Positions 1 through 64,000 of a DNA stretch of 64,000 nucleotides are shown here, in pieces (positions within the stretch are counted from its first letter, which is position 1; every line of letters starts with the position of its first letter). Below the pieces are notes generated by a model. That model saw only the letters and a list, made by a program, of their open reading frames with translations, had not been told where the DNA came from and made no database searches. The stretch is taken from the sequence record PQ310662.1, one strand, 5' to 3'. This DNA is from Escherichia phage Mimir124. The position numbers and the translations under genes were made by a program.

Positions 1-86
1 GTGGCTAGGGCTACACCCTTACACTCAACCATCCCCCCCGGTATGTTGACGGTGTAGCCACTACCCTACCCCACCTTACACGTTAC

Positions 87-101
87 ACATGCTCCGCATG
101 T
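87..101 (+). promoter_or_regulatory. Candidate N4-type virion-RNAP early promoter hairpin (stem ACATGC/GCATGT, loop TCC)
   Basis: 6-bp stem with 3-nt loop TCC and inner GC-TCC-GC core, 43 bp upstream of ORF 144; same core recurs at 736 and 4908. Confidence 0.45.
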
Positions 102-143
102 TATGGACATGTCGTCCTATCATCAACTATTGGAGCTATCATC

Positions 144-407
144 ATGACTACTACCGCTTCTGTACGTATGACCGCAGGAACTTTACTTGGTACTGTTAAC
201 TCAGCTGCTACTACTGTTGCAGATACCTTCGGTACTGCAACTAAAGCAGTAGGTATGCTTAATTCATATGTTAGTACTATGGCAGAGAAACAGGCCATCC
301 GTACTAAATTAGAAATGCATACCTTTGTTAATAAACTGGCAGAGGAAACAGCTATGAACGAGACTCTGCGTAAGAAAAGTATCGAAGATTTCTGCAAGGA
401 TTTCTGA
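144..407 (+). CDS. hypothetical early protein (87 aa)
   Basis: ORF with GGAG 9 nt upstream of ATG; followed by a terminator at 476. Confidence 0.5.
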   Translation: MTTTASVRMTAGTLLGTVNSAATTVADTFGTATKAVGMLNSYVSTMAEKQAIRTKLEMHTFVNKLAEETAMNETLRKKSIEDFCKDF

Positions 408-475
408 GAACGCTCGTATCTATAACGCAGAATATTCAAAAGTAATTGACATCCTGACTAAAGACTAAGTCACCT

Positions 476-503
476 AGGAGACTCTTCGGAGTCTCCTGTT
501 TTG
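476..503 (+). terminator. rho-independent terminator
   Basis: aggagactc-ttcg-gagtctcct followed by gtttt. Confidence 0.65.
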
Positions 504-556
504 AACATTAGATAGATAGTCAAAAGTAGATAACTATCTACTTTAGGAGAAGTAAA

Positions 557-730
557 ATGTCCCTGACAGGTTGCAAATCAGATAGTCCTCAGGAAGCTTT
601 GGAAAGATTTGAAGAAGCACTGCGTAATAAGATTTATTCAGATACTTACTATCTAGATTCTACTGAACAAGAGAATAAGTATCAGAAAGCTAAGGCTGAA
701 TTACTAATCTGGTTGTCTTACATTCCTTAA
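557..730 (+). CDS. small hypothetical protein (57 aa, below track cutoff)
   Basis: ATG at 557 preceded by AGGAG (545-549); open to TAA at 728-730. Confidence 0.4.
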   Translation: MSLTGCKSDSPQEALERFEEALRNKIYSDTYYLDSTEQENKYQKAKAELLIWLSYIP

Positions 731-735
731 AAACC

Positions 736-752
736 AAGACGCTCCGCGTCTT
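736..752 (+). promoter_or_regulatory. Candidate N4-type virion-RNAP early promoter hairpin (stem AAGACGC/GCGTCTT, loop TCC)
   Basis: 7-bp stem, 3-nt TCC loop, GC-TCC-GC core; upstream of ORF starting at 859. Confidence 0.45.
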
Positions 753-858
753 ACGGATGATGTAAATGCATCCACTAATCATTGAACTTTTATCCCTTTG
801 TTTGGGTGTTCTCACCGACGAGTTCACCCGTAAATCACATAAATCTGGAGAGTACAAA

Positions 859-1239
859 ATGTCTATTCAAAAATTCACTTTCGGTCAATCTAACGCTGCT
901 GCTACCACTGCTAAAGCTGATAAGCCTAAGGCTCAGTTCTGGCTGAACATTGGTTATGTAGCTAATGAAGGCTCTGAAGAAGAGAAGTTCATCTCTCTGC
1001 CTACCGGTATTCCACTGGATACTCAGGAGCCACTGCCTACTAATAGCAGCAATGCTGACTTCCGTGCTATGCGTTGCGCACAGAATGACTTGCTGGAACA
1101 GTTAATCCAATATGCTCAGAACCTGGAACCAGGTGAAGAAGGTATCATTAACCTGCAAGTTCAGCTTCGTCGTGTGAAAGCAGAGGCTGCTGACATCCCA
1201 GCAGACGAGAATAAATATGCTCGTAAACTGACTTTCTAA
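859..1239 (+). CDS. hypothetical early protein (126 aa)
   Basis: Internal ATG at 859 with GGAG 7 nt upstream (MSIQKFTF...); track ORF begins at 766 but lacks an RBS. Confidence 0.5.
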
Positions 1240-1249
1240 TCAACCACTA

Positions 1250-1277
1250 GACTCCCTTCGGGGAGTCTTTTATTTTT
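1250..1277 (+). terminator. rho-independent terminator
   Basis: gactccc-ttcg-gggagtc followed by ttttattttt. Confidence 0.65.
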
Positions 1278-1382
1278 AACTAGACGATAAGCTATTTCTA
1301 CTTTTTGAGTATCTTTAGACGAAGGGTACTGAAACAGTAACTCAATAGATATAGATTTATATTAGATGAAGGAGTAACCATT

Positions 1383-1568
1383 ATGCGTACAGTATGTAAC
1401 CGTTATAACTCGCAGAAGTTGATTGTTACGTTACAACCATGGGGCAGTAAGATGTCACTAAATGCTCGTTGGCAGGTATCTGTAAAAGATGAGAATGGTC
1501 ACTGCTATGACCACTTCTTTGTAGCTAAACCTACTCGTAAACAAATCCGTAAACTTCATAAGGTGTAA
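1383..1568 (+). CDS. hypothetical small protein (61 aa)
   Basis: ORF with GGAG upstream; tightly spaced with the next ORF. Confidence 0.4.
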   Translation: MRTVCNRYNSQKLIVTLQPWGSKMSLNARWQVSVKDENGHCYDHFFVAKPTRKQIRKLHKV

Positions 1569-1572
1569 GACT

Positions 1573-1791
1573 ATGTTGGACTTCATTGCGTTTGTAATAC
1601 TCTGTTATGTGCTATATCGCCTACGTGGTTACATTCTTAATGGAGCCAAGTGGGTAATTACTAAATTGATACTTATCTGTAAGTTACCGGTTGTATTCGT
1701 CAAGTGTCTGTTTGTTTCTCTCGTAGCTAAAGAGGTACGTAAGCAACTATGGGCTAAAGAAGCAGAAGACTATGCTAAGAGGAACCAGTGA
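1573..1791 (+). CDS. hypothetical small membrane protein (72 aa)
   Basis: Hydrophobic N-terminal half (FIAFVILCYVLY...); stop overlaps next small ORF start. Confidence 0.4.
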   Translation: MLDFIAFVILCYVLYRLRGYILNGAKWVITKLILICKLPVVFVKCLFVSLVAKEVRKQLWAKEAEDYAKRNQ

Positions 1792-2216
1792 TGAATTATT
1801 CAGAATTGTGGCTTAAGTTCTATGAAGATTGGCTTGGTGCTGTATCAGGTAGACGCACCGAAGGTGACGTGAACCGGGCAAAGGAATTTGCAGATAAATG
1901 TATAAAGTCACTGAAGGAATCAGATGATGTTCACTGACATAGAATCTGCTATTGAAGAAGCTATGTATCGTATGACCAGTGGTCCTCAGATAAGACACTA
2001 TGGTCTGGTACAGAAAGGTCACCTTATTGCTGTACGTATTGTACGTAACAGTAACCATCAACGTTTTATGTGGACAACTAAATCATGCGTAAATCATTAA
2101 TCATGGGTACCAAAGAAGACGTTCAAAAGATGAAAGAGCGTCTGGCTGCAAAGAAAAAGACATCTGAACCAGTACGTAAGATTGTTACTTTCAATCATCC
2201 ATGTATCAAATAACAA

Positions 2217-2250
2217 GGAGTCCTCCATTAGGAGGGCTTCTATTTTTTAT
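2217..2250 (+). terminator. rho-independent terminator
   Basis: ggagtcctcc-atta-ggagggcttc hairpin followed by tattttttat. Confidence 0.55.
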
Positions 2251-2291
2251 TCTTGAATAGTTAGATATGTATTTAAATAGGAGAAATTATC

Positions 2292-2600
2292 TTGAATGAA
2301 ATTGTTTGTATACTTCCTCATTCAGCTAAGATAGCTGACCGGAATATACGTATTCACCTACCATTCCCATTAAGTAATCCATTCACTCGTAATGAAAGAA
2401 CCACGGTAGAAGATGTAGAGGTAGCTTATGAAGCTTACCTTCGTAATCGTCTTATTGGTGGTGACAAGCTAATTACAGCAGAGATGGAAAGGATTGCATC
2501 CTTTGTAACAGATAGTACAGGTAAACCAGTAGGCTTAATTGGTACTGAATCTGATGTAAATGTTATTCGTAAAATATTACTGGAGGCTTTAAGCCAATGA
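2292..2600 (+). CDS. hypothetical protein (TTG start in track; true start uncertain)
   Basis: Track ORF begins at a TTG codon; stop overlaps the next ORF start. Confidence 0.3.
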   Translation: MNEIVCILPHSAKIADRNIRIHLPFPLSNPFTRNERTTVEDVEVAYEAYLRNRLIGGDKLITAEMERIASFVTDSTGKPVGLIGTESDVNVIRKILLEALSQ

Positions 2601-2818
2601 TGTATTCAACTGATTATGGTGTTTGCCCTATATGTAACAAACGTAAAGGAGTTGCTAATCATAAGAAGTGTAGTCGTATTCTACAGAAACAAAGGAACAA
2701 AGAAGAATGGGATAGGATACTGAATAATCAGTATAAAGAAGAGAAACAACAGATGGCTGTTAAAGCCTCCACTCAACGTATTCGCCGTATTAACTATATA
2801 CAGGGTTATCAGAAATGA
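2597..2818 (+). CDS. hypothetical protein with Cys-pair motif (CPICNKRK...HKKC)
   Basis: 73-aa ORF; 4-bp overlap with neighbours on both sides (translational coupling). Confidence 0.4.
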   Translation: MMYSTDYGVCPICNKRKGVANHKKCSRILQKQRNKEEWDRILNNQYKEEKQQMAVKASTQRIRRINYIQGYQK

Positions 2819-3171
2819 AACTGATTGTGGCTGGTGGAAGAGACTTCGTAAATACCCAAGTAATGATTACAGTATTAATGGATTTAGTGGAGAAGGGTAA
2901 GATTGACCCTAATCCCGAATTGGTATGTGGCATGGCTCGTGGTGCTGATATGCTTGCATACAGCCTATGGGCTAACCACAATATGAAAATCCATACATTC
3001 CCGGCAGATTGGAAAACTCACCCAAGAAGTGCTGGATATATTCGAAATGCAGAAATGGGTAATTTTGCAGATGTACTTGTTGCCTTCTGGGATGGTAAAT
3101 CCAGAGGAACCAAGCACATGATTGATATCATGCAGAGGCTAAATAAACCTGTATACATCGTGAGGTACTAA
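2815..3171 (+). CDS. SLOG/DprA-like Rossmann-fold protein (DUF2493-like)
   Basis: VAGGRDF...GMARGADMLAY resembles the GG.R / G.ARG.D signature of DprA/Smf-YpsA-type SLOG domains; recalled, not searched. Confidence 0.4.
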   Translation: MKLIVAGGRDFVNTQVMITVLMDLVEKGKIDPNPELVCGMARGADMLAYSLWANHNMKIHTFPADWKTHPRSAGYIRNAEMGNFADVLVAFWDGKSRGTKHMIDIMQRLNKPVYIVRY

Positions 3172-3426
3172 ATGATTATTACATATCCTACAGGCAAAAA
3201 TGTGGAATATATGGGTCATACTATCCAAGTACCACATTGGGTTAAGTATATAGCGTTGTATACTCGACAGTATAAGAGTGCTAATACCTCCTTAATAGGA
3301 TTCTCTAAGAAGCCTAAGCTAACAGAAAACAATATCTGGGTATCCTCTGGGAGACAAGAAGAGATTGGTTTCTGTGATTTGAGTATTGTTGATAATAACA
3401 TCTATGGGACATTGAAAAAGGTATGA
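3172..3426 (+). CDS. hypothetical protein
   Basis: 84-aa ORF in a coupled gene array. Confidence 0.35.
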   Translation: MIITYPTGKNVEYMGHTIQVPHWVKYIALYTRQYKSANTSLIGFSKKPKLTENNIWVSSGRQEEIGFCDLSIVDNNIYGTLKKV

Positions 3427-3737
3427 AAACTATTCTAGTAGTTCATGATTCTACATTTACCGATGTAGATAAGATGATGCGTAATATTGATTATGTATCT
3501 CAGACAAGCCAAGCATTCAATGAAGAGTTTACTCTGTACTGTAATGCTGAATCTCCACTGGTTCCTATCCTTAAGGAATCAGGTCTACCTTTCTCTACAG
3601 AGAACTTCCCGGAAGAACCAGACTATGTAATCTCTTTTATCTATGACTTACATGATGGTTCTGAAACCAGTGAATTAGCTATGAACCAGTGGCGTAGTAA
3701 ACGTCCTGTGTTCGCATTTCAGGTATTAAAACCATGA
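3423..3737 (+). CDS. hypothetical protein
   Basis: 104-aa ORF; 4-bp overlaps with neighbours. Confidence 0.4.
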   Translation: MKTILVVHDSTFTDVDKMMRNIDYVSQTSQAFNEEFTLYCNAESPLVPILKESGLPFSTENFPEEPDYVISFIYDLHDGSETSELAMNQWRSKRPVFAFQVLKP

Positions 3738-4114
3738 AGACTATCTCATTAGGTGATGACACCAATGCTTTAATAGGTGTATCTGCACGTCCAATTAGCA
3801 TTGTTAATAAACATCACGGTAAATCCGGTGAGTATATTGGGCGTGGTTCACCATTAGGCAATCCATTCGTCATTGGTAAACATGGAACCAGAGAGCAAGT
3901 AATTGCTAAGTATAAAGTCTGGCTGCAAGAACAGATTGATAAGGGTAATCCAGTTGTATTGGATGAACTTAATCGTCTTGGTAATAAAGCTATTGATGAG
4001 AAAGGATTAGCCTTACAGTGCTTCTGTTATCCGAAGCCATGTCATGGTGAGGTTATTAAAGAGAAGCTAGTGAAAGCTATGTACAAATATTTTGTGGAGA
4101 ATCCTAATGGATAA
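3734..4114 (+). CDS. DUF4326-family protein
   Basis: YIGRGSPLGNPF...GTREQVIAKYKVWL...CFCYPKPCHG matches the DUF4326 signature as I recall it. Confidence 0.5.
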   Translation: MKTISLGDDTNALIGVSARPISIVNKHHGKSGEYIGRGSPLGNPFVIGKHGTREQVIAKYKVWLQEQIDKGNPVVLDELNRLGNKAIDEKGLALQCFCYPKPCHGEVIKEKLVKAMYKYFVENPNG

Positions 4115-4292
4115 GCAATGCAAATGTGGCAAAGGTTATGTATCCCAATGGGATGGTAAATGTGGTCATTGCCGAACCAAGAAAGAACAACGTGACCATG
4201 AATATGCTCTTACTTATTTAGAAGTAACCCGTCAATACAACAATATGACCACACACGATGCTTATATTTATAATAGAGAGGCTTGTAAATGA
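4107..4292 (+). CDS. small Cys4 zinc-ribbon protein
   Basis: MDKQCKCGKGYVSQWDGKCGHCRTKK: two CxC/CxxC pairs; start moved to ATG at 4107. Confidence 0.4.
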   Translation: MDKQCKCGKGYVSQWDGKCGHCRTKKEQRDHEYALTYLEVTRQYNNMTTHDAYIYNREACK

Positions 4293-4639
4293 AAGAAATC
4301 TTAGTATTCACTACCAATTTACTTGGGCAGCATAATAATGCTGCTGCCAAATTAGCATATAAGAAGCATGGTGCTCGCTGGGGTATGGCCTATGGTCATT
4401 ATGGTAATAGCTTTGCCATTCCAGTAAAGGATGGTTATGGTAACCGGATTAAAGAGGGTGCTATCTATGGCTTCATTGAAGGTTTCATTGCCTATGCATC
4501 TTCTAATCCACAATGGGATTTTAAAGTCATGAATAATGACTATCTGGACCCATACCAATTCATTAACGTAACTGGAAATGTACTGTTACCAGAAGTATGG
4601 CGTAAACACTTAGGCGATGCTTACAACTACTGGAGTTAA
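4289..4639 (+). CDS. hypothetical protein (116 aa)
   Basis: ORF with GMAYGHYGNSFAIP motif; family not recognised. Confidence 0.4.
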   Translation: MKEILVFTTNLLGQHNNAAAKLAYKKHGARWGMAYGHYGNSFAIPVKDGYGNRIKEGAIYGFIEGFIAYASSNPQWDFKVMNNDYLDPYQFINVTGNVLLPEVWRKHLGDAYNYWS

Positions 4640-4641
4640 TA

Positions 4642-4902
4642 ATGACTTATGAAGAATTATGGTCTGCTCAAGTCAGAGCCAGAGCACTTACACGGCATGA
4701 CATCTATTGTGCGTTACAAAACGAACTAAAAGGTCGTACTAAGTTAGGCCACATATCAGGTTTTGTTAATATACCTATGCGTAGTCTGGTGTGGCCTTAT
4801 AAAGAAAAAAGTAATGAATTTAACGGTAATGGTTTATATGTACGTATCAACTACCTTGGCCAAGAGAACAACATTCGTATTGCCTTTTGGACTAAGCGTT
4901 AG
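4642..4902 (+). CDS. hypothetical protein (86 aa)
   Basis: ORF immediately after preceding stop. Confidence 0.4.
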   Translation: MTYEELWSAQVRARALTRHDIYCALQNELKGRTKLGHISGFVNIPMRSLVWPYKEKSNEFNGNGLYVRINYLGQENNIRIAFWTKR

Positions 4903-4907
4903 GTAAT

Positions 4908-4922
4908 AGCTGCTCCGCAGCT
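4908..4922 (+). promoter_or_regulatory. Candidate N4-type virion-RNAP early promoter hairpin (stem AGCTGC/GCAGCT, loop TCC)
   Basis: 6-bp stem, TCC loop, followed by TT then AGGAG and ATG at 4937. Confidence 0.45.
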
Positions 4923-4936
4923 TTAGGAGATTAACT

Positions 4937-5191
4937 ATGGATACAACTGCTGTAAGCATTGGGGAGATTGTAAAAAGAAAACATGAATTAAAATGGAGAG
5001 ATTATCATCTATTAAAACATCTTATTCGTATGACTGTTTCAAGTCCTGCTCTCCAATATTCAGAAGTAAGTGAAATAGGGGCAAGATTATCGATGTTTAC
5101 CCATAGAGAGGTCGTATCAAAGAGTATATTTATAAGCTGCTACTTCGATAAAAGTATTGGCAAATATGAATTCAATTGTTTTATTGAATAA
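4937..5191 (+). CDS. hypothetical early protein (84 aa)
   Basis: ORF with AGGAG RBS directly downstream of hairpin at 4908. Confidence 0.45.
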   Translation: MDTTAVSIGEIVKRKHELKWRDYHLLKHLIRMTVSSPALQYSEVSEIGARLSMFTHREVVSKSIFISCYFDKSIGKYEFNCFIE

Positions 5192-5214
5192 ACTAATTTA
5201 TTAGGAGATATGCG

Positions 5215-6030
5215 ATGTACTCATCAATAGAACATCAGAAGCAACTCGAAGTACTATTCAATAAAAATCAATTACTGCCTCGCATGAGGAAGGAATTCGA
5301 GGACTCCAAAGAAATTGACTTTAAGGCATTCGCTGCCTATTTAGAAATAGATTATAAGCTGCTCATTGATGCAATGGTGCAGATTGCCCTACATAAACGT
5401 GCTGATATCCAGACTATGATTGGCTCTCTCATGAGCCACTCAGATGATGCTCAGTACATCGCTGACTGTCTGTATAAGATGGCAGAGAATGACTGCTTCA
5501 ACTATGACCCTACTATAGACAAGTTCGGTGTTATCTATGAGATTAGTGAAGATGTTCAGATGGAACTGGAAGCATTCCAGTATCCATTGCCTATCGTAAG
5601 TGCTCCTAATCCTGTTAGAACTAACCGGGATACCGGTTATTACCAGACTAAAGGAAGCATTATCCTCAAGAAGAACCATCATGAGATGGACGTCTGCCTT
5701 GACCACATCAACCGTATGAACAATCAACGTCTCTGTATTAACTGGGACGTTGCCAACTATGTAAAAGACTCCCGTCCTAACATGGATAAACCCAAAGATG
5801 GTGAAACCCGTCAGGACTATGAGAAACGAGTTAAAGCCTTTGAGAAGTACAGTCGTACTGCTAAGGAAGTAATGGAGTTAGTGACTCAGGAAGGTAATAA
5901 CTTCTCACTAGCGCATCGTTACGACAAACGAGGCCGCACGTACTGTGCTGGATACCATATATCCTACCAAGGCACTTCATATAACAAAGCTGTCATTGAA
6001 TTTGCCGATAAAGAACTAGTAGAGGACTAA
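5215..6030 (+). CDS. T7-like single-subunit RNA polymerase, N-terminal subunit (N4 RNAP II small-subunit-like)
   Basis: RYDKRGRTYCAGYHISYQG resembles the T7 RNAP D.RGR.Y region; 271 aa; followed by the second RNAP part at 6555. Confidence 0.7.
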   Translation: MYSSIEHQKQLEVLFNKNQLLPRMRKEFEDSKEIDFKAFAAYLEIDYKLLIDAMVQIALHKRADIQTMIGSLMSHSDDAQYIADCLYKMAENDCFNYDPTIDKFGVIYEISEDVQMELEAFQYPLPIVSAPNPVRTNRDTGYYQTKGSIILKKNHHEMDVCLDHINRMNNQRLCINWDVANYVKDSRPNMDKPKDGETRQDYEKRVKAFEKYSRTAKEVMELVTQEGNNFSLAHRYDKRGRTYCAGYHISYQGTSYNKAVIEFADKELVED

Positions 6031-6536
6031 TGAAACCAACTCAAGCAGAGTTGATGGAACTACTCGACTATGACCCAGTGAATGGAACATTTCATTGGAC
6101 TCATAGTCCATTGGTGTACATCAACGTAAGAGGTAAGGAGACTGGCCTAACAGGCTCCAGAGGACATCGCAAGATTGTCATTAATAAGCAAGATTACAAA
6201 GCTCACCATGTGGCTTGGTGCATAATGACTGGCGTATGGCCTGAACAAGTTGACCACAATGATACGAACCGAGCTAATAATCGCTGGGATAATCTACGTG
6301 AGGCAACCCACACACAGAACATGCGCAATAGAACCATGAGCAAGAATAACACTTCTGGATTTAAGGGTGTTCGTATGCGTAATGGTAAGTATCTGGCGCA
6401 GATACAGGTTAATGGCTCTAAAGTAGAATTAGGATCATTTAGTGACCCTGTAGAAGCCGCTAAAGCCTATGATGCCGCTGCAATCAAATACTTTGGTGAG
6501 TTCGCCAAAACAAATAAAGAACTTAACAACTACTAA
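6030..6536 (+). CDS. HNH homing endonuclease with AP2-like DNA-binding domain
   Basis: VDHNDTNRANNRWDNLREATHTQN (HNH) plus SGFKGV...AAKAYDAAAIKYFGEFA (AP2-like); ATG overlaps the stop of the preceding RNAP subunit. Confidence 0.75.
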   Translation: MKPTQAELMELLDYDPVNGTFHWTHSPLVYINVRGKETGLTGSRGHRKIVINKQDYKAHHVAWCIMTGVWPEQVDHNDTNRANNRWDNLREATHTQNMRNRTMSKNNTSGFKGVRMRNGKYLAQIQVNGSKVELGSFSDPVEAAKAYDAAAIKYFGEFAKTNKELNNY

Positions 6537-6554
6537 TCCACTAATGCGAGCCAA

Positions 6555-7799
6555 ATGGCTCAAGACGCTAAGGAATATAGAATGCAACTGTTAACTGCCC
6601 GTGAATACCTGAAAGTAGATATCGCTAATAACTATGGCTTAGATAAGAAGACATGGGATGAACGTATTAGCTGGTTCGATGAGAACGAAACTAACCTGCT
6701 CAATCTGGTAGATGAAGCAGAAGAATCTGCACTGTTCTATGCTGGTGTAAATGCATGGAATGATATGAAAGCAGGTAAGCCTATCGGGTATGCTGTAGCT
6801 CTGGATGCTACATCATCTGGCTTGCAATTACTGGCCTGCCTGACTGGTGACCGCTCTGCTGCTGAACTGTGTAACGTAGTTAACTACATGGGAGAGAATG
6901 GTAAGCCATTACGTCGTGATGCTTATACAGTCATCTATCACAAGATGCTGGACATCCTTGGTGAAGCATCTCGTATTAAACGTAGTGACACTAAGCAGGC
7001 TGTTATGACTGCATTCTACGGTTCTGAAGCCAAACCTAAAGAAGTATTCGGTGAGGGTATTCGTCTCAAGACTTTTGAGAATGTAATGGAAACTGTTGCT
7101 AGTGGTCCTTGGGCACTTAACAAGTTCTTACTGCAATGTGGTAACCCGGATGCCAACCGTTACGTATGGATACTGCCTGACAACTTCCACGCTGTCATTA
7201 AGGTAATGGTTCCTGAAGTACAGACTGTTAACTTCTTAGGTAAGCCATTCGACATCACTCGTATGGTTCAGGGTACTGAAGAAAAGACTCGTATGCTCTC
7301 TGCTAACATCACCCACTCTATTGATGGGATGGTGGTACGTGAGATGCTGCGTCGTTGTAACTTCGACCGTGACTTAGTGGAAGCTGTGCGAGAACTCTGT
7401 GATGAAGGTCCATCAGAATATGGGGAAATTGCAGGTAACCTGGAGAAAGTACAAGAGCTATGGAGCCATTATGAGAAATCTGGCTTCTTATCTTTATCTA
7501 TCCTGGATTATCTTGACCCATGTACTATTGCTTATGTAGACCGTCAGGTAGTGGCAGATATGATTGACACTTTGCCTAAGAAACCTTTCCCTGTAATGAC
7601 TGTGCATGACTGCTTCCGTTGCCATCCTAACTACGGTAATGACCTGCGTCGTCAATACAACCAGATTCTGTCTGACATTGCTAAGAGCGACCTATTGGGA
7701 TTCATCTTGTCTCAGGTACTGGGTCAAGAGTTCTCTGCTGGTAAGCTGGATGACAGCCTCTGGCAGGACATTCTTGAAACAGACTATGCATTAAGTTAA
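6555..7799 (+). CDS. T7-like RNA polymerase, catalytic subunit (N4 RNAP II large-subunit-like)
   Basis: [25 protein letters not shown] parallels T7 [29 protein letters not shown] motif-C-like; 414 aa. Confidence 0.75.
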   Translation: [414 protein letters not shown]

Positions 7800-7806
7800 T
7801 AAACTA

Positions 7807-7841
7807 GCCTCATTCCTTCGGGAATGGGGCTTTTATTTTTT
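7807..7841 (+). terminator. rho-independent terminator
   Basis: gcctcattcc-ttcg-ggaatggggc followed by ttttatttttt. Confidence 0.65.
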
Positions 7842-7843
7842 CT

Positions 7844-8041
7844 TTGGAGGTAGCAACTATGCTAATCACTTTTGAAGTAATCTTTCAGTTAATACTGATA
7901 GTTTTATCTATACTGGCTCTGGCTACGATAGTTCGTGCCCACAAGTCTAAGTTTGCTTACTGCTACTATGGGGCATACTCACTTGGCTGCTTTGTAATGG
8001 CAGGATGGATAGCTTTTGCTCTCTACTGTGTAATCAACTAA
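7844..8041 (+). CDS. small membrane protein (65 aa)
   Basis: Two hydrophobic segments; flanked by terminators at 7807 and 8041. Confidence 0.35.
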   Translation: MEVATMLITFEVIFQLILIVLSILALATIVRAHKSKFAYCYYGAYSLGCFVMAGWIAFALYCVIN

Positions 8042-8068
8042 CCCACCACTAGGTGGGTTTATTTTTTT
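8041..8068 (+). terminator. rho-independent terminator
   Basis: acccacc-acta-ggtgggt followed by ttatttttttac. Confidence 0.6.
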
Positions 8069-8115
8069 ACATGTCATGTATACTAACCCAGCTATTTACT
8101 TATGAGGAAATTGAT

Positions 8116-8949
8116 ATGCCAACTTTGAAAGTAAGTTTTAACAAAACCACTAATGTCGCAACTGTACTGGATGCCAGTGGTTCTATTCCAGGTGGTTCCG
8201 TAGAAGTAGGAACCTTTGTACACCCGGATGCCACTTACCCTGATAGCTTAGTTATCTATCACGGTGTACGTGATCTGCTGTATAGACGCTCTGCTAAAAA
8301 CCCAGCTGAAGCAGGCTTCTGGCCTGACAACATCGTGGATATGCAGGCCATCTCTATTGATATGAAAGCTACTCCACGACTGACTATTGCTACCAAACTG
8401 CCTCGTGTAGTCTCTGCTATCGAAGGTGAAGACATCAACTGGCACATTGATGTAGCAGGTGGTAAAGCACCATTTACTTATAAATGGCAGTTCAAAGCAA
8501 ATACTGCTGGTGCAGCATTCGCTGATATTAGCTCCAGTACTAACCCATCTGCTGCTACTGCAACACTGACTATTAATGGTGTAACAGCTGCTTCTGCTGG
8601 TACTTATAAAGTGATTGTTACTGATGCTAATGGAACCACTGTAGAAGATGAGTCGCTACTGGCTGTAGGCTATTATGAAGCAAGTTCACTAGTAGCTACA
8701 CCTGCTTCACTGTCTCTGTCTGTTGCTGCTGATACTACCGATGGTAAGAACGTAACAATTGCTGCTATACCTGTTGGTTCATCTGCTGGTACTTTGTCTA
8801 TTAAGACTGCTCCGGATTCCGGTCGTGCTACAGCTACCATTTCTGGTAACGTACTGACGGTTAAACCAGTGGCTGCTGGTAAAGCTACTTCTGTTGTAGT
8901 TACAAATGGTACTGTTGATGTAACCATCGCTATTACTGTTGCAGAATAA
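8116..8949 (+). CDS. Ig-like domain protein (N4 gp17 capsid-decoration-like by position)
   Basis: Thr/Ala/Val-rich beta-strand repeats (TATLTINGVTAASAGTYKVIVTDANG); start set to ATG 8116 with AGGAAA upstream; sits just after RNAP II. Confidence 0.5.
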   Translation: MPTLKVSFNKTTNVATVLDASGSIPGGSVEVGTFVHPDATYPDSLVIYHGVRDLLYRRSAKNPAEAGFWPDNIVDMQAISIDMKATPRLTIATKLPRVVSAIEGEDINWHIDVAGGKAPFTYKWQFKANTAGAAFADISSSTNPSAATATLTINGVTAASAGTYKVIVTDANGTTVEDESLLAVGYYEASSLVATPASLSLSVAADTTDGKNVTIAAIPVGSSAGTLSIKTAPDSGRATATISGNVLTVKPVAAGKATSVVVTNGTVDVTIAITVAE

Positions 8950-8999
8950 GGGTATCCCTTATTTGGGGTTATAAACTCTGAGATAAAACCCTCAAGTTT

Positions 9000-9030
9000 G
9001 ACCTCCCTATTGAAGGGAGGTCTTTTTTTT
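9000..9030 (+). terminator. rho-independent terminator
   Basis: gacctccc-tattgaa-gggaggtc followed by tttttttt. Confidence 0.7.
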
Positions 9031-9055
9031 GACTTAAACAAACTGGAGCCAGGAA

Positions 9056-9244
9056 ATGTATAAAGAGATTGCATTCTTCTCGTTCTTGTTAGGTGGGTTA
9101 ATTGGTGCAGGATTTGTAGCTATTTCTAATACCTACTTTGGTTCTACTCCAAACTCTGTAACGCAAACCCTCAAGCATGAATGTGAATTGAATATCCCTC
9201 GTAATCAAAGCTGCGTAATGCAGTTCGTACCGGAGAAGAAATGA
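9056..9244 (+). CDS. small membrane protein (62 aa)
   Basis: N-terminal TM segment (FFSFLLGGLIGAGFVAI). Confidence 0.35.
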   Translation: MYKEIAFFSFLLGGLIGAGFVAISNTYFGSTPNSVTQTLKHECELNIPRNQSCVMQFVPEKK

Positions 9245-9426
9245 AACTTACTCAGTCCCAAGCAATTTTCCTTCGCATGGTTCAAGGTGGTTCTGCCACC
9301 AGCAACCGTAATAACAAAACGGCACAGTCTCTTAAGAAGCTGGGCTTAGTACAGTTCAATGCTGGTCTTGGGTGGTCATTAACCCCTACCGGAGTACTTC
9401 AACTTAACGAATTAAAAGGTAACTAA
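9241..9426 (+). CDS. hypothetical small protein (61 aa)
   Basis: Coupled ORF (4-bp overlap). Confidence 0.35.
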   Translation: MKLTQSQAIFLRMVQGGSATSNRNNKTAQSLKKLGLVQFNAGLGWSLTPTGVLQLNELKGN

Positions 9427-9753
9427 ATGAAAACTTTAATTGCTGTTGTTCTAGTAGCTTTATCAGTTCTTTCATTCGGTGCTCAAGCATCTAGCCGTGC
9501 AACCTTATTGGAAGCTGCTGCTGATTACAAAGCCAATAATGCAAACTTTGTGAATCAGGGTTACTTCATGGGTATGGTTACTATGGGTGTGGAAGCAGGA
9601 AAAAATTGTGTACCTGACGATATGAAATTAGGGCACATTTTTGACAGAGTGGCATCTATTATTCTGTATGACCGAAAGGTTAATGCAGTAAAAGTACCAT
9701 CAGACATGATTTTGTTGGCGATTGATACAGCGTATCCCTGCGTTAAATCTTAA
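9427..9753 (+). CDS. secreted/periplasmic small protein with signal peptide
   Basis: MKTLIAVVLVALSVLSFGAQA-SS: positive n-region, hydrophobic core, AxA cleavage motif. Confidence 0.45.
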   Translation: MKTLIAVVLVALSVLSFGAQASSRATLLEAAADYKANNANFVNQGYFMGMVTMGVEAGKNCVPDDMKLGHIFDRVASIILYDRKVNAVKVPSDMILLAIDTAYPCVKS

Positions 9754-9787
9754 TTAGTAATTCCATTAACTTTAGGAGAGTAAGTAA

Positions 9788-10840
9788 ATGGCGAGCATTG
9801 ACTCCTTGACTGTATGTAATACACGCCAAGCCCGTAACTTTATTATCCGTGCCTTGCAAGCAGGTAACGTGCCGTTCCTGACTTCATCACCAGGCATGGG
9901 TAAGTCTGCAATTATCCGTTCTGTTGCAGATGAATTTGGTATGAAGCTGATTGACCATCGTCTGTCTACTTCTGCCCCAGAAGACTTATCTGGTCTGCCA
10001 TTCCGTAATGGTGACCGCGCAGAGTTTATCCCTTTTGCTGACTTATTCCCTATTGAGGGGGATGAAGTACCTGAAGGTTATAATGGCTGGCTCCTGTTCC
10101 TTGATGAGTTCAACTCAGCTAAGAAAGAAGTAGTAGCTGCTGCATACAAACTGATTCTCGACCGTATGACTGGTCAGAAGAAACTTCACCCTAATGTAAT
10201 GATTGTCTGTGCCGGTAACAAAGCTACTGACCGAGCCATCGTTAACCCACTGGGTACTGCAATGCAGTCCCGTGTTGTCCACTTCGAAATGGAACTTAAC
10301 TTCGACATCTTTGTTGAAGACGTAATGATTCCGCAAGAATGGGATGAGCGTCTGGTTGCATTCTTACATGCTAACCCTGGCTATCTGCACGACTTCGACC
10401 CTGCCCATAAGAACAAAACATTCTGTTGCCCTCGTACCTGGGACTTTGTTAACAAAGACCTTAAGAACCGACCAGAAGGCGCTCTTCCTGATGAAGATTC
10501 TATCTACTATGCAGGTCACGTTACTGCCGGTAAAGCTACAGAGTTTGTTCAGTTCACTCAGGTATACAATCGTATGATTACGATTGAGAAGGTAGTCAAA
10601 GACCCTTTGGGATGTACACTGCCTGAAGATAATAACCTGTGCTGGGCTACCGTTAACCATCTGGCTAACAAGACCACTGAAGATAACTTCGCTGATGTTC
10701 TTCAGTATATTGAACGCTTTAAAACGTTCACTCATAAGATTCTGTACTTCCGTACAGTAGGCAAAGCATTACCAGAAATTCAGGCTACCCCTGAATGGCG
10801 TAAGGCTGCTGCCAATATCTCTCGTTACATTCACGGATAA
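9788..10840 (+). CDS. MoxR-like AAA+ ATPase
   Basis: Walker A SPGMGKSAI, Walker B LLFLDEFN; 350 aa; VWA partner downstream. Confidence 0.7.
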   Translation: MASIDSLTVCNTRQARNFIIRALQAGNVPFLTSSPGMGKSAIIRSVADEFGMKLIDHRLSTSAPEDLSGLPFRNGDRAEFIPFADLFPIEGDEVPEGYNGWLLFLDEFNSAKKEVVAAAYKLILDRMTGQKKLHPNVMIVCAGNKATDRAIVNPLGTAMQSRVVHFEMELNFDIFVEDVMIPQEWDERLVAFLHANPGYLHDFDPAHKNKTFCCPRTWDFVNKDLKNRPEGALPDEDSIYYAGHVTAGKATEFVQFTQVYNRMITIEKVVKDPLGCTLPEDNNLCWATVNHLANKTTEDNFADVLQYIERFKTFTHKILYFRTVGKALPEIQATPEWRKAAANISRYIHG

Positions 10841-10847
10841 TCACATC

Positions 10848-11324
10848 ATGAACTGGAATGACTTGTTCACATACAGCAATGGTGCTCTTTACTGGAAAGT
10901 ATCTAGAGGCCGTGCACTAGCTGGGGCTGTTGCCGGGAGTGTGGACAATAGTGGATACGTTAGAGTCAAATGCTTCAAAAAGATGTACTTGGTTCACCGT
11001 ATAATCTATGAAATGGAAATCGGCCCAATCCCTGATGGCTACCAGGTAGACCATATTGACCATAACAGGTTAAATAACTACCCAAGTAACTTCCGTTTAG
11101 TCACCAATTTAGATAACTGCCGTAACCAAAAGAAAAGGATAACCAATTCTTCTGGTATTACAGGAGTCTATTGGCACTCCAGAGATGAAATATGGGCTGC
11201 TTCCATAAATGATAATGGTAAGCAAATTTATTTAGGAAAATTCCCTAGTAAAGAAGAAGCTGCTAAAGCCAGGAAAGAGGCTGAAAAGCTTATTGGTTAC
11301 CATAAAAATCATGGAGCACCTTAA
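10848..11324 (+). CDS. HNH homing endonuclease with AP2-like domain
   Basis: VDHIDHNRLNNYPSNFRLVTNLDN plus SGITGVYWH...AAKARKEAEKLIGY; paralog of 21725 ORF; inserted between ATPase and VWA genes. Confidence 0.7.
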   Translation: MNWNDLFTYSNGALYWKVSRGRALAGAVAGSVDNSGYVRVKCFKKMYLVHRIIYEMEIGPIPDGYQVDHIDHNRLNNYPSNFRLVTNLDNCRNQKKRITNSSGITGVYWHSRDEIWAASINDNGKQIYLGKFPSKEEAAKARKEAEKLIGYHKNHGAP

Positions 11325-12499
11325 TGAATAACATACCTACACATACCCTTACTGATGAACAGTTAATGAGGGAGTACGACAGGATCCAAGCCAACGCATT
11401 TCTTGGACGCAGCGCAGCGTTTTTTGGTTCATTGCTGTGTAGTCTTAAGTTCTCATGGAAACGTGAGGACTGTCCTACTGCATGTACCGATGGGATAGAA
11501 CTCCATTTCAACCCAGACTTCTTTATCTGGATGTGTCCCGATGCAAGAGAAACAGTGCTAATGCACGAACTCTGGCATGTGGCATATCTGCACGGCATCC
11601 GTTGTGGAAGCCGTGACCCGGAAGTCTGGAACCAGGCATGTGACCACTTCATCAACCTTCAGTTAGAAGAAGATGGTTACAAGTTCACTGGTATCGACAA
11701 AGGCATTTGCAAAGACCCTCAATATAAAGGATGGGTCGAAGAAGACATCTACGATGACCTGATGAAGAACCCTCAGAAAAGGCAGAAGCCGTCAGGGGGT
11801 GCTGGAGCAGGTCTTGCTGGCGACATGAAAGCTCCCTCTTCGGGGCAGTCCCAGGGTGCTGTTGTCAACAACGTAGTACGTGCAATGCAAAGCCAGAAGA
11901 TGGCTGGTGGAATGATGCCCGGTAAAGGTGCTGGTCGTATGGAAGAGGTAATTACCCAATTCCTTAAACCAGTGGTTCCTTGGCAGGAAGTCCTGCTGAA
12001 CTTCTTTACCGACATTGATGACACACACTATACGTGGGCCAGACCTAATCGTCGTTTCACTGACATCTATCTACCTTCTCTGGAAGATGATGAAGGACGC
12101 TTACGACACTTAGCTTACTTTGAGGATGTATCTGGTTCTATTAGTAGTGCTGACTCTCTGCGTTTTAACTCAGAGGTTGCCTACGTTAAGAGCCAGTTCA
12201 ATCCTAAGAAGATGACCCTTATTACCTTCGACGATATTATCCAAGAAGAAATAGACATCACTGAAGAAGATACTTTTGAAGAGATTAAGATTACCGGTCG
12301 TGGTGGTACAAACCTTGAACCAGTGCGTGAATGGATTATTAAGAATAAGCCAACCGCTGCAATCATATTCTCTGATATGTATGTTAAACCAATGGAAGAA
12401 TTACCATTTGATATCCCTATCATCTGGTGTGTTCTGAATAATCCCAATGCTACCGTACCTTTTGGGGAGGTAGTTCATATCCATAAAGGAATGAAATAA
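11324..12499 (+). CDS. VWA-like protein with HExxH motif (partner of AAA+ ATPase)
   Basis: MHELWHVAYLH motif in N-terminal part; C-terminal region with VWA-like alternation; pairing with MoxR-type ATPase. Confidence 0.45.
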   Translation: MNNIPTHTLTDEQLMREYDRIQANAFLGRSAAFFGSLLCSLKFSWKREDCPTACTDGIELHFNPDFFIWMCPDARETVLMHELWHVAYLHGIRCGSRDPEVWNQACDHFINLQLEEDGYKFTGIDKGICKDPQYKGWVEEDIYDDLMKNPQKRQKPSGGAGAGLAGDMKAPSSGQSQGAVVNNVVRAMQSQKMAGGMMPGKGAGRMEEVITQFLKPVVPWQEVLLNFFTDIDDTHYTWARPNRRFTDIYLPSLEDDEGRLRHLAYFEDVSGSISSADSLRFNSEVAYVKSQFNPKKMTLITFDDIIQEEIDITEEDTFEEIKITGRGGTNLEPVREWIIKNKPTAAIIFSDMYVKPMEELPFDIPIIWCVLNNPNATVPFGEVVHIHKGMK

Positions 12500-13005
12500 T
12501 GGTTGTTAACGGTAATTCTCTATATCGTTCGTCTCAATTGCTGGATGTACCAGACCGTAAGGTATCCGAGCATGGTGTAAGTTATGGGCTAGGTGAAGCC
12601 GGTTATGATATTCGTATCAAACAAGACATCACCTTCTATCGCTTATTTGGGTTGATTCCAATGGTGAAAATCGTTGATGGAAAACAAGTATCACGCCATC
12701 TCGGTAAATTCGCATTGGCTTCAGCAATTGAGAAGTTCAATATGTCCCCATCCTGTGTAGCTATCGTTCATGATAAATCCACATGGGCAAGACGTGCATT
12801 ATCAGTATTTAATACCGTAATAGAACCAGGGTGGAAAGGTTGGCTTACTTTAGAGCTTGTCTACCATGGTCGTAAGAAATTGCATATCCCGGCTGGTTCT
12901 GGGATAGCTCAAGTATTATTTCATCTGGTTCAAGAACCTGCTAATTACAATGGCAAGTATATGAACCAGGAAAACAAACCAGTAGCTGCTAGACCTTCAA
13001 AATAA
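12499..13005 (+). CDS. dCTP deaminase/dUTPase-fold protein
   Basis: GYDIRI and VIEPGWKGWLTLELV resemble dCTP deaminase motifs (GYDLR; IDPGfrG.l.lEl). Confidence 0.55.
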   Translation: MVVNGNSLYRSSQLLDVPDRKVSEHGVSYGLGEAGYDIRIKQDITFYRLFGLIPMVKIVDGKQVSRHLGKFALASAIEKFNMSPSCVAIVHDKSTWARRALSVFNTVIEPGWKGWLTLELVYHGRKKLHIPAGSGIAQVLFHLVQEPANYNGKYMNQENKPVAARPSK

Positions 13006-13035
13006 AAGGCTATCCGGCTTAGTCAAGGAAACAAT

Positions 13036-13236
13036 ATGTCAGTATTTCAAGTAACTCCTGTTGGCAGTACTATGCGTAAAACTATTGTTGCAACTAACGT
13101 AGTAGACGTAGATGAAACTCCGGCAGGTGCTGTAATTCGTCTGATTGATGGACGTTCAGTATATGTAGAAGAAAGTTATCGTTCAGTACGTGGTTATATT
13201 CGCAAAGCCATGACTACCGCTTCTGACGCAGAGTAA
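13036..13236 (+). CDS. hypothetical protein (66 aa)
   Basis: ORF with GGAAAC upstream. Confidence 0.4.
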   Translation: MSVFQVTPVGSTMRKTIVATNVVDVDETPAGAVIRLIDGRSVYVEESYRSVRGYIRKAMTTASDAE

Positions 13237-13273
13237 GTAGCTGCCTAAATAGCCCAGCATAATTGGGCTATTT

Positions 13274-13570
13274 GTGAAGAAACTAACTCAACCCTACATA
13301 GGAACCATCATGGAATCTTTAGCAGCAATCCTCGTTCTGTTATTCGCACTAGCTGTATACCTTATCCCTACTATTATTGCTTTTACACGAGGCCATGCCT
13401 CTAAGTGGGGTATTGGTGTACTCAATATCGTATTAGGCTGGTCTTTAGTCTTCTGGGTAGTAGCACTGATTTGGTCACTGTCTAATAAAGGACAGTCTCA
13501 GACTACAATCGTTAACGTTGGTAGTGGTAATCAGTACAACGTGTCTCAAACGAGCCAGTCTGATAAGTAA
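13274..13570 (+). CDS. superinfection-immunity-like small membrane protein
   Basis: IPTIIAFTRGH...LNIVLGWSLVFWVVALIWSL resembles the Imm-type two-TM signature; true start may be the internal M (MESLAA). Confidence 0.4.
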   Translation: MKKLTQPYIGTIMESLAAILVLLFALAVYLIPTIIAFTRGHASKWGIGVLNIVLGWSLVFWVVALIWSLSNKGQSQTTIVNVGSGNQYNVSQTSQSDK

Positions 13571-13645
13571 CTAACCTAAGCATCATTACATAGTGGTGCT
13601 TGCGGAAGTTACTTCCAGCTCATTGCTTATCCATCTCCTAATCCA

Positions 13646-13672
13646 AGCCCACCTAACCCGTGGGCTTTTTTA
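13646..13672 (+). terminator. rho-independent terminator
   Basis: agcccac-ctaaccc-gtgggct followed by tttttaatt. Confidence 0.6.
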
Positions 13673-13687
13673 ATTACAGGTACTCGT

Positions 13688-14077
13688 ATGTCAAACAGAC
13701 GAAATGGTAAGTCTATCTTGCAAGGGATGGACTTCGGTAAGCTGGAACAAACTGCAATGCTTACTTTAGGTAAAACTATGCACGACCTGGTGGAAAAGAA
13801 TGGAATTAACTCTGATGTTTATGCAGCAATGCAGGTTCTTATTCAGAAAGGATGGACTACTAGTAGACCTTTTAGCACCACTTCATACATTCCCCCAGAA
13901 CCTCATCTGAAATCTAAGGTAGACCGAATCATAGATAAGTTCTGGGCATATCCAGGAGAAGGTCACATGTACCTATACTTGGAGCAGTTACGAAAGAATC
14001 CCATTACTCGTGACTTGTTCAAGGGTAAAAGTACTACCCATCACTACCCCTGGTATAGAAGAGGTAGTAAATACTAA
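13688..14077 (+). CDS. hypothetical protein (129 aa)
   Basis: ORF; stop overlaps next start. Confidence 0.4.
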   Translation: MSNRRNGKSILQGMDFGKLEQTAMLTLGKTMHDLVEKNGINSDVYAAMQVLIQKGWTTSRPFSTTSYIPPEPHLKSKVDRIIDKFWAYPGEGHMYLYLEQLRKNPITRDLFKGKSTTHHYPWYRRGSKY

Positions 14078-14520
14078 TGCGTATCCCATTCCTAAGAAAA
14101 AGGGAACGAAATCCTGTTCTTTATAATAAAGGTATAGAGGATGAGTATGAACTCAACCGTAAAGCCCGTTCCTACACAACAAAATTATTTATGGGGACTA
14201 ACAACCCTGATAGATTACTGGACTTTGTTTTTGAACAAGTCTTTATCATATACAGCTTAGCTATGTCTGCTGGTTCACAAGAAGTAAGTGATAAGGCAAG
14301 GGATGCTCTCTGTATGCTCCGTAAAGAGTATGAAGCCCTCCTGTATGAAGACTTGTACTCCTTTAAAAAAGAAACCGCTGTAGCGTGTTCTGTGGCTCTT
14401 ACTGAAGGTATATCAGTATTACAGGAACTACCTCGTAGTGAGTTTAAGCTGGTATATGTTCAGGCCAGGAAGATTACAGAAAACCGTAGTGGTATTACTA
14501 ACTATCTAAGGTCATTCTAA
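14077..14520 (+). CDS. hypothetical protein (147 aa)
   Basis: ORF coupled to neighbours. Confidence 0.4.
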   Translation: MRIPFLRKRERNPVLYNKGIEDEYELNRKARSYTTKLFMGTNNPDRLLDFVFEQVFIIYSLAMSAGSQEVSDKARDALCMLRKEYEALLYEDLYSFKKETAVACSVALTEGISVLQELPRSEFKLVYVQARKITENRSGITNYLRSF

Positions 14521-15464
14521 TGATTAAGGCAACTGTCATTGCAGATTCCGTTCATCATGCAACGGGTACTCGTATTACTACCTTTGAATTGGTCTATCCC
14601 CGATTCATTCACAGTGAGTTTATGACTCACCGTGTGTTCAACCGCAATGCTTCAAGCAGTCGTGCTATCCCCACATCTAAGTTCATCGAACAGGTTCGTA
14701 AGGAACCAGTGATGCCAAGTCACTGGGGCAAGAACCAGAAAGGTATGCAAGCAGATGAAGAACTCACTCCTATGGAGATTGAGGATGCTAAGTTTATCTG
14801 GGATAACGCTGCATCTGCTGCTGCTGTATATGCTGAACAACTCCGTCGTGGACAAGTACATAAGCAGATTGTTAACCGTATTCTGGAACCATTCACGCAT
14901 ATCCGTGTAGTAGTAACTTCAACTAGCTGGGCTAATTTCTATGGCTTGCGTGACCATGAAGACGCTCAACCAGAGATTCGTGAACTGGCCCAAGCAATGC
15001 GTAAGGCTCATAATGAAAGTGTTCCATCAAAACTCATGCAAGGACATTGGCATATGCCATATATCACTGCTAATGATCGTTTTGCTGCTTACGATTTCTG
15101 CAAACATCAACGAATTACTCGTGATGAACCAAGTGGTGCAGAAGTGTATGGACTACTTCTCAAAGTAAGTGCTGCACGTTGTGCCCGTGCTTCTTATAAC
15201 AACTTCGAGGGGCGACCTTCTACTATTGAAGAAGACCTTGGCTTGTTCGCTAAGTTAGTGGAAGACCAGCCTATTCATGCTTCACCAACGGAGCATCAGG
15301 CTACGCCTATGAACCTTGGTGAGAAGTATGTGAATAACATGAACCCAGTTACCTGGGAACAAGGTGTTACATCTATGGATAAAGAAGGAAATCTGTACTC
15401 AGGTAACCTGCTTCACTTTATCCAATTCCGTAAGTTAATTCCTGGTGAGACTATTACTGAATGA
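14520..15464 (+). CDS. flavin-dependent thymidylate synthase (ThyX)-like
   Basis: THRVFNRNASSSRAI fits the ThyX RHR-x7-S-x-R motif with T for the first R; 314 aa. Confidence 0.5.
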   Translation: MIKATVIADSVHHATGTRITTFELVYPRFIHSEFMTHRVFNRNASSSRAIPTSKFIEQVRKEPVMPSHWGKNQKGMQADEELTPMEIEDAKFIWDNAASAAAVYAEQLRRGQVHKQIVNRILEPFTHIRVVVTSTSWANFYGLRDHEDAQPEIRELAQAMRKAHNESVPSKLMQGHWHMPYITANDRFAAYDFCKHQRITRDEPSGAEVYGLLLKVSAARCARASYNNFEGRPSTIEEDLGLFAKLVEDQPIHASPTEHQATPMNLGEKYVNNMNPVTWEQGVTSMDKEGNLYSGNLLHFIQFRKLIPGETITE

Positions 15465-15700
15465 AAAAACTAGCCCTGTATGCAATGCTACTTAGTACCT
15501 TACTCACACTGACCTACGCATACAAAGTCGCCTTTGTCGTAGAAACAGATATGCAGTTCATTCGAGCTAGTATTCTGTTATTTGTAAGTGAGATTGGTTT
15601 GTGGTGTGTTTACTACTTTGCTCGTGACTATGAAGCTATTAAAGAGCATGATGAAGCAAAAGAACGTATGAGACGTTTCGTTGAAGAAAATCGTAAGTAA
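15461..15700 (+). CDS. small membrane protein (79 aa)
   Basis: Two hydrophobic segments; followed by terminator. Confidence 0.4.
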   Translation: MKKLALYAMLLSTLLTLTYAYKVAFVVETDMQFIRASILLFVSEIGLWCVYYFARDYEAIKEHDEAKERMRRFVEENRK

Positions 15701-15705
15701 ACCTA

Positions 15706-15732
15706 AGACCTCCCCCGGGAGGTCTTTTTTTG
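15706..15732 (+). terminator. rho-independent terminator
   Basis: agacctccc-cccg-gggaggtct followed by ttttttt. Confidence 0.7.
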
Positions 15733-15760
15733 GTTTCAATTAACTCTTTTAGGAGGGCAT

Positions 15761-15973
15761 ATGCCTGCTAAATACCGTATCAAAGACACACCACTAATGT
15801 GTGAGGGTGAGAAAGGTGACATTGTATATGCCTGTATCCAAGACGATTTCAATGCTGCTCTGATGTTAACCCAAATGACAAATACACTGCATGTATCAGT
15901 AACACTGGATCCTACCGGTGACTATCCATGCTTCCCTATCCCTGCCCACAACCTGGAGCAAATCCATGATTAA
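15761..15973 (+). CDS. hypothetical protein (70 aa)
   Basis: ORF with AGGAGG upstream. Confidence 0.4.
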   Translation: MPAKYRIKDTPLMCEGEKGDIVYACIQDDFNAALMLTQMTNTLHVSVTLDPTGDYPCFPIPAHNLEQIHD

Positions 15974-16292
15974 TCCTGAAGTTATTCATAGTAAAACTGG
16001 TAAAGCTGTTCCACTCAGTGATATTGCAGTTACCGGTGATATTGCTGCTTGCCCAGCTAACATCGCCTCCCTATGTATGTGCATTGCTGCACTGGCAGAG
16101 GAACGTAAATTATGGCTGGAACCAAGCAAGGAGATGATTCAGGCTGGTTTAGCTGAAGTGCAGAATGTGCTTGATAACTGGGAAGATAACGGTCCGTTAC
16201 CTTATGGTACGGTTAATGACATTACTGATGACATGGCATCAGATATGGCTGTATTCATCCTTCAAGCAATGGCAGGTAAACGTAATGGCTAA
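15966..16292 (+). CDS. hypothetical protein (108 aa)
   Basis: Start moved to ATG 15966 overlapping previous stop (atgattaa); track ORF starts at 15918. Confidence 0.4.
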   Translation: MINPEVIHSKTGKAVPLSDIAVTGDIAACPANIASLCMCIAALAEERKLWLEPSKEMIQAGLAEVQNVLDNWEDNGPLPYGTVNDITDDMASDMAVFILQAMAGKRNG

Positions 16293-16503
16293 TGTAAATA
16301 TCGCCTCAGAGAAAACGTATAGCATTCAGATCAATGGCTTAACAGAATAACAAGTCTTATTCCTAATGAATGCTTTTCAAAACAGTCCATTGGGTCACCA
16401 CCCCAATGATGAACCGCTGGAAGAAGCTGAACTACGTAAAGCTATTTTTGATAAGTGTAAACAAGTACTACTTTAAGCAACATTTAAACTGGAGAATAAA
16501 TAA

Positions 16504-19071
16504 ATGTTAGTTGCAGATACCAATCAATCAGCCACTTCAGCGACACTGGGTGGCAAAGAAACAATTGCCTTTGGCATCTCTGATGACCCGGCATTCTTCC
16601 ATGTATTAAGTACTTCCCTGTATAACAATCCTACTCTGGCAGTAGTCCGTGAGACTATCTGTAACAGTTGGGATGCTCATATTGAAGCAGGTAAGACTGA
16701 TACTCCTATTCGTATCACTATTGATACAGACAACTTTATTACCTTCCGAGACTTCGGTAGCGGTATTCCAGATGAACTCATTGGTTCCATTTATGGTGTC
16801 TATGGTGCATCTACTAAGAAGTCCAACAGTAGTGTTACTGGTGGCTTCGGTCTGGGATGTAAATCCCCATTCGCTTATACAGATAGCTTCCAGGTTACTT
16901 CATGGAACCAAGGAAAGATGTCTGTATATAACGTAGCTAAGGCTGCGATTGAGAATGATGGTAAACCGGGTATTGTTCCTATTGTTACCAATATTCCTAC
17001 TGAGGAATCTGGTCTGGAAGTTAAATTCCAGTTAGGCAAGCATGATGTAAATACCTTCGTGCATTACATCACATCAATTGTGTTTAACGGTGAGATTAAA
17101 GCTGAGCTTAGTATTCCTAAACTCGTTAAAACAGAAGAGGGTAACAGTATTCAGCAGGGTGATTACACTCTACTGAATACACTGGGTATGTCATTTGAAC
17201 CTGGTTCGTATGATATGTCTGATAGATGGTATCAAGGCTATATGGGTAGTAGTAACATATACGTTCGCTACGGTAACGTAATGTACCCAATAGTATCTAG
17301 CCCGGCTAGTGAAGAGGCTGTAGGGCTTATCCTCAACTTCATGAATATTATTGGTGCTTTTAATTTAGTAGTTCAGGCTGCACCAGACACCTTAGCTATT
17401 GCTCCTAGTCGAGAAACACTGTCTAACCAGAAGTTAACTGATGATGGTATTACTACTCTATGCGTAGATTTAGTAGACCGTATGGAGAAAGAGATTAAGG
17501 CTAAGATTCCTGAAGCTATTAAACAGATTGAGGAATATGCCTCTGAATCCTCTACCCGTTTCTGGGAATATCCATCATTCCTACTTGCCGTTACAGACAA
17601 AACTGTTCAACGCTATATGTCCTCTAGTTTGTGGGCTAAGCAACGTAAGCATCATATCAAGCACTGGCGTAACTTATCCAATAAGGCATTATTAGCTCGT
17701 CCTGAATATGCAGGTCTTAAGAAACTGTATGGTAAGGCTATGCGTGCTCTTAAGGATACTCGTGAAGAAAGTACATACTCCCCATTCCATGAATTAGTAT
17801 ATCGTCATCTGCACTTACCCCAGCTTGCTGCTTTAAAAGCTATAGGTATTAAGTGGTCTGGCTACATAGTGAACCAGGGTAACAGTGTTGACTTGGAGAA
17901 AGGTAAACTCGCTGACTACTTTAGAATATTCCATAACTCCCACCAGAGTATTGGCATATTCACTACCAAGAACGTTGTAGTTACTCGACGTTTGTCTGAT
18001 TGTGCTGACTCTTTCTCATACTTCCCTGAATACAACAGAGGTGACTTGGAGCGTACAGCTTTTGTTCACGTCGTTGGACCTAAGAAGGGTGCGGCAGAGG
18101 AAGCTGTAGCTAAGTTCACTGCTATGGGTTATCGGGTAATTGACCTTACTCAATACAATGAGTGGGACAAACCAACTAACTTCCGTAGGGAACAGGCTAA
18201 GATAGCTGCTGAGAAACGAGCTAAGACAATAGCTACCAATAAAACCAAAGCAGGAGGTAAAACTAATGCTCTGATTTCATTGAATGCAGTTAATGGTACT
18301 ACTATTGTACGGGATAAAAATGGTGATTGGTTATCTAAGCCTTATATTCAGAATGAGTTTGCTGACCCAAGCCGCCATGATAAATCTGGTTTCGTTGAAG
18401 TAGAGAAGCCAAAGTACTATGTACTGGCTAATCAGGTTGGTTCAGGTAGCCCAGTAACTGCCAGTATTGGAACCATGTGGAAATGGTATGAGTTATCTGA
18501 TGAGATGAAAGCAGAGACTGTTGTCTGTCGTAATCAAATCGAAGCTAACAAGGCTAAACGACGAGGTGCTATCCACATTGATGATGTTCGCTTTAGTGAA
18601 TTGATGTCAGTTATTACCAGTAAAGGCTTCAAGAAATATGTTACTGAACACCGCATCGGTATTCTGGAATACGTAGGGCTGGATGACAGAGAGTATTGGG
18701 AAATCCTCGACATACTGGGTCTAACATTCAAACCATTACAGAATCTGATTTTTAAACCAGAATATGAATGGGCATATGACTTTCTACGGAATCGCCCACT
18801 CAACAACAAAGAAAAACTTGTTGAAATGGGTTGTATTAAGTCAGTGAATGATTTAAAGCCATATGCAAGGATGGTTAACCCACGTAACCATAAGTACTAT
18901 GAGATACTTAGTAGTTACAAAGAGTTATTCAGCTATAGCTGGAATAAAAATGACATCCTACAGACGCTGGACTTAGGTAGTTTGGTCAAACACCTTAAGA
19001 AGAATCCAGAGGATATTCCTGGGTTTAAGTCCCTCTACCGTAATCGTCTAAATAAACTGAAAGGTAACTAA
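16504..19071 (+). CDS. rIIA-like protein with N-terminal GHKL/histidine-kinase-like ATPase domain
   Basis: ETICNSWDAH...ITFRDFGSGIP...GGFGLGCKSPF match GHKL N, G1 and G2 boxes; 855 aa. Confidence 0.55.
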   Translation: MLVADTNQSATSATLGGKETIAFGISDDPAFFHVLSTSLYNNPTLAVVRETICNSWDAHIEAGKTDTPIRITIDTDNFITFRDFGSGIPDELIGSIYGVYGASTKKSNSSVTGGFGLGCKSPFAYTDSFQVTSWNQGKMSVYNVAKAAIENDGKPGIVPIVTNIPTEESGLEVKFQLGKHDVNTFVHYITSIVFNGEIKAELSIPKLVKTEEGNSIQQGDYTLLNTLGMSFEPGSYDMSDRWYQGYMGSSNIYVRYGNVMYPIVSSPASEEAVGLILNFMNIIGAFNLVVQAAPDTLAIAPSRETLSNQKLTDDGITTLCVDLVDRMEKEIKAKIPEAIKQIEEYASESSTRFWEYPSFLLAVTDKTVQRYMSSSLWAKQRKHHIKHWRNLSNKALLARPEYAGLKKLYGKAMRALKDTREESTYSPFHELVYRHLHLPQLAALKAIGIKWSGYIVNQGNSVDLEKGKLADYFRIFHNSHQSIGIFTTKNVVVTRRLSDCADSFSYFPEYNRGDLERTAFVHVVGPKKGAAEEAVAKFTAMGYRVIDLTQYNEWDKPTNFRREQAKIAAEKRAKTIATNKTKAGGKTNALISLNAVNGTTIVRDKNGDWLSKPYIQNEFADPSRHDKSGFVEVEKPKYYVLANQVGSGSPVTASIGTMWKWYELSDEMKAETVVCRNQIEANKAKRRGAIHIDDVRFSELMSVITSKGFKKYVTEHRIGILEYVGLDDREYWEILDILGLTFKPLQNLIFKPEYEWAYDFLRNRPLNNKEKLVEMGCIKSVNDLKPYARMVNPRNHKYYEILSSYKELFSYSWNKNDILQTLDLGSLVKHLKKNPEDIPGFKSLYRNRLNKLKGN

Positions 19072-19075
19072 TCTG

Positions 19076-21124
19076 ATGAAAATCGAACTGATTTCTATCA
19101 TCGCACTGGCAGTTGACAGTCGAAACCTCACACTGTGGAAGCCAGATGGCTCCACGGTTGTATATCCACAAAGCGACCCACGGGTTGCTCGTATTGTATC
19201 TGAAGCACAGACTAAAGGTCTTGGCACTACCCAGGACCAAATAGAAGTAAACATTGCACCAGAAGTAGAACTTCGTACTGAATATCTGGAAGCAGAGAAG
19301 AACACCAACGGATTCGTCCGTTTCTTCAAGGTAGCTAAGGCTAAGCTAAAAGAGTTCTTCGAGGATGGTACAAGTGTTCAACCAGCCCGTATCATTTCAG
19401 ATATTAAACTGGGTAATCCTACAAAGACTCTGGTGTCTAAAGCTATGGATACCTTCCTGGCTGGCCAGGCAAATGAACCAGAAGTAACGGTGGCAGATGG
19501 TTGTTACGACAAACGTGACAATCTGATGTGGGTTACTGGTTGGGATAAGGACCATAACCATCTTGCACTGGTTCGTTTTATTAATGACGTACTGGGTTGG
19601 GGTTATGACCATACTAATCGCATCCTTGCACGGGAATGGCCTATTGGAATCCGTGCAGTATCCGATGATGAAATGGGTGAGTTTGCTAAACAAGCCAAGC
19701 ACATCAAAGGAGTACACATTGTATTCACCAGCCGTAAACATACCCCACCACCTTACATTGAAGTAGCTAAAACTACGAACCAGGATAAGCTGGCTGCTGC
19801 TTCTGAGAAGTTAGCTGCATTGGGTGCTATTAGTACCGATGACGCTAACTTCCACACTGAAGTGAAAGAAGATGAAGTGGTTGTTGCTGTTACCAACAAT
19901 GGGGTTATCCCTGGAGTTGAGAACCTGCAACGTCACCTACGCCAATCTGCCAAACTGAAAGACTATAAGGGCTTTACTAAGTTCCTTGAGCGTCTGGCTC
20001 CGGTTATTAAAGACCGTTTGCACTCAGTGGAAGACTTGATGAAGTTCATGGAAACTGCTGAACTGCCTATCGCTGATGATGGCTCTATCCTGTTCCTGAA
20101 ACGCCTTAAGTTCCGGGGTACAGAAGACGGTAAACGTGTATTCGTTGACTGTCACTCAGGTAACATCCGTCAGTGGGTAGGCTGTAAAGTACAGGTACGA
20201 GAAGACCTGGTAGACCCTGACCGTCGTCAGGACTGCTCTAATGGCCTACACGTAGCATCCATGAGCTATATCCGTAGCTTCGGTGGTAACGTAACTATCC
20301 TTGGTAAAGTAGCACCGGAAGATGTATTTGCTGTTCCTCAGTACAGCACCAATAAGATGCGTGTATCTGCATATCATATTATTGCTGAACTGCCGGAAGA
20401 AGAACGTAATAACGTTAACAATGGTATCTACCTGTCTAAGACAGAAGTAGGTAAAAAGTTGCTTAATGATGCCATCGTTGGGAACCATAGTTCACCTACC
20501 ACTCTTATTATGGTTGGTGGACATCGTGGTACTAACCTCAAATACACTAATCTTACATCTGGTTCTGTAGAACAATTCCGTACAGTTGCTAGTAAAGAAG
20601 CACTGAACATGGAAGAGTCACTGAATGAAGCCGTAGCTGCTGAACCAGTGAAGGCTACTGACCTTAAACCTGTTATTAAGAAGGCTCCTACTGTGAAAGA
20701 ACAAATCCAGGAACTGGTCAAAGAGTTCCTTAATGCAACAACCCCGGAAGATAAGTTAGCTGCTGCTGACCTTCTGGTAGAACTGCGTTCCAAAGCCAGA
20801 AAGCCTTGGGGTGCATTCGACGTAGGTAGTGATGTAGTAGACGCTATTGCTACTATCCGTAGTACTCGTATTCCTGCACCTAAAGCTGTTAAGCAGGATA
20901 AGACAGTTAAACCTACACGTTCTGCTGCTGCCACTAAAGTAGCTCCGTCTGGTAAACACGCTGATAATCTGCGTAGCATCCTGAACGATACGACGTACTC
21001 CGACTATCAGAAAGGCCATGCTCTGCAAGACTATAAGCGTCATGCTAAGAAGTCATTCACTGCAATGGGTCTGACTGAAGAAGAAGCTAAGTTAGCTACC
21101 AAGCTGGTTAAGGCTGCTAAGTAA
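19076..21124 (+). CDS. rIIB-like protein (assigned by position after rIIA-like)
   Basis: 682-aa ORF immediately after the rIIA-like gene; no diagnostic motif recognised. Confidence 0.3.
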   Translation: MKIELISIIALAVDSRNLTLWKPDGSTVVYPQSDPRVARIVSEAQTKGLGTTQDQIEVNIAPEVELRTEYLEAEKNTNGFVRFFKVAKAKLKEFFEDGTSVQPARIISDIKLGNPTKTLVSKAMDTFLAGQANEPEVTVADGCYDKRDNLMWVTGWDKDHNHLALVRFINDVLGWGYDHTNRILAREWPIGIRAVSDDEMGEFAKQAKHIKGVHIVFTSRKHTPPPYIEVAKTTNQDKLAAASEKLAALGAISTDDANFHTEVKEDEVVVAVTNNGVIPGVENLQRHLRQSAKLKDYKGFTKFLERLAPVIKDRLHSVEDLMKFMETAELPIADDGSILFLKRLKFRGTEDGKRVFVDCHSGNIRQWVGCKVQVREDLVDPDRRQDCSNGLHVASMSYIRSFGGNVTILGKVAPEDVFAVPQYSTNKMRVSAYHIIAELPEEERNNVNNGIYLSKTEVGKKLLNDAIVGNHSSPTTLIMVGGHRGTNLKYTNLTSGSVEQFRTVASKEALNMEESLNEAVAAEPVKATDLKPVIKKAPTVKEQIQELVKEFLNATTPEDKLAAADLLVELRSKARKPWGAFDVGSDVVDAIATIRSTRIPAPKAVKQDKTVKPTRSAAATKVAPSGKHADNLRSILNDTTYSDYQKGHALQDYKRHAKKSFTAMGLTEEEAKLATKLVKAAK

Positions 21125-21303
21125 TGGTTAGCATTGATAAGGTGGATATACGGGAAGTAATCACACCCCTAAAGCAAACCGTTATAAGGATTTGTGTAAA
21201 GTACAACGGACACTTTGGTCAATTCTTTGAAGGCTTGTCTCTAGAAGATGCGATGAAAGAGTTCGGAGAATGGTATAAGAACCAGTCCTAGCCTGTTCAA
21301 AAG

Positions 21304-21334
21304 CCCTCACTTGTAATAAAGTGAGGGTAATTTT
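21304..21334 (+). terminator. probable terminator
   Basis: ccctcactt-gtaata-aagtgaggg hairpin followed by taatttt. Confidence 0.45.
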
Positions 21335-21350
21335 GAGGAGGAAATAAGCT

Positions 21351-21707
21351 ATGTCTAAAGTATTCAGAAGTAATCGCAAAGCAACTGATGAAGACATCAT
21401 TCGCATGAATGCTGTTGGTCTGTCCCTCGCAACTATCGCTAAGACGTTGGGGGTTCACCCCACTACGGTTACACTTCGGCTACGTTCTTTGAATATAGAA
21501 CCTGCGGATACAAGAAGAACCTTTATGGAAAATGTTCTAACTCCACTACCTACACCTATGATTGATTGGTTAGCTGAACAGCTCGGCCCTAAATATGAAA
21601 TTAGGCAGTTTGTAAGGGATTTGCTGATAGATGCCTATAAGAATAGACAAGCAACAGACCTCCCTGCACACATCCGTTACTTACGGGCATATGGGGGGGA
21701 AGAATAA
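21351..21707 (+). CDS. putative HTH DNA-binding protein
   Basis: LSLATIAKTLGVHPTTVTLRL resembles a helix-turn-helix. Confidence 0.4.
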   Translation: MSKVFRSNRKATDEDIIRMNAVGLSLATIAKTLGVHPTTVTLRLRSLNIEPADTRRTFMENVLTPLPTPMIDWLAEQLGPKYEIRQFVRDLLIDAYKNRQATDLPAHIRYLRAYGGEE

Positions 21708-21724
21708 TTTCCATAGAGGTACTA

Positions 21725-22204
21725 ATGCATAATTGGAATGAAATACTTACCTACTCTAACGGTAAGCTGTACTGGGCAATAAAACCGAAACGGGGTACAC
21801 AAATAGGTGACCCCGTGGGAAATCCGAATAAAAACGGGTATTTACGTTTTCAATATAAAGGAAAACATTATTTAGTCCACCGCATTGTGTGGGAAATGCA
21901 CTATGGAGAAATACCCATGGGAATGCAGGTAGACCACATATGGCATAACAAGCTAGATAATAGGATAGAGAATCTTAGGTTAGTGACTCCTCTGGATAAC
22001 CAGAGAAACAGAAGTAAAGCTCCAAAAAATACATCAGGAGTTACAGGTGTATGTTGGAGCAAACCAAGTGCTAAGTGGTTAGCGAGTATAACTGTTAAGG
22101 GTATTCGTAAACACTTAGGAATGTTTGACAATATAGAGGATGCTGCAAAAGCCCGTAAGCAAGCAGAATTGCTTTACGGATTCCATCCTAATCACGGTAA
22201 ATAA
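21725..22204 (+). CDS. HNH homing endonuclease with AP2-like domain
   Basis: VDHIWHNKLDNRIENLRLVTPLDNQRN plus SGVTGVCW...AAKARKQAELLYGF; N-terminus parallels the 10848 ORF. Confidence 0.7.
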   Translation: MHNWNEILTYSNGKLYWAIKPKRGTQIGDPVGNPNKNGYLRFQYKGKHYLVHRIVWEMHYGEIPMGMQVDHIWHNKLDNRIENLRLVTPLDNQRNRSKAPKNTSGVTGVCWSKPSAKWLASITVKGIRKHLGMFDNIEDAAKARKQAELLYGFHPNHGK

Positions 22205-22206
22205 CT

Positions 22207-22659
22207 ATGAGTAATTCTTTAAACGATACGCTGGAAAACACACGGCAATGGTTTGAAATCGCAGTAGCGAATCCGACGAGTAAGAACATTAGTACCCAGA
22301 TTGGTTGTCATCTGGAAGAAGTAGCTGAAATGCTGGAGACAATTAGTAGTATCTATAAAGATGACGCTAAAATACTTGCTTCCTTACACGATGCTATTAA
22401 CTACGTAGCAGACCGTATTAAACAAAACGGTGGTATTGTTGTGAAAGACCCTATAGGACTTTTGGACAGCATTGCTGATCAGATTGTTACAGCAACTGGC
22501 GTCGGTACTTTCCTTGGGATGAATGTCCCTGGAGCATTGGCTGAAGTCAATCGCTCAAACTATTCCAAGTTCGAAGATGGGGAACCTATCTTCAACGAGA
22601 ACAAGAAAGTCATGAAAGGGAAAGACTACACTCCCCCCGATTTATCACCTTACATCTAA
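22207..22659 (+). CDS. MazG-like nucleotide pyrophosphohydrolase (putative)
   Basis: HLEEVAEMLE and DSIADQIV resemble MazG-type EE..E / D..D metal-binding helices. Confidence 0.4.
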   Translation: MSNSLNDTLENTRQWFEIAVANPTSKNISTQIGCHLEEVAEMLETISSIYKDDAKILASLHDAINYVADRIKQNGGIVVKDPIGLLDSIADQIVTATGVGTFLGMNVPGALAEVNRSNYSKFEDGEPIFNENKKVMKGKDYTPPDLSPYI

Positions 22660-22680
22660 CCCTCTACGGAGGGTTTTTTA
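22660..22680 (+). terminator. rho-independent terminator
   Basis: ccctc-tacg-gaggg followed by tttttt. Confidence 0.6.
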
Positions 22681-22692
22681 CTGGAGATTTAA

Positions 22693-24003
22693 ATGTTTTC
22701 CAAACCTACCAAAGCCCCATTGAACCAGGGGCAAGAAGCGGTTGCGAAGGAGTTCTTCGACTTCCTGCTCGACCCTAATGCCACAGAGTTCGGAATCAGT
22801 GGACCTGGAGGAACTGGTAAGACATTCCTGATGTCGCACCTGATTGATGACACTATGCCTGCATATATGGAAACCTGTTCTTTGATGGGAACCAAGCCTC
22901 TGTATAACGAAGTTGTCATGACAGCGACCACGAACAAAGCTGCTGAAGTTCTGGCTCAAGCTACGGGGCGTCCAACCTCTACCTATCATTCCTTCCAGGG
23001 ACTGATTGTTAAGAATGACTTTAAGACGGGTGAGGCTAATGTCGTACCTTCTAAATCATTCACTATTAAGAAGAACAAGATTATCTTCGTAGATGAAGCA
23101 TCCATGATTGACCGTCAGTTACTTAAGTATGCTCGTGAAGGTACTCACCAGTGCAAACTGGTATTCGTAGGTGATGCTTCTCAGCTTCTGCCTGTTAAAG
23201 AGAGTAAGTCTCCAGTGTATGCAGGTAATATCCCAACACACTATCTGACCGAACAGATGCGTACTGATACACCAGAACTCAAAGCATTGCACCAGCAATT
23301 GCGTGATACGGTGGAAGGTAAGACAGGCTTCCTGCCTATTAAATGTATTCCAGGCATTATTGACTGGGTGCAGGGAGAAGAGATGGAGAAACTGGTTCTC
23401 AGTCACTTCACTCAGCCTACCAATAGCCGTATTGTTGCTTACACAAATGACCAGGTTATTAATTACAATAACTACATACGTGAAGCTAACGGATATGTGG
23501 GTGAATACTCCATTGGCGAACAGTTAGTCTCTAACTCAGCCGTTCGCTTGGGCGTGGATGACCGTCTGTCTATCGAGCAGGACGTAAAACTCATTGACCA
23601 GGATAGCAGTACTCGCATGATTAAAGTTACAGGTGACCTGGAACTGGAAGTCCGTGACAGTACTCTAGACCTTGGCTATGGTGGTATTGTAAGTGAAGTA
23701 CCAGTTCCTACCGACCCAGACTACTTCAACCGTTTAGTTAAGTGGTTAGGTAAAGAGAAGAACTGGGAACCTTACTTCCGTCTTAAAGAAACCATTCCAG
23801 ACCTTCGTGCTACCCATGCATGTACTGTTCATAAATCACAAGGCTCTACTTACGACACAATCTTTATTGATGCAAATGACCTCTCAAGCTGTCGCCAACC
23901 TGATATGGTTGCCCGTCTGCTTTACGTCGCTGTGTCTCGTGCACGTAAGCGTGTAGTGTTCTATGGAAATCTCGCCAGTAAGTACGGTGGTCTAACTTTC
24001 TAA
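22693..24003 (+). CDS. Dda/RecD-like superfamily 1 DNA helicase
   Basis: Walker A GPGGTGKTF, FVDEASM (Walker B), GDASQLLPV, TVHKSQGSTYD, AVSRARKRV. Confidence 0.75.
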   Translation: MFSKPTKAPLNQGQEAVAKEFFDFLLDPNATEFGISGPGGTGKTFLMSHLIDDTMPAYMETCSLMGTKPLYNEVVMTATTNKAAEVLAQATGRPTSTYHSFQGLIVKNDFKTGEANVVPSKSFTIKKNKIIFVDEASMIDRQLLKYAREGTHQCKLVFVGDASQLLPVKESKSPVYAGNIPTHYLTEQMRTDTPELKALHQQLRDTVEGKTGFLPIKCIPGIIDWVQGEEMEKLVLSHFTQPTNSRIVAYTNDQVINYNNYIREANGYVGEYSIGEQLVSNSAVRLGVDDRLSIEQDVKLIDQDSSTRMIKVTGDLELEVRDSTLDLGYGGIVSEVPVPTDPDYFNRLVKWLGKEKNWEPYFRLKETIPDLRATHACTVHKSQGSTYDTIFIDANDLSSCRQPDMVARLLYVAVSRARKRVVFYGNLASKYGGLTF

Positions 24004-24013
24004 GGGAGGGTAT

Positions 24014-24544
24014 ATGCCTCAGATTGGTTCAGCGACTATTGGTCAGGTTGCCAATAGTAGTGAGATAGTCAAGCACCTGTTCTTAGCAGAACTAGTTCGT
24101 CTTGATGGTGTGTTAAACGGTATCATTGATAAGAATGACTGTATCAATGGTGTAGATGTATCGGCTGGCTTCCTTCACCAAGGGGAGTTCTATCAGCGTT
24201 CCAACGCTACCAGACCCCCAACCTATGGAGAACGATTAACACTTAATCCAGAACTTTGGCCTGCAATGGACAAGTATCTGAAAGCCTCCAGTCGTCTGAT
24301 TATGGAAGTACACCTTGTGAACCAGACTGTATATCGACTGGTTCGTGGTTGTATGTCCTATCAGGATGTACGTGATGCTTTACCTGAATGTCTGGTAGCA
24401 CAAGACCAGACTGGTCAGTACAAAGAGCTACCACGTACTCGTGAAGCAGCTTGGACTCTTGCTGGTGATGCTATGGCAATCAAACAGTATGAGAAGATTT
24501 TACCTTCTATTGAATACTATGCAGCTTCACATCTGATTTTCTAA
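24014..24544 (+). CDS. hypothetical protein (176 aa)
   Basis: ORF with GGGAGGG RBS. Confidence 0.45.
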   Translation: MPQIGSATIGQVANSSEIVKHLFLAELVRLDGVLNGIIDKNDCINGVDVSAGFLHQGEFYQRSNATRPPTYGERLTLNPELWPAMDKYLKASSRLIMEVHLVNQTVYRLVRGCMSYQDVRDALPECLVAQDQTGQYKELPRTREAAWTLAGDAMAIKQYEKILPSIEYYAASHLIF

Positions 24545-24553
24545 GGTAAAGCT

Positions 24554-27133
24554 ATGCGTTACATCACCTCTCAGGATACTGGTAAGTATCCTATTGCTAT
24601 CCTCGGTCATCAAATCCGAAGGGAGGAGATGATTAAAACCTACCTGCTGCCTTATGACCTAAGCATGGAAGATTTCATCTTCCTTGAACTTCATTCTGCC
24701 CCTGGCAAGAAGAAAACTCCTGCAAGGGAGATTAAAGAGTTCATTCAGCAGGAACTACAACAAGTACTGGATGATGCAGAGACTCAGTACATTATCTGTA
24801 CCGACTCTGACTACTTCAAAATACTGACTAAAGAAGCTAAAGCAGAGGCTAACCTCGGCTATGTTTGCGACTCAGTATGGGGTAAACAGAAGGTTATCTA
24901 TACACCTAGCTACAGGCAGGTCTTTTATGACCCACCTGTGGTAAAAGCCAAGATTGCTCAGGGTATGGATGCATTACTTAACCACATTCGTGGGCAGTAT
25001 GCTGAACCAGGTCAGGGAATCATTGAGTTTGAAGCCTATCCAGATACACCCGAAAAGATTAAAGCCTGGCTAGACCAGTTGCTTGAGATGAATAAGCCTC
25101 TGGCTATAGACATCGAATCATTCGGTTTAAAGCACTATAACGCAGGCATAGGAACGATTACGTTCTGTTGGAGCAAGACACAAGGCATAGCCTTTAATGT
25201 GGACTACGAGCCAATTAAGGGGGCTACTGAGGCTCCTTATGGGCGTATTAACAGGAATGATGTTGTTCGTAACCTGTTGCGTGAGTTCTTCATTAAGTAC
25301 ACTCAACGGCAGATGTATCACAACATTAGCTATGACGTGTACATACTTATCTATCAGTTATTCATGGATAACCTGATTGATACGGAAGGCTTACTACATG
25401 GCATGGATATCATGCTACGTAATTGGGACTGTACTAAGTTAATCACCTACCTGGCTACTAACAGTTGTGCTGGCAATCACCTTAGTCTGAAAGAACAGGC
25501 CCAAGAGTATGCTGGTAACTACGCTCAGGATGATATTAAAGACATTCGTCTTATTCCTAATGAGCAACTGCTACGCTACAACCTCATTGATGGTTTGTGT
25601 ACGTGGTACACCTACGAGAAGCACTGGGATACTCTCATTGCTGATGACCAACTGGATGTTTACAACAACATCTTTAAACCAGCCTGTGAAGACATTATTC
25701 AGATGCAGTTAACCGGTATGCCCATGAATATGGAAACCGTTAACCAAGTAGCTGAAGAGATGGAAACTGACAGGAACCAGGCTCTGAAAACTATTCGTGA
25801 GTCTAAGCTCATGAAGAATTTCACCCTGATGCTTCGTCAGGAATGGGTAGATGATAAGAATGCTAAGCTCAAGAAGAAACAAGTAACACTTGCTGACTGT
25901 GACATCGAGTTTAACCCAAACTCTGGTCCACAATTACAAAAACTGTTATTTGATTATATTGGCTTACCAGTTCTTGGTCTTACTAAGAGCAAGCAACCTG
26001 CTACTGACGGTGACACTATTAAAGCACTGCGTACACATACGCAGAGTGAAGATGTTAAGGAACTGCTCAATGCACTTATCGACTATAAGCTCGTGGATAA
26101 GATTATCACTAGCTTCATCCCGGCTTTTAGAAATGCCCAACCTGGGCCAGATGGTTGGCACTACCTATTCGGCAACCTCAATTTGGGGGGAACAGTTTCT
26201 GGTAGATTATCTGCCTCTGAGCCAAACCTGCAAACCATACCGTCTGGTTCTAAGTATGCCAAGAAGATTAAGAAATGCTTCGAAGCACCACCAGGTTGGA
26301 TATTTTGTGGACTGGACTTTGCGAGCCTTGAAGACCGTATCTCAGCTTTAACTACTAAAGACCCACAGAAGCTTAAGGTATATACCGATGGCTACGATGG
26401 TCACAGTCTCCGTGCATATGCTTACTTCGGTGAGCAGATGCCAGACATAGTAGATACTGTAGAATCCATTAACTCCATTCAGCATAAGTACAAATCCTTA
26501 CGTAGTGACTCGAAGGCTCCAACCTTCCTACTTACCTATGGTGGTACATATATGGGCTTAATGAAAAACTGTGGCTTCTCTGAAGAGAAGGCTAAGACTA
26601 CAGAGAAGCGTTATCACGACCTCTATGTGGTAAGTGATATGTGGGTTCAGGCTAAGCTAGACGAAGCTGCCAAAACTGGTTATGTTACTGCTGCATTTGG
26701 TTTGAGAGTGCGTACTCCTTTACTGGCTCAGGTATTACGTGGGACATGTAAGACTCCATATGAAGCAGAAGCTGAAGGCAGAACTGCTGGCAATGCCTTG
26801 GGGCAAAGCTGGTGTCTACTGAATAACCGTGCTGGTTCAGAGTTTATGCGTAAAGTCAGAGCCAGTGAGTTCAGGCTAGATATACGCCCTAGTATTCACA
26901 TTCATGATGCACAGTACTTCATGATTCGTGACAACATGGATACCTTGCAGTACACGAACAAGCATTTGGTTGAAGCCGTTAACTGGCAAGACCATCCTGA
27001 TATTGCTCATCCAGAAGTTGGTTTGGGCGGGGAACTATCCTTGTTCTACCCAACGTGGGCTAACGAGATTGAGATTCCAAATCACGCTACCCCAGAAGAA
27101 GTTCATCAAATAATTCAAAAGGCATTCGCATGA
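24554..27133 (+). CDS. family A DNA polymerase with 3'-5' exonuclease domain
   Basis: IDIESFGL (exo I), RLSASEPNLQTIP (motif A region), KAPTFLLTYGGTYMG (motif B), IHIHDAQYF (motif C); 859 aa. Confidence 0.85.
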   Translation: MRYITSQDTGKYPIAILGHQIRREEMIKTYLLPYDLSMEDFIFLELHSAPGKKKTPAREIKEFIQQELQQVLDDAETQYIICTDSDYFKILTKEAKAEANLGYVCDSVWGKQKVIYTPSYRQVFYDPPVVKAKIAQGMDALLNHIRGQYAEPGQGIIEFEAYPDTPEKIKAWLDQLLEMNKPLAIDIESFGLKHYNAGIGTITFCWSKTQGIAFNVDYEPIKGATEAPYGRINRNDVVRNLLREFFIKYTQRQMYHNISYDVYILIYQLFMDNLIDTEGLLHGMDIMLRNWDCTKLITYLATNSCAGNHLSLKEQAQEYAGNYAQDDIKDIRLIPNEQLLRYNLIDGLCTWYTYEKHWDTLIADDQLDVYNNIFKPACEDIIQMQLTGMPMNMETVNQVAEEMETDRNQALKTIRESKLMKNFTLMLRQEWVDDKNAKLKKKQVTLADCDIEFNPNSGPQLQKLLFDYIGLPVLGLTKSKQPATDGDTIKALRTHTQSEDVKELLNALIDYKLVDKIITSFIPAFRNAQPGPDGWHYLFGNLNLGGTVSGRLSASEPNLQTIPSGSKYAKKIKKCFEAPPGWIFCGLDFASLEDRISALTTKDPQKLKVYTDGYDGHSLRAYAYFGEQMPDIVDTVESINSIQHKYKSLRSDSKAPTFLLTYGGTYMGLMKNCGFSEEKAKTTEKRYHDLYVVSDMWVQAKLDEAAKTGYVTAAFGLRVRTPLLAQVLRGTCKTPYEAEAEGRTAGNALGQSWCLLNNRAGSEFMRKVRASEFRLDIRPSIHIHDAQYFMIRDNMDTLQYTNKHLVEAVNWQDHPDIAHPEVGLGGELSLFYPTWANEIEIPNHATPEEVHQIIQKAFA

Positions 27134-27435
27134 CTAAAAGTACTAAAGAAACCGTCGTCAAAAAATATCATTGGATGGTGGCAGCACAGGTAATCTTCCA
27201 GCTTCCTAAAGCCGATGATGGTTCCCTGCTTACCATGAACACAATGCTGCTCACTGACGAACCTCATGTGACGTATAAAGATTTGGCCCGTGTCAATCAC
27301 TCTCTGAAGATTAGTCTGGACCAGCGTTTTGATACTTCGGTTGACCTGAAAGACATTGTTTATCTGTCCATCAATAACCTGGGTCTGATGTCTGAACCAG
27401 AGTTCCAGGCAAACATGATTCCCAAGGGGGAATAA
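27130..27435 (+). CDS. hypothetical protein (101 aa)
   Basis: ORF overlapping the DNA polymerase stop by 4 bp. Confidence 0.4.
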   Translation: MTKSTKETVVKKYHWMVAAQVIFQLPKADDGSLLTMNTMLLTDEPHVTYKDLARVNHSLKISLDQRFDTSVDLKDIVYLSINNLGLMSEPEFQANMIPKGE

Positions 27436-27908
27436 TGACTAAGCTCTCCGGCGGATTGAATAACTGGTATGTAGTACCAATTAAGAACCCCCAACGGAAA
27501 GAGCAAGAGCCATACCAAGCAGAGTGTGAGGATATTATCCAAGCACTGGGCATGACCTTTGATGAAGGTTGTGCCTTTAAAGCTCTATGGCGAAACGCTG
27601 CTGCCCGTATGGGTAATGGTAAACCTGGAAACACTACAGTGTATGATTGTGAGAAGCTAGTTCATTATGCTAATCGTCTACTTGCTAAAGCTTACCTTGA
27701 TTCTAGGGATAGTGGTGAAGTAGTTAAGTTGGAAGAATCCTGTACCGATTGGGTTTACAGTAATGAAAGACCTTCCTTCATGCGTAAGTGGAAGAAGATT
27801 GAGTATGAGTACAAAAACCATTGTAAAACATACACATGCTTTTCGGGAGAACCACAGTTCCAGTCTATCAATTGGGCAGATATTTACCGTTATAGGATTT
27901 TCTACTAA
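27435..27908 (+). CDS. hypothetical protein (157 aa)
   Basis: ORF coupled to preceding gene. Confidence 0.4.
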   Translation: MTKLSGGLNNWYVVPIKNPQRKEQEPYQAECEDIIQALGMTFDEGCAFKALWRNAAARMGNGKPGNTTVYDCEKLVHYANRLLAKAYLDSRDSGEVVKLEESCTDWVYSNERPSFMRKWKKIEYEYKNHCKTYTCFSGEPQFQSINWADIYRYRIFY

Positions 27909-27979
27909 TGAAAATAACCAACAACCATGATGTCTCACTGGCCCTGGCTGTATGGCTATTGCATGACGAGTAACTAATT

Positions 27980-28477
27980 ATGAAACAGAGGATTGCCCAT
28001 GACAGGCTTTTACAGCTTGTTAGTTATGACCCTATTTCCGGGATTTTTACTCGTAGGAATACCGGAAAGGTATCCGGTTACCTAATGAAGAGTGGCTACA
28101 TTCAACTTCGTGTGGATAGCGTGTTGTACTATGGGCATATCCTTGCATGGTTTTATGTGCACGGTGTATGGCCTACGGATAGGATTGACCATAAGGACAA
28201 TATACGCCATCACAACTGGATAGATAACCTCAGAGAAGCGACCCACAAGCAGAATAACCAGAGTGCTGTTTTATCTAAAACAAACACATCTGGGTTTAAG
28301 GGTGTCTCCTTTTCAAAGAGTATGGGTAAGTACAGAGCAACTATTTGGGTTAATAGCAAACCAATTACATTAGGTTACACAGATAACCCAATAGAGGCTG
28401 CTGTTCTCTACGATGAAGCTGCTGTAACTCATTATGGTGAGTTTGCCAAAACCAACAAACAATTAGGACTGTTATGA
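27980..28477 (+). CDS. HNH homing endonuclease with AP2-like domain
   Basis: IDHKDNIRHHNWIDNLREATHKQN plus SGFKGV...YGEFAKTNKQL; close paralog of 6030 ORF. Confidence 0.7.
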   Translation: MKQRIAHDRLLQLVSYDPISGIFTRRNTGKVSGYLMKSGYIQLRVDSVLYYGHILAWFYVHGVWPTDRIDHKDNIRHHNWIDNLREATHKQNNQSAVLSKTNTSGFKGVSFSKSMGKYRATIWVNSKPITLGYTDNPIEAAVLYDEAAVTHYGEFAKTNKQLGLL

Positions 28478-29454
28478 AACTTACTAACAATCATGATGTT
28501 AGTCTTGCACTAGCTGTTTGGCTTGTTACAGATGATTATGATTACGTAGACAATCCTAAGTACCTGTCTGCTACTACATTGCTTAAACCTATTAAGCAAA
28601 TCGTCATGAAGCATCGTGTAGATTTTAGTGACCAGTCAATTGATGTTATGGATTTCGTATCCACATCAATGGGTACTGGCTTACATGACTCTATAGAGAA
28701 AGCCTGGAAGCTAGGTCATAAGACTGCATTGAAGAAGTTGGGTTACCCTCAACGAGTAATTGATGCAGTAGTCATTAACCCAACCAAAGCAGACTTTGCT
28801 ACTAATCCTGACCTTATCCCAATCTACATTGAACAACGTGGAACCAAGCAGGTTAAGGGATGGACTATTGGTGGTAAATTCGACATCGTAACAGAAGGTC
28901 TGTTACAAGACTTCAAGTCTACCTCAACCTATTCTTGGGTTGCTGGTTCCCGTGATGATGAACACAAGATGCAAGGCAGCTTGTACCGTTGGATTCACAA
29001 CGACATCATTACTGAGGATGTAATTCGTATTAACTACATCTTCACTGACTTCATGAAACACATGGCTAACAGCAATCCGAACTATCCTGCTAATCGTATT
29101 ATGCATAAGGATATACCGTTGCTGTCTGTCGAGAAGACTGAGCGTTGGGTGGAAGAGAAGATTCACTTAATCGAAAAGTACTGGGATGCACCTGAAGAGG
29201 AAATCCCTGAATGTACTGACGAGGAGTTGTGGCGAACAGAGCCACAGTTCAAATACTTCTCTGATGCTTCTAAGGTAGATGTACCTGGAGCCAGAAGTAC
29301 CAAAAACTTTGACGATATGGCATCTGCCCGTATCTTCATGGCTGAAAAGGGTGGCAAGGGTGCTATCAAGGTCGTGGAGGGACAGGTTAAAAGATGTCTT
29401 TACTGCCCTGTCGCTTCTATTTGCAAACAAAGAGAGAGATATTTTCCATCATGA
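28474..29454 (+). CDS. PD-(D/E)XK-family nuclease (RecB/Cas4-like, putative)
   Basis: GKFDIVTEGLLQDFKSTSTY (D..E.K-like core) and C-terminal CLYCPVASIC cysteine cluster. Confidence 0.4.
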   Translation: MKLTNNHDVSLALAVWLVTDDYDYVDNPKYLSATTLLKPIKQIVMKHRVDFSDQSIDVMDFVSTSMGTGLHDSIEKAWKLGHKTALKKLGYPQRVIDAVVINPTKADFATNPDLIPIYIEQRGTKQVKGWTIGGKFDIVTEGLLQDFKSTSTYSWVAGSRDDEHKMQGSLYRWIHNDIITEDVIRINYIFTDFMKHMANSNPNYPANRIMHKDIPLLSVEKTERWVEEKIHLIEKYWDAPEEEIPECTDEELWRTEPQFKYFSDASKVDVPGARSTKNFDDMASARIFMAEKGGKGAIKVVEGQVKRCLYCPVASICKQRERYFPS

Positions 29455-31604
29455 GTATTGACCTTACCGGAGTAGTGCACCATCCAGCGATTGAAGAAAT
29501 CGTAGATGTGCTCTGCAATAAAACCCAGAATAATGACCGGGGATTCTTCCGTGTCGAAGTAGCCTACTTCTTGGCTAAAATGGCATCCTGCATGGGTGCA
29601 ACCATCGTAACTAAAGACCGTGGTGACCTGCCGGTAAACATCTACGCTATGGCGTTGGCTACATCTGGTTTCGGTAAAGGTCACTCGGTAAATATTATTG
29701 AAGACGGGTTCATGACTGGATTCCGTAAGCGATTTATGGAAGACACCATGCCCGTCATTGCAAATGACCGATTATGGAAGATTGCTAACGAACGTGCTGC
29801 TCGTCAGGGTACGGACCAGAATGATGAGTTCGACAAAGTTGAAGCAGAGTATAAACGTGCTGGGGCATTCCCATTCACGTTCGACTCTGGTACAGCACCT
29901 GCTGTAAAACAACTTCGACACAAGCTGCTTATGGCTGGTTGCGGTGCTATTAACTTACAGATTGATGAGATTGGTTCCAACCTCATTGCCAACGTTGAAG
30001 TACTTAACCTGTTCCTTGAGTTGTATGACCAGGGGAAAGTAAAACAGAAGTTAACCAAGAACACTGCTGAAAGTATTCGTGGCGAAGAACTGGATGGTAA
30101 GACTCCTGCTAACCTGCTGCTGTTCGGTACTCCGAGTAAGCTGCTGGATGGTGGTCAGACTGAAGACCAGTTCTATGACTTCCTTGATACAGGGTATGCA
30201 CGTCGTTGTCTGTTTGCCATTGGGCATTTAGACAAGCGAGCACATGCAACGATGACCCCGGAAGAAATCTACCGTAACCTGATTAAGCAGGATAACGTTC
30301 AGTCTCTTGGTAAGTGGGCTAACCACTTCCATAGTCTGGCTGACCCAAACCTGTTTGGCTTTAAGATGATTGTGGAAGATGCAGTGGGTATTGCTCTGAT
30401 TACTTACAAAATTGATTGTGAGAAAAAAGCAGAAGCTATGGCTGACCACGAAGAAATTCGTAAGGCTGAAATATCCCACCGTTACTTCAAGGCTCTTAAG
30501 CTGGCAGGTGCACTGGCGTTTGTTGATCAGAGTTCATTCATTGAGATGTCTCACCTTAAACAAGCAATCTTGCTCGTAGAAGAATCTGGGGCAGCATTCC
30601 AGGGTATTCTCAATCGTGAGAAAGCCTATGTGAAGCTGGCTAAGTACATTGCCTCCGTAGGCAAAGAGGTTACTCATGCTGACTTGCTGGAGTCATTACC
30701 TTTCTATAAGAGTGGCAATGCGGCTCGTAATGAGATGATGACTCTTGCTACAGCATGGGGTTACAAACAGCACATCATTATTAAGAAGACCTTCAATGAG
30801 GGTATTGAGTTCTTCCGTGGTGAGACTCTGAAAGAGACTGACACCAATGAGATGATAGTGGCATATAGTGATAGCTTTGCTTATGACTATGTTGGTGAAC
30901 GTGTACCGTTTGACCAGCTACATGTATTAACCCAAGCTCCCGGTATGCACTGGGTGAACCATCATATGAAGAATGGACATCGTTCTGAAGAGAACGTTAT
31001 CCCAGGATTTAACATGATTGTTATTGACTGTGATGGTGGAGTACCACTGCATACGTGCCATGAACTGATGAAGGAATATAAGTTCATGACCTATACCACT
31101 AAGCGTCATACCGACGAAGAGAACCGCTTCCGTCTGATTATTCCAATGAACTATGAGCTACACCTCGACACTGAGGAATACAAAGAGTTCATGAATAACG
31201 TTATGGCTTGGCTACCATTCGAAACGGATGAGTCTGCTAACCAACGAGCCAAGAAGTGGATGTCCTGTGAGACTGGTTCCTATCATTACAACCTTGATGC
31301 GAATCTGTTGGATGTACGTGACTTTATTCCTCGTACCAGTAAGAACGAGCAGTTCCAGAACCAGATGAAGGAAGTACAGTCGCTGGACAATCTGGAGCGT
31401 TGGTTCGCTGGTCGTATTGCCTCCGGTAATCGTAATAATCAAATGATTAAGTACGCACTGGCATTAGTAGACAGTGGTTGGGACTTTGCTCAAGTACAGC
31501 AAGCCGTCTATTCATTCAATAAGAAACTGGCTAATCCATTGCCAGATGATGAATTGAATTCAACCGTAATGGTCACCGTGGCTAAACGCTTCGCTGGCAA
31601 GTAA
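29451..31604 (+). CDS. putative DNA primase/replication initiation protein
   Basis: MIVIDCDGG (hhhDhD) ... TKRH ... RFRLII resemble archaeo-eukaryotic primase motifs; 717 aa from ATG 29451 (track start 29394). Confidence 0.4.
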   Translation: MSIDLTGVVHHPAIEEIVDVLCNKTQNNDRGFFRVEVAYFLAKMASCMGATIVTKDRGDLPVNIYAMALATSGFGKGHSVNIIEDGFMTGFRKRFMEDTMPVIANDRLWKIANERAARQGTDQNDEFDKVEAEYKRAGAFPFTFDSGTAPAVKQLRHKLLMAGCGAINLQIDEIGSNLIANVEVLNLFLELYDQGKVKQKLTKNTAESIRGEELDGKTPANLLLFGTPSKLLDGGQTEDQFYDFLDTGYARRCLFAIGHLDKRAHATMTPEEIYRNLIKQDNVQSLGKWANHFHSLADPNLFGFKMIVEDAVGIALITYKIDCEKKAEAMADHEEIRKAEISHRYFKALKLAGALAFVDQSSFIEMSHLKQAILLVEESGAAFQGILNREKAYVKLAKYIASVGKEVTHADLLESLPFYKSGNAARNEMMTLATAWGYKQHIIIKKTFNEGIEFFRGETLKETDTNEMIVAYSDSFAYDYVGERVPFDQLHVLTQAPGMHWVNHHMKNGHRSEENVIPGFNMIVIDCDGGVPLHTCHELMKEYKFMTYTTKRHTDEENRFRLIIPMNYELHLDTEEYKEFMNNVMAWLPFETDESANQRAKKWMSCETGSYHYNLDANLLDVRDFIPRTSKNEQFQNQMKEVQSLDNLERWFAGRIASGNRNNQMIKYALALVDSGWDFAQVQQAVYSFNKKLANPLPDDELNSTVMVTVAKRFAGK

Positions 31605-31660
31605 GAAAACAGGAGTCTTTCTTTGGTTTGAAGGACTCCTAAACTAAACGAGGAAAAATA

Positions 31661-32413
31661 ATGTCCGAAGAAATCTCCAATGATATGAACACTCAGCTAA
31701 TCCTGATTGCAGGATTCTCAGCGAGTGGTAAATCAGCATCACTGCGTAATATCCGGAACCAGGAACGCTGGTTGTATCTGAATACAGAAGCAGGTAAGCG
31801 TCTACCTTTCCGTAATAAGTTCAACACCTACAACATTGAAGACCCATATCAGATTTGGGAAGCATTTGATGTTGCATCTCCAGGGGGTGAAATGGCAGAC
31901 GATGTTGATGGTATCATTATCGACTCTGCCACCTTCATGATGGACATGCTGGAATCCCAGTATGTATTGCCATCTGCTAATACCCAGAAAGCCTGGGGGG
32001 ACTTTGCACAGTTCTTTAAAATACTGCTGCAACAGAAAGTCGTTAAGTTTGGTAAGCCAGTAATCATTACTGCCCATGCTAAAGATGAACTCGACGAAGC
32101 TGCTGGTGTGATGAAAACATTCATCCCAGTGAAAGGCTCCCTGAAGAATAATGGCCTTGAGGCTTACTTCTCTACAGTGGTTTACGCAGAACGCGTAGAT
32201 ATTAAGGAACTGGAGAAGTATGGCAACAAGATGCTTGATATTACGGAAGAAGAACGTGACTTAGGCTATAAGCACGTATTCCAGACACGTCCAACCAAGA
32301 AGTCTGTTGGTAAACGTCTTCGCTCACCGATGGGTATGTTCGATAAGTCTCAGACTTACATTGATAATGATGCCCAGAAACTCTTAGACCATCTGGCTGA
32401 ATACTACGCTTAA
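31661..32413 (+). CDS. RecA-fold ATPase (Sak4-like, putative recombination/replication)
   Basis: Walker A GFSASGKS, Walker B IIIDSAT; 250 aa. Confidence 0.5.
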   Translation: MSEEISNDMNTQLILIAGFSASGKSASLRNIRNQERWLYLNTEAGKRLPFRNKFNTYNIEDPYQIWEAFDVASPGGEMADDVDGIIIDSATFMMDMLESQYVLPSANTQKAWGDFAQFFKILLQQKVVKFGKPVIITAHAKDELDEAAGVMKTFIPVKGSLKNNGLEAYFSTVVYAERVDIKELEKYGNKMLDITEEERDLGYKHVFQTRPTKKSVGKRLRSPMGMFDKSQTYIDNDAQKLLDHLAEYYA

Positions 32414-32453
32414 GCGTTTGCCTGGTTGTTAATCACTTATTAGGAAAAATATT

Positions 32454-33257
32454 ATGTCACTGTTCGGTAACTTGAAAGAAAAGACCAAAAACGTTGAAGC
32501 TGCAAAAGACACTCTTGGTGGTGGTGGCTTCGGTGCAAAAGAATCTGATATCTACACCGGTACTGTAAAAGTAGCTTACGTAGGTAAAGCTGATTCTGGT
32601 GCAGACTGGATGCAGTTAATCATTGAAAACCTGAAAGGTTCTGATGGCAATGATGCTGGTGAGTTCCGTGCCCAGGTATACTTCACTTCCGGTAATGCTA
32701 AAGGCAATAAGCCGACTTACGAGAAGAATGGTAAAGAGTACTTCCTGCCTGGTTACACTGTCATTAATGACATGATGCTGATGGCTACTGGTTGTGAACT
32801 GCCAGATGCAGACTTCGAAGAGAAGATTGTTAAAGTCTATGACTTCGACCTGAAAGCAGAAACCAATAAGTCTGTCATGGTTCCAGTTGATCTGGTGGGC
32901 CAGACTGTTACCTTCGCTCTGGAAAAGGTTCTGGAAGCTAAGCAGGTTAAGGGTGATAACGGTTACGTTGACTCCGGAGAAACTCGCGAAGTAAACGAGA
33001 TTCAGAAAGTGTTTCACCCGGAACTGCTGGTTACAGTCGTCGAGGCTCAGGAAGCAGAGAAGGCTGAGAAAGAACTGACCCCAGAACTGGCTGTATTCTA
33101 TACAGCATGGTTGGAAAAGAACAAAGGTAAAACCCGTGATAAGACCAAGGGTTCTGCTGGTGGTAATGGTAAAGGTGGCTTACCTCCTAAACCAGGTGCA
33201 GGTGCTGGCACAGGTACTACTCCTGCTGGGGGTAAATCTCTGTTCGGTAAGCGTTAA
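32454..33257 (+). CDS. single-stranded DNA-binding protein (N4 SSB-like by size/position)
   Basis: 267 aa with Gly-rich C-terminal tail (GSAGGNGKGGLPPKPGAGAGTG); position between ATPase and resolvase. Confidence 0.5.
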   Translation: MSLFGNLKEKTKNVEAAKDTLGGGGFGAKESDIYTGTVKVAYVGKADSGADWMQLIIENLKGSDGNDAGEFRAQVYFTSGNAKGNKPTYEKNGKEYFLPGYTVINDMMLMATGCELPDADFEEKIVKVYDFDLKAETNKSVMVPVDLVGQTVTFALEKVLEAKQVKGDNGYVDSGETREVNEIQKVFHPELLVTVVEAQEAEKAEKELTPELAVFYTAWLEKNKGKTRDKTKGSAGGNGKGGLPPKPGAGAGTGTTPAGGKSLFGKR

Positions 33258-33811
33258 TGAAAATCCCAATTGTCGGTGCAGATATTAGTCTCCGCAATTG
33301 GGGATTAGCTCGTGGGATGCTGGACATTGAGTCCGGTGTCTTCGAGCAGGTCGAACTTAAACTGGTTCAAACTGAAGTTGACCACAACAAACAAGTTCGA
33401 ACCAACTCCAAAGATATACAAGCTGCCCATGATTTGTTTCTTGGTTGCAAAGAATGGTTACGGTCTGCTAAAGCAGTGTTTGTAGAAGTACCAGTAGGCT
33501 CTCAGTCTGCTAACGGTATGAAGTCCTATGGTGTATGCGTAGGATTAATCGGTGCATTCCGTGCATTGGGTTGCCCAATCTTTGAAGTATCCCCAATTGA
33601 AAACAAACTTGCACTGGTCGGTGATAAAACTGCATCCAAAGACACGATGATTCGTGCTGCTCATGCCATCTATCCCGAAGCCAACTGGCTCACGGATAAG
33701 AAAGGTAAACTCCTGAATAAGAATGAGCACTTAGCTGATGCAATCGGTGCAATCCACGCTGGGGTAAATCTACCAGCTTTCCAGAATCTCATTAAATTAA
33801 TAAAGGCATAA
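33257..33811 (+). CDS. RuvC-like Holliday junction resolvase
   Basis: VGADISLRNWGLA (G.D.S.r..G.A) and C-terminal HLADAIGAIHAG resemble RuvC motifs. Confidence 0.55.
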   Translation: MKIPIVGADISLRNWGLARGMLDIESGVFEQVELKLVQTEVDHNKQVRTNSKDIQAAHDLFLGCKEWLRSAKAVFVEVPVGSQSANGMKSYGVCVGLIGAFRALGCPIFEVSPIENKLALVGDKTASKDTMIRAAHAIYPEANWLTDKKGKLLNKNEHLADAIGAIHAGVNLPAFQNLIKLIKA

Positions 33812-33812
33812 T

Positions 33813-34262
33813 ATGCAAATCGTTCTGAACCAGTCTGAAGTAGAAGCTGCTATTGAAGCTTATGTAAATGAACAAGTTAATCTTGCCGGGGACATTAATA
33901 TCCTGGTGAATGCAGATGGTACTGCCACTATTGGTATCAATGAAGAGGTCGGTCATAGTGATGACACTCCCCCCGTGGTAGAGAAGAAGACTCGCCGTCC
34001 TCGTAAGAACCCACAAGAAGCCAAACACCGTCCGGTAGAACCGGAACCGGTTGTTGAGGATGAAGCTGAAGAAGAGGTAAAGGAAGAAGAAACCCAGACC
34101 TCTACTGGTGGACCGAACGGGAGTTCTACGCCGGAACCTGAAGAAGCAGTAGCTGAACCAGAAGCACAAGAAGAAGTTGTGCAGGAGGAAGTTAAGGCAG
34201 AAGAACCAGCAGAGAAACCTGCTGCGAAGCCTTCACTGTTCGCTGGCCTAAAACGTAGTTAA
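33813..34262 (+). CDS. acidic low-complexity protein (149 aa)
   Basis: E/P-rich C-terminal half (EPEPVVEDEAEEEVKEEE...). Confidence 0.45.
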   Translation: MQIVLNQSEVEAAIEAYVNEQVNLAGDINILVNADGTATIGINEEVGHSDDTPPVVEKKTRRPRKNPQEAKHRPVEPEPVVEDEAEEEVKEEETQTSTGGPNGSSTPEPEEAVAEPEAQEEVVQEEVKAEEPAEKPAAKPSLFAGLKRS

Positions 34263-34493
34263 TCTGGTAGGTGGCTCAGAAGCTGCTGCTAGGTGTGGTA
34301 GTGTTTATAGTCCTGATGCTACTACTGGTCAGAATTATAGACGTGTCGGCTCCATACATAGCTTTTATCATCACTGTCATTATCCTGTGGAAATGCAGTG
34401 GTAAACACGGTGGTGACAAGCCGCCAGAATAACAACAACCGAACCAGTGGATTGGAATACTCTCCCCAGTCCATTGGTTCAACCGGGGTTAAT

Positions 34494-34664
34494 ATGAACA
34501 AATTTACTATTCACTGGCTCAATGGAAAGGTTAGTTCTTTCATGGGTGAAGAACCTGCTGAAGGAAACAAAGCATTCCACATTGATTCAGAAGGCTGCAA
34601 AATCTTAATACCTTATGCTTGGTATAAAGATGGTGAAGTTGAAGCATTGAAAAAGAGTAGTTAA
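34494..34664 (+). CDS. hypothetical small protein (56 aa)
   Basis: ATG at 34494 within track ORF 34398..34664. Confidence 0.3.
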   Translation: MNKFTIHWLNGKVSSFMGEEPAEGNKAFHIDSEGCKILIPYAWYKDGEVEALKKSS

Positions 34665-35441
34665 TATCGTGAAGGGTTCTGTCAGAATCCTTTGAGATAG
34701 GAACTCCTATCATAACCTTTCTTAACTTAATCTTTGCCGTATGGCACTGACGCTAGGGGTGGCCCCCCATCCGTCAGACAGACTATTTTAAGAATGGGTT
34801 ATCTCAGAAAATGTAAAGCAACATTCGGGTTAATCAATGGCCTCTCCTATAGGGGCCATTTCTGAGTCTTAGGCTATATCCCAAAGGTTAGTATCTTTGG
34901 GATAAGGCTTCAGATCCCTTATCAAACTAGCTGCTCAATGTTGAGCATATTAATCAACCAAGCCCAATAAGGGGGCGGGAGTTTAATGCCGGTAAGCATA
35001 AGCCTATCCGTCTACAACATCGAACTGTTAGATCTTACATGCAATATAGGGTATAAAGGGAGGACTCGTCCCCTCCCTCCTATTATGAACTATCGGAGAG
35101 TGCATTAGTTGATTAGCTGTGGAAGGTAGGCCGATGTCCACGAGCATGGCCCAGAGCTAGTGTACTCCCCGATAGTTTTCGTAGCGATTATGCGGTTTTT
35201 TAGAAACGAACCAATAACATAAATGCAAACGAAGAAGCGTATCTGATGGTCGCCTAACAGCGTAACCTCAGTCAGGAGTGAGTCGTCCTGATTATCAAAC
35301 GACCGTGGAGTTCTCCCGTCCATGTATTAGAAACGGGGGACCAATTACCAGTTGCACGAGATGGCTTGACATGTTCAAGTTTGGACTAAGTGTGACACCG
35401 CTAGATTGGAGGGCTGCTGCGGTAAGCTATAGACTCCAACC

Positions 35442-35469
35442 GGAGGTTCGAATCCTTCACTGGTAACCA
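35442..35469 (+). ncRNA. tRNA 3' module (canonical T-arm GGAGG-TTCGAAT-CCTTC, acceptor 3' strand, discriminator A, encoded CCA); 5' half not resolved
   Basis: Exact GGTTCGAATCC T-loop motif; the only complementary 5' acceptor strand (taccagt) lies 121 nt upstream at 35346. Confidence 0.4.
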
Positions 35470-35545
35470 ATTCAAAGTAGCACTGTATCTTTAAATGTTT
35501 CCCGGCATTCAAAGAACCCACCGTGACAGTGCTACTCTGAATTGG
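35467..35545. repeat. 20-bp inverted repeat (19/20) flanking a 39-nt spacer
   Basis: ccaattcaaagtagcactgt (35467-35486) versus acagtgctactctgaattgg (35526-35545). Confidence 0.7.
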
Positions 35546-35642
35546 AAGAATTAAGACGGGTCTGGTTGAAGTAGATGGGGTTCGATTACCTCCGGTGGAG
35601 TAATCCACTAGCGTGCTTGGTGCACGAATAAGACTTAGTACT

Positions 35643-35667
35643 GGTGGTTCGATTCCATCCCCCGTTA
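35643..35667 (+). ncRNA. tRNA 3' module (T-arm GGTGG-TTCGATT-CCATC + acceptor 3' strand ccccgtt); candidate 5' strand gatgggg at 35574 (94-nt span)
   Basis: Canonical T-arm geometry; no standard D/anticodon arms found by hand in the intervening sequence. Confidence 0.35.
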
Positions 35668-35861
35668 CCTGAAGTCGCCAGGTACTTATGGCAAACGGGT
35701 AGTAACGAACTAGTCATTCGTCAAACGCCCACCCAATTATGAGTCAGCAAGAACGCCTTCACTTAAACTTAAACAAAAAAGCTTAACGCAATAATTATGT
35801 AGGGGTATGTAAGGATTGCGAAGAAGGAGCCAGTTAGAGCCTGGCATGACTCACCTATTAT

Positions 35862-35935
35862 GTCCACTTAGCTTAGACTGGGAAAGCAACCGACTAATAA
35901 TCGGAAGGTCACTGGTTCAAATCCAGTAGTGGATA
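35862..35935 (+). tRNA. tRNA (74 nt, canonical cloverleaf; anticodon loop CTAATAA, anticodon reads AAT in standard register)
   Basis: Acceptor gtccact/agtggat (7 bp), U8, D-stem gctt/aagc with GG in D-loop, anticodon stem ccga/tcgg, 5-nt variable loop, T-arm actgg-ttcaaat-ccagt, discriminator A. Confidence 0.6.
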
Positions 35936-36166
35936 CTTATTCAGCAGTAACATAGTCCTGATTGCATAGCACTCTAAAGACAACACTGGTAAGACAGTCC
36001 AGTGGCTGCTAATGTATTGTTATTCCCCTCGACGGGAATTTCGCTAGTGAAGGTAACACTTAAAAATCCAAACCTACGTCTTACTACTATCGGGCTATCA
36101 ACCCACGGTCGCTTAACCCTGTAGTGATAGTAGTTTGACGGCCTGCCTCGTTGACTGCGTTAAAGT

Positions 36167-36207
36167 CACTAAGTCCCTCGGAGCCGTCACTCTGGGGGAC
36201 TTTTTTA
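36167..36207 (+). terminator. rho-independent terminator closing the non-coding island
   Basis: aagtccc...gggggactt hairpin followed by tttttattt. Confidence 0.5.
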
Positions 36208-36208
36208 T

Positions 36209-36394
36209 TTGAGAACTGTTTATTGGACGATTCATATGATTGACCTAATCTTAACCCCGTATGCCTATGAGGTAACGGATAACCGAGGACGTAAGTCTTT
36301 GGTGTTTGCAGGTAGCGTAGCCTATAACAACGCAGTCATGTTTAAATACAAACTTAAACCACTTTATGAGGCTAATAATGGCAACAGTAAGTAA
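36209..36394 (+). CDS. hypothetical small protein (61 aa)
   Basis: ORF starting right after the terminator. Confidence 0.35.
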   Translation: MRTVYWTIHMIDLILTPYAYEVTDNRGRKSLVFAGSVAYNNAVMFKYKLKPLYEANNGNSK

Positions 36395-36758
36395 AGAATC
36401 AATCGAAGCTAAGATTAAGAGCGTTTACTATTTCAATGGTGCTGATGCAGTAAAGACTGCATTCGTTAACCCTTCTGCACTTCCGGCAGACGATTTGGCT
36501 AACCTGAGCCTGGTAACCTACTGTATTATCATCCTGGAAAACGGATTCAAAGTTGAAGGTGTATCTGCCTGTATTGACCCAACCATCTATGATGAACAAA
36601 AAGGCCGTCAGTATGCATATGAAAATGCATTCAATAAGATTTGGGAAATAGAGGGTTACCTGCTACGTCAGGCATTGCATGAGAAAGAGGAGACTACTAA
36701 GGCTCTGGCTTCCTTTGCAGAAAACAACACCTGTGATGGTGGTGGTTGCACCATTTAA
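36378..36758 (+). CDS. N4 gp49/Sf6 gene 66-like family protein
   Basis: LSLVTYCIIILENGFKVEGVSACIDPTIYDEQKGRQYAYENAFNKIWEIEGYLLRQ resembles the gp49-like family signature as I recall it; start set to ATG 36378. Confidence 0.45.
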   Translation: MATVSKESIEAKIKSVYYFNGADAVKTAFVNPSALPADDLANLSLVTYCIIILENGFKVEGVSACIDPTIYDEQKGRQYAYENAFNKIWEIEGYLLRQALHEKEETTKALASFAENNTCDGGGCTI

Positions 36759-36849
36759 CAAACAGGTGTAAGGTAGTTTTTACCGAAAGGTACTGAACTA
36801 CCCAACATGTGGTAAGGCTCTAGAAGCCAAAACAAAACAAGCCCTCCTA

Positions 36850-37365
36850 GTGAGGGCTTTATCATTTGAGGTAGTTATGTCCGAAGAAATTAAAATTCAC
36901 TTCACCAACTACATTGGAACCAAGTGTGTAAATGGTTTCAAGATGAACAAGGAAACATATTGCAAACTTCGTGGCTGGGATGTGCCTGCTAATGAAGACC
37001 CATTAGAAGAAGGTTACTTAGTAGAGTACCCAGACTCTAAACCTAACCATGAGCAATTCCGTGGTTATATTAGCTGGTCACCAAAAGCTGCATTTGAGGC
37101 TGCATATTGTGACGTAACTAAGGGTTGTACTTTTGGTCACGCAGTAGAACTTTTGAAGTCTGGTTTTAGACTGTCCCGTAAAGGCTGGAATGGAAAAGGA
37201 ATGTATATCACCTTGGTACCGGGTAAATATTGGTCCATGGCTAAACATGAGAACTCCATTTGTGAGAAACGGGATTGGTTGGGCATCAAAACTGTTGATG
37301 ACCAGTTTATGCCTTGGGTTCCATCCCAATCGGATGTATTAGCTGAAGACTGGGTAATTCTGTAG
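36850..37365 (+). CDS. DUF2829-domain protein (Tad2-like C-terminal domain fused to an N-terminal domain)
   Basis: C-terminal FGHAVELLKSGFRLSRKGWNGKGMYITLVP...WVPSQSDVLAEDWVIL matches the DUF2829 signature (GWNGKxM...SQ.D.LAEDW). Confidence 0.5.
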   Translation: MRALSFEVVMSEEIKIHFTNYIGTKCVNGFKMNKETYCKLRGWDVPANEDPLEEGYLVEYPDSKPNHEQFRGYISWSPKAAFEAAYCDVTKGCTFGHAVELLKSGFRLSRKGWNGKGMYITLVPGKYWSMAKHENSICEKRDWLGIKTVDDQFMPWVPSQSDVLAEDWVIL

Positions 37366-37374
37366 GAAACTATT

Positions 37375-37605
37375 ATGACACAAGTATCTATTACCTCTGT
37401 TGTTCGTGAATCCATTCTCAACAATACTGTCCGTACATATTCATTCGATGAAATCGCAGAGAAGCTGGGAGTAACTCGTTACGTAGCTAAAAAACTCTAC
37501 TTCACATTCCTGTGGTTCCCTACGGAGGAAACATTACGGAAGATTAAAGAGACTGGTAAATTTCCAAGTGAAGGACGTAAGCCTAAAATGTGGAAAACAC
37601 CCTGA
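37375..37605 (+). CDS. hypothetical protein (76 aa)
   Basis: Last plus-strand ORF before the convergent terminator. Confidence 0.4.
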   Translation: MTQVSITSVVRESILNNTVRTYSFDEIAEKLGVTRYVAKKLYFTFLWFPTEETLRKIKETGKFPSEGRKPKMWKTP

Positions 37606-37617
37606 CTTCTAAAAGCA

Positions 37618-37646
37618 AAGCCCCTCTAATGAGGGGCTTTTTTATT
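37618..37646. terminator. bidirectional terminator between convergent plus-strand genes and the minus-strand vRNAP gene
   Basis: aaagcccctc-taat-gaggggcttt flanked by an A-run upstream and ttttttatttt downstream. Confidence 0.7.
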
Positions 37647-40600
37647 TTAATTTACCAGGTTCATCCAAGGGTTAAGGTTGTGAGCACGAAGCCCCTGACC
37701 AAAGCCCCATGAGTAATCCAGACTACCCTTAGCAGCAATGCTAAAGATGTTGTCCTGAATAGGTAAGCCAACGTTACCAAACATGGTAGGAGTTGGAGCC
37801 AACATAGCCATAGCAGCATGCACTGGGTTATTACGAATCATGGACACTGCAACTTTTGCAGAACGAATCTTAAAGTTGTAGAACCACATTAAACCAACAC
37901 TTTCCATATACCCACGGAAGCGACCAGGTAAACGATCATAGTTAATGAACTCTTCCGTTACACGTCCTAGTGCTTCTTCACGAGTCTTACCTTTACGCTG
38001 GGTCAATTCATCATAGATGATTGCTTTAGCGATAAAGTCAGAGTACTCAACGGTCTTCTGGATACCCTGGAATAAAGCAGTATCCTTAGTGATAAGTGCA
38101 TAACGTCCGGCAGTACGTACTGACTTAGGTAGCTTATCTGCCAATTTACTCATGTACTCTTGAAGTTTACCTTCGGTAATAAGGATGTCATCACGACCGA
38201 TACCAGCGTCTGCAATTGAAGAGAACTCACCAGCTTCTAACAGAGGCCAGATACTCATACGCTTATGGCTATCAGTAATGGACTGAATCTCAGCCTTAAG
38301 TTTACGAATCTGGTTCGGGTTAGTAGCTGCACGTAATTCTGCTTCTGCATCTACCTGACGCAGACGAGACTTCAGGTACTGGTTAATCTCAGCAGTTTTC
38401 TGTGGAATGCTCTTAGCAATGTTCTTAACCGGTACGCCACGGGCAACCATCTGGTAAAGGTTAGCCAAGAAGTTAACAGCAGGTACGACTACTGACTTAA
38501 CTACAATCAGAGTCTTGGCTTCTTTAACTAAGTTCTGAACCAGGTTCTCACCACCCATAGTGTACTTATAAGCACGGTTGCCAAATACACCCAGCATAGC
38601 TTTCTTGAAGGTATCCAGGGTTTCCGGGGACCAACGAGAATTACCAGACCAGGCATCACCAACAGAAGCTGCACGATAACCAAGTGCATCATTCAGCATG
38701 TCACGACGCACCCACAGTTCGCCATCACCAAACAGGCTTTCTGCTTTCCGTCGAGTTTCACTGTTCATCAGCTTAAGTGCATCAGCAGTTACTGGGTCCA
38801 GTTTAGAACCAAGAAGGTTCACATACTGGGACTTGTTAGAGGCAGACATCTTTATGTCGTTCTCATACATACTATGCAGGTTCTCAATCAGCATATCGTT
38901 GAAACGCTGTGCCTTAGCCTCTTCCACCTGACGCCCACGCCATACACCAATTGCACGTGCAAGATGGTTCTCACCTTCAATATGCTTCAGCATGTTAGGG
39001 TCAATGGATTGCTCATAAGCAACTACATTACCTTTATCATCATATACAGGCAGGAGTGGTTCATTACCACGTTCACCACGAGCCAGTGCTTTAGTGATAC
39101 GGTCTACGGAAGGCTTGTCAGTGATACGACCTGCTACCATGGAACCCATCGTAAAGCCTGTACCCAGGTCTACACCACCAGCAGTATTACGAACGTTCTG
39201 TAGGATACCCTGTGAGAATGGAGCCTGTGCCTGTACTGGTGCAAAGTAATAACTACGTGCCGGACCACGGTTAGCAGAACTACCTTGATAAGTACCCAGA
39301 CGTACATAGGACTTCTCAATCAAATCAGCAAACTGACTATCTTCAGCAACAATCAGATTAACGCCCTGTTTAGTCTCACTAGGGATATGCCCTTTGTACT
39401 GGTTCAGGGTTGCACGCATATCAGATTTGGCTTTAGCCATTTCATCTTTACGCTGACCAACCAGATAAGAAGTAGCAAAGTCCATTCCCTCAACTTCTGA
39501 TTGAGCCAGTGAAGATAACATCTCACGGTCGGACTTATTCATTGCTTCCAGTGCATACAGGGTAATCAGTTTATCCAGTTGAGCTACATCTACAGTAGAA
39601 CGAGCAGCCTGACGTTCACCCAGCATACGAGAGATTGCAGTAGCATTACGCAGCAGGTTATTACCGACTGTACCATTAATCATGTACTGAGCCAGTTGCT
39701 TAGATTTACGACTAATAAGAGGCCAGTTACGACCAGCTTGTTTTTGCAAATCTGCTTCCAGCTTATTCACTTCACGGTCAACAATCTTCTGGTCAGTCAG
39801 CAGGTCACGGATTTCAGCCAGAGACATAGTGTCACGCAGAACAGCTAAGTCAGTTTTACCCATACCAGTGTGCATTGCTTTCCACTCATCTTTAGTCAGC
39901 TTACGGCTGAACTTAGATGCGATAGTGGTGGGCAGGTGTTCACGAAATTGTTGACGGTCTGCTTGTACCTGTGCACGAACTGCTTTAATTAAATCATATA
40001 CAGAAGCATTACTCTTAGTACGACCAGTTAGGTCATTAACTAAGTCATGGAAAGGTTGCCATACCTTGCCTTGGTTCATTGCAGCCATAACACCTTCAGC
40101 TACGATTACACCATTCTTCTCTGTAGCAATGGCAGCTACCAGTTGTGCAGCATGAGCAGCACCTTTAACCAACGGGTTCTTGGTATTAGCTGCAACTTCA
40201 CGAGCACTTTCTAAAGCACGGGTGGACAGTGCATCAATAGAATCCACCAGATACTGGTTAGCACGGTCGATAGCATTACCACTAGGTATAGCAACGGAAT
40301 CATAAAATGACTGTGCATTGAGGCTGGTCTGCATGATTGTCTGAGCCAGTGCATCCGTCCCTTCCTGCACATTGGTGGCTTTGGTATCACCTGTTACACG
40401 AGCATTCAGGCTAGACATTGCAGCAGTACCGATGTTAGTCAGCATTGCATCAATGGTATTACCAGATTTCTTATCTGCTTTCATAACAGGAATGTTAGCC
40501 AGTACATTACGTACTTCTTCACTAACCATTGCCAGACCAACAAAGGTAGGCAATAAGGAAGAACGACCCTGTGCATCAAACTCAATGTTGTTAGCACCCA

Positions 40601-43600
40601 TGATGGTATCAAACTTCTGTTGAGCATAGTAACGGTCAGCAGGGTTAGTGCTATCAGGGTCAGCCATGAATGCTTCAACGGTCAGGTTCTTAGTGACGTG
40701 TGCGTAGTATTCCTGTGCACGAGAAAGAGCAGCCGGACTAATAGCAGCTTCAGTAGCCAAAGCAGCAACAATGTTAGTGAACAGTCGCTGTTCCTGCATA
40801 TTCATAGTGAAGCCATGAGCCTGAACATCACGAGTTACTTTAGTTGCATTCACTACTGCATCAGAGAACTTACCCTTACGAATTACTTGCTGTACCGGTT
40901 CTGAACCAATGTAGTTAGTAATCAGCTTATCAAAGGTCTGCCCCAACTCTTCCAGACGGGTATTGTCACCGTATGCTTTGTTATGGAACAGAGTAGTGTC
41001 TTTGGCTACAGCAGCAGTAGGAGCCTGCCCACGCATAACTACAGAAGAGTTAAACAGTAAGCCAGAGAACATATCATCTGCGTTAGCAGGGGCTTTCTTA
41101 CGACCAAATACCAGACGTTTGATTGCTTCATATACAGCCTGAACCATGGCCTTAAGTGCAGTGGTTTTCTTCTGCTTACCAATCAATTCACGGTTGGTTA
41201 AACCCCATGCCATGTACTCATTCAGTGCAGCAGCTTTAGCCATTGCTGGTTCAATAAAGCCATTAGACAAGTGACCATTAATGGTATTGAGTGCATCAGC
41301 ATATGCTTCACGTACTGCCGGGGATTCATCCTTAACATCCAGAGTACGGAACTGGTTCATCAGGTCTTCAATATTCTGGACTGCTTCATTAGAAGTACCT
41401 TCATAGTGAGCCAGTACAGATTCAAAAGTAGAAGCATGTACCAATTCATGAACCAGAGTCTCTAAGGAAGGAGTAACTAAGTAGATGGTCTTATCTTCAA
41501 AGTTAGTCCAGCCATATGCATTACCAGCTTCAGCAGCTTCAATATCTTCCGGTGCTGGGCGAGTAATGTTCTTCTCAATAGCATAAGCATCCAGTTGAGC
41601 AGGAGTACCATAAACAACCTTGTAGTCTTTAGCAGCAAGGGATTTCTGTACTTCTTTCAATACTGCTTGCTGTTCTGGGGACATCTCTTTAGCCAGCTTA
41701 GTGATAGCAGTATTGGACAGCAGACGTACACCGGACTTCAGTACACGACCTACCTTCTCCATTGCTGGTACTTCTTTCACTGGTTCTGCTTTAGCAGCAC
41801 GTACTGCATCACGACGCTTATTTAATTCAGCATCAAACAGCTCGTTCAGCTTAGCTACTTGTTGGTCTACAGTCAGACCTTCCAGAGAAATTTTACCGTT
41901 GTTCACATAAGGAGCACCTACAGCAGCCATCTGGTCAACAGTAGTCTGTACCTGGTTCATTACTTTGTGGCGAATATCTACACCCAGAGCAATGTTACGC
42001 AGATTACGTTCAATCTGTTCAGCACCAATACGTAACAGGTCATCAGTAGCACCTTCACGTTGGTCATATTCCAGAGCAGATTTAGCGATAGCCTGTTTGG
42101 TTTCATCAGACAGTTTGCTGAAGTCTACGTTCTTCATGAACTTAGCGAAGGAGTCATAAACATTCTTGATAGGGTTTCCTTGCCAAGAAGTATATACAGC
42201 CTCGTTAGCTTTACGACTTGCATCAGTAATGTCATTAATACCAATGTTCATACCATCAAAGATTTTCAGGGTATTCTTCGGAGCACCCTTCATAGTAGAA
42301 AGAGTCTGCATCATCATGCCATCACCAGTACCGATGGTCATAAATGGAATACCTGCAACACCTGCCTGTGAAGGAGCATAGATGCTCATTGGCACACGCA
42401 TACGGTCATCTAAGTTGGTAGCCAGTACTTGGTTAGCAACATCAGTGTTCTCACTACCAGCAATGTAGAAAGTCTGTGAGCCAGTCTCAATCATTGGAGC
42501 CAGCGGAGATAAGCTATTCTGAATTTCATTCAGTTCTTTCTGCGTTAAGAAATCACCTTTCTTCCATGTTGAGTCTTTTTCTTTTTCTGCAAGTTTAGCC
42601 TGTACTGCCTGTTGGAACATATCCTGCAATACCAGAGACTGAATCTGGGTAGCCTTCTGTAAGTTCTCAGTAGAATGCATCAGACCTTCACCAACAGTAT
42701 TTCGAATACCAGTACGCATTGGTTCAACGAACAGGTGAAGCATGTTCTCTTGTAAGTTCTTCAGGGCATTACCAGATACAGTAAACTTCTGTGGGTCTAA
42801 CTTACCAGTCAGAGCACCTTCTACCTGCTGAATAGATAACTCACCCTTACGCATAACTGGAACATTGCCAGTCAGTGCTTCCATAGAAGTAAGGAAAGTA
42901 TCCAGCATAGCCTGAGCATCAGCCTCAGATGCAGCCTCCTTACCAAACATTGCCATAGCCGGGGAAATACTAGGGTCAGCAGCACGAGCTTGCAGAACGT
43001 CGCTGAAGCGTTCGTAGATGGTATCAGTAATTGCACTAACCATCTTGCCAGCAATACCACGAGCACCAGAACCATAGATGGTAATGGTTAGTGGGTTTTT
43101 AGCGATACCACGTTTCAGGTCCAGTGTACCGTCTTCATTCAGGTTAAAGTCTTTGATGAACAGGTCCATTAACTTCTGGAGATGATTCATCTGGCTCATA
43201 ACAGGAACGTTGTTACGGTAAGTACTACGTAATTCACCAAGTGCTTGTTGCAGACCATTAGTAGATGCTTCATACAGGTCAACACTGTCATCCTGTGAGC
43301 GATGCTCGTTCATAGTCTTACCAGCTTTACCGAAGAACAAACCACCCTTAGCAGTATTCTTAATCCAGTCTGGAGTGAACTTACCACCGGTCATTAATAC
43401 CATTGCGTTGATTGGGCCATTGGTTACACCATCAGCTTCAACGTACAGTGGGGTATTAAAATTGGCACGGTCATCGCTATTCAGGTAACGGGCATATTCC
43501 ATCAGAGCCATGAGAGCTACGAATGATTTATCACCACCCAAAGAGGTCTTAAGAATATCCACTGCATCAACTGGTAAGTAACCAGACTTATCAAACTCAA

Positions 43601-46600
43601 CCATCATATCAACAGCAGGTTTCAGGTTACCTTCCAGAGCTTTGGTCAGCTTTTCAGACATAGCTTCACGGGACATGTTATGTACCTTGATGCCTAATGC
43701 CTGAGCCAGACCTAACTGAAAGTCAGAGAACGCTTGGCTGTTTTCATTACTCAAGTCAATAGTAGAGAAGGTTGGCAGAATTGCTTCACGAACCAGCTTA
43801 CTGGATTGTGGGTTATTCTTACCAAGCATCTGCATACGACCTACACGGGTCATGTTGTAACCATAGTGAATAGGAGTATCCAGTCCATTCTCCTGTTCCT
43901 GAACCTGATTGATTACCCCAAACAAGGAATCGTATGCCATAGACACGGACAGGTTCTTACATTCCAATGATTTAGCAGTGTTTACGTTCAGTAGTTCAGG
44001 ATTAATCGTACCAGCACCCATCAGTTCCAGAATGTTGTCACGACCCAATGCTTCATAGAAATTAACCATCGGCATGTGTACACGGAACTCAGTAGCCTGT
44101 TCTGCTTTAAGAGCAGCTTTCTGTTCTGGAGTATTCTTGACAGCCGGGTTACGTAACTGAGTTTGAGCCACGGAAGGAATATCATCCCCGAAGTACATTT
44201 TCTCTTCCGGTTCTACGAGGACAGCTTCCTCAATAGCAGTAGGGAAATTGTTAATGGCATCGTTATCATCCAGCTTCTCAATGGTGTACAGACCTACAGT
44301 CTTATTGGAGGCTGGGTCAATTTCAGACACATCCAGCATAGACTCTTTAACTTCACCCATCTCAATAAAGGAAGACAGAATCTCTGTAGCCATTGCCATT
44401 GGGATACCCTTGGTATAACCCAGTGGTGCATTAGGATTACGATTCAAACCCCAATAGGATTCAATCTTTTGAGCCAGTGAGTTAGTAGCTTCAACCAGGG
44501 TCTGAGCATTCTCGAAGTCAGCCAGAATACCTTCAGGTAACAGGGATGCTTCTACACCAGTAATAGCAGCTACATCTTTCATGTCTTTAATGGCAGCATT
44601 CTGTGTAGCAGTCAGTCGCCATTGCAAACCAGCAAGTACAGCAGTCTCTAGCAACTGGTCATTGAACTTAAAGGTGTCACCATCCTTCTCAACGATATTC
44701 AGCAGTTTACCACCCACCCAACGGTTAGCTTCAGTACCTTCTGCAAAACGTTTACCAACATTCTTGTTAGCAAGGAACTTAGCTAGACGGTCAGAAAGAG
44801 TAGTCTTCAGGGTTTCACCAAAATCAAACAAGTCCTGATAACGCTTAATCACATCACTTGTGAGAGCGTTATTTTCTTTTTGAGTAAATGCTTCAAAACG
44901 AGCAACAGAAGACAGTGCTTTCTTAACATCAGTCAAAGGAGACTCAGAACCAATGGTACGAGACTTAGGTTCTTCCGGTAGGGTAAATGCTTTCAGGAAC
45001 TGGTTCGGTGTCTTTTCATTGTTATAGACAGGGAACACTGTTTCCATTTCTGTTTTGGTTTCGACTACTTCCTGGGTAGTATCTACTGTTTCAGACTTAG
45101 TAGTAGAGACTTCTTCTGTTTTTGGGCTAGTCTCCATAGTAGGAGCAGTCTTATTTTCTACCACTGGTTTAGCTTTAGGCTGTACAGTAGTAGTGTCCTC
45201 TTGCACTGGTGCAGGAGTTTCATCAACCTGATTCACTGGTTCATTGGTCTGTTGGGATTGAGCAGCGTCAAGATTGCCCTGACGGAACTCTTTAACTACC
45301 TGGGCAGCAGGCTTGTCCAGACGTGAATCCAATGGGGTAACTTTCACATGAGAAACATTAAGCTCCGGGTAAGCCGTAGCAAGTGCGTTAGCAATATCAG
45401 CTACGGTTTTGGCCTCCAGTCCTACTTGCTGGGCAAACTTAACAGACTTGGTATCGTAAGGATTGACACCGAGTCCAGTACGACTACGTACCCATTCACG
45501 GGAAGGCGAGAGAGCCTGATAATGAACAGACTTATTCTTATCCGCATTCCCAGAAATCAGATGCTCATTCAACGCTCCGACCTTATTCTGCATGTGCTGG
45601 GCGAACTTCATAAAGTCGCTCAGATAAGCGGAGGCCAAATCGAAGTTACCAGAGTTATACGCAGAACGAATGCGTTTCGCATGTTGCAACGCAGAGTACT
45701 GTCCTTCGTTAGAACGAGACTCATCGGTTTTAATTTGTTTACTAACAATGTCTTGAGGACGTAAGCCCAGTTCTTCTGCTTTAGCGTCGAACTCACGTGC
45801 ACCCTGTAACAAGGCAGCAGCAGATTGCAGGGCAGCACGTTGATGATTCCCCAGTGTAATCTTACCTTCACTTGCATGTTTCAGAACCATGTTCACTGAA
45901 TCTGCATCCAGTACTTCTGGGGATACATCAGCAGCCATAGCAATGTTGTTTGCTTGGGCTTGATTAGCTTCTTCAGTAGCTTTCAGCTTACCTGCTTCAG
46001 CCTGTTCCTGAATCATGGAATGGATAGCACGGTATGCACGGAGTACTTTAGGTGTATTCTGTACGTTAGCCATCAGGCCAGAGAACTGGTCTACGATAGT
46101 AGCAGCAGGGGAACCTTGTTCCAGATTAGCCAGAGCACCTGGGTCACGGTTAATGAAGCTATCCATAGACATAATGTTGTCATACATCTGGATTGCAGCT
46201 TCCATTTGAACGTTAGGATCTTCAGCAGTATTAACCAGGTCAGCCATCTTCTGAATAGCTTCTACACGGTTAGTGGAACCAGAAACAGCTTCACGGATTA
46301 CCAGGTTAGCTTGTTCCAACTCTACTGGGTCGAACTTCATTGCCTGAGTTAAGTCAGCAGCATACTGAGTAGCAGCAGCTTTCTCTTCTGGAGTGATATC
46401 CATTGCATCTACTGCTTCCTGTACAGTTGCTTGTGCCTGCTCTGCCTGAGCAGCAGCTTCCTGTGCAGCAGCGTTAACCGTAGCATCAGCTACAGGGGAT
46501 GCTTGTTCATTACGCTTAGCAACTTCTTCCCCACGTTGAACCAGGATGTTAGTAAGAGGAGATGCAGCTTTTGCTAATGTTTTACCAACCAGAGAAGCAC

Positions 46601-47996
46601 CAGCCAGAGTAGTACGTAGAGCAGGACCAGCAGAAGCACCAACTGCTTTAACAGTTGCACCTGGAGCTTGAGCAACCCCAGCACTACCGAAGCCATAAAG
46701 TGCACCAAGACCTGCTTGCTCACCAACCCCTTTGAGAGTGTCACGGGATGCATCAACATTTTCCTTGATTGCACGGTTCTGGGCATACTGACCGAAGCCG
46801 GATTGAATACCCTCTTCTACAGTTTCACGGAGCATGTTAGAACCAGCACCAGCCAGTGAACCTACCTTAAGTGGGTTAAGTTCAAAACGAGATACCAGTG
46901 GGCCGGTAGCAGCAGCAACTGGAGCAGTTAAGCCAGCAGCAATAATACCTGTTTCAGATGCAGTCTGACGACGTGCTTCATCAGGGGATAATCCATCAGC
47001 AATATGTTGTTGGTAAACAGGAGACTTACTTGCCAAATCTTGATGGGACATCTTCATGATTTCAGAAGCAGTCTGTTGGTATGCACCACCAGCTTCCATA
47101 CCACCAATTGCAATAGCAGGTGCAGCAACACGACCAGCAGACAATGCAACCTGTGCAGGGCGTGAACCTAACTCAGCAGCTAAGGTAATACCCTTAACAG
47201 CTTTATCACCACCTACCATTACTTTACCAAGTGCAGATACACCACGGATAAGTGGACCACCAGTAAAGAGGGAACCAACACCTTCACTCAGTCCGTCGGA
47301 AGCAGCCATACCATTATCAAGTGTATTAGCAACAGAATCGAAAGCATCACGACCAATGCGAGACAAGGAGGCAACCAAATCGCTCTCCCCATTTTTGACG
47401 TCTTGTTCATAGAGTTTCTGGTTCTTTTGAGCAGAAATCTGGTTCTGATTCTGAACAACTTTACGGGTAGCATTCAGTGCATCAGATTGTAAATTGTGTA
47501 CACCTTCATTCAACCAATCCATCCCGGAAGCAATGGATGCCCCGGCATTATCATTGACCAGACCTGTGCCAAGAGCAGCAATGCCCCCAAGGGTATTAGC
47601 AACACCAAGACCAACACCAGAAAGAGTATCGCCAAATGCTTCTGCGTTAGTACGTTGTTTAGATAAGTCCTGACGTACAACATCAGCAGCATTAGCTCGG
47701 CTATTAAGAATTTGTAGACCTTGCTCATTACCGTACTTATTAATGATTTCTAATGGAGAGGCTTGAGTGAAATCTGCCTGAAGTGAACCCGGTTCGAATG
47801 CACCGATTCCAAGATTACCTACTCGTCCAGTCTGGAGATTGTAAGCGTTCTCTGGGGTTAATTGGAAAGGGCTTTGCCCTTGTGCAGCTTGCTTCTGAGA
47901 GGTTGCAGTAGAGACATCGACTTGCTTAGCAGTAGTGATGCTGTCTGCGAAACCTGCCAGACGGTCAAATGTTGACATAGCATGTTTCCTGTTCAA
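37647..47996 (-). CDS. virion-encapsidated giant RNA polymerase (N4 vRNAP-like)
   Basis: Single 3449-aa ORF (N4 vRNAP is about 3500 aa); first gene of the leftward late module; co-occurs with a split RNAP II. Confidence 0.75.
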   Translation of the reverse strand: MNRKHAMSTFDRLAGFADSITTAKQVDVSTATSQKQAAQGQSPFQLTPENAYNLQTGRVGNLGIGAFEPGSLQADFTQASPLEIINKYGNEQGLQILNSRANAADVVRQDLSKQRTNAEAFGDTLSGVGLGVANTLGGIAALGTGLVNDNAGASIASGMDWLNEGVHNLQSDALNATRKVVQNQNQISAQKNQKLYEQDVKNGESDLVASLSRIGRDAFDSVANTLDNGMAASDGLSEGVGSLFTGGPLIRGVSALGKVMVGGDKAVKGITLAAELGSRPAQVALSAGRVAAPAIAIGGMEAGGAYQQTASEIMKMSHQDLASKSPVYQQHIADGLSPDEARRQTASETGIIAAGLTAPVAAATGPLVSRFELNPLKVGSLAGAGSNMLRETVEEGIQSGFGQYAQNRAIKENVDASRDTLKGVGEQAGLGALYGFGSAGVAQAPGATVKAVGASAGPALRTTLAGASLVGKTLAKAASPLTNILVQRGEEVAKRNEQASPVADATVNAAAQEAAAQAEQAQATVQEAVDAMDITPEEKAAATQYAADLTQAMKFDPVELEQANLVIREAVSGSTNRVEAIQKMADLVNTAEDPNVQMEAAIQMYDNIMSMDSFINRDPGALANLEQGSPAATIVDQFSGLMANVQNTPKVLRAYRAIHSMIQEQAEAGKLKATEEANQAQANNIAMAADVSPEVLDADSVNMVLKHASEGKITLGNHQRAALQSAAALLQGAREFDAKAEELGLRPQDIVSKQIKTDESRSNEGQYSALQHAKRIRSAYNSGNFDLASAYLSDFMKFAQHMQNKVGALNEHLISGNADKNKSVHYQALSPSREWVRSRTGLGVNPYDTKSVKFAQQVGLEAKTVADIANALATAYPELNVSHVKVTPLDSRLDKPAAQVVKEFRQGNLDAAQSQQTNEPVNQVDETPAPVQEDTTTVQPKAKPVVENKTAPTMETSPKTEEVSTTKSETVDTTQEVVETKTEMETVFPVYNNEKTPNQFLKAFTLPEEPKSRTIGSESPLTDVKKALSSVARFEAFTQKENNALTSDVIKRYQDLFDFGETLKTTLSDRLAKFLANKNVGKRFAEGTEANRWVGGKLLNIVEKDGDTFKFNDQLLETAVLAGLQWRLTATQNAAIKDMKDVAAITGVEASLLPEGILADFENAQTLVEATNSLAQKIESYWGLNRNPNAPLGYTKGIPMAMATEILSSFIEMGEVKESMLDVSEIDPASNKTVGLYTIEKLDDNDAINNFPTAIEEAVLVEPEEKMYFGDDIPSVAQTQLRNPAVKNTPEQKAALKAEQATEFRVHMPMVNFYEALGRDNILELMGAGTINPELLNVNTAKSLECKNLSVSMAYDSLFGVINQVQEQENGLDTPIHYGYNMTRVGRMQMLGKNNPQSSKLVREAILPTFSTIDLSNENSQAFSDFQLGLAQALGIKVHNMSREAMSEKLTKALEGNLKPAVDMMVEFDKSGYLPVDAVDILKTSLGGDKSFVALMALMEYARYLNSDDRANFNTPLYVEADGVTNGPINAMVLMTGGKFTPDWIKNTAKGGLFFGKAGKTMNEHRSQDDSVDLYEASTNGLQQALGELRSTYRNNVPVMSQMNHLQKLMDLFIKDFNLNEDGTLDLKRGIAKNPLTITIYGSGARGIAGKMVSAITDTIYERFSDVLQARAADPSISPAMAMFGKEAASEADAQAMLDTFLTSMEALTGNVPVMRKGELSIQQVEGALTGKLDPQKFTVSGNALKNLQENMLHLFVEPMRTGIRNTVGEGLMHSTENLQKATQIQSLVLQDMFQQAVQAKLAEKEKDSTWKKGDFLTQKELNEIQNSLSPLAPMIETGSQTFYIAGSENTDVANQVLATNLDDRMRVPMSIYAPSQAGVAGIPFMTIGTGDGMMMQTLSTMKGAPKNTLKIFDGMNIGINDITDASRKANEAVYTSWQGNPIKNVYDSFAKFMKNVDFSKLSDETKQAIAKSALEYDQREGATDDLLRIGAEQIERNLRNIALGVDIRHKVMNQVQTTVDQMAAVGAPYVNNGKISLEGLTVDQQVAKLNELFDAELNKRRDAVRAAKAEPVKEVPAMEKVGRVLKSGVRLLSNTAITKLAKEMSPEQQAVLKEVQKSLAAKDYKVVYGTPAQLDAYAIEKNITRPAPEDIEAAEAGNAYGWTNFEDKTIYLVTPSLETLVHELVHASTFESVLAHYEGTSNEAVQNIEDLMNQFRTLDVKDESPAVREAYADALNTINGHLSNGFIEPAMAKAAALNEYMAWGLTNRELIGKQKKTTALKAMVQAVYEAIKRLVFGRKKAPANADDMFSGLLFNSSVVMRGQAPTAAVAKDTTLFHNKAYGDNTRLEELGQTFDKLITNYIGSEPVQQVIRKGKFSDAVVNATKVTRDVQAHGFTMNMQEQRLFTNIVAALATEAAISPAALSRAQEYYAHVTKNLTVEAFMADPDSTNPADRYYAQQKFDTIMGANNIEFDAQGRSSLLPTFVGLAMVSEEVRNVLANIPVMKADKKSGNTIDAMLTNIGTAAMSSLNARVTGDTKATNVQEGTDALAQTIMQTSLNAQSFYDSVAIPSGNAIDRANQYLVDSIDALSTRALESAREVAANTKNPLVKGAAHAAQLVAAIATEKNGVIVAEGVMAAMNQGKVWQPFHDLVNDLTGRTKSNASVYDLIKAVRAQVQADRQQFREHLPTTIASKFSRKLTKDEWKAMHTGMGKTDLAVLRDTMSLAEIRDLLTDQKIVDREVNKLEADLQKQAGRNWPLISRKSKQLAQYMINGTVGNNLLRNATAISRMLGERQAARSTVDVAQLDKLITLYALEAMNKSDREMLSSLAQSEVEGMDFATSYLVGQRKDEMAKAKSDMRATLNQYKGHIPSETKQGVNLIVAEDSQFADLIEKSYVRLGTYQGSSANRGPARSYYFAPVQAQAPFSQGILQNVRNTAGGVDLGTGFTMGSMVAGRITDKPSVDRITKALARGERGNEPLLPVYDDKGNVVAYEQSIDPNMLKHIEGENHLARAIGVWRGRQVEEAKAQRFNDMLIENLHSMYENDIKMSASNKSQYVNLLGSKLDPVTADALKLMNSETRRKAESLFGDGELWVRRDMLNDALGYRAASVGDAWSGNSRWSPETLDTFKKAMLGVFGNRAYKYTMGGENLVQNLVKEAKTLIVVKSVVVPAVNFLANLYQMVARGVPVKNIAKSIPQKTAEINQYLKSRLRQVDAEAELRAATNPNQIRKLKAEIQSITDSHKRMSIWPLLEAGEFSSIADAGIGRDDILITEGKLQEYMSKLADKLPKSVRTAGRYALITKDTALFQGIQKTVEYSDFIAKAIIYDELTQRKGKTREEALGRVTEEFINYDRLPGRFRGYMESVGLMWFYNFKIRSAKVAVSMIRNNPVHAAMAMLAPTPTMFGNVGLPIQDNIFSIAAKGSLDYSWGFGQGLRAHNLNPWMNLVN

Positions 47997-48048
47997 ACTT
48001 ATATCGTATATAGGTAACTTACTCTACAGTAAGCCAGTTAAAGAAAAA

Positions 48049-48062
48049 AGCCCCGTAGGGCT
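48049..48062. terminator. hairpin terminator between 579-aa virion gene and vRNAP gene
   Basis: agccc-cgta-gggct flanked by A-run and T-run (works on either strand). Confidence 0.5.
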
Positions 48063-48072
48063 TTTATTAGTA

Positions 48073-49812
48073 TTACCGATTTTGCCTTGGTTGCATATAC
48101 TCAGGCAGTCCCTGTGCCTGACGTAAGTACCTTGCAGCACGCTCTTCGTCTTCCTTAGCTCGTGCTCTATCCACACTAGCCTGTGACCGGAAACCCCTTG
48201 GAGCCAGGTTAGCTGGGTCAGCTTGAACCTGTGCCTGTGCAGCTTGGAGCATTGCAGCAGCTTTAGTAACAGCCTCCTGACGTGCAGGTAAAAGAGCAGT
48301 AAGACCACTTTGTCCGGTGTTAATCTTGTTCTGGGTATTTGCCAGTGCAGCTACAGCAGCATCATACGCAGTCTGTGCTGCCTGAATATTCTGCATAGCC
48401 TGAGCACGACCTAGGTTACGAACACTACCTTCCAGTGGTTCTCCCCGTTTCACACCCTCAATTAACTGTTCTACCTGACGGTCATTAAGACGCATACCAT
48501 TACCGGCTTCATTGGTAATGAATGGGTTAACTGCATCAATAGCACGACTAATATAACCTTCCGGTACACCAGTCTGTGCACGCTGCATAACAGCAGCAGC
48601 CATAGCTGGTGACATATTCCCACGCTGGGAAATATCATTCAGTCGGTTCAGTACCCAGTTACGGTCAGCACCTTTAAAATCACCTTCCAACAAACGGTTA
48701 GCAATCTCACCTACTGGGGTATTATCAGTGACAGTACCGAGGAAGTCAGTATTAAGACTACCGGTGTTATCCTGCATAGAACGAGTACCAATCATACCCT
48801 GAGCCAGAGTAGATACTGCCTGATTGCCCTGATTATTCTGAACCATAGCAAGTGGGTCAGCCCCTACTTCAGCTTGGGCAATAACAGGTTTAATCTCTTC
48901 CCATGTCATATCCTTATAAGCACCAGGGGTAGAGTTAGGCAGTGCAGCCCAAGTATCTTTAAGGTTGCCATTCTTACGAGATTCGAAGATAGCCTTACCA
49001 ATCTTATCCTGGTTCTCAGGAGAAAGGGGCTGGCTTTGCCAATCTGAACCAAGAACTTTGGGAGCGAAGTCTTTCAGTGTAGCTTGGTTAATCTGGAACG
49101 CACCAACAGGTGAAGCACCCTGGTTAGACTTCATACCATCCTGGTGTTTAATTACATCACCAATACTCATTTGAGTAATAGGAGTAGATGTACCAGCAAA
49201 CTGGTAAGTAACATCGTAAGGGGAACCCTGACGAGTACCAGCAGTACCAGGAGCAGATGCAGCACCTACGCCATTGCCATATACACCCGGGTAAGCATTA
49301 GCCAGTAATCCCTGCAAGCGTGCCTGTGCAACTGGGGACAGGTTCTTACTATATGCTTCTGCCAACAGACGGGCATCGTTGGGGTTCTCAGCACCACGGG
49401 TAATCTGTGACATTACACCCATAGCTGCCTGACTATCGGCATCATTACGTTGAGCAACACCCAAATCAAAACGGTTCTGTGCTTGACTAATAGCCTGACC
49501 TTGTTGAGTCAGAAGTGTACCTGCTCTCTCATCCAGATTCTGGAGAGTACGCTGGTTTACCAGAGAAGGGTCAACTCCCTGAAACAATGCACCTGATGCC
49601 AAAGCATTACGATACTCAGTTGGGTCTTGATATTGCATAGCATTCATCATGACGGCATTGCCAGCCTCCTGCTTGGCAGCGTTCTGGAAATTACCCAGTG
49701 CATCACTTAAGCCGGAGGTGGCGTTACCAATCATGCTACCAAATGTGCGAATGCTGTCACCAACTCCAGAGAAGTTAGGTGCATCAACATTACGCCATGT
49801 TATCTGACTCAT
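48073..49812 (-). CDS. virion structural protein (579 aa)
   Basis: Gln/Ala/Asn-rich protein in late module upstream of vRNAP. Confidence 0.5.
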   Translation of the reverse strand: MSQITWRNVDAPNFSGVGDSIRTFGSMIGNATSGLSDALGNFQNAAKQEAGNAVMMNAMQYQDPTEYRNALASGALFQGVDPSLVNQRTLQNLDERAGTLLTQQGQAISQAQNRFDLGVAQRNDADSQAAMGVMSQITRGAENPNDARLLAEAYSKNLSPVAQARLQGLLANAYPGVYGNGVGAASAPGTAGTRQGSPYDVTYQFAGTSTPITQMSIGDVIKHQDGMKSNQGASPVGAFQINQATLKDFAPKVLGSDWQSQPLSPENQDKIGKAIFESRKNGNLKDTWAALPNSTPGAYKDMTWEEIKPVIAQAEVGADPLAMVQNNQGNQAVSTLAQGMIGTRSMQDNTGSLNTDFLGTVTDNTPVGEIANRLLEGDFKGADRNWVLNRLNDISQRGNMSPAMAAAVMQRAQTGVPEGYISRAIDAVNPFITNEAGNGMRLNDRQVEQLIEGVKRGEPLEGSVRNLGRAQAMQNIQAAQTAYDAAVAALANTQNKINTGQSGLTALLPARQEAVTKAAAMLQAAQAQVQADPANLAPRGFRSQASVDRARAKEDEERAARYLRQAQGLPEYMQPRQNR

Positions 49813-49824
49813 GATGGTTTCCTA

Positions 49825-50289
49825 TTAACGAGTTAGTTTATTGGCTGCAATGTAAGCATCAGCCGAAGACTGGTCACGGTTCTCTGCCGTAGCACGACTA
49901 CGAGCACGGTCTTCCAGTGCAGTGTTATAAGACTTAATCTGGTTATTCAGGTTAGTGTTAGTAACACTCTTAGTAAAGTTCAACTGGTCTTTGGCTAACT
50001 TATTAGCCTGGAAACCACTGTAAATATTAGCTAATGAACCAAGTGCACCTAATCCTAGTTGGAAGGTAGGTACGTTCATGCCCAACTGATTAGCTGAACC
50101 AGACAGGAAAGAAGTAGGGGAAGCTACTCCCGAACCTGCCCCCATACCAATAGCAGCACCTGGGTTGTAGTTCATAGCCGGGGTATTAAAGTTCTGATTG
50201 TTATTAGACATCCAAGACATAGCCGCTGGCTGTGGGGCTTGGTTACCTGTTAAGAATGACAAATCCATGAGGATTCTCCTGTTAAGCAA
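49825..50289 (-). CDS. virion-associated protein (154 aa)
   Basis: Gly/Ala/Asn-rich ORF; 8-bp overlap with upstream gene. Confidence 0.45.
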   Translation of the reverse strand: MLNRRILMDLSFLTGNQAPQPAAMSWMSNNNQNFNTPAMNYNPGAAIGMGAGSGVASPTSFLSGSANQLGMNVPTFQLGLGALGSLANIYSGFQANKLAKDQLNFTKSVTNTNLNNQIKSYNTALEDRARSRATAENRDQSSADAYIAANKLTR

Positions 50290-52924
50290 GGTCAGTATTA
50301 AGGGTCATGTCAGAGTAGCTGCCAATCATGTTTAAAGACAAGTCAGCTATATCCGAACCAGTCATAAGAGTACGTGATAAGAAAGAATCCATCGACTCCA
50401 TTGACACGAATTGCATAGGGTCAATTACACCCTGCCCAGCAGTACCAAACATTTCTTCATACTGCTTATTGATTGCCATCATATCAGTATTGTACTGCTG
50501 CATTACACTCTCTGCTTTCTGAATAGTAGCAGCCGTGGATGCATTAATATACTGACTAATACCATTACCTACTGAGCTGGTAAGCTGCATGATGTTTTGG
50601 GCATTCATCATTTCACCTGCTAAGGTAGATAATGATGTACCAGTAGACAAAGCAGTACCAACATTCATAGCTACCATTGAAGCAATAGCAGCAACGATAA
50701 AGCCTAGTTTATCTCCAAACAGTGAAGTGGATACTTTTGTGACAAGGGATACCAGAATCATTCCAGCAATGGCATTTGCTACAGCACCAACTATTACAGC
50801 AGCTAATCCAACAAAACCTAGTGATGCACCAACTGCACCATATGCCCCAAGTATACCTGCACCACCAGCACCAGCAGTAAATACCGATACAACGACAGCA
50901 ACCACAACAACTACAATCTTAAAGGCAGAAGACTGATACCACTTTTTCTTAACCTTTTTATATGAGTTCATTACTAAGTAAGAACAGGCAGTAGATAACT
51001 GAGTACTACGAACCAGTGACATTGAACGGTAGATGTTAGTGTGTAGTGGAATGATGAAACCACTCTCTTCTGCATCACTCATTGCTTCAGCAACATCAAT
51101 GTTTACTGATTTATTTTTATATACCCTGTTATTGTGGTGTAGACCCAGTACTCTAAGTTTACGGTAAGAGTTATTACCATCCTGCCAAAGTAATTCATAC
51201 TCCTGCATAGAGTAAAACGTGGGGGTAATCTCTAGTTTTTTGCTATCACTTGTACGTATGTTCTTGCGAGTAAGAGTTATATCTCCTGCATACCTGGCTC
51301 GTAGTTGTCCCTGTTTAGCACCAGCCCATGCTTGTCCTGAGTGGGTAGTTTCAGATGCGTAGTTCCAGCCAATAGTCATGTCGTATTTGTAATGTTTACT
51401 ACTATGCACCCTAAACTCACGCTTAGGTATGACTGGGTATTCCGGTAGCGATGGAGGTGTTCCAACAATCTGGCCTTCCTGCCTGTTCCACCATGCTACA
51501 TAGTCATCAACTGCATCATTAGCTGCCTGATAACCTGCAATGACTGCCTCCAAAGTAGGATAAGTTGGGTCGGGTGGGAATGCTTCAGTAGCCATCTGAA
51601 AGAAACGGTAGATGTATTCCTTAGCAGTATCCTCTGGTGTATTAAGAGATACACCGAATGAGCCACAGATGTATTGAATATCCCCAATGTCATCATTCTT
51701 CTTAAGCTCTGATGTTACTTTATTGAGTTTTCCTCCAGTAGCTTTATAAAGAGCCTTCTTGCAGTGAGGGTAGATTGGGTCATTCTCTACCCATTGTTTA
51801 TCGTTCCTTATTGGGATGAATGGGTAGAACCGGTTATCAGTAGCCTCAGTTTCAAACAGTGAGTCTAGTGCAACGTTACCAGAGTTCTGTTTATAGATAA
51901 GCATCTTAGGTGTACCAGCAGCAGCCATTTCTGTATCAGTACGAGTAGTCTGTGATGAATACTTGCGAACCAGTGACTCTGTAGTTGTAGTAATTGTGTC
52001 GGTGCGAGTAACACCACCACCTATATCAACTACATTGGTAGTTACAGCAGTACTGGATTGAATCTCACCAAACTTTGTATGAGTCATTACTCTGTCAGAT
52101 ACAACTACAGTCACATCATCAGGTTTCTCAGTGAATCCTCTACGATAAACCTTAACGTAAGAGTTCCAGTTATCCACACTTGGTTCTGTGACAGTGCTGT
52201 CTTCATCCGGCCTACCATCAGAGTATACAGAATGAGTCTGTATAGTCTTGGTAAGGTTAGTTGTATTAGCAGTCATATCACTTGAGATGGTAGTCCATAG
52301 CAAAGTGGAGGGTAAGTCATCCTCATCATCATAGACAGTAGTCGGACCTTCTACTGGTGGATTGGTAGTAGGTGACTTATAGAATGTGTAGTCAGCATAG
52401 AGATACAAAGCACCTGGTTCAAAGTTAGTAGGTGTGAATGTAATAGTAGAGCCTCCATCTAAGGAGGTCATAGTAATTTCATTGGTATCTTCATCAATGT
52501 CTATGTCGAATCGTTCCATGATTCGACTTGGGGCATTCTCATAAAGATACTGGTCACACCATTGTTCAAAGTCAGCAAAGCCAATCTCTGCTGCCTGAAC
52601 ATAGACAGATTCCCCAGCAGGTGGAGTAATTTGACCCTCTATAACAGTAGGGTCAATCTTAGCCAGTACGCCTAATGAAGAGCCTGCCATACCAACTTCT
52701 GAATCATAGTGGTTCTTACTCCAGCTGGAGAACAGTCGCATACGAATACCTGGTCCATTCAGATAACTATCAGAGATAGTATCTGCCATAGTGAATCCTG
52801 TATTGGAAATAATGTTGCCAATGACTACAGTCTTCATATAGTTAGGACGTTTATGTATATCCCCTGCCATGTTATAGACAGAGGATGCTACGTATACTTT
52901 GGTCTTCCCACTGAATAAGCCCAT
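50282..52924 (-). CDS. large virion protein with C-terminal multi-TM Gly/Ala-rich region (putative ejection/channel protein)
   Basis: 880 aa; C-terminal FKIVVVVVAVVVSVFTAGAGGAGILGAYGAVGASLGFVGLAAVIVGAVANAIAGMILVSLV indicates several membrane helices. Confidence 0.5.
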   Translation of the reverse strand: MGLFSGKTKVYVASSVYNMAGDIHKRPNYMKTVVIGNIISNTGFTMADTISDSYLNGPGIRMRLFSSWSKNHYDSEVGMAGSSLGVLAKIDPTVIEGQITPPAGESVYVQAAEIGFADFEQWCDQYLYENAPSRIMERFDIDIDEDTNEITMTSLDGGSTITFTPTNFEPGALYLYADYTFYKSPTTNPPVEGPTTVYDDEDDLPSTLLWTTISSDMTANTTNLTKTIQTHSVYSDGRPDEDSTVTEPSVDNWNSYVKVYRRGFTEKPDDVTVVVSDRVMTHTKFGEIQSSTAVTTNVVDIGGGVTRTDTITTTTESLVRKYSSQTTRTDTEMAAAGTPKMLIYKQNSGNVALDSLFETEATDNRFYPFIPIRNDKQWVENDPIYPHCKKALYKATGGKLNKVTSELKKNDDIGDIQYICGSFGVSLNTPEDTAKEYIYRFFQMATEAFPPDPTYPTLEAVIAGYQAANDAVDDYVAWWNRQEGQIVGTPPSLPEYPVIPKREFRVHSSKHYKYDMTIGWNYASETTHSGQAWAGAKQGQLRARYAGDITLTRKNIRTSDSKKLEITPTFYSMQEYELLWQDGNNSYRKLRVLGLHHNNRVYKNKSVNIDVAEAMSDAEESGFIIPLHTNIYRSMSLVRSTQLSTACSYLVMNSYKKVKKKWYQSSAFKIVVVVVAVVVSVFTAGAGGAGILGAYGAVGASLGFVGLAAVIVGAVANAIAGMILVSLVTKVSTSLFGDKLGFIVAAIASMVAMNVGTALSTGTSLSTLAGEMMNAQNIMQLTSSVGNGISQYINASTAATIQKAESVMQQYNTDMMAINKQYEEMFGTAGQGVIDPMQFVSMESMDSFLSRTLMTGSDIADLSLNMIGSYSDMTLNTDLA

Positions 52925-52925
52925 A

Positions 52926-53768
52926 TTAGTTCAGCCCGTTGTTAGACTTCAGCTTGGTCAAAATGGTATCAATACTTGCGTTAGTGAAACCATTTGGTGG
53001 ATTCAAGCCTTCATCAATAGTCTTCTGAGTAATCCATGCATCAGTAAACAATTTAGATGCTTTAACTTCTGCATCACGTTGATATGAAGTAATCTGCTGG
53101 TCATACAACTCCTTCTGCTTACCAATACTACCTTTGATTGGTAAAGAGTCAGAACGTGTTTCCATAGTCTGTGCACGTTGTACTTCATACTGCTCTTGCA
53201 GTAAACGCCCCTGAGCTGGAAGAATCTCATCCATATTGAACTTTGCAGCACAGTAATTCTGGCCCTCAATAGAGAGTTTCATCTTAGTTAAGGCATACTC
53301 AGACTTAGTAGACAGTGCCTGTACCTTAGCAAGTACAAACTGAGCCTTAGCTGTTGCCAAACCAACACGTGCAGTAACTGCCTGAATCTGTGCCAGTGCT
53401 GCCTGGAAGTAAGCAGAGTCACGACCCAGAAGGAATTGAACAGCGTTACCCATACATGCTTCCAAGGTAGCAATATAGGCTTTAGTGTACTCACCACCTG
53501 TAATTCGGTTTTCTTTAAACTCAGCTTTAAGGTGCTTACTAGCAGATTCCATTAATGCATCAAATACACCAGAGCCGCCTACTTCACGAGTAGTAAGGGA
53601 TTCGTTAGTGATTCGGGGTACTTCTGCAAAGATTGGTGAATTATCCCCACCAGGGATATCCCATTCAGGTCCAGTCATATCAATGTTGGGAAGGGTAAAA
53701 TCATCACCCTTGGTTAACTCTTCTAGGAGTCGGTTAGCTTCTACCTCAGCAGAACAAGACATAATCAT
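52926..53768 (-). CDS. virion protein (280 aa)
   Basis: Late-module ORF abutting the 880-aa gene. Confidence 0.45.
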
Positions 53769-53838
53769 TCCTCTTGGTTCAAAAAGAAACGGCCCACGGA
53801 GTTACCCCAGTGAGCCGTGTTGAACTGTAGCTTATACG

Positions 53839-54480
53839 TTAATCGTTCAGGCTACCAGCAGCAATCTGTGCTTGAGCCAGTTGAGCCAATTCTGCTTCAG
53901 TCAACGGAGGCAATACTTCAATGGAGAACTCACGTGCTTCAGTTGCACGGATATCCGGTAAGCCATTCTTACCTTTACGAGTAGTAATGTTGATGAACTT
54001 ACGTTCTTTAAGGAACTCGTAGATACAGTACGGGATATGATAACCATTGTCGGTTACTTCACCGAACGGAACAAACTTACGTACAGTACCCATATATTCA
54101 TTAGCTACGGTGATAATCTCACCTGGCAGGTCTTTCTTCTTAGGGTCAAGGTTCTGGATACGTACACGAATCAGCCGAGTCTGTTCTGCACGAATCTTCT
54201 GACCCAGGGTCATCTTCTTAACACCTGCTTCTTGTTTAGCACCCAGTGGGTTAACAGCATCTTCTTCTACTTCTGGTTCATCGCTTGCTTGTGCAGCTTC
54301 AATCTTCTCACGAAGTTTCTCAACGGAGATGTTGTTAGAGAACTTAATATTCATCAACGTTGCACGTTGCTTAAGAACTTCAAGTTCACTAGGCATTGCA
54401 ATATCGTTAACGGTATCTTCGTTGCCCTGTACGTTCAGTTCTACGTCAGTGGTCGGTTTATCGTTAATGCTCATGTTCAT
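53839..54480 (-). CDS. hypothetical late protein (213 aa)
   Basis: ORF with GGAAAT RBS; directly downstream of capsid gene. Confidence 0.45.
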   Translation of the reverse strand: MNMSINDKPTTDVELNVQGNEDTVNDIAMPSELEVLKQRATLMNIKFSNNISVEKLREKIEAAQASDEPEVEEDAVNPLGAKQEAGVKKMTLGQKIRAEQTRLIRVRIQNLDPKKKDLPGEIITVANEYMGTVRKFVPFGEVTDNGYHIPYCIYEFLKERKFINITTRKGKNGLPDIRATEAREFSIEVLPPLTEAELAQLAQAQIAAGSLND

Positions 54481-54510
54481 ATTTCCTGTGGTTCATTTAG
54501 TTTTATTAAG

Positions 54511-54530
54511 AGGGGGACTAATGTCCCCCT
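54511..54530 (-). promoter_or_regulatory. strong hairpin immediately downstream of the major capsid gene (attenuator/stability element)
   Basis: agggggac-taat-gtccccct (8-bp GC-rich stem); on the minus-strand mRNA it is not followed by a U-run. Confidence 0.4.
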
Positions 54531-54547
54531 TGTTTTATTTCGGACTA

Positions 54548-55750
54548 TTACAGAGGAGCAACAGTCTTAATCAGAGCCAGACGTTCTGGGCGTTTAACCA
54601 GAATACCGTAGTACCACTTGATAGAACTGAAACCAGTCTCACCATACGGGTCATTACGGTCAGCAGTTTCTTTACCTGGCATCTTAGTCATGATGGTGAA
54701 CTTAACAGACTTACCATCAGTCTGGAAGCCAATGGTAGAGAAGGAGTCATCACCAACTACCAGCATCGGGAATACGTCGTAGTGTTCTTCACCACTAACC
54801 ATAGAAGAACGATAACCCGGGTTAGTAGTAACCTGAGCACCAGCACCTGCCCAATGCAGCATCTCAGGAACCTGGATAATACGGAACTTGTCGATACAAC
54901 CAATCTCACCATTCATCAGAGTACCAGCATCAGCATAGTGCTGAACCTCGATGAATGCTTTGTTACCGAACAGGTCTTTCATCGCTTTCAGTTCTGGAAC
55001 CAGCTCAGAACCTACGTACATTACACGAGTACCACCAAGTACTTTGGTATCAGTAAGTTTAGAACCAGTGATGATAGTAGTCTGGGTCGGAGTACGGTTC
55101 TCAGTAAGAATCTGGTCAAGACGCATCAGGTTCTTATAAGAAACTACAGACGGGGTAGCACCTTCACCAGTGATGGTAGCATCAGAGGTAGCAGCACCTG
55201 CATACAGTACAGTACCAGCAGCAGCCAACAGGTCTTTCTGGAGAACAGCTTCAGTCAACTGTACAGCACCGTTCATCAGTTCACGAGACAGGTGTTCTTT
55301 CAGTTGGTCATCAGAATCAAAGTCCAGGGACTCTTGAGTAAATTCATAGAAGAAACCGAACTTATGAATGGAACCTTCACGAGACAGACGAGTAAAGCCT
55401 ACACGGTTAACACGACCACCATTCTCTGTCAGCAGAGGCAGTTTAGAGGTGATGTTACCAACGTCTCTGGAAGAGCCATACAGGTTACCATTAACGATGG
55501 TAGCTCCATTAGCATCAATACCCTGGTCGTTGATGTTCTTATCATCAAGCAATGGAACGTACTCATACACCTTAACAGTCTTACCGTAGTTCTTCGGCAT
55601 GTTAATGGTGTTAGCCAGTGGCATGAAATACTGGTCTTTACGGGACTGAATAATAGCTTTCTTCAGCCAGTAATAGGTATTCATCTGGTCGGAACCAGCA
55701 CCATCAATGCTAGATTTCTGACCGTCAATTGGGGCGTTATAGTTTAACAT
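54548..55750 (-). CDS. major capsid protein (N4 gp56-like)
   Basis: 400 aa (N4 MCP is about 401 aa); position between scaffold-like acidic protein and virion genes; hairpin downstream. Confidence 0.65.
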
Positions 55751-55766
55751 ATCATCTTATTCCTGT

Positions 55767-56987
55767 TTAAAGACTACCCGGTACTGGGAGTTTAGCGAAA
55801 TCTTCATCACTCATAGCGAGTGGGTTTACAATAGGTGTTGCTTTACGTGTAGCAGCCCGATTGAGGGAAGCTGCTTTAGCTTGCTCACTGTTAGCCAGAG
55901 TCTGCTTAGGTTGTGCTACACGCACTACCGGCTGAACCACTGGCTTAACTGCTTGTACCGGTTCTGGCTTAGCTACTCGGTTAAATGCCCCTTGCTGTGC
56001 AAGGAGGTTACCGACGTGGTTATAAGCCTGAATGAACGGAGTACCTACCGGAATCTGGCCTAACATCTGAAGACGGTTCACTTCGTTTGCAATGGTGTCA
56101 TAAATACCATTCTCACGTTGTTCGTGAATAGTCTGGAGTAGGCCACGATTCTGGTAAAGAGCATCTTTACTGGCAGCATCCCATGTCGAGCCGATAACAC
56201 CTAATGTAGCTTGTCCTTCTTGAGTAGACTTTAAGTCGTCAATTTCGGTTGCAAAATCTGCTTCGGTGTCGGTAACACGGTGATTGCCACCCTGGTAATT
56301 AATTTCCTCATCTGGGTTAAAGTCCAGAGGATCTGTACCAGAGTCTTTGAGCAACTTCTTAATGGCTTCAGGATTCTTTTTATCCAGGTCAATCAGGAAA
56401 GAAAGTTTATCCTCATCCATTAAACCGTTGTTCTGTAACATCAGCATTACCTTACGGTAAGGCTTTAGTTCTTGCATCTTACGAGTATAGTTAGCACCCA
56501 TCTGCATCAGGCTAATGGCCTCCTCCGGTGAACGGGGAGTAATCACTTTGCCGTTAGCTTTAAAAGGAGCCATCAACTTTTCGTAACTTTCCTTATAGTT
56601 GAAGTCAGCAGGCAGACCTTCAGACTGTTTGCCTTCTTCTTCCTGTTCCTGGCCTGGTTCAGCAGTAGAAGGTTCAGCTTTAGTAATCGGCTCGCCGTTA
56701 CTATCAACTTCTGTGTCAACAACTTTATCATCAACTTTATCAGAAGTTAAAGGATTTGCTGAATCTTCTTCATCTAGTTCGACTTCAGGGGAGGTTTCTT
56801 CGGTTGGTAGGTCTTCAACAGCAGGGGTGTCAACTTCTTCTTCAGGAGTCTGTACGCCGTTGGTTTCTGGGTTGTTCTGAGTGGAAGTATCTTCCTCAGC
56901 AATAATTGCTGGGGCTTCCATATTCAGAATCTCATCATCCGACATTGCGAGAATGTCGGAAGCTGTGGTTGCAGCTTCCGTAGTCAT
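55767..56987 (-). CDS. putative scaffolding protein
   Basis: Strongly acidic, low-complexity N-terminal third (EEDTSTQNNPETNGVQTPEEEVDTPAVEDLPTEETSPE); located between portal and capsid genes. Confidence 0.4.
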   Translation of the reverse strand: MTTEAATTASDILAMSDDEILNMEAPAIIAEEDTSTQNNPETNGVQTPEEEVDTPAVEDLPTEETSPEVELDEEDSANPLTSDKVDDKVVDTEVDSNGEPITKAEPSTAEPGQEQEEEGKQSEGLPADFNYKESYEKLMAPFKANGKVITPRSPEEAISLMQMGANYTRKMQELKPYRKVMLMLQNNGLMDEDKLSFLIDLDKKNPEAIKKLLKDSGTDPLDFNPDEEINYQGGNHRVTDTEADFATEIDDLKSTQEGQATLGVIGSTWDAASKDALYQNRGLLQTIHEQRENGIYDTIANEVNRLQMLGQIPVGTPFIQAYNHVGNLLAQQGAFNRVAKPEPVQAVKPVVQPVVRVAQPKQTLANSEQAKAASLNRAATRKATPIVNPLAMSDEDFAKLPVPGSL

Positions 56988-57006
56988 AGGAAATATCTCC
57001 GGTTAA

Positions 57007-57351
57007 TTATTCGTCTTCAGGTTCAGCACGAACTGCGTCGAGTTCTTCTTCTACCTGTAGAATAACGTCAGCTTCGTTTTCGCCCATACGAATAGCGAGG
57101 TCAAGCCAACGACGTAAGTGACCAGCAGCTTGAGCCATGTTCAATGCATCTGCACGGTTATTAGCTTCAAGCAGTGGGTCACCAGACTCTTGCACGTAAC
57201 GTGCACAATCTTCCGTACAGAACTGGCGAAGGATTACTTTACGGAACAGTGGATTCTCCAGAAGTTTACGTACATCTTCTGCATGTGCAACTGCACCTTT
57301 AGCAGCTTCCAGTCGATGTTCCAGTCCAGCGATTGTTGATTCTTTACTCAT
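57007..57351 (-). CDS. hypothetical late protein (114 aa)
   Basis: ORF between portal and scaffold-like genes. Confidence 0.45.
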   Translation of the reverse strand: MSKESTIAGLEHRLEAAKGAVAHAEDVRKLLENPLFRKVILRQFCTEDCARYVQESGDPLLEANNRADALNMAQAAGHLRRWLDLAIRMGENEADVILQVEEELDAVRAEPEDE

Positions 57352-57364
57352 GTGAAGGTCTGCC

Positions 57365-59635
57365 TTACAGGTTCATGCCAAGAGCCGATGCTGGGTCTTG
57401 GCTAGGGTCATAGAATTGGGAACTAAGTGAATAAGCCGGGTCTTGCTGAGCAGCTATATCACGTTCTGGTATAGAGTTCCCATCAGTCAAAGTATTATAT
57501 CCAACAGCAGCAGATATGTTGGGGGTAGTTTCCCCTTCTTTAATAGGTGTTGTCAATGCCTTAGTTATCTGAAGGTTCTGGTTTCCTTGAGACTGTGCTT
57601 TTTGTTTTTCCATATCACGAGCATGTTTAGTACCAGATTCCTGTTCCAGATAATCCAAGTCTTTAAGGTCACCAGCAGAAGCAGCCTCTTTAGCCTTAGC
57701 CATATTGAGTGCAATCTTACTCTGCAACTCTTCATTCTCAAGCTGTGCTTTCTGAATTGCCAATTGCTTAAGCTGTTCTTCCATAGGGTCTGGTTGTGGT
57801 TGCCAAGTACGTAATTCATGAGCCAGGTCAGGCATACGTTTAAGTTCTGCAATCTTAGCTACGAGAGATAACGTAATAGTCTGGTCAACCGTATTACCCA
57901 ATGTTTGAACCATGAAGCTCAAATCCTGAGACTTCTGGTTATCAATTTCAGCAGTGTTAATATCAACCTCAATGTCGAAGTTACCTTTAAGGTCTTCACG
58001 GTTAATCTCTACATACTGCTCGTTAGTAATACGTACTACTTCTTTCTCAGATAAGAACACAGCATTCATTGCACAAATCTTAGTACCAATGTCTGCCATA
58101 CCCTTAGCTAATCGACGAAGGATTGCCATCTCTCGTTTAGATGCTGCATCAAGTGCACCACGAATACCAGCAGCCACGTCCCCATAAGCTGAGCCAGTTA
58201 CACCACCAGAGAATGCTTTAACACCAGTTAGGGATTCTGCTTCCTGGTTTTGCATCTGGGTCATTACTATTGCCGACTGAGGTAACTCTGGGAACTTATG
58301 TTCCATAATGGCCTGACTAGGATTACCCTGCATTGGGTTATATTCATAGTCTTGCCCATCGTCATATCGACGTCGGTTCAGTGTATCCAGCATCCCTTTA
58401 GGGTAGCCACGTTGACCATTTGCACTTCGACCTAACAGGTCAATCATCCCACGCATAGTTGCACCAAGAATTGCTTGGTTATCCCCTAATAGTTCAGCAT
58501 CAGCTTCACCAAAGAGTTCGCGTTTACGTGGCATGTAAGGAACAACTACTAAAGGTAACTTACCATCCGGGAATGGGTTCTTCTCCATACGAATAAGAGT
58601 AGAACCAATCCAGGTAGCAACAATTGGTTCCAGAGAACCATCATCGTTGATGTCGTAAAATCCCCAGTACTCATAAGCAACAACTTTCTTACGAAGTGCA
58701 TCCTTAAACTGGAAGTCACTAGGAGTTTTACTTTCATGGTCTGGGTCAGTCATAGGGCTGGAGCTTTCCCAATCAATCTTATCCAGGTTGTGATAACGGT
58801 CTTTGTTCTTCATGAGGTCTGCTTTGCATGTCTCGAATGAAATGACTGCATAAAGAGCCTTATCCAAATCACCATTACAGCTTGGGTCAATAACTACGTT
58901 ATTAGGGTTAAGCATTTCAACGGTAGGTCTGTTAACCAGTGCTTTCTCTACCTCTACCTCAGTAACTCCAGTCTGGATTGCATAAGTAGCTTCACCAGTT
59001 TCATTAAAGTAGTTAACAGCTTCCTTAATATCTTCAGACATTGTTTCATCATACTCACGAGGATTCTCAGCCTGAAGTTGTAAAGCCTGTTGAAGAACAT
59101 CTGCCTGTTCCTGTTTCTCAATGGGATACAGCTGGAAGACTGGGGTTTCTGTTTTAATCTTAACAGTCTTACGTTCCCAACCGATACGAGCAATACCAGT
59201 ACCATCGTCTACGATACTATGCACGTAATCATCCACCAGTTTTACTTTATTAAGCTGGGTACGGAATTGGTAGTTAAGAACTAACTCATTCTGACGTGCA
59301 GCTAACTCATCTTCAAAAGTAACAGGTGTTAGCTTAAAGAGTTTACTGGATGAGAGGAATGGTTCAGATAATGGTGCATAACGCCACTCCGCCTGACGGC
59401 GAACCAGTCTAGGCTGGACTTGTGAACGTCCCTTAATCTTTGGGGGTTTAGCTTTACCCTTGACTTCCATTAGGTCATTCCACTCACGAATCTGAGACAT
59501 GATTGCATCATGAGCAGGTTTAGCAGATTCCAAATCACCCTTCAGTAATTGGATACTTGGTTCCTTCTTCCAGTCCGTTAACTTCTCTGATTGAGTCGGG
59601 TCTGGTAAAGGCTTAAAAGAGTCTTGGTGTTCCAT
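57365..59635 (-). CDS. portal protein (N4 gp59-like)
   Basis: 756 aa; position upstream of scaffold and capsid genes; size matches N4 portal as I recall it. Confidence 0.6.
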
Positions 59636-59643
59636 AGTTATTC

Positions 59644-60144
59644 CTATTCAAAAAGTTTACGGTCAGCCTGAATTTGTTTACCCAACTCAATTAGTTGGTT
59701 GTCACGGAGTCTAACAGTTGCCCGGAGTTCTTCAACCAAACGTCTGCCTTCTTCAAGACTATTGTCGAGTCTGGCTGCATGGCTTGCAAGACTTCTGCAC
59801 TCAAAGGCTCCGGCTTCGGCTTGACGTTTATATACCGATGCTCGTCTTTCAGACTGTTGCATCCGGCTGTCATAATCACTGCTAACGCGAGCAAGCTCGC
59901 TTGCGTAATTACTCTCAGCCGTCTGCAACCGGGAAGTGAGTAACCCGACTTCATAACTATGGTTTCTTTGGAGAGCATTGTATTTGTCCTGTAATTTTTG
60001 TGTTGCCTTAAGGTCTTCGACCTTTTGGTCATCCCACTTCTTTTGAACAGTAGACTGTCCATTGGAATTACCCCAAAAGTAAATGGTGGCCCCAAGGACC
60101 ACCACCAGAAGATAAGGCCAACCTTTAGAGATTAGCATCTTCAT
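59644..60144 (-). CDS. i-spanin (Rz-like)
   Basis: N-terminal TM ([16 protein letters not shown]) followed by charged coiled-coil region; immediately downstream of endolysin; start set to internal M (MKMLISKG). Confidence 0.5.
59691..59954 (-). CDS. candidate embedded o-spanin (Rz1-like lipoprotein)
   Basis: Alternate frame inside Rz; [32 protein letters not shown] has charged n-region, hydrophobic core and a lipobox-like TAGC; Pro-containing mature part. Confidence 0.35.
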   Translation of the reverse strand: MKSGYSLPGCRRLRVITQASLLALAVIMTAGCNSLKDEHRYINVKPKPEPLSAEVLQAMQPDSTIVLKKADVWLKNSGQLLDSVTTN

Positions 60145-60760
60145 TACATGCCTCCAGTGGCACATTGCCTATTCGGTTAGCTACCCAACCATACGTAAAG
60201 TCTGGCATGTTTAATGAGGTGTAGTGGTTCAGTTGTTTGGCATCTAGTAACTTAATTATTACCTGACATGCTGCAACTTTGCCTCTTTTTTTCTGTAATG
60301 CTTTATATGCATTAACAGTACCTGCACCGACTTTACCATCAACCTGTATTTTAGGGTAGTCTTTGCCATCACGGGACATTTCATTAAGAGATAGCTGCAA
60401 CCACTTAGCCGGACGGGATACACCAGTGTTAACACCAGCATCAACCAGTTTGTGCGTTATAGCAGGAGATATATCAGCGAAGGCTACGAAGTTAGGCTTA
60501 AGTACGTAGTCATCAATGTATATCTCAGCAGCCATCTCTTTAGATAAACCTTTCATAGAACCATCCCAACCATACTCAGTAGCCAGAACTTCTTTATGGG
60601 TCTTAGCTACTGATTGGGTAATACCATGATTAGTTTCCCCACCTGGGTCGCGAGGATTGTTTACGTACCCTCCTTCCATATAGAACACTGCCCCCAGAAT
60701 AGCAGCGACAACTCCTCCCACTGCACCCCCTTTTGCAGCGAGTTTCTGTTTAGCTTTCAT
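60125..60760 (-). CDS. SAR endolysin, GH108 N-acetylmuramidase with peptidoglycan-binding domain
   Basis: MEGGYVNNPRDPGGETNHGITQ matches the GH108 EGGY..DP.D.GG.T..GIT motif; preceded by Gly/Ala-rich weakly hydrophobic N-terminus (GGAVGGVVAAILGAVFY). Confidence 0.75.
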   Translation of the reverse strand: MKAKQKLAAKGGAVGGVVAAILGAVFYMEGGYVNNPRDPGGETNHGITQSVAKTHKEVLATEYGWDGSMKGLSKEMAAEIYIDDYVLKPNFVAFADISPAITHKLVDAGVNTGVSRPAKWLQLSLNEMSRDGKDYPKIQVDGKVGAGTVNAYKALQKKRGKVAACQVIIKLLDAKQLNHYTSLNMPDFTYGWVANRIGNVPLEACNEDANL

Positions 60761-61010
60761 GAGATTTTTCCTTCGGTTGGAATCGTATTAATCTGCCTAC
60801 AATGTTTAGGGCAAACAGTGCGATTGTAATACTGGAGCCATGTGGAATATCTTCCAGAATGTGACGAGGTAGTCCTGTTAGCATTGGTTGGATAATATCT
60901 ACAGCAGAAAATAGTATTAACCCAAACGTACTAATCTGAACAGATGCCCACTTCCAGGACTTCTTCCAGTTAGGTACTAACTCAATCTTTCTTTTTAGCC
61001 TGCGAACCAT
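60750..61010 (-). CDS. holin-like two-TM membrane protein (possible pinholin)
   Basis: Two hydrophobic helices (ISTFGLILFSAVDIIQPML; ITIALFALNIVGRLI); overlaps endolysin start; start set to internal MVRRLKRK. Confidence 0.4.
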   Translation of the reverse strand: MVRRLKRKIELVPNWKKSWKWASVQISTFGLILFSAVDIIQPMLTGLPRHILEDIPHGSSITIALFALNIVGRLIRFQPKEKSHES

Positions 61011-61360
61011 GCGAATATCTCCCGTCTTGCAGCAGCCAATACACCAATAATTGCACCTGCTCCTGCCCATACCCACTTACCGAAGATACCAGCACCAACC
61101 ACTTTGTGCTTAATGGTAATAAACTCTTCAATGGTGGGTTCCGACTTAGCAAGGCTATCCTCTACGTTTTTAAGTCTGCCTTCCATTTGCTGAACAGACT
61201 CCTTCAAACCAGATAAGGTTTGTTCCAGTTTATCCTTAGAACGTTCCTCCTTTTCTTGGTTCTTAAATAATGTTTCCAGTCTTTCCTCCAATCGGGCAAG
61301 AAGAACCGAAGTCGATTCATCGCTCATGAGAAAGTCCTTATTGTTTGTAGTGACACCCAT
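60995..61360 (-). CDS. coiled-coil protein with C-terminal TM segment (lysis-associated?)
   Basis: N-terminal heptad-like charged region, C-terminal VVGAGIFGKWVWAGAGAIIGVLAAA. Confidence 0.35.
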   Translation of the reverse strand: MGVTTNNKDFLMSDESTSVLLARLEERLETLFKNQEKEERSKDKLEQTLSGLKESVQQMEGRLKNVEDSLAKSEPTIEEFITIKHKVVGAGIFGKWVWAGAGAIIGVLAAARREIFAWFAG

Positions 61361-61428
61361 ACGGGACGTATCAGAAGAGTCTGACTGAAAGATAATACTG
61401 ATTTAGGTTTGTAGAGGGAAGTGAGAAA

Positions 61429-61448
61429 AGCCTCCCGCATGGGAGGCT
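61429..61448 (-). terminator. rho-independent terminator (minus strand)
   Basis: agcctccc-gcat-gggaggct; on the minus strand followed by tttt. Confidence 0.6.
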
Positions 61449-61452
61449 TATT

Positions 61453-61713
61453 TTAAACAGACTGTTTTAGTGCAGCTTCTGCTTCTGCAATGGGATTACC
61501 AGAACCAGAATAGGTAAAGGGGAATCGGTTAGCACTACCCTGCTTACCGTCTATGGTAACAAGGTACTCTGCTACACCATCATTACCAAATAAGCTGACA
61601 ATACCCTTAACATCAAAAGTTGCCGTAACTTGTTCCATGACAGAGTCAGAGATTACATTGTACTCTGGGTAAGAACTTTTTTTACTAGTATTAATTTGCT
61701 TAGTAAAAGACAT
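61453..61713 (-). CDS. hypothetical late protein (86 aa)
   Basis: ORF between tailspike gene and terminator. Confidence 0.45.
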   Translation of the reverse strand: MSFTKQINTSKKSSYPEYNVISDSVMEQVTATFDVKGIVSLFGNDGVAEYLVTIDGKQGSANRFPFTYSGSGNPIAEAEAALKQSV

Positions 61714-61721
61714 AAATAACC

Positions 61722-63968
61722 TTAGCTGGATGCCAGCACTTTATTTGCTATAAGAGAAGCAATCAACGCATTAACGGCCACAGAAGCTGGGTCAGTACCT
61801 GTACTTGGAGTTACTGCTGCTCCCTTAGTGACAGGACCTACTACTATGACACCAGACGGATTATCTGATGTTGGTTTGTTAGAGGACAGCCTCAAGTAAC
61901 CATCAGAACCTACCCAGCAATAATACCCATTAAGGATGATATAGCCATCACGATAATCCCCAACGTAAGCAGTTCCTCCCTTCTGCCTTGACCCAATCCA
62001 ACCCGAACCAGCAGACATAGTTTTACGGAGTTGGTTACCCTGCATACAAGGGTTGGTCACATTAGAAGATAGGACCACAGACTGAGATACAGTAGGTCTA
62101 TCCATACAGCCTGCCCCAACTATTGGGTAGTCTTCCTGAGACAGCTGCATAGTAATGGCATCCGTAGATGTAGACAACCCATTAATATTATAGAGATTAT
62201 TGCTACCAATAGTCTGAGCTGCACCTGTAACGGGGTTAGTGGTCCCAGCACCTGTACGGAAAGCGATGTTTATACTACTACCAGTACCTACACCTGTGCA
62301 GGTAATATTGTACGTAGAATCAGAACCACCCAATTTCAGGCCAGACTTACATACGGCAGTTACGATACAACCAACCAAATCTCTCAGCTCTATTGCATAT
62401 TTAGCTATACTAATTCCAGAGAACACAGTAGTAGAGCAACCTTGTAGAAAAGTCTGTCCACCAATTAACCCATCTACAACAGAATCACGCAATCCGTATA
62501 ACCAGATACTACGAAGCACCGTAGACCGAGATGGTTCCACCCGAATTCCCTGTATAACCATATTTCTATTGGGTACATAGTAAGGAGTAAAGATGGCATC
62601 TACGTAGAAACCGTAGTTACCCTGAGAACCAGTGGCATTCGCATCTTTGGTTGAGATTTTACCAATCACCAGACCGGGGGAACTCATTACCTTGAATACA
62701 GCATTATCGGTAGTAGAGCTAGAACCAGATAAAGTCACACTATCTATAATTGAGTGACCGAATACATAAGTAGTATTCATACTGGATGGTTCATACGCAC
62801 CTAACACATTATTGTTAGTAAAATGAAAGTTATATAAGAAGCTGTTAACAGATCGCCCAATAGTAACACCATCTACCTTAACCCCAGCAGATTGTCTAAT
62901 CTCCAATCGTTTTATATAACCAGCCCCTACGATTGAGACATTTTCAATGTAACCAACTTTAGCAATCCAAGGGTTAACATGAGTAAATTCCAACCGCTTA
63001 TCCAGAACAATACTGGTAGACGTAATGGACTTAACTCGAACCACTTCGAAGTAGGCAGACTTGGCCTCTACCCCATCAGTACCATCAGTGTTCTCAATAC
63101 GCAGTAAATCATTTACTGCGAATAGGGCTGTATAATCCCCCGGTATAGTATAACCATCTGATGACAGAGTACCTGTGTACTTGACGGCAGACTTGAGAAT
63201 GGAGATTACAGGTTTCTGGTAAGGGTAACGAAGACCGGAACTCAAGGTAAGAGATGAGCTGGACGCAGCAGCTACAGTAGCAATATCAGAGCCAATTTCA
63301 TTACCCTGAGAGGCACTACCTCCGTCAGTATCGTTAAGACGTACTACAACAGTGTCTCCTACGTTAAAATCCAGAGCATTACCCTGAGAGGCACTACCTC
63401 CGTCAGTATCGTTAAGACGTACTACAACAGTGTCTCCTACGTTAAATCCAGAGAAGTCACCAGATAATACTGTGGTTCCTGCTGGGATATCTGACCATGC
63501 AGCGTCACTGTTTACTGTCCTTGTAGTGGAGAAGTACTCGCCTTTAACAATTACAGAGAACTGTAAGTTAGCATTCTGATTCAGCTGGATACTAACGCTT
63601 TTGTCAATGTTAAGTGTGTTACCTATGTAATTACCAGCTGGGAAAACCAGAGGCCACTTTTTAGATATTGCAGCATTGGCAGCTAATAGTATTGCAGCAG
63701 TATCGTCAGTAACACCATCCCCTTTAGCCCCATACATTTGAGGAGTAACGTAGTTAAGACCACCGATAAGGGATGTTCCTGTCAGAGAAGACAGAGCATC
63801 TGCTAACCAACCCCCAGGTTGAGCCTTGGTTAGTGTAAATTGTCCAACATCTGTAGTAAGAATCAGGGAATCAGACGATACTGACCATGCTACAGGAGTA
63901 CCTGTGGCGTTACCCGTAAACCAACAGGTTTCAGTAATTGGGTCATACAAAACTGTATACCCATTCAC
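61722..63968 (-). CDS. tailspike/tail fibre with pectate-lyase-like beta-helix (putative depolymerase)
   Basis: QMYGAKGDGVTDDTAAI matches the pectate lyase superfamily N-terminal motif common in phage tailspikes; 748 aa; internal 26-aa tandem repeat. Confidence 0.6.
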   Translation of the reverse strand: MNGYTVLYDPITETCWFTGNATGTPVAWSVSSDSLILTTDVGQFTLTKAQPGGWLADALSSLTGTSLIGGLNYVTPQMYGAKGDGVTDDTAAILLAANAAISKKWPLVFPAGNYIGNTLNIDKSVSIQLNQNANLQFSVIVKGEYFSTTRTVNSDAAWSDIPAGTTVLSGDFSGFNVGDTVVVRLNDTDGGSASQGNALDFNVGDTVVVRLNDTDGGSASQGNEIGSDIATVAAASSSSLTLSSGLRYPYQKPVISILKSAVKYTGTLSSDGYTIPGDYTALFAVNDLLRIENTDGTDGVEAKSAYFEVVRVKSITSTSIVLDKRLEFTHVNPWIAKVGYIENVSIVGAGYIKRLEIRQSAGVKVDGVTIGRSVNSFLYNFHFTNNNVLGAYEPSSMNTTYVFGHSIIDSVTLSGSSSTTDNAVFKVMSSPGLVIGKISTKDANATGSQGNYGFYVDAIFTPYYVPNRNMVIQGIRVEPSRSTVLRSIWLYGLRDSVVDGLIGGQTFLQGCSTTVFSGISIAKYAIELRDLVGCIVTAVCKSGLKLGGSDSTYNITCTGVGTGSSINIAFRTGAGTTNPVTGAAQTIGSNNLYNINGLSTSTDAITMQLSQEDYPIVGAGCMDRPTVSQSVVLSSNVTNPCMQGNQLRKTMSAGSGWIGSRQKGGTAYVGDYRDGYIILNGYYCWVGSDGYLRLSSNKPTSDNPSGVIVVGPVTKGAAVTPSTGTDPASVAVNALIASLIANKVLASS
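63301..63446. repeat. 78-bp tandem duplication (2 units, 68 bp identical) inside the tailspike gene
   Basis: ttaccctgagaggcactacctccgtcagtatcgttaagacgtactacaacagtgtctcctacgttaaa occurs at 63301 and 63379; encodes NVGDTVVVRLNDTDGGSASQGN twice. Confidence 0.85.
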
Positions 63969-64000
63969 AGGTGAATGCTTATTTATATAACCAACAGCAG

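What the first reader, a model, noticed from the sequence alone, without database searches (positions are those of the whole stretch)
36209..37605. Candidate anti-defence locus just upstream of the vRNAP gene: gp49-like protein plus a DUF2829 (Tad2-like) fusion protein
ORF 36850..37365 ends in a domain matching the DUF2829 signature (RKGWNGKGMYITLVP...WVPSQSDVLAEDWVIL), the fold reported for Thoeris anti-defence Tad2 proteins that sequester immune signalling nucleotides. Here it is fused to an about 90-aa N-terminal domain with conserved Cys/Trp (CVNGFKMNKETYCKLRGW...GYISWSPKAAFEAAYCDV) that I do not recognise. The neighbouring ORF carries the N4 gp49/Sf6 gene 66-like signature. Both sit in a short plus-strand block between the tRNA island and the convergent late module, a typical accessory position. 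A two-domain DUF2829 protein would be a distinct architecture worth testing for sponge or other anti-defence activity.
Basis: partly seen in the sequence, partly recalled or inferred. Interest (0 to 1): 0.7.

Follow-up and report, generated by a model that had tools for sequence, protein, structure and literature searches.

The report
Two phage immune-signal sponge genes
This stretch of an N4-like E. coli phage carries two known kinds of sponge genes (Acb4 and Tad2) that soak up bacterial alarm molecules, so the locus is ordinary, but the unexplained front half of the Tad2 protein is a widespread module attached to at least five sponge families.

Summary
ORF 36877..37365 (162 aa; the GTG at 36850 is not the start) ends in a Tad2/DUF2829 domain (Pfam E 8e-24; solved Tad2 structures E 1.5e-17; model-to-structure TM up to 0.86). 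Eight of ten gcADPR-contact residues are identical. ORF 36378..36758 hits PF13876, which the literature now equates with the anti-CBASS sponge family Acb4.

The two genes are orthologues of phage N4 gp48 (Acb4, experimentally a cyclic-nucleotide sponge) and gp49 (87% identical). They lie in the anti-signalling hotspot next to the virion RNA polymerase gene, described for N4-like phages in a June 2026 preprint. GenBank relatives are already annotated "Thoeris anti-defense 2-like". So the locus is a new member of a known kind, and the two-domain architecture is common, not distinct.

The open part is the roughly 72-residue N-terminal module. It has no Pfam family and no solved-fold match. A profile search finds 2,970 clusters. 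Among the best 150, it is fused to Tad2 (58), Sequestin (43), Acb4 (9) and the Acb2/Tad1 hairpin (3). It is also the N-terminal domain of RyR Tad, where it forms a swapped dimer and showed no anti-Thoeris I activity alone. Whether it is a further sponge or a scaffold is untested.

The parts
33257..33811 (+). N4 gp46-like, RuvC-like protein (probable Bes1-family gene). It is a conserved landmark of the hotspot, upstream of the finding.
   Evidence: 35% identity, E 2e-28, to Pectobacterium phage CB1 gp74, which is annotated as similar to the N4 gp46-like protein of Ab09. Syntenic genes in relatives are annotated RuvC-like. The preprint names the RuvC-like gene of the hotspot Bes1. No Pfam hit here.
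35862..35936 (+). tRNA-Ile (anticodon AAT), the only tRNA detected in the window.
   Evidence: ARAGORN. Rfam tRNA at 62.6 bits.
36171..36202 (+). Terminator-like hairpin followed by a T run, just upstream of the gene block.
   Evidence: 13-pair stem, 7 GC pairs, followed by TTTTATTT.
36236..36394 (+). ORF-A, a small protein of unknown function. It is 52 aa from ATG 36236; the ORF listing gives TTG 36209 and 61 aa. It overlaps the start of ORF-B by 17 nt.
   Evidence: phrog_34266, E 7.8e-22, matching residues 10-55 of the 61-aa reading. A 159-nt homologue is annotated in phage Moonfish. No Pfam, NCBIfam or PADLOC hit.
36378..36758 (+). ORF-B, an Acb4-family cyclic-dinucleotide sponge (126 aa), orthologue of N4 gp48.
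   Evidence: PF13876 at E 2.9e-25. The family profile hits SPO1 Acb4 structure 9e4w at E 8.6e-5. 46% identity to N4 gp48. PF13876 is the Acb4 family. N4 gp48 is Acb4.
36839..36859 (.). Perfect 8-bp hairpin between ORF-B and ORF-C. It contains the spurious GTG start. Relatives carry inserted DNA at this site.
   Evidence: Found on both strands by the terminator scan. Phage 24-32N has an extra 249-nt gene between the two sponge genes.
36877..37365 (+). ORF-C, a two-domain protein (162 aa), orthologue of N4 gp49.
   Evidence: 87% identity to N4 gp49. phrog_872, E 2.3e-66, full length. AlphaFold model with pLDDT 84.8.
36901..37116 (+). N-terminal module of ORF-C (residues about 9-80; beta-beta-alpha-beta-beta-alpha). 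Function unknown. It is a recurrent fusion partner of sponge domains.
   Evidence: No Pfam hit, no PDB sequence hit and no PDB fold match. The profile finds 2,970 clusters. Partner census. Homologous to the N-terminal domain of RyR Tad, hhalign probability 96.9%.
37129..37359 (+). Tad2 (DUF2829) domain of ORF-C (residues 85-161).
   Evidence: PF11195 at E 6.8e-24. PDB Tad2 chains at E 1.5e-17. Foldseek E 3e-7, TM up to 0.86. Pocket residues conserved.
37375..37605 (+). ORF-D, a 76-aa protein of unknown function with a weak helix-turn-helix resemblance. It is variable cargo.
   Evidence: phrog_9565 at E 2.2e-31. Only sub-threshold HTH/sigma-70 region 4 hits. Absent from N4. In many relatives the similarity stops at the end of ORF-C.
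37617..37640 (.). Strong hairpin terminator between the convergent + block and the vRNAP gene.
   Evidence: 10-pair stem, 6 GC pairs, then a T run.
37647..47996 (-). Virion RNA polymerase gene (3,449 aa), the right boundary of the hotspot.
   Evidence: ORF list. Annotated as vRNAP in relatives.

Best explanation
The block 36236..37605 is the right-hand part of the anti-signalling gene island that N4-like phages carry between their replication genes and the virion RNA polymerase gene. It encodes two sponges that act on different bacterial alarm molecules.

ORF-B is an Acb4-family protein. By analogy with SPO1 Acb4 and N4 gp48, it is expected to form a tetramer that sequesters CBASS-type cyclic dinucleotides (3'3'-cGAMP, and probably 3'3'-c-di-AMP as in other Gram-negative-host members).

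ORF-C is the orthologue of N4 gp49. Its C-terminal Tad2 domain is expected to form a tetramer. The interface pockets (W104, N105, T139, D141, W147, S150, S152, D153) would sequester TIR-made ADP-ribose-derived signals (3'cADPR and/or His-ADPR) and so blunt Thoeris. The short 19-residue insertion makes a second, HgmTad2-type cyclic-dinucleotide pocket unlikely.

The N-terminal module of ORF-C is a separate, very widespread, strongly conserved unit. My preferred reading is that it is another homo-oligomeric binding unit, a further sponge or target binder for something other than 3'cADPR. In that case gp49-type proteins would be two-in-one inhibitors like the known Acb4-Tad2, Tad2-Sequestin and Acb4-Sequestin fusions.

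Shown here: homology, fold, pocket conservation, synteny and fusion statistics. Inferred: oligomeric state, ligands, activity in vivo, and any function of the N-terminal module.
For: Tad2 domain:
- Pfam E 8e-24. PDB sequences ModTad2 at 1.5e-17 and SPO1 Tad2 at 6e-13. Model versus solved Tad2 structures: E 3e-7, TM 0.7-0.86.
- SPO1 Tad2 ligand residues are W25 N26 I63 T65 D67 H71 W73 S76 T78 D79. In the alignment they align to W104 N105 I137 T139 D141 M145 W147 S150 S152 D153.
- W104, N105, T139, W147 and S150 are invariant, and D141 and D153 are at least 90% conserved, in 31 homologues.

Acb4:
- PF13876 at E 2.9e-25. PF13876 is defined as the Acb4 family, and all eight tested members bind 3'3'-cGAMP.
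- The family profile hits 9e4w at E 8.6e-5, with F48, G67 and R68 conserved.
- N4 gp48 is Acb4, and it is necessary and sufficient to trigger Panoptes.

Locus:
- Same order as N4 gp45-gp50.
- The hotspot with Tad2, Acb4, Sequestin and the RuvC-like Bes1 is described.

N-terminal module:
- 2,970 clusters.
- Fused to Tad2 58, Sequestin 43, Acb4 9, Acb2/Tad1 hairpin 3 of the best 150.
- Three-module chains such as Acb4 + module + Sequestin.
- Stand-alone 73-aa proteins exist.
- 26 of about 72 positions are at least 90% conserved across 150 sequences that share 31-54% identity with ORF-C.
- Fusion to sponges is how Sequestin was found.
Against: - No experiment bears on this phage, or on N4 gp49, in the literature I could search.
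- Ligand specificity within the Tad2 family is known to vary (Thoeris I, II and IV, CBASS, Pycsar), so the exact signal cannot be read from sequence.
- In ORF-B several SPO1 Acb4 contact residues differ: E49 to K, Y57 to I, T70 to Y.
- The only tested homologue of the N-terminal module (RyR Tad gp68 residues 1-86) had no anti-Thoeris I activity alone. In the crystal it acts as a domain-swapped dimerisation element.
- The module in ORF-C is net acidic, by my count from the sequence. Only two basic residues (K16, R32) are conserved across the family. This is unlike the positively charged pockets of most sponges.
Confidence: 0.8

Rival explanations
1. The N-terminal module is only a structural accessory. 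It would be a domain-swapped dimerisation or scaffolding unit that stabilises or cross-links sponge oligomers and has no ligand of its own. ORF-C is then a single-specificity Tad2 sponge.
For: - In RyR Tad the homologous domain swaps its beta-1 strand to complete a five-stranded sheet, and both domains contribute to the dimer.
- gp68_N alone was inactive against type I Thoeris, and gp68_C alone was sufficient. Homology to the module is shown.
- The module is N-terminal in 127 of 150 proteins.
- It is net acidic, by my count from the sequence.
Against: - Its partners (Tad2, Acb4, Sequestin) oligomerise and work without it.
- It also exists as a stand-alone 73-aa protein. [quoted passage not shown]
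- It sits between two self-oligomerising sponge modules in three-module chains.
- Its polar and aromatic residues (K16, R32, W34, E40, Y47, E50, Y64, W67) are more conserved than a packing interface needs.
- gp68_N is a divergent member that lacks the YN..RGW motif, and it was tested against one system only.
Confidence: 0.3
2. ORF-C is an anti-CRISPR of the AcrIIA7 type, as some database annotations of relatives suggest.
For: - AcrIIA7 is a DUF2829 protein. PDB chains 8kbi and 9kzr match at E 1e-10.
- Pharokka-style records call the phage Louie homologue 'anti-CRISPR protein'.
Against: - Li et al. could not reproduce any Cas9 inhibition by AcrIIA7/HgmTad2 or other Tad2 homologues. They showed that it is a gcADPR and cyclic-dinucleotide sponge.
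- The AcrIIA7 match covers only residues 84-116.
- To my knowledge E. coli lacks type II CRISPR-Cas.
Confidence: 0.03
3. The two genes are not counter-defence genes. They would serve phage replication or transcription, and their position simply reflects the conserved N4 gene order.
For: - The gp48/gp49 pair is conserved in N4, in gamaleyaviruses and in Klebsiella N4-like phages.
- The preprint cautions that some hotspot genes (Bes1, Bes2) may aid phage development rather than inhibit defence directly.
Against: - Both domains belong to families whose members are biochemically proven sponges.
- The same proteins occur in unrelated phage types: P22/Sf6-like, Vibrio, Clostridium and Rhodoferax phages.
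- Content around them varies between close relatives.
Confidence: 0.05

Closest known systems
Escherichia phage N4 gp49 (YP_950527.1, 'DUF2829 domain-containing protein')
   Same: 87% identical over 158 residues. Same two-domain architecture and same position directly upstream of the convergent vRNAP gene.
   Different: The window has an extra small gene (ORF-D) between it and the vRNAP gene, and a hairpin spacer upstream. In N4, gp48 and gp49 abut. I found no functional study of gp49.
Tad2 sponges with solved structures (SPO1 gp34.65: 8SME/8SMF; ModTad2: 9EIB/8V3E)
   Same: DUF2829 fold, 38-48% identity over about 80 residues, TM up to 0.86. The gcADPR pocket residues are conserved.
   Different: The solved sponges are single-domain proteins of about 89 aa, whereas ORF-C has an extra N-terminal module of about 80 aa. 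H71 is replaced by M, and T78 by S. The insertion after beta-2 is shorter, 19 aa against 24 aa in SPO1. The ligand (3'cADPR or His-ADPR) is undetermined.
HgmTad2/AcrIIA7 and SptTad2 (8KBI, 8WJD), dual gcADPR and cyclic-dinucleotide sponges
   Same: Same family. The N-terminal helix and the GWNG motif match at E 1e-10.
   Different: [quoted passage not shown] ORF-C has about 19 residues there, so this second pocket is unlikely.
Acb4 (SPO1 Acb4, 9E4W; N4 gp48)
   Same: ORF-B is in PF13876. It is 46% identical to N4 gp48, and the family profile reaches 9E4W. The core motif F-x-V-x-G ... (F/Y)(N/D)xExGR is kept.
   Different: Several SPO1 ligand contacts are replaced: E49 to K, Y57 to I, T70 to Y. 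ORF-B also has a C-terminal Cys-rich tail (CDGGGCTI) that is absent from SPO1 Acb4.
RyR Tad (Pectobacterium phage CB1 gp68; bioRxiv 10.64898/2026.06.04.730250)
   Same: Its N-terminal domain is homologous to the N-terminal module of ORF-C (hhalign probability 96.9%, E 1.6e-10). It comes from the same hotspot of an N4-like phage, and it also carries a gcADPR-sponge domain at its C terminus.
   Different: The C-terminal sponge is a RyR-repeat domain (PF02026), not Tad2. The gp68 N-terminal domain is divergent and lacks the YN..RGW..P..E motif.
Sponge-sponge fusion proteins (Acb4-Tad2 of phage Pm86; Tad2-Sequestin; Sequestin-Acb4 of YH6/Ab09 gp59)
   Same: Modular proteins that join small oligomeric sponge domains. 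The N-terminal module appears in the same kind of chains, for example Acb4 + module + Sequestin in phage Philippe.
   Different: In those fusions both halves are proven sponges. The module here has no demonstrated ligand and no Pfam family. It is not Sequestin: PF21825 maps C-terminal to it in fusions. It is unrelated to Tad2 and Acb4.

Membership tests
Tad2 (PF11195 / DUF2829 sponge family) | Significant match to the DUF2829/Tad2-like profile | tested here: met
   E 8e-24, 84.4 bits against a cut-off of 25; model positions 2-72 of 73.
Tad2 (PF11195 / DUF2829 sponge family) | Tad2 fold (N-terminal helix plus antiparallel sheet), superposable on solved Tad2 structures | tested here: met
   AlphaFold model with pLDDT 84.8. 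Foldseek against 9eib, 8smf and 8wje: E 3e-7 to 7e-7, target-normalised TM 0.70-0.86.
Tad2 (PF11195 / DUF2829 sponge family) | Conserved gcADPR-pocket residues (SPO1 W25, N26, I63, T65, D67, H71, W73, S76, T78, D79) | tested here: met
   Eight are identical, T78 is replaced by S, and H71 by M. H71 only coordinates water and is Ala in ModTad2. Based on the alignment, the residue list, and family conservation.
Tad2 (PF11195 / DUF2829 sponge family) | Homotetramer with ligand pockets at protomer interfaces | not testable with these tools
   Only monomer prediction is available.
Tad2 (PF11195 / DUF2829 sponge family) | Binds and sequesters a TIR-derived signal and inhibits Thoeris | not testable with these tools
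   Needs biochemistry and plaque assays.
Acb4 (PF13876 sponge family) | Significant match to PF13876 | tested here: met
   E 2.9e-25, 89 bits against a cut-off of 27. The family is equated with Acb4 in PMC11722364.
Acb4 (PF13876 sponge family) | Sequence relationship to the solved founder (SPO1 Acb4, 9E4W) and to a tested member (N4 gp48) | tested here: met
   The profile of 22 homologues hits 9e4w at E 8.6e-5. 46% identity to N4 gp48. N4 gp48 is Acb4.
Acb4 (PF13876 sponge family) | Conservation of the 3'3'-cGAMP contact residues of SPO1 Acb4 (K36, F48, E49, Y57, F62, N63, T70, K81) | tested here: inconclusive
   In the aligned core, F48 is kept, F62 becomes Y and N63 becomes D. E49 becomes K, Y57 becomes I and T70 becomes Y. 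K36 and K81 lie outside the aligned stretch.
Anti-signalling hotspot of N4-like phages (bioRxiv 10.64898/2026.06.04.730250) | Located between the primase-polymerase and the virion RNA polymerase genes, interspersed with SSB and a RuvC-like (Bes1) gene | tested here: met
   The order is SSB-like 32454..33257, RuvC-like 33257..33811, tRNA, ORF-A to ORF-D, then vRNAP 37647..47996. Definition. The primase gene itself was not examined in the window.
Sequestin (PF21825), considered for the N-terminal module | Match to PF21825; all-helical fold of 60-80 aa | tested here: not met
   No Pfam hit at E <= 10. In module-Sequestin fusions, PF21825 maps to the C-terminal half, outside the module. The model is mainly beta.
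N-terminal domain family of RyR Tad (unnamed; 'fold of unknown function, often a single ORF') | Homology to residues 1-86 of CB1 gp68 | tested here: met
   hhalign probability 96.9%, E 1.6e-10 over 81 columns.
N-terminal domain family of RyR Tad (unnamed; 'fold of unknown function, often a single ORF') | Domain-swapped dimer completing a five-stranded sheet | not testable with these tools
   The monomer model has four strands and two helices. The RyR Tad crystal structure is not in the PDB copy searched.

The most novel reading that the evidence does not exclude
The roughly 72-residue N-terminal module of ORF-C and N4 gp49 would be an unrecognised family of phage immune-signal sponges, or of small target-binding inhibitors. 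Its motif is YIGTK..A.PM....YN..RGW..P..E....GYLVEY......N....GYISWSPK..FE.AY.

It forms its own homo-oligomer and binds a signal other than 3'cADPR. Phages append it to Tad2, Sequestin, Acb4, Acb2/Tad1-hairpin and RyR-Tad domains to widen the range of one small protein.

The same logic (fusion to known sponges) led to Sequestin. That screen queried Pfam families, and this module has none, so it could not have been picked up.
Probability: 0.35. Interest if true: 0.7.

Novelty: new member of a known kind. Interest (0 to 1): 0.4.

Why it matters
As a locus it adds little. It is the Gamaleyavirus copy of N4 gp48/gp49, in a hotspot that has been described, with both sponge families already characterised.

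Its value is as a pointer.
- N4 gp49-type proteins are common: more than 1,900 database hits for the full protein.
- Their Tad2 half has apparently never been assayed.
- Their N-terminal half belongs to a family of about 3,000 clusters that co-occurs with at least five sponge families yet has no name, no Pfam entry and no known ligand.

If that module binds a signal, it would be a new sponge family present in model phage N4. It could reveal which additional host signal N4-like phages must neutralise.

If it is only a dimeriser, it would show that phages use a common clamp to assemble sponge oligomers.

Tried and rejected
- **GTG 36850 as the start of ORF-C.** Rejected in favour of ATG 36877 (Shine-Dalgarno, homologue N-termini, GTG inside a hairpin).
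- **N-terminal module as Sequestin.** Rejected.
- **N-terminal module as a degenerate or duplicated Tad2 or Acb4 domain.** Rejected: hhalign probabilities 0.4-4.4%.
- **Known fold for the module.** Nothing found.
  - No PDB sequence hit.
  - Best Foldseek PDB hit E 0.7.
  - BFVD returns only uncharacterised homologues.
- **Tandem copies of the module** suggested by my local HMM. Rejected: Pfam places Tad2 or Acb4 on the supposed second copy.
- **HgmTad2-type cyclic-dinucleotide pocket.** Judged unlikely because the insertion is about 19 aa against the 35-41 aa required.
- **Anti-CRISPR reading.** Rejected.
- **PADLOC and NCBIfam scans** of all four ORFs gave nothing useful.
- **phmmer of ORF-B against the PDB** missed Acb4. 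Only the family profile found it.
- **Literature searches** for N4 gp49, or for the module as a sponge partner, found only the RyR Tad remark.
- **'PDB 6E3C'**, cited by a sponge survey as a fused domain. I could not identify it. It did not appear among fold matches to the module.
Full report
**What the window is**

The 1.6-kb region is 87-94% identical to G7C-like phages of E. coli, Shigella and Klebsiella (Gamaleyavirus, Schitoviridae). It sits immediately upstream of a convergent 3,449-aa virion RNA polymerase gene.

**Anatomy of the + strand block**

| Feature | Coordinates | Evidence |
|---|---|---|
| Terminator-like hairpin | 36171..36202 | |
| ORF-A, 52 aa from its ATG, phrog_34266 | 36236..36394 | |
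| ORF-B, 126 aa | 36378..36758 | |
| Perfect 8-bp hairpin | 36839..36859 | |
| ORF-C, 162 aa | 36877..37365 | |
| ORF-D, 76 aa, phrog_9565, sub-threshold helix-turn-helix hits only | 37375..37605 | |
| Strong terminator | 37617..37640 | |

ATG 36877 follows a GAGG, and all homologues begin MSEEIK. ORF-B likewise starts at ATG 36378, as in its 126-aa homologues.

**Check of the observation**

- ORF-C hits PF11195 (Tad2-like, formerly DUF2829) at E 8e-24.
- It matches the sequences of solved Tad2 sponges: ModTad2 at 1.5e-17 and SPO1 Tad2 at 6.4e-13.
- An AlphaFold model (pLDDT 84.8) superposes on those structures with Foldseek E about 3e-7 and TM up to 0.86.
- ORF-B hits PF13876 'N4 Gp49/Sf6 gene 66' at E 2.9e-25.
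- The N-terminal 83 residues of ORF-C hit nothing in Pfam at E <= 10.

**The Tad2 domain**

Yirmiya et al. list the SPO1 Tad2 residues that hold 1''-3' gcADPR as W25, N26, I63, T65, D67, H71, W73, S76, T78 and D79.
- In the HMMER alignment these correspond to W104, N105, I137, T139, D141, M145, W147, S150, S152 and D153 of ORF-C.
- Eight are identical. T becomes S. H71 only coordinates water, and it is Ala in the active ModTad2.
- W104, N105, T139, W147 and S150 are invariant across 31 full-length homologues. D141 and D153 are at least 90% conserved.
- Cyclic-dinucleotide binding by HgmTad2 and SptTad2 needs a 35-41-residue insertion. ORF-C has about 19 residues between GMYITLVP and WLGIKT, so that second pocket is unlikely.
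- ORF-C scores higher against ModTad2 (a His-ADPR, type II Thoeris sponge) than against SPO1 Tad2. Tad2 members are known to cover Thoeris I, II and IV, CBASS and Pycsar. The exact ligand therefore cannot be assigned.

**The neighbour is a known sponge**

- Chang et al. define the anti-CBASS sponge family Acb4 as PF13876. They show that eight of eight tested members bind 3'3'-cGAMP, and that those from Gram-negative-host phages also bind 3'3'-c-di-AMP.
- A profile of 22 ORF-B homologues reaches the SPO1 Acb4 structure 9E4W at E 8.6e-5. F48, G67 and R68 are conserved, but E49, Y57 and T70 are replaced.
- In phage N4 the syntenic genes are gp48 (PF13876, E 8.8e-35) and gp49 (same two-domain protein).
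- N4 gp48 is named Acb4. It is necessary and sufficient to trigger the Panoptes decoy system (PMC12657230).
- ORF-B is 46% identical to gp48. ORF-C is 87% identical to gp49.

**The locus is a described hotspot**

A June 2026 preprint (10.64898/2026.06.04.730250) defines an anti-signalling hotspot in N4-like phages between the primase-polymerase and the vRNAP genes.
- It contains Tad2, Tad3, Acb4 and Sequestin, plus a RuvC-like gene (Bes1), interspersed with SSB.
- The window shows the same layout: SSB-like 32454..33257, a RuvC-like gp46 homologue at 33257..33811 (35% identity, E 2e-28 to CB1 gp74), one tRNA, the block, then vRNAP.
- Content varies between close relatives. Many lose similarity right after ORF-C. 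Phage 24-32N has an extra gene at the inter-ORF hairpin. N4 lacks ORF-D.
- GenBank relatives are already labelled 'Thoeris anti-defense 2-like protein' or 'DUF2829 domain-containing protein'.

**The N-terminal module**

This is the only unexplained part.

*Fold and family*
- The model is beta-beta-alpha-beta-beta-alpha, with core pLDDT above 90.
- It has no PDB sequence match and no PDB fold match better than E 0.7. In BFVD it matches only uncharacterised phage proteins.
- It is unrelated to Tad2 or Acb4 by profile-profile comparison.
- It is not Sequestin. In fusions, PF21825 maps downstream of it.

*Distribution*
- A seven-sequence profile finds 2,970 representatives of 50%-identity clusters at E <= 1e-3, and 1,398 at E <= 1e-10.
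- Pfam scanning of the best 150 gives 58 with Tad2, 43 with Sequestin, 9 with Acb4, 3 with the Acb2/Tad1 hairpin, and single cases with WDGH, AP2 and HNH. The rest have no recognised partner.
- It is N-terminal in 127 of the 150.
- Stand-alone 73-aa versions exist.
- Three-module chains exist. Stenotrophomonas phage Philippe gp098 is Acb4 + module + Sequestin. Achromobacter phage Axy13_069 is module + Acb4 + Sequestin. Clostridium phage CP51 gp007 is module + Acb4.

*Conservation*
- Across the 150 sequences, which share 31-54% identity with ORF-C, 26 positions are at least 90% conserved. Most of these are polar or aromatic.
- Against N4 gp49 the module is 92.5% identical, compared with 87% for the whole protein.

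*Link to RyR Tad*
- The N-terminal domain of the newly described gcADPR sponge RyR Tad (Pectobacterium phage CB1 gp68) is homologous to the module (hhalign probability 96.9%).
- It found no anti-Thoeris I activity for residues 1-86 alone. In the crystal it forms a domain-swapped dimer.
- That copy is divergent. It lacks the YN..RGW motif.

**Interpretation**

With about 0.8 confidence the block encodes two sponges.
- ORF-B is an Acb4 that takes out CBASS-type cyclic dinucleotides.
- ORF-C carries a Tad2 domain that takes out TIR-derived ADP-ribose signals.

For the N-terminal module I favour an autonomous binding unit (about 0.35-0.4) over a pure dimerisation scaffold (about 0.3).
- For the binding-unit reading: the partners oligomerise without it, it stands alone in some phages, it occurs between two self-sufficient sponge modules, and its conservation pattern looks like a binding site. 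Fusion to sponges is how Sequestin was found, but that screen used Pfam families, and this module has none.
- Against: the inactive gp68_N, the structural role seen in the crystal, and an acidic net charge.

**Verdict**

- The anti-defence interpretation is right but already known.
- The 'distinct architecture' claim is wrong, because this is N4 gp49.
- The locus is a new member of a known kind.
- The residual interest lies in the unnamed, very widespread sponge-partner module. I found no study of it in the searchable literature beyond one remark.

Noticed in passing
window 36901..37116; also L006:1501-1965, L007:955-1638, L009:1492-2190, L008:1477-1902: The N-terminal module of ORF-C recurs as one unit in multi-sponge chains. 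Examples are module + Acb4, Acb4 + module + Sequestin, and module + Acb4 + Sequestin. In Vibrio phage 1.205.O a module + unknown-domain gene sits next to a Sequestin + Tad2 gene. About 40 of the best 150 family members carry C-terminal regions with no Pfam hit. These regions are heterogeneous. Some look like divergent Tad2, and others might be further unrecognised sponge domains.
   Followed up: partly
window 33257..33811 and 33813..34262: The first is an N4 gp46-like, RuvC-like protein (35% identity, E 2e-28, to CB1 gp74) with no Pfam or PDB sequence hit. It is probably the Bes1 ('broad evasion of signaling 1') family of the 2026 preprint. The acidic 149-aa ORF that follows sits where Bes2 lies in Ab09, but I did not test homology.
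   Followed up: partly
window 34700..35860: This roughly 1.1-kb stretch has no long ORF, yet it is 93-95% conserved among gamaleyaviruses. N4 has four tRNA genes at the syntenic site, whereas this window has only tRNA-Ile at 35862..35936. Some relatives annotate a tRNA-Cys here. Only sub-threshold tmRNA-like Rfam hits were found, at 35156..35304. It may hold decayed tRNAs or an unrecognised RNA.
   Followed up: partly
window 37375..37605 (ORF-D): A 76-aa protein with only sub-threshold helix-turn-helix / sigma-70 region 4 resemblance. It is absent from N4 and from many gamaleyaviruses, whose similarity ends at the stop of ORF-C. It appears to be a variable cargo slot directly next to the vRNAP terminator.
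   Followed up: no
window 36839..36859: A perfect 8-bp GC-rich hairpin lies between the Acb4 and Tad2 genes, where N4 has the two genes abutting. Phages 24-32N and SP5M carry extra DNA in this interval. It could be a transcription signal or a recombination/insertion point.
   Followed up: no
window 36732..36755 (C terminus of ORF-B): ORF-B and its N4-like homologues end in a conserved Cys-rich tail (consensus C-E-x-G-G-C-x-I). SPO1 Acb4 lacks this tail. Chang et al. noted unexplained extensions in some Acb4 homologues.
   Followed up: no
L001:3202-3594 (phage 24-32N Gp52) and L004:1525-1995 (phage Louie CDS0064): Public annotations call the Acb4 homologue and the module-Tad2 protein 'anti-CRISPR protein'. 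This seems to be inherited from AcrIIA7, whose Cas9 inhibition could not be reproduced. The label is likely misleading.
   Followed up: partly

Follow-up and report, generated by a model that had tools for sequence, protein, structure and literature searches.

The window analysed here is a stretch of 64,000 nucleotides from Escherichia phage Mimir124 (PQ310662.1). Five tightly overlapping genes lie on the minus strand of 59644-61327 (Table 1), and all five are orthologous to lysis genes of phage N4. The lysis cassette proposed for this region in the initial annotation is borne out, with the correction that the gene count rises from four to five, the additional member being a 110-aa single-TMD gene (61327..60995). 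The DNA of the lysis region is 97% identical to that of Escherichia phage 24-32N and 93-96% identical to that of the IME11, G7C-group and Bas96 phages, in which endolysin, holin and spanin annotations are present; over 59300-61176, the identity to Gamaleyavirus relatives is 93-97%. The window also contains a vRNAP ORF of 3449 aa. By analogy with N4, the locus is very probably the late lysis cassette of a Gamaleyavirus (G7C-like Schitoviridae) coliphage, orthologous gene for gene to N4 gp63-gp62-gp61-gp60/gp60a and most likely composed of a pinholin, a SAR endolysin and a two-component spanin. This reading draws on gene structures, domain assignments and orthology, on the conservation of the SAR composition, the lipobox Cys and the sites of N4 rapid-lysis mutations, and on purifying selection acting in the embedded frame.

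Table 1. Features of the lysis cassette and its upstream boundary (window coordinates).
Feature	Coordinates	Strand	Basis
Intrinsic-terminator-like hairpin AAGCCUCCC-AUGC-GGGAGGCUU, then UUUUCUC	61421..61449	-	Just past the stop of the upstream 86-aa ORF
gp63-like protein, 110 aa, probable pinholin	60995..61327	-	N4 gp63 (67% identity), phrog_5211
gp62-like protein, 86 aa, two predicted TMDs	60750..61010	-	N4 gp62 (58% identity), DUF7940, phrog_1356
gp61-like protein, 211 aa, most likely SAR endolysin (GH108 N-acetylmuramidase + PG_binding_3)	60125..60760	-	Pfam, phrog_315, N4 gp61 (70% identity)
Putative SAR segment, endolysin residues 11-28 (GGAVGGVVAAILGAVFYM)	60677..60730	-	Composition, N4 gp61 alignment
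gp60-like i-spanin, 166 aa	59644..60144	-	phrog_6197, N4 gp60 (57% identity)
gp60a-like o-spanin, 87 aa, embedded in the +1 frame of the i-spanin gene	59691..59954	-	Conservation, census
Predicted lipobox T-A-G-C (ACA GCC GGA TGC), o-spanin residues 29-32	59859..59870	-	Sequence reading

Consecutive starts and stops within the cassette overlap by 16, 11 and 20 nt, and Shine-Dalgarno motifs stand 7 nt ahead of ATG 61327 (AAGGA, gp63-like), 8 nt ahead of ATG 61010 (GGGAG, gp62-like) and 6 nt ahead of ATG 60144 (GGAGG, gp60-like). These inner starts are favoured over the outer ones (ATG 61360, GTG 61076 and ATG 60165), which are probably not true starts: alignments to the PHROG profiles begin at the inner Met (for the gp63-like protein, residue Met12 of the extended ORF; for the i-spanin, Met8), and annotated relatives use the inner starts as well. 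Upstream, the cluster is bounded by the hairpin of Table 1, whose RNA fold reaches -16.7 kcal/mol (z = -4.07, with 0/200 shuffles equally stable) and which a simple terminator scan missed because its U-tract is interrupted. Together, the start/stop overlaps, the Shine-Dalgarno motifs and the upstream terminator hairpin indicate that the cassette is one translationally coupled unit. A sigma-70 promoter scan returned no minus-strand promoter upstream of the cassette, its total matches being fewer than the shuffled expectation; N4-type late promoters lie outside such a scan.

The gp61-like protein is assigned to the GH108 endolysins by profile matches. Glyco_hydro_108 (PF05838) matches residues 24-113 with 71.7 bits (cut-off 21.2, E 7.7e-20), PG_binding_3 (PF09374) matches residues 117-196 with 29.2 bits (cut-off 24.6), and the protein also matches the phrog_315 endolysin family. 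Among GH108 proteins in the PDB, 6v3z (E 7e-27), 6v40 (2e-20), 7dnp and 2ikb are recovered, and the solved soluble members align from endolysin residues 16-23. The catalytic-region motif EGGY...DPGG.T..GI is present at residues 29-47 (EGGYVNNPRDPGGETNHGI); the motif is kept in most of 15 orthologues, with small variants such as EGGW in inbricus and EQGY in RG-2014, and in the PDB homologues.

Ahead of this motif, the N-terminus reads MKAKQKLAAK-GGAVGGVVAAILGAVFYM-EGGY. The putative SAR segment, G11-M28, comprises 18 uncharged residues of which half are Gly or Ala (9/18), with K2, K4, K6 and K10 ahead of it and E29 of EGGY directly behind. It is in register, position for position, with V8-V25 of N4 gp61, and all of the 15 orthologues share the arrangement of basic residues, about 15-20 uncharged and usually Gly/Ala-rich residues, and then EGGY or a close variant. 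Hessa-type and Kyte-Doolittle sums over 18-residue windows do not separate the SAR segment from ordinary TMDs, and the assignment uses just the Gly/Ala content and the length of the run without charges; a single-sequence AlphaFold2 model of the endolysin is unusable (mean pLDDT 33.7). N4 gp61 acts as a SAR endolysin, complementing endolysin defects whether its partner is a canonical holin or a pinholin; alone with the spanins it gives slow lysis, and entry of an acidic residue into its SAR domain (G12E) leads to rapid lysis (10.1101/2025.11.12.688109). The counterpart of this rapid-lysis site G12 in the window is G15.

Downstream of the endolysin, the i-spanin named in the initial annotation is recovered as an Rz-like spanin of phrog_6197 (E 7e-78). 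It has an N-terminal TMD at about W9-W24 (hydrophobic residues 8-25) followed by a long helical periplasmic domain, and its single Cys, C116, is absent in 3/15 relatives. The orthologue in G7C is classed as an i-spanin of the embedded type, with a periplasmic domain that is 93.6% helical, in the supplementary tables of Kongari et al. (2018).

Within the i-spanin gene, the embedded ORF begins 190 nt after the gp60-like start and stops 47 nt before the gp60-like end. Its product is predicted to be made with a signal peptide of 31 residues, leaving a mature lipoprotein of 56 residues that is lipidated at Cys32; the +2 residue is Asn, which implies no inner-membrane retention signal. The lipobox had been called imperfect, and rightly so: compared with [LVI][ASTVI][GAS]C, positions -1 and -2 fit and Thr at -3 deviates, while the PROSITE-type lipoprotein pattern is passed and deviant lipoboxes are documented among o-spanins. 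The mature part contains no Cys beyond the lipidated one, and because of this a covalent linkage of the spanins is possible only via i-spanin Cys116. Conservation of the frame is extensive. In 15/15 N4-like loci, ranging from Escherichia to Delftia, the frame is open, its Cys is invariant and position -1 is either G or A; a tblastn search with the o-spanin finds it in 158 phage records, with 100% identity to the IME11 frame; and the product is annotated as "o-spanin" in Bas96 (at the same coordinates) and in Pokken. Identity to N4 gp60a is 60% for the whole product and rises to 80% in the mature part, and the mature o-spanin is conserved as strongly as the overlapping i-spanin frame or, in several comparisons, more strongly. 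In addition, synonymous third positions of gp60 are conserved at 364/469 sites inside the overlap versus 119/271 outside (nominal Fisher p = 4e-20), with the same direction in 10/10 divergent loci; as percentages, synonymous conservation is 78-86% within the overlap versus 44% outside. The supplementary tables of Kongari et al. (2018) list the o-spanins of G7C, PhAPEC5 and PhAPEC7 with the same 190/47-nt layout, 87 aa in total and 56 aa in mature form; a text search of the census's main text turned up neither an N4 family nor cysteine-less o-spanins.

The first gene of the cassette encodes the gp63-like protein, which matches N4 gp63 with E 2e-55 and phrog_5211 with E 5e-50. The protein begins with a cytoplasmic helical/coiled-coil tail (residues 1-60); a conserved "Receiver"-like segment follows at 61-76 (KSEPTIEEFITIKHKV), and the C-terminal TMD, V76-A100, is rich in Gly/Ala and bears a conserved Lys84 together with the motif G91xxxG95xxxA99. 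In the comparison with N4, 14/16 positions of the Receiver and 30/34 of the TMD are identical, against 29/60 in the N-terminal cytoplasmic part, and T65, T71 and K84 of gp63 are conserved in this phage. N4 gp63 is a pinholin of 110 aa with a single C-terminal TMD; it complements a defect in the S21 pinholin but not one in lambda S105, forms small lethal holes, is irreversibly triggered by an uncoupler and kills irreversibly (10.1101/2025.11.12.688109). In many database records, homologues of gp63 are misannotated under the name "tail length tape-measure protein".

The gp62-like protein follows, with matches to Pfam DUF7940 (3e-14) and to the phrog_1356 "holin" family (7e-30). Both termini are basic, which suggests an N-in/C-in topology; TMD1 (about A22-L44) is not Gly/Ala-rich and has Asp38 inside it, and TMD2 comprises only about 15 uncharged residues. 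Its ORF remains open upstream to GTG 61076, and this 22-codon extension, a possible long form, is open in 8/11 loci and overlies the conserved coding sequence of the gp63 TMD. The string TAA-GTG-GGT-ATG upstream of the gp62-like start is dictated by the gp63 codons that encode a conserved GKWVW in the other frame, and reading of the sequence before GTG 61076 revealed no Shine-Dalgarno motif. A dual-start holin/antiholin pair is a doubtful possibility for this extension. N4 gp62 has been described as a dispensable, late-acting "lysis regulator" with triggerable holin activity, and a plasmid-borne N4 cassette lacking gp63 still lysed with a delay of only 20 min (10.1101/2025.11.12.688109). Given this late holin activity and the lysis by the gp63-less cassette, the division of labour between gp62 and gp63 is not absolute.

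Two of the assignments have rival readings. The endolysin N-terminus might be a conventional cleaved Sec signal peptide, giving a secreted and otherwise regulated enzyme, or a stable membrane anchor, instead of a releasable SAR domain: a basic n-region precedes a hydrophobic stretch, as in a signal peptide, and the small residues G23 and A24 lie near the end of that stretch. However, a polar c-region is absent, as the uncharged stretch stops at M28 right before E29 of EGGY, and cleavage would shorten the GH108 fold, with which the Pfam profile and the solved homologues align from residues 16-24. Across hosts the Gly/Ala composition persists although the sequence itself changes, and N4 gp61 is membrane-associated, works with a pinholin and lyses early after an acidic substitution in the segment, which is SAR behaviour (10.1101/2025.11.12.688109). 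We therefore regard a cleaved peptide or a permanent anchor as very improbable; from its composition, its flanks and the junction with the catalytic domain, the gp61-like protein is most likely a SAR endolysin whose export and release would resemble those in N4. The GH108 enzyme with a SAR-type, Gly/Ala-rich N-terminus proposed in the initial annotation thus gains support from the identity to N4 gp61. As for the embedded frame, a chance open frame, with another factor disrupting the outer membrane, might be suspected from the weak or absent Shine-Dalgarno motif at ATG 59954, the Thr at -3 of the lipobox and the absence of PHROG and Pfam matches to the 87-aa product. Yet a chance frame would hardly stay open with an invariant Cys from Escherichia to Delftia, recur in so many phage records, freeze the synonymous sites of gp60 within the overlap and equal or exceed the i-spanin frame in conservation; N4 gp60+gp60a complements lambda RzRz1 (10.1101/2025.11.12.688109), and G7C-group o-spanins with this identical layout already appear in the 2018 census (Kongari et al., 2018). 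The 15/15 conservation and the synonymous-site suppression effectively refute the chance ORF, which we consider next to impossible. Because the conservation, the suppressed synonymous sites and the published census all agree, the earlier tentative Rz1 is upgraded: by comparative evidence, the embedded ORF is confirmed as a genuine Rz1-type o-spanin.

A further question is which of the two membrane proteins releases the endolysin. The initial annotation had cast the two-TMD protein (61010..60750) as the pinholin, and under such an assignment the 110-aa single-TMD protein would be an antiholin, a regulator or unrelated. The gp62-like protein does have a class II holin topology and the phrog_1356 "holin" match, many relatives annotate its gene as "holin", one record annotates the gp63 homologue as "putative antiholin", and N4 gp62 can be triggered to kill and, late on, releases SAR as well as soluble endolysins (10.1101/2025.11.12.688109). 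But the genetics of N4 point the other way: gp62 does not complement S21 or S105 defects within 2 h, lysis is unimpaired when it is deleted, and of more than 60 rapid-lysis mutants none maps to it, whereas gp63 shows pinholin complementation, irreversible killing and rapid-lysis mutations and is conditionally essential (10.1101/2025.11.12.688109). The window's gp63-like and gp62-like proteins are clear orthologues of N4 gp63 and gp62, and in at least one N4-like phage, Delftia RG-2014, gp63 is followed directly by the endolysin without gp62. A releasing role for the two-TMD protein is accordingly unlikely, and the earlier assignment is probably wrong, as N4 gp62 is dispensable and fails to complement the phage 21 pinholin defect on the normal time-scale; the better candidate, 61327..60995, lay within the region annotated at that time, with the role not assigned to it. 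The pinholin is probably the gp63-like single-helix protein and not the two-helix gp62-like protein, on the ground of its orthology to N4 gp63, in which alone pinholin function has been shown.

The N-terminal half of the gp63-like protein deserves separate mention. Its allele is unlike those of G7C and Bas96 (26-27/60 identical) and matches those of 24-32N (60/60) and Klebsiella phage phi1_146050 (58/60). A putative recombination breakpoint lies inside the gene. A rather doubtful proposal is that the pinholin gene is a recombination mosaic, in which the N-terminal 60-residue allele has been exchanged between E. coli and Klebsiella N4-like phages along with the adjacent tailspike-module boundary, while the Receiver and TMD stay near-invariant. 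Should lysis timing be set by the variable tail, or should the tail receive an inhibitory signal specific to the phage, the alleles would represent natural variation in a switch for lysis timing or lysis inhibition, and they would sit in the G7C-like group, reported to be without lysis inhibition.

A working model of lysis can be transferred from N4, with the functional data coming from the N4 proteins, which are 57-70% identical to those of the window (10.1101/2025.11.12.688109); export, tethering, triggering, release and the identity of the pinholin follow N4 experiments and general knowledge of SAR endolysins and pinholins. The endolysin would be exported by the host Sec system and held inactive in the inner membrane by its Gly/Ala-rich, weakly hydrophobic N-terminal segment, which abuts the catalytic EGGY and would overlap the first helix of the GH108 fold. 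Meanwhile, the gp63-like protein would build up in the inner membrane via its single C-terminal helix and, at a programmed time, form small depolarising holes. Depolarisation would release the SAR segment, so that the muramidase could refold in the periplasm and degrade the cell wall, after which a complex of the inner-membrane i-spanin and the outer-membrane lipoprotein o-spanin would disrupt the outer membrane. The gp62-like two-TMD protein would act as an accessory, non-essential holin-like regulator and not as the primary trigger.

The cassette is of an already known, ordinary five-gene type, near-identical in dozens of sequenced G7C-like phages, and since the orthologous N4 system has been genetically dissected, it matters little beyond correct annotation. 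That annotation is nevertheless worth setting right. In this family, the gene that usually bears the label "holin" (gp62 type) is probably an accessory regulator, and lysis is probably triggered by the product of the gp63-type gene, which is often called "hypothetical" or "tail length tape-measure protein". The o-spanin gene inside the i-spanin gene is real and, being omitted from several GenBank records, should be annotated. These distinctions are useful for engineering lysis timing and burst size in N4-like therapeutic phages.

Phage 21 (S21-68, R21, Rz/Rz1) and P1 (Lyz) are the paradigm SAR endolysin systems, and the S21 pinholin has two TMDs, of which TMD1 is of the SAR type, Gly/Ala-rich and able to leave the membrane. 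The present cassette would share with them a Sec-exported, tethered endolysin with a Gly/Ala-rich releasable N-terminal helix, a small depolarising holin and a two-component spanin in which the o-spanin gene lies within the i-spanin gene. It differs in its catalytic domain, a GH108 muramidase and not a T4-lysozyme-like fold, and in the putative pinholin, whose single TMD is C-terminal and whose N-terminal domain is long and cytoplasmic; no sequence similarity to the phage 21 and P1 systems is known. Lambda Rz/Rz1 resembles the spanins described here in the +1-frame embedding, in a type II i-spanin whose periplasmic domain is helical and in the small Pro-containing lipoprotein o-spanin. The sequence family here is a different one, phrog_6197; the mature o-spanin lacks a Cys that could form intermolecular disulfides, and the i-spanin has a single periplasmic Cys where lambda has two.

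Much closer is the N4 cassette (Awuah et al., bioRxiv preprint 10.1101/2025.11.12.688109, and Stojkovic & Rothman-Denes, 2007, as cited there). The likeness extends to gene order, the position beside the portal gene, the way starts and stops overlap, the SAR design and the 56-residue mature o-spanin, and every member of the cassette shows 57-70% protein identity. On the other hand, the SAR segment of the window is preceded by an extra basic residue, K10, in a leader 3 residues longer, the lipobox is TAGC versus IVGC in N4, and the upstream neighbours belong to a tailspike module versus gp64/gp65 in N4. G7C has been reported without the lysis inhibition of N4, so regulation may differ from that of N4. 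Among the Gamaleyavirus relatives, 24-32N has proteins that are 99.5% (gp61), 98.8% (gp60), 98.9% (gp60a) and 100% (gp63) identical to those of the window.

All genes between 57.3 and 64 kb lie on the minus strand, and the interval 59644-61360, initially annotated as a lysis cassette, indeed holds one, made up of five genes that are named here after their phage N4 orthologues. The lysis genes successively overlap by 16, 11 and 20 nt, and the Shine-Dalgarno (SD) motifs AAGGA, GGGAG, GAAGGA and GGAGG stand 6-8 nt ahead of the four non-embedded starts. Of the starts in the mechanical ORF list, the longer ones (61360, 61076 and 60165) are unlikely to be used, since the PHROG alignments begin at the inner Met and the annotations of relatives have the inner starts. 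Given the stable hairpin after the 86-aa ORF, the cassette may depend on a late promoter of its own or on read-through.

Coordinates of the lysis genes, their neighbors and the rII-like genes
Feature	Coordinates	Strand	Remarks
Tailspike gene	63968..61722	minus	first in transcription order within 57.3-64 kb
86-aa ORF	61713..61453	minus	phrog_7836; between tailspike and lysis genes
Strong terminator-like hairpin	61449..61421	minus	U-tract interrupted; fold -16.7 kcal/mol, z = -4.07
gp63-like	61327..60995	minus	110 aa; one C-terminal TMD
gp62-like	61010..60750	minus	86 aa; two TMDs
gp61-like	60760..60125	minus	211 aa; endolysin
gp60-like	60144..59644	minus	166 aa; i-spanin
gp60a-like	59954..59691	minus	87 aa; +1 frame within gp60
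Portal gene	59635..57365	minus	after the five packed lysis genes
rIIA-like gene	16504-19071	plus	855 aa; phrog_2979, E 2e-299
rIIB-like gene	19076-21124	plus	682 aa; phrog_2886

Over the cassette region, DNA identity is 97.0% to Escherichia phage 24-32N, 95.8% to IME11 and 93-95% to many G7C-like phages (genus Gamaleyavirus, family Schitoviridae), and a 3449-aa ORF elsewhere in the window has the size of an N4-type virion RNA polymerase. In relatives the cassette genes are labeled holin, endolysin or N-acetylmuramidase, and Rz-like spanin, with an o-spanin added in Bas96 and Pokken. The lysis-cassette match in Klebsiella phage vB_Kpl_K57alpha1.2 (OY979416.1) carries “RIIA/RIIB lysis inhibitor” features, which looks like mis-registered annotation rather than biology. 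Outside the cassette, ORFs of 472 aa (54329-55747, plus) and 400 aa (54548-55750, minus) overlap almost completely on opposite strands; presumably one is the gene of the major capsid region and its counterpart a shadow ORF.

Identity to N4 (NC_008720) is 67% for gp63 (E 2e-55), 58% for gp62, 70% for gp61 and 57% for gp60, and the gp60a frame reaches 60% overall and 80% over its mature part. As the Ramsey laboratory reported in 2025 in a preprint, N4 gp60-63 sufficed for rapid lysis, gp61 was a SAR endolysin functional with a canonical holin or a pinholin, gp61 with the spanins and no holin gave slow lysis, and gp60/gp60a complemented lambda RzRz1 (Awuah et al., bioRxiv 10.1101/2025.11.12.688109).

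These experiments bear directly on which protein is the pinholin. The two-TMD gp62-like protein, initially proposed for that role, matches DUF7940 and phrog_1356 (“holin”), and on plasmids either N4 gp63 or N4 gp62 could accelerate lysis. N4 gp62 is not the pinholin of that phage: it was dispensable, showed holin activity that was only late and triggerable, and was named a lysis regulator (Awuah et al., 2025). N4 gp63, identified as the pinholin, killed irreversibly, was conditionally essential and carried most rapid-lysis mutations, in a TMD-adjacent “Receiver” segment (T65I, T71A) (Awuah et al., 2025). In the 110-aa gp63-like protein (phrog_5211, a family without assigned function), residues 1-60 form a helical, cytoplasmic part of variable sequence, followed by the segment KSEPTIEEFITIKHKV, which is identical to G7C at 16/16 positions and to N4 at 14/16, with T65 and T71 conserved. 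Its TMD (V76-A100) is Gly/Ala-rich with the pattern G91xxxG95xxxA99, and Lys84 is kept in 11 of 13 relatives. In at least one N4-like phage, Delftia RG-2014, the endolysin gene directly follows gp63, without gp62. From the N4 roles, these features and the RG-2014 arrangement, we therefore assign the pinholin probably to the gp63-like gene and an accessory role to the gp62-like gene, by analogy with roles tested in N4 alone; the original choice of the two-TMD protein is thus probably wrong. GenBank homologues of gp63 are widely labeled “tail length tape-measure protein”, “tail needle protein” or “hypothetical”, probably because of the coiled-coil N-terminus; the true tape-measure homologue of the window lies at 55767..56987 (phrog_2120).

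The gp62-like ORF stays open for 22 codons further upstream (61011-61076, minus), to a GTG/ATG right after a stop, and this extension is open in 8 of 11 N4-like loci; a 109-aa form with a dual-start motif is mentioned for N4 (Awuah et al., 2025). The conserved gp63 GKWVW codons, read in the other frame, dictate the TAA-GTG-GGT-ATG string, and the window sequence shows no SD motif ahead of this GTG/ATG. Most Gamaleyaviruses cease to match the window DNA at 61176, within the gp63-like gene. The N-terminal 60 residues agree at only 26-27/60 positions with G7C and Bas96, at 60/60 with 24-32N and at 58/60 with Klebsiella phage phi1_146050, whose gp62 shows the opposite pattern (53% identity). Together these place a recombination junction within the pinholin gene, on the border of the hypervariable tailspike module, in agreement with the remark that the gp63 N-terminal tail is variable (Awuah et al., 2025). 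The breakpoint region spans 61176 to about 61455. In the tailspike itself (63299-63453, minus), 78 nt are duplicated in tandem, perfectly or nearly so (2.0 copies, 98% match), which repeats a 26-aa segment (FNVGDTVVVRLNDTDGGSASQGN...) in frame. G7C is reported not to show the lysis inhibition of N4. A role in tuning lysis timing, whether for the exchanged N-terminal alleles or for a dual start of the gp62-like gene, seems unlikely.

The endolysin matches Glyco_hydro_108 (71.7 bits; cut-off 21.2) and PG_binding_3 (29.2; cut-off 24.6), as well as the solved GH108 proteins 6v3z, 6v40, 7dnp and 2ikb. Its N-terminus reads MKAKQKLAAK, then GGAVGGVVAAILGAVFYM, 18 uncharged residues of which nine are Gly or Ala, then EGGYVNNPRDPGGETNHGI, and it lacks a polar c-region that could serve a signal peptidase site. 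The segment is in register with V8-V25 of N4 gp61 (VGGVGGVIAAIIAAVFAV), where rapid-lysis mutations introduce an acidic residue (e.g., G12E) (Awuah et al., 2025), so that G12 corresponds to G15 here. All 15 N4-like loci compared, from phages of Escherichia, Klebsiella, Pseudomonas, Achromobacter, Erwinia, Stenotrophomonas, Burkholderia and Delftia, share the design despite sequence drift: a few basic residues, about 15-20 uncharged, usually Gly/Ala-rich residues, then EGGY or a close variant. Alignments to the Pfam GH108 profile and to the solved soluble homologues begin at residues 16-24, so that the first helix of the fold has its homologue in the C-terminal half of the hydrophobic segment; the tethered enzyme would then be incompletely folded and activated by release, as other SAR endolysins are. 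AlphaFold, run on the single sequence, gave no usable model (pLDDT 33.7). The initial annotation as a SAR-type GH108 endolysin is upheld, and by analogy with N4 the protein should behave accordingly.

The i-spanin belongs to phrog_6197; the embedded product matches no Pfam or PHROG profile. It has a basic n-region (K2, R11, R12, R14), a hydrophobic core (V15-G31) and T-A-G-C32, with a predicted mature part of 56 residues and Asn at +2. Thr at -3 deviates from the consensus [LVI][ASTVI][GAS]C, and deviant o-spanin lipoboxes, one of them validated, are on record (Kongari et al., 2018). In 15 of 15 loci the frame is open, the Cys invariant and position -1 Gly or Ala; the signal peptide diverges freely, while INVKPKxEPL and a second 10-residue motif are kept. 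By tblastn the frame was found in 158 phage records. Third positions of gp60 are second positions of gp60a; scored at gp60 codons with an unchanged amino acid, third bases were conserved at 364/469 (78%) in the overlap, 318/370 (86%) in the mature part and 119/271 (44%) outside the overlap. The excess had the same direction in 10/10 divergent comparisons, which are not independent, so that a pooled p-value is nominal only. The remaining weakness is that no clear SD motif can be read ahead of the ATG at 59954. We regard the comparative sequence evidence as decisive for a real o-spanin, and both spanin calls, of which the embedded one had been tentative, are right.

In the supplementary tables of the spanin census, G7C, PhAPEC5 and PhAPEC7 are classed as “embedded”, with an o-spanin of 87 aa (mature, 56 aa). 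The PhAPEC5 and PhAPEC7 entries also have an i-spanin gene of 501 nt with offsets of 190 and 47 nt (Kongari et al., 2018), exactly the gp60/gp60a layout found here. Only the improbable lysis-timing reading would be novel, and mildly at most. The lysis system is already known: near-identical genomes carry its annotation, the spanin census includes it, and in N4 it has been dissected functionally.

What the first reader, a model, noticed from the sequence alone, without database searches (positions are those of the whole stretch)
63301..63446. Recent in-frame 78-bp tandem duplication in the tailspike gene
Two 68-bp units are identical at the DNA level and duplicate a 26-aa segment (NVGDTVVVRLNDTDGGSASQGN...) within the beta-helix-like region of the putative depolymerase tailspike. 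Perfect nucleotide identity implies a recent event. Such duplications can change receptor-binding geometry or be unstable, giving population heterogeneity in host range.
Basis: seen in the sequence. Interest (0 to 1): 0.5.

Follow-up and report, generated by a model that had tools for sequence, protein, structure and literature searches.

The report
Frame-rescued tandem duplication in tailspike gene
A phage tailspike (capsule-degrading enzyme) gene carries a unique, recent 78-base tandem insertion, made of a 77-base duplication plus one extra base that restores the reading frame; this is a familiar kind of mutation in phage receptor-binding genes.

Summary
The repeat is real and is the only tandem repeat in the 64-kb window. 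Two 70-nt stretches (63299-63368, 63377-63446) are identical. After a 1-nt indel the match continues for 7 more nt, so the event is a 77-nt duplication plus one extra T (coding strand), 78 nt in total.

A 77-nt duplication alone would stop translation 5 codons after the junction. The extra T lies in the only homopolymer inside the 21-nt stretch where a +1 insertion can restore the frame.

The gene (minus strand, 61722 to beyond 64000) is the secondary, gp63.1-position tailspike of a G7C-like N4-type phage. Its enzymatic head resembles Klebsiella depolymerase P560dep/Dpo43 (43% identity; TM 0.86-0.90 to PDB 7VUL).

Every relative examined has one copy and no length variation at this site. That includes ten metagenome contigs, eight of them 98.4-99.4% identical in DNA.

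The 26 extra residues repeat a strand and a conserved loop. They most probably lie in the first of two beta-barrel "insertion domains", not in a beta-helix rung. AlphaFold leaves one copy as an unplaced loop and keeps the rest of the fold.

Verdict: a genuine, lineage-specific duplication, most likely followed by a frame-restoring second mutation. Any effect on host range is untested. Interest is modest.

The parts
61722..64000 (-). Tailspike / depolymerase gene. The C-terminal 758 codons and the stop are in the window; about the first 30 codons lie beyond the window end. The inferred full length is 788 aa, against 762 aa in single-copy relatives.
   Evidence: One frame is open from the window edge to the stop at 61722. 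PF12708 matches at residues 89-138. The profile matches PDB 7VUL (P560 depolymerase) at E 1e-296. Foldseek gives TM 0.90 for the two-copy model and 0.86 for the one-copy model. P0001 (762 aa) aligns end to end.
63377..63453 (-). Repeat unit A, 77 nt, the upstream copy on the coding strand: CTCTGGATTTAACG...CAGGGTAATG, with a T3 run as in all relatives.
63299..63376 (-). Repeat unit B, 78 nt, the downstream copy on the coding strand. It is identical to unit A except for one extra T (TTTT).
   Evidence: The BLAST segments against single-copy relatives overlap by exactly 77 nt on the subject and contain one gap.
63366..63369 (-). A4 run on the + strand (T4 on the coding strand) holding the extra, frame-restoring base. 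The equivalent run in unit A (63444-63446) and in all relatives has 3 bases (TTT, or TTC in the 90%-identical L005/L007).
   Evidence: Removing one T gives ...QGNALDLT*. This is the only homopolymer of 3 or more in the 21-nt stretch where a +1 insertion yields an intact ORF.
63180..63470 (-). Region encoding insertion domain 1 (approximate limits; visible residues about 177-273). It contains both copies of the strand TVVVRL and of the conserved loop LNDTDGGSASQGN.
   Evidence: Secondary structure of the AF2 models. Internal-repeat test. Dpo43 is classed as 'double insertion domain' near cap 1 (PMC13385381). Invariant residues are listed.
62958..63149 (-). Region encoding insertion domain 2 (approximate; visible residues about 284-347). 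It is an ancient paralogue of domain 1.
   Evidence: hhalign of the two halves gives probability 90.8%, E 1.2e-6. A tblastn query from domain 1 also hits domain 2 of L002/L018 at 35% identity.
63819..64000 (-). N-terminal attachment module, cut by the window end. It is homologous to the N-termini of G7C gp63.1 and of CBA120 TSP1/TSP3.
   Evidence: The profile hits 4QNL residues 1-66 (E 3.4e-6), 4OJ5 and 6NW9. 4QNL is G7C gp63.1 (PMC7506556). phrog_22037 'tail spike protein' matches residues 2-60.

Best explanation
This is a genuine, lineage-specific mutation in the secondary tailspike of a G7C-like N4-type phage (the spike in the position of gp63.1, which in G7C docks onto gp66).

Shown by the sequence:
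- A 77-nt segment was duplicated head to tail with no microhomology at the junction.
- 77 is not a multiple of 3, so that duplication alone ends translation 5 codons past the junction. The spike would be cut at about residue 242 of 788, losing almost the whole enzymatic head.
- One extra T sits in a T3 run 7 nt inside the downstream copy and restores the frame.

Inferred:
- Order of events. The duplication came first and the +1 second, or both arose in one error-prone event. If the +1 had come first, both copies would carry TTTT.
- Selection. Only frame-restored genomes keep a working spike, which explains why the extra base sits at the single slippage-prone site in the only permissible 21-nt stretch.
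- Product. The protein is a full-length 788-aa spike with 26 extra residues: a second copy of one beta-strand plus the highly conserved loop LNDTDGGSASQGN of the first of two beta-barrel insertion domains next to the N-terminal cap of the beta-helix. One copy takes the native position and the other bulges out as a surface loop, leaving the fold intact.
- Function. The allele is most likely a tolerated pseudo-revertant scar. At most it modifies the insertion domain, which by analogy lines the substrate groove.
- Stability. Recombination or slippage between the 70-nt repeats should regenerate the exact wild-type allele at a low frequency, so stocks may be mixed.
For: - Repeat anatomy.
- Frame analysis: the observed ORF is intact, and deleting one T gives ALDLT*.
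- The BLAST segments against relatives overlap by exactly 77 nt and contain a single gap.
- All ten related metagenome contigs have one copy with TTT or TTC, and both window copies share lineage-specific synonymous bases.
- +1 insertions restore an ORF only from -4 to +16 of the junction, and the T3 run at +7 is the only homopolymer there.
- A clean 78-nt duplication would need 6-7 additional substitutions (my reading).
- The assembly otherwise looks sound. The 3449-aa vRNAP ORF and all other large ORFs are intact, there is only one gap in 2279 nt against relatives, and there is no other tandem repeat.
- Fold: 7VUL E 1e-296; TM 0.90 and 0.86.
- In the two-copy AF2 model, copy 1 (residues 185-208) has pLDDT below 50, while the rest matches the one-copy model.
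- Insertion-domain assignment. In LKA1 gp49 the insertion domain lines the groove and the active site (PMC5701251).
- Two-spike architecture: the gene order in relatives is adaptor, first spike of 756-923 aa, then this spike. G7C model: PMC6872550.
Against: - No reads are available, so an artefact cannot be formally excluded.
- The allele occurs nowhere else. The junction 26-mer is absent from the viral, metagenome and genome contig collections. The 90%-identity protein cluster holds only 762-aa and 825-aa members.
- If selection only required a working spike, precise loss of a 77-nt tandem repeat (back to wild type) should be far more frequent than a +1 in a T3 run (general knowledge of repeat instability). 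Survival of the duplicated allele therefore hints at a bottleneck, an advantage of the duplication, or a single-step origin.
- The site is length-invariant in 17 homologous loci down to 49% identity and the loop is nearly invariant, so the insertion may be costly rather than tolerated.
- The AF2 models are monomers built from 12-13 sequences. The alignment itself forces one copy to be an unmatched insertion, so 'disordered loop' is weak evidence.
- I could not inspect coordinates, so placement in insertion domain 1 rests on secondary structure, the internal repeat and the published class of Dpo43.
Confidence: 0.6

Rival explanations
1. Adaptive duplication. The extra copy of the strand and conserved loop reshapes the insertion domain next to the substrate groove. 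It was selected because it changes or broadens capsule or O-antigen recognition, as known tail-fibre duplications do.
For: - The duplication hits the most conserved motif of the insertion domain.
- In LKA1 gp49 such a domain contributes to the groove and the active site (PMC5701251).
- There are precedents for in-frame tandem duplications in receptor-binding genes arising under selection: EfV12-phi1 (PMC6365445) and T4 gp37 (Tetart 1996, cited there; otherwise from my own knowledge).
- Survival of the duplicated allele, rather than the expected more frequent precise-excision revertant, would be explained by an advantage (inference).
Against: - Selection for a duplication as such would usually pick a cleanly in-frame event, not a 77-nt frameshifting one that needs a second hit.
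- No relative, however distant, has any length change at this site.
- No natural population carries the allele.
- No phenotype data exist.
Confidence: 0.2
2. Assembly or sequencing artefact. Either the duplication or the extra homopolymer base is not present in the phage DNA.
For: - The allele is unique to this window.
- Reads cannot be examined.
- Homopolymer length errors occur on some sequencing platforms (general knowledge).
Against: - Assemblers usually collapse repeats rather than create them (general knowledge).
- Two independent errors would have to combine to give an intact ORF, with the second falling in a 21-nt stretch of a 64-kb sequence.
- All other large ORFs, including a 10.3-kb one, are intact.
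- Only one gap occurs in 2279 nt against 99.4%-identical relatives.
- It is the only tandem repeat in the window.
Confidence: 0.12
3. Single-step complex event that is neutral. One error-prone template switch or repair synthesis produced the duplication and the extra T together. There was never a spike-null intermediate, and the allele drifted or hitch-hiked through a plaque bottleneck.
For: - The two changes lie within 10 nt of each other.
- This avoids the problem that precise-excision revertants should outnumber +1 revertants (inference).
- The predicted fold is unchanged.
Against: - There is no microhomology and no inverted repeat at the end points to guide a template switch.
- The extra base is not at the junction, where untemplated bases are normally added, but inside the copy at a homopolymer. 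That is the signature of an independent slippage event.
Confidence: 0.2

Closest known systems
In-frame tandem duplications in phage receptor-binding genes: T4 gene 37 host-range duplications (Tetart et al. 1996, from my own knowledge and cited in PMC6365445) and the 1.8-kb tail-fibre duplications of Enterococcus phage EfV12-phi1 (PMC6365445)
   Same: A head-to-tail duplication of a segment inside a receptor-binding protein gene. It is in frame in the final product, absent from the ancestor and close relatives, has sequence-identical copies, and is expected to be unstable.
   Different: - The unit here is very short: 77+1 nt, giving 26 aa that make up part of a domain rather than a whole one.
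- It lies in an enzymatic tailspike, not in a fibre adhesin.
- It needed a second, frame-restoring mutation.
- No host-range phenotype is known.
Klebsiella capsule depolymerases P560dep (PDB 7VUL) and IME205 Dpo43, 'Class 2D double insertion domain' (PMC13385381; PMC11652154)
   Same: About 43% identity over the whole enzymatic region. Profile E 1e-296. TM 0.86-0.90. Two paralogous insertion lobes follow the first rungs.
   Different: - The N-terminal module differs: it is of the G7C gp63.1 / CBA120 TSP type.
- There is an extra C-terminal segment of about 40 aa with a helix.
- The phage family differs.
- At 43% identity the specificity cannot be transferred.
- Only the window protein has the 26-aa duplication.
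G7C gp63.1, the branched secondary tailspike that docks on gp66 (4QNL; PMC6872550, PMC7506556)
   Same: The phage backbone is G7C-like (about 93-95% nt identity to Gamaleyavirus genomes). The N-terminal module is homologous. The gene follows a longer first spike in relatives.
   Different: The head is a lyase-type beta-helix depolymerase rather than the gp63.1 esterase. Docking on the first spike is inferred, not shown, and the first spike lies outside the window.
Intragenic frameshift suppression (compensating +1/-1 pairs, the classic T4 rIIB work of Crick and Brenner; from my own knowledge)
   Same: A frameshifting lesion is rescued by a nearby compensating indel. The short stretch between the two is read out of frame: CTCTGGA is read as A-L-D in place of S-G.
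   Different: The first lesion is a 77-nt duplication rather than a single-base indel, so the rescue leaves a 26-aa repeat in the protein.
[quoted passage not shown]
   Same: It is the next-best structural match after 7VUL. A beta-barrel interrupts the beta-helix. In LKA1 it deepens the substrate groove and contributes a conserved Arg to the active site.
   Different: Sequence identity is only 12% and TM about 0.3-0.37. LKA1 gp49 has one insertion domain, not two. The role of the domain in the window protein is untested.

Membership tests
Recent tandem segmental duplication in a phage receptor-binding gene | Head-to-tail direct repeat with (near-)identical units | tested here: met
   70 nt are exact, and 77 of 78 match with one indel. 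Period 78, TRF score 301.
Recent tandem segmental duplication in a phage receptor-binding gene | Reading frame preserved through to the native stop | tested here: met
   The ORF is intact, but only because of the extra T. The 77-nt duplication alone gives a stop after 5 codons.
Recent tandem segmental duplication in a phage receptor-binding gene | Absent from the closest relatives (derived state) | tested here: met
   There is a single copy in 10 metagenome contigs (eight at 98.4-99.4% nt identity, two at about 90%), in all 9 cluster members, and in every more distant homologue.
Recent tandem segmental duplication in a phage receptor-binding gene | Alters adsorption or host range | not testable with these tools
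   This needs isogenic phages or purified enzymes.
P560dep / Dpo43-type (Class 2D) capsule depolymerase | Sequence homology across the whole enzymatic region | tested here: met
   7VUL at E 1e-296, covering profile positions 102-726. About 43% identity to Dpo43, P560 and related Przondovirus proteins.
P560dep / Dpo43-type (Class 2D) capsule depolymerase | Same three-dimensional fold | tested here: met
   Foldseek TM (normalised by target) is 0.90 for the two-copy model and 0.86 for the one-copy model against 7VUL. Model pLDDT is about 80.
P560dep / Dpo43-type (Class 2D) capsule depolymerase | Two insertion domains close to cap 1 | tested here: inconclusive
   Two paralogous strand-rich lobes of about 65 aa follow the cap helix and the first rungs. 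This fits the published class of Dpo43. I could not inspect model coordinates.
P560dep / Dpo43-type (Class 2D) capsule depolymerase | K47-type capsule lyase activity | not testable with these tools
   Activity and specificity need experiment. At 43% identity specificity cannot be inferred. The review lists the P560dep mechanism as lyase, with catalytic residues not available.
G7C gp63.1-type branched secondary tailspike | N-terminal docking module homologous to gp63.1 / CBA120 TSP1 | tested here: met
   The profile hits 4QNL (E 3.4e-6), 4OJ5 (5.9e-8) and 6NW9 (7.5e-8) over the first 60-85 residues. 4QNL identity comes.
G7C gp63.1-type branched secondary tailspike | Encoded next to a longer first spike that carries the docking (T4 gp10-like) domain | tested here: inconclusive
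   In near-identical relatives a 923-, 907- or 756-aa spike lies immediately upstream, preceded where the contig extends that far by an SU10-type adaptor gene. The corresponding region lies outside the window, and the gp10-like domain was not examined.

The most novel reading that the evidence does not exclude
The duplicated allele persisted instead of the expected, much more frequent precise-excision revertant because the second copy of the conserved GGSASQGN loop changes what the depolymerase binds or cuts. Out-of-frame duplication, +1 slippage and excision would then form a mutation-driven off / altered / wild-type switch of the secondary tailspike in a two-spike phage.
Probability: 0.12. 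Interest if true: 0.6.

Novelty: new member of a known kind. Interest (0 to 1): 0.3.

Why it matters
If the allele is real and functional, it is a natural insertion mutant in the first insertion domain of a P560dep/Dpo43-type depolymerase. The role of that domain and the catalytic residues of this enzyme type are still undescribed. Comparing one-copy and two-copy enzymes would show whether the conserved loop takes part in substrate recognition.

The 77+1 anatomy also suggests that a two-spike phage may have passed through a state with one spike knocked out. That bears on how dispensable each spike is.

On the practical side, a phage stock carrying a 77-nt tandem repeat in its host-range gene may be genetically mixed. 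This matters for any therapeutic or typing use.

Tried and rejected
- Megablast of the tailspike region against the phage collection found nothing. Only protein-level search and the metagenome protein search found relatives.
- Exact scans for the 26-nt junction in viral, metagenome and genome contigs all returned nothing.
- A second, profile-based protein search added only remote cap-region hits, so the family is small.
- BLASTP between the two halves of the insertion region found no alignment. Profile-profile comparison and tblastn did.
- Clean 78-nt duplication: rejected. At offset 78 only 70 bases match, and the flanking 8-mers match at 1-2 of 8 positions.
- +1 first, duplication second: rejected. 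Both copies would then carry TTTT.
- Microhomology or hairpin-guided template switching: there is no microhomology at the unit boundaries. The only inverted repeat nearby is a weak 15-nt pair 188 nt apart, unrelated to the end points.
- 26 aa adding one extra beta-helix rung: rejected as the likeliest reading. The segment falls in the strand-plus-loop of the first insertion lobe.
- I did not run the exact look-up of a reconstructed 788-aa protein. All 9 members of the 90% cluster were already listed, with none of that length.
Full report
**1. The observation**

The + strand at 63299-63453 holds a two-copy tandem array. Two 70-nt stretches (63299-63368 and 63377-63446) are identical, with a start-to-start spacing of 78. 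Tandem Repeats Finder reports period 78, 2.0 copies, 98% matches, 1% indels and score 301. It is the only tandem array scoring at least 50 in the 64-kb window. By simple arithmetic, chance cannot give a 70-nt exact match at a fixed offset; the expectation is about 5e-38.

More importantly, the homology continues past the exact part. Copy 1 reads GTTAAAATCCAGAG and copy 2 reads GTTAAATCCAGAG. After a one-base indel in an A run (a T run on the coding strand), 7 more bases are identical. The units are therefore 78 nt (63299-63376) and 77 nt (63377-63453).

**2. The gene**

The only long frame here is on the minus strand. It is open from the window edge to a stop at 61722, giving 758 visible codons.

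- It has a weak pectate-lyase-like cap signature (PF12708, residues 89-138).
- Its profile matches PDB 7VUL, the Klebsiella phage P560 depolymerase, at E 1e-296.
- AlphaFold models with two copies and one copy (pLDDT 79.6 and 80.6) superpose on 7VUL with TM 0.90 and 0.86.
- The next structural matches are lyase-type spikes: LKA1 gp49, phi297 gp61 and the K1 lyase.

The rest of the window is a G7C-like N4-type phage. Positions 40000-60000 are about 93-95% identical to Escherichia phage IME11, PhAPEC7 and other Gamaleyavirus genomes. Portal, spanin and endolysin genes lie downstream of the spike.

The first 60 or so residues are homologous to the N-termini of G7C gp63.1 (4QNL) and of CBA120 TSP1/TSP3. 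In near-identical relatives the gene follows a longer first spike, which is preceded by an SU10-type adaptor gene where the contig extends that far. This makes it the gp63.1-position secondary spike of a branched two-spike system (architecture from PMC6872550), fitted with a Dpo43/P560dep-type head.

**3. Is the duplication derived?**

Yes. A search of 5.8 billion protein clusters found only 12 related clusters. The nearest, P0001, is 762 aa and aligns end to end except for a 26-residue gap. Its 90% cluster has 9 members, of 762 or 825 aa, and none of 788 aa.

Ten metagenome contigs from different samples carry the gene. Eight are 98.4-99.4% identical in DNA and two are about 90% identical. 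All have a single copy with TTT or TTC. BLAST splits the window gene into two segments whose subject ranges overlap by exactly 77 nt, with one gap.

Both window copies carry the same two lineage-specific synonymous bases, found in L010/L012 but not in L003-type alleles. The event therefore happened within this lineage.

Seventeen homologous loci, down to 49% identity, have no gap anywhere in the surrounding 90 residues. The junction 26-mer is absent from the viral, metagenome and genome contig collections.

Identity of the copies is a weak clock. At about 0.6% divergence from the nearest relatives, only about 0.4 differences would be expected in 2 x 77 nt. The dating rests on absence from relatives.

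**4. Anatomy of the event**

On the coding strand the sequence is:

...GGTGACTT [CTCTGGATTTAACG...GGGTAATG] [CTCTGGATTTTAACG...GGGTAATG] AAATTGG...

- The relatives read ...GACTT CTCTGGATTTAACG...GGGTAATG AAATTGG.
- The most economical history is a 77-nt head-to-tail duplication with no junction microhomology, plus one extra T in the T3 run of the downstream copy.
- A clean 78-nt duplication would need 6-7 further substitutions.
- A pure 77-nt duplication reads ...QGN-A-L-D-L-T-stop. It would cut the spike after about 242 of 788 residues.
- I enumerated every single-base insertion into that hypothetical allele. An intact ORF is recovered only for insertions between -4 and +16 of the junction. 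The only homopolymer of 3 or more in that 21-nt stretch is the TTT at +7, which is exactly where the extra base sits.
- The three junction residues A-L-D exist because CTCTGGA is read one frame off from its reading (S-G) in the upstream copy.

This pattern is what selection for a restored frame would leave, and it is hard to get from an assembler. The assembly also shows no general indel problem. The 3449-aa virion RNA polymerase ORF and all other large ORFs are intact.

**5. Where in the protein**

After the cap helix (P0001 residues 130-143) and a few short strands come two strand-rich lobes, at about 206-277 and 288-351. The regular beta-helix strands follow from about 359.

The two lobes are paralogous. 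hhalign gives probability 90.8% and E 1.2e-6, and tblastn finds 35% identity in Dpo43. BLASTP alone saw nothing.

The DepoCatalog paper places Dpo43, the 43%-identical protein in my alignment, in 'Class 2D, double insertion domain', with two insertion domains close to cap 1 (PMC13385381).

The duplicated 23 residues are the strand TVVVRL plus the loop NDTDGGSASQGN of the first lobe. That loop carries several of the invariant residues of the region, including G-S-A, N-E, G and D. It is modelled with low confidence even in the one-copy protein.

So the duplication is most probably in insertion domain 1, not in a helix rung. In LKA1 gp49 a comparable beta-barrel insertion domain deepens the substrate groove and contributes to the active site (PMC5701251). 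That is an analogy, not a test.

In the two-copy model the upstream copy (residues 185-208) has pLDDT below 50, and the downstream copy takes the native place. All other confidence values and secondary-structure elements match the one-copy model. This is weak evidence. The input alignment itself makes one copy an unmatched insertion, and the model is a monomer built from 13 sequences.

**6. Most likely explanation and rivals**

My preferred account (confidence about 0.6) is a real 77-nt duplication followed by, or accompanied by, a +1 slippage that rescued the frame. The result is a full-length spike with a 26-residue surface excursion in insertion domain 1. A two-spike phage could plausibly survive a temporary loss of the secondary spike on hosts served by the first spike; this is inference.

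One point does not fit a simple 'rescue' story. Precise loss of a 77-nt tandem repeat should be much more frequent than a +1 in a T3 run (general knowledge). The survival of the duplicated allele therefore needs one of three things:

- a bottleneck;
- a single-step origin (rival, about 0.2);
- an advantage of the duplication (the adaptive rival, about 0.2).

An artefact (about 0.12) is disfavoured by the compensated-frame pattern, but it cannot be excluded without reads. Exchange within the 70-nt identical part would regenerate the exact wild-type allele, so a mixed stock is a reasonable expectation. This too is inference.

**7. Comparison with what is known, and novelty**

In-frame tandem duplications in phage receptor-binding genes are established. 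Examples are the T4 gene 37 host-range duplications (Tetart 1996, from my own knowledge and cited) and the 1.8-kb tail-fibre duplications selected during coevolution in EfV12-phi1 (PMC6365445). Rescue of a frameshift by a nearby compensating indel is also classical.

The enzyme is a member of the small P560dep/Dpo43 family by sequence and fold. Its specificity cannot be inferred at 43% identity.

I rate this a new member of a known kind. The unusual details are the 77+1 history and the location in a conserved loop of a poorly understood insertion domain.

**8. Verdict**

- Interest is 0.3.

Noticed in passing
window 62958-63470 (minus strand): The two insertion lobes of the depolymerase are ancient paralogues of each other. 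hhalign gives probability 90.8%, E 1.2e-6, and tblastn finds 35% identity in Dpo43. The family therefore already contains an old internal duplication of the same kind of segment that is newly duplicated here.
   Followed up: partly
L005 3515-5992 and L007 3515-5992 (protein P0014, 825 aa), against L003/L006 (762 aa): The same enzymatic head (about 90% nt identity) is fused to a different, longer N-terminal module (Pfam Tail_spike_N). It sits behind a different first spike (907 aa plus an extra 85-aa gene, against 923 aa). L009 and L011 have yet another first spike of 756 aa. This looks like modular swapping of docking modules and partner spikes around one head.
   Followed up: no
L009 2669-3292 and L011 2682-3305, against window 63375-63998: The first 624 nt of the visible gene are only about 95.4-95.7% identical to L009/L011, while the rest is 98.4-99.4% identical. 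This suggests a recombination mosaic within the N-terminal third of the gene.
   Followed up: no
window 61746-61790 (minus strand; visible residues 737-751): A C-terminal extension of about 40 aa with a predicted alpha-helix is present in the N4-like and 160-kb-phage homologues. It is absent from the Przondovirus enzymes (Dpo43/P560dep end at ...GP). It has a weak profile hit to the phi29 head-fibre C-terminus (3QC7, E 0.008). It may be a trimerising coiled coil.
   Followed up: no
window 61722-64000; L001 (Klebsiella phage RCIP0012, 160 kb); L002 (IME205, Przondovirus): The same depolymerase head occurs in three unrelated phage backbones: N4-like Gamaleyavirus, a 160-kb Klebsiella phage (58% identity) and T7-like Przondovirus (43%). 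This indicates horizontal transfer of the head. The window phage's host (E. coli or Klebsiella) is not determined.
   Followed up: partly
window 54329-55747 (+) against 54548-55750 (-): A 472-aa ORF lies antisense to, and almost coextensive with, the 400-aa ORF whose counterpart in L005 carries the Pfam domain Phage_capsid_4. It is probably a spurious antisense frame.
   Followed up: no
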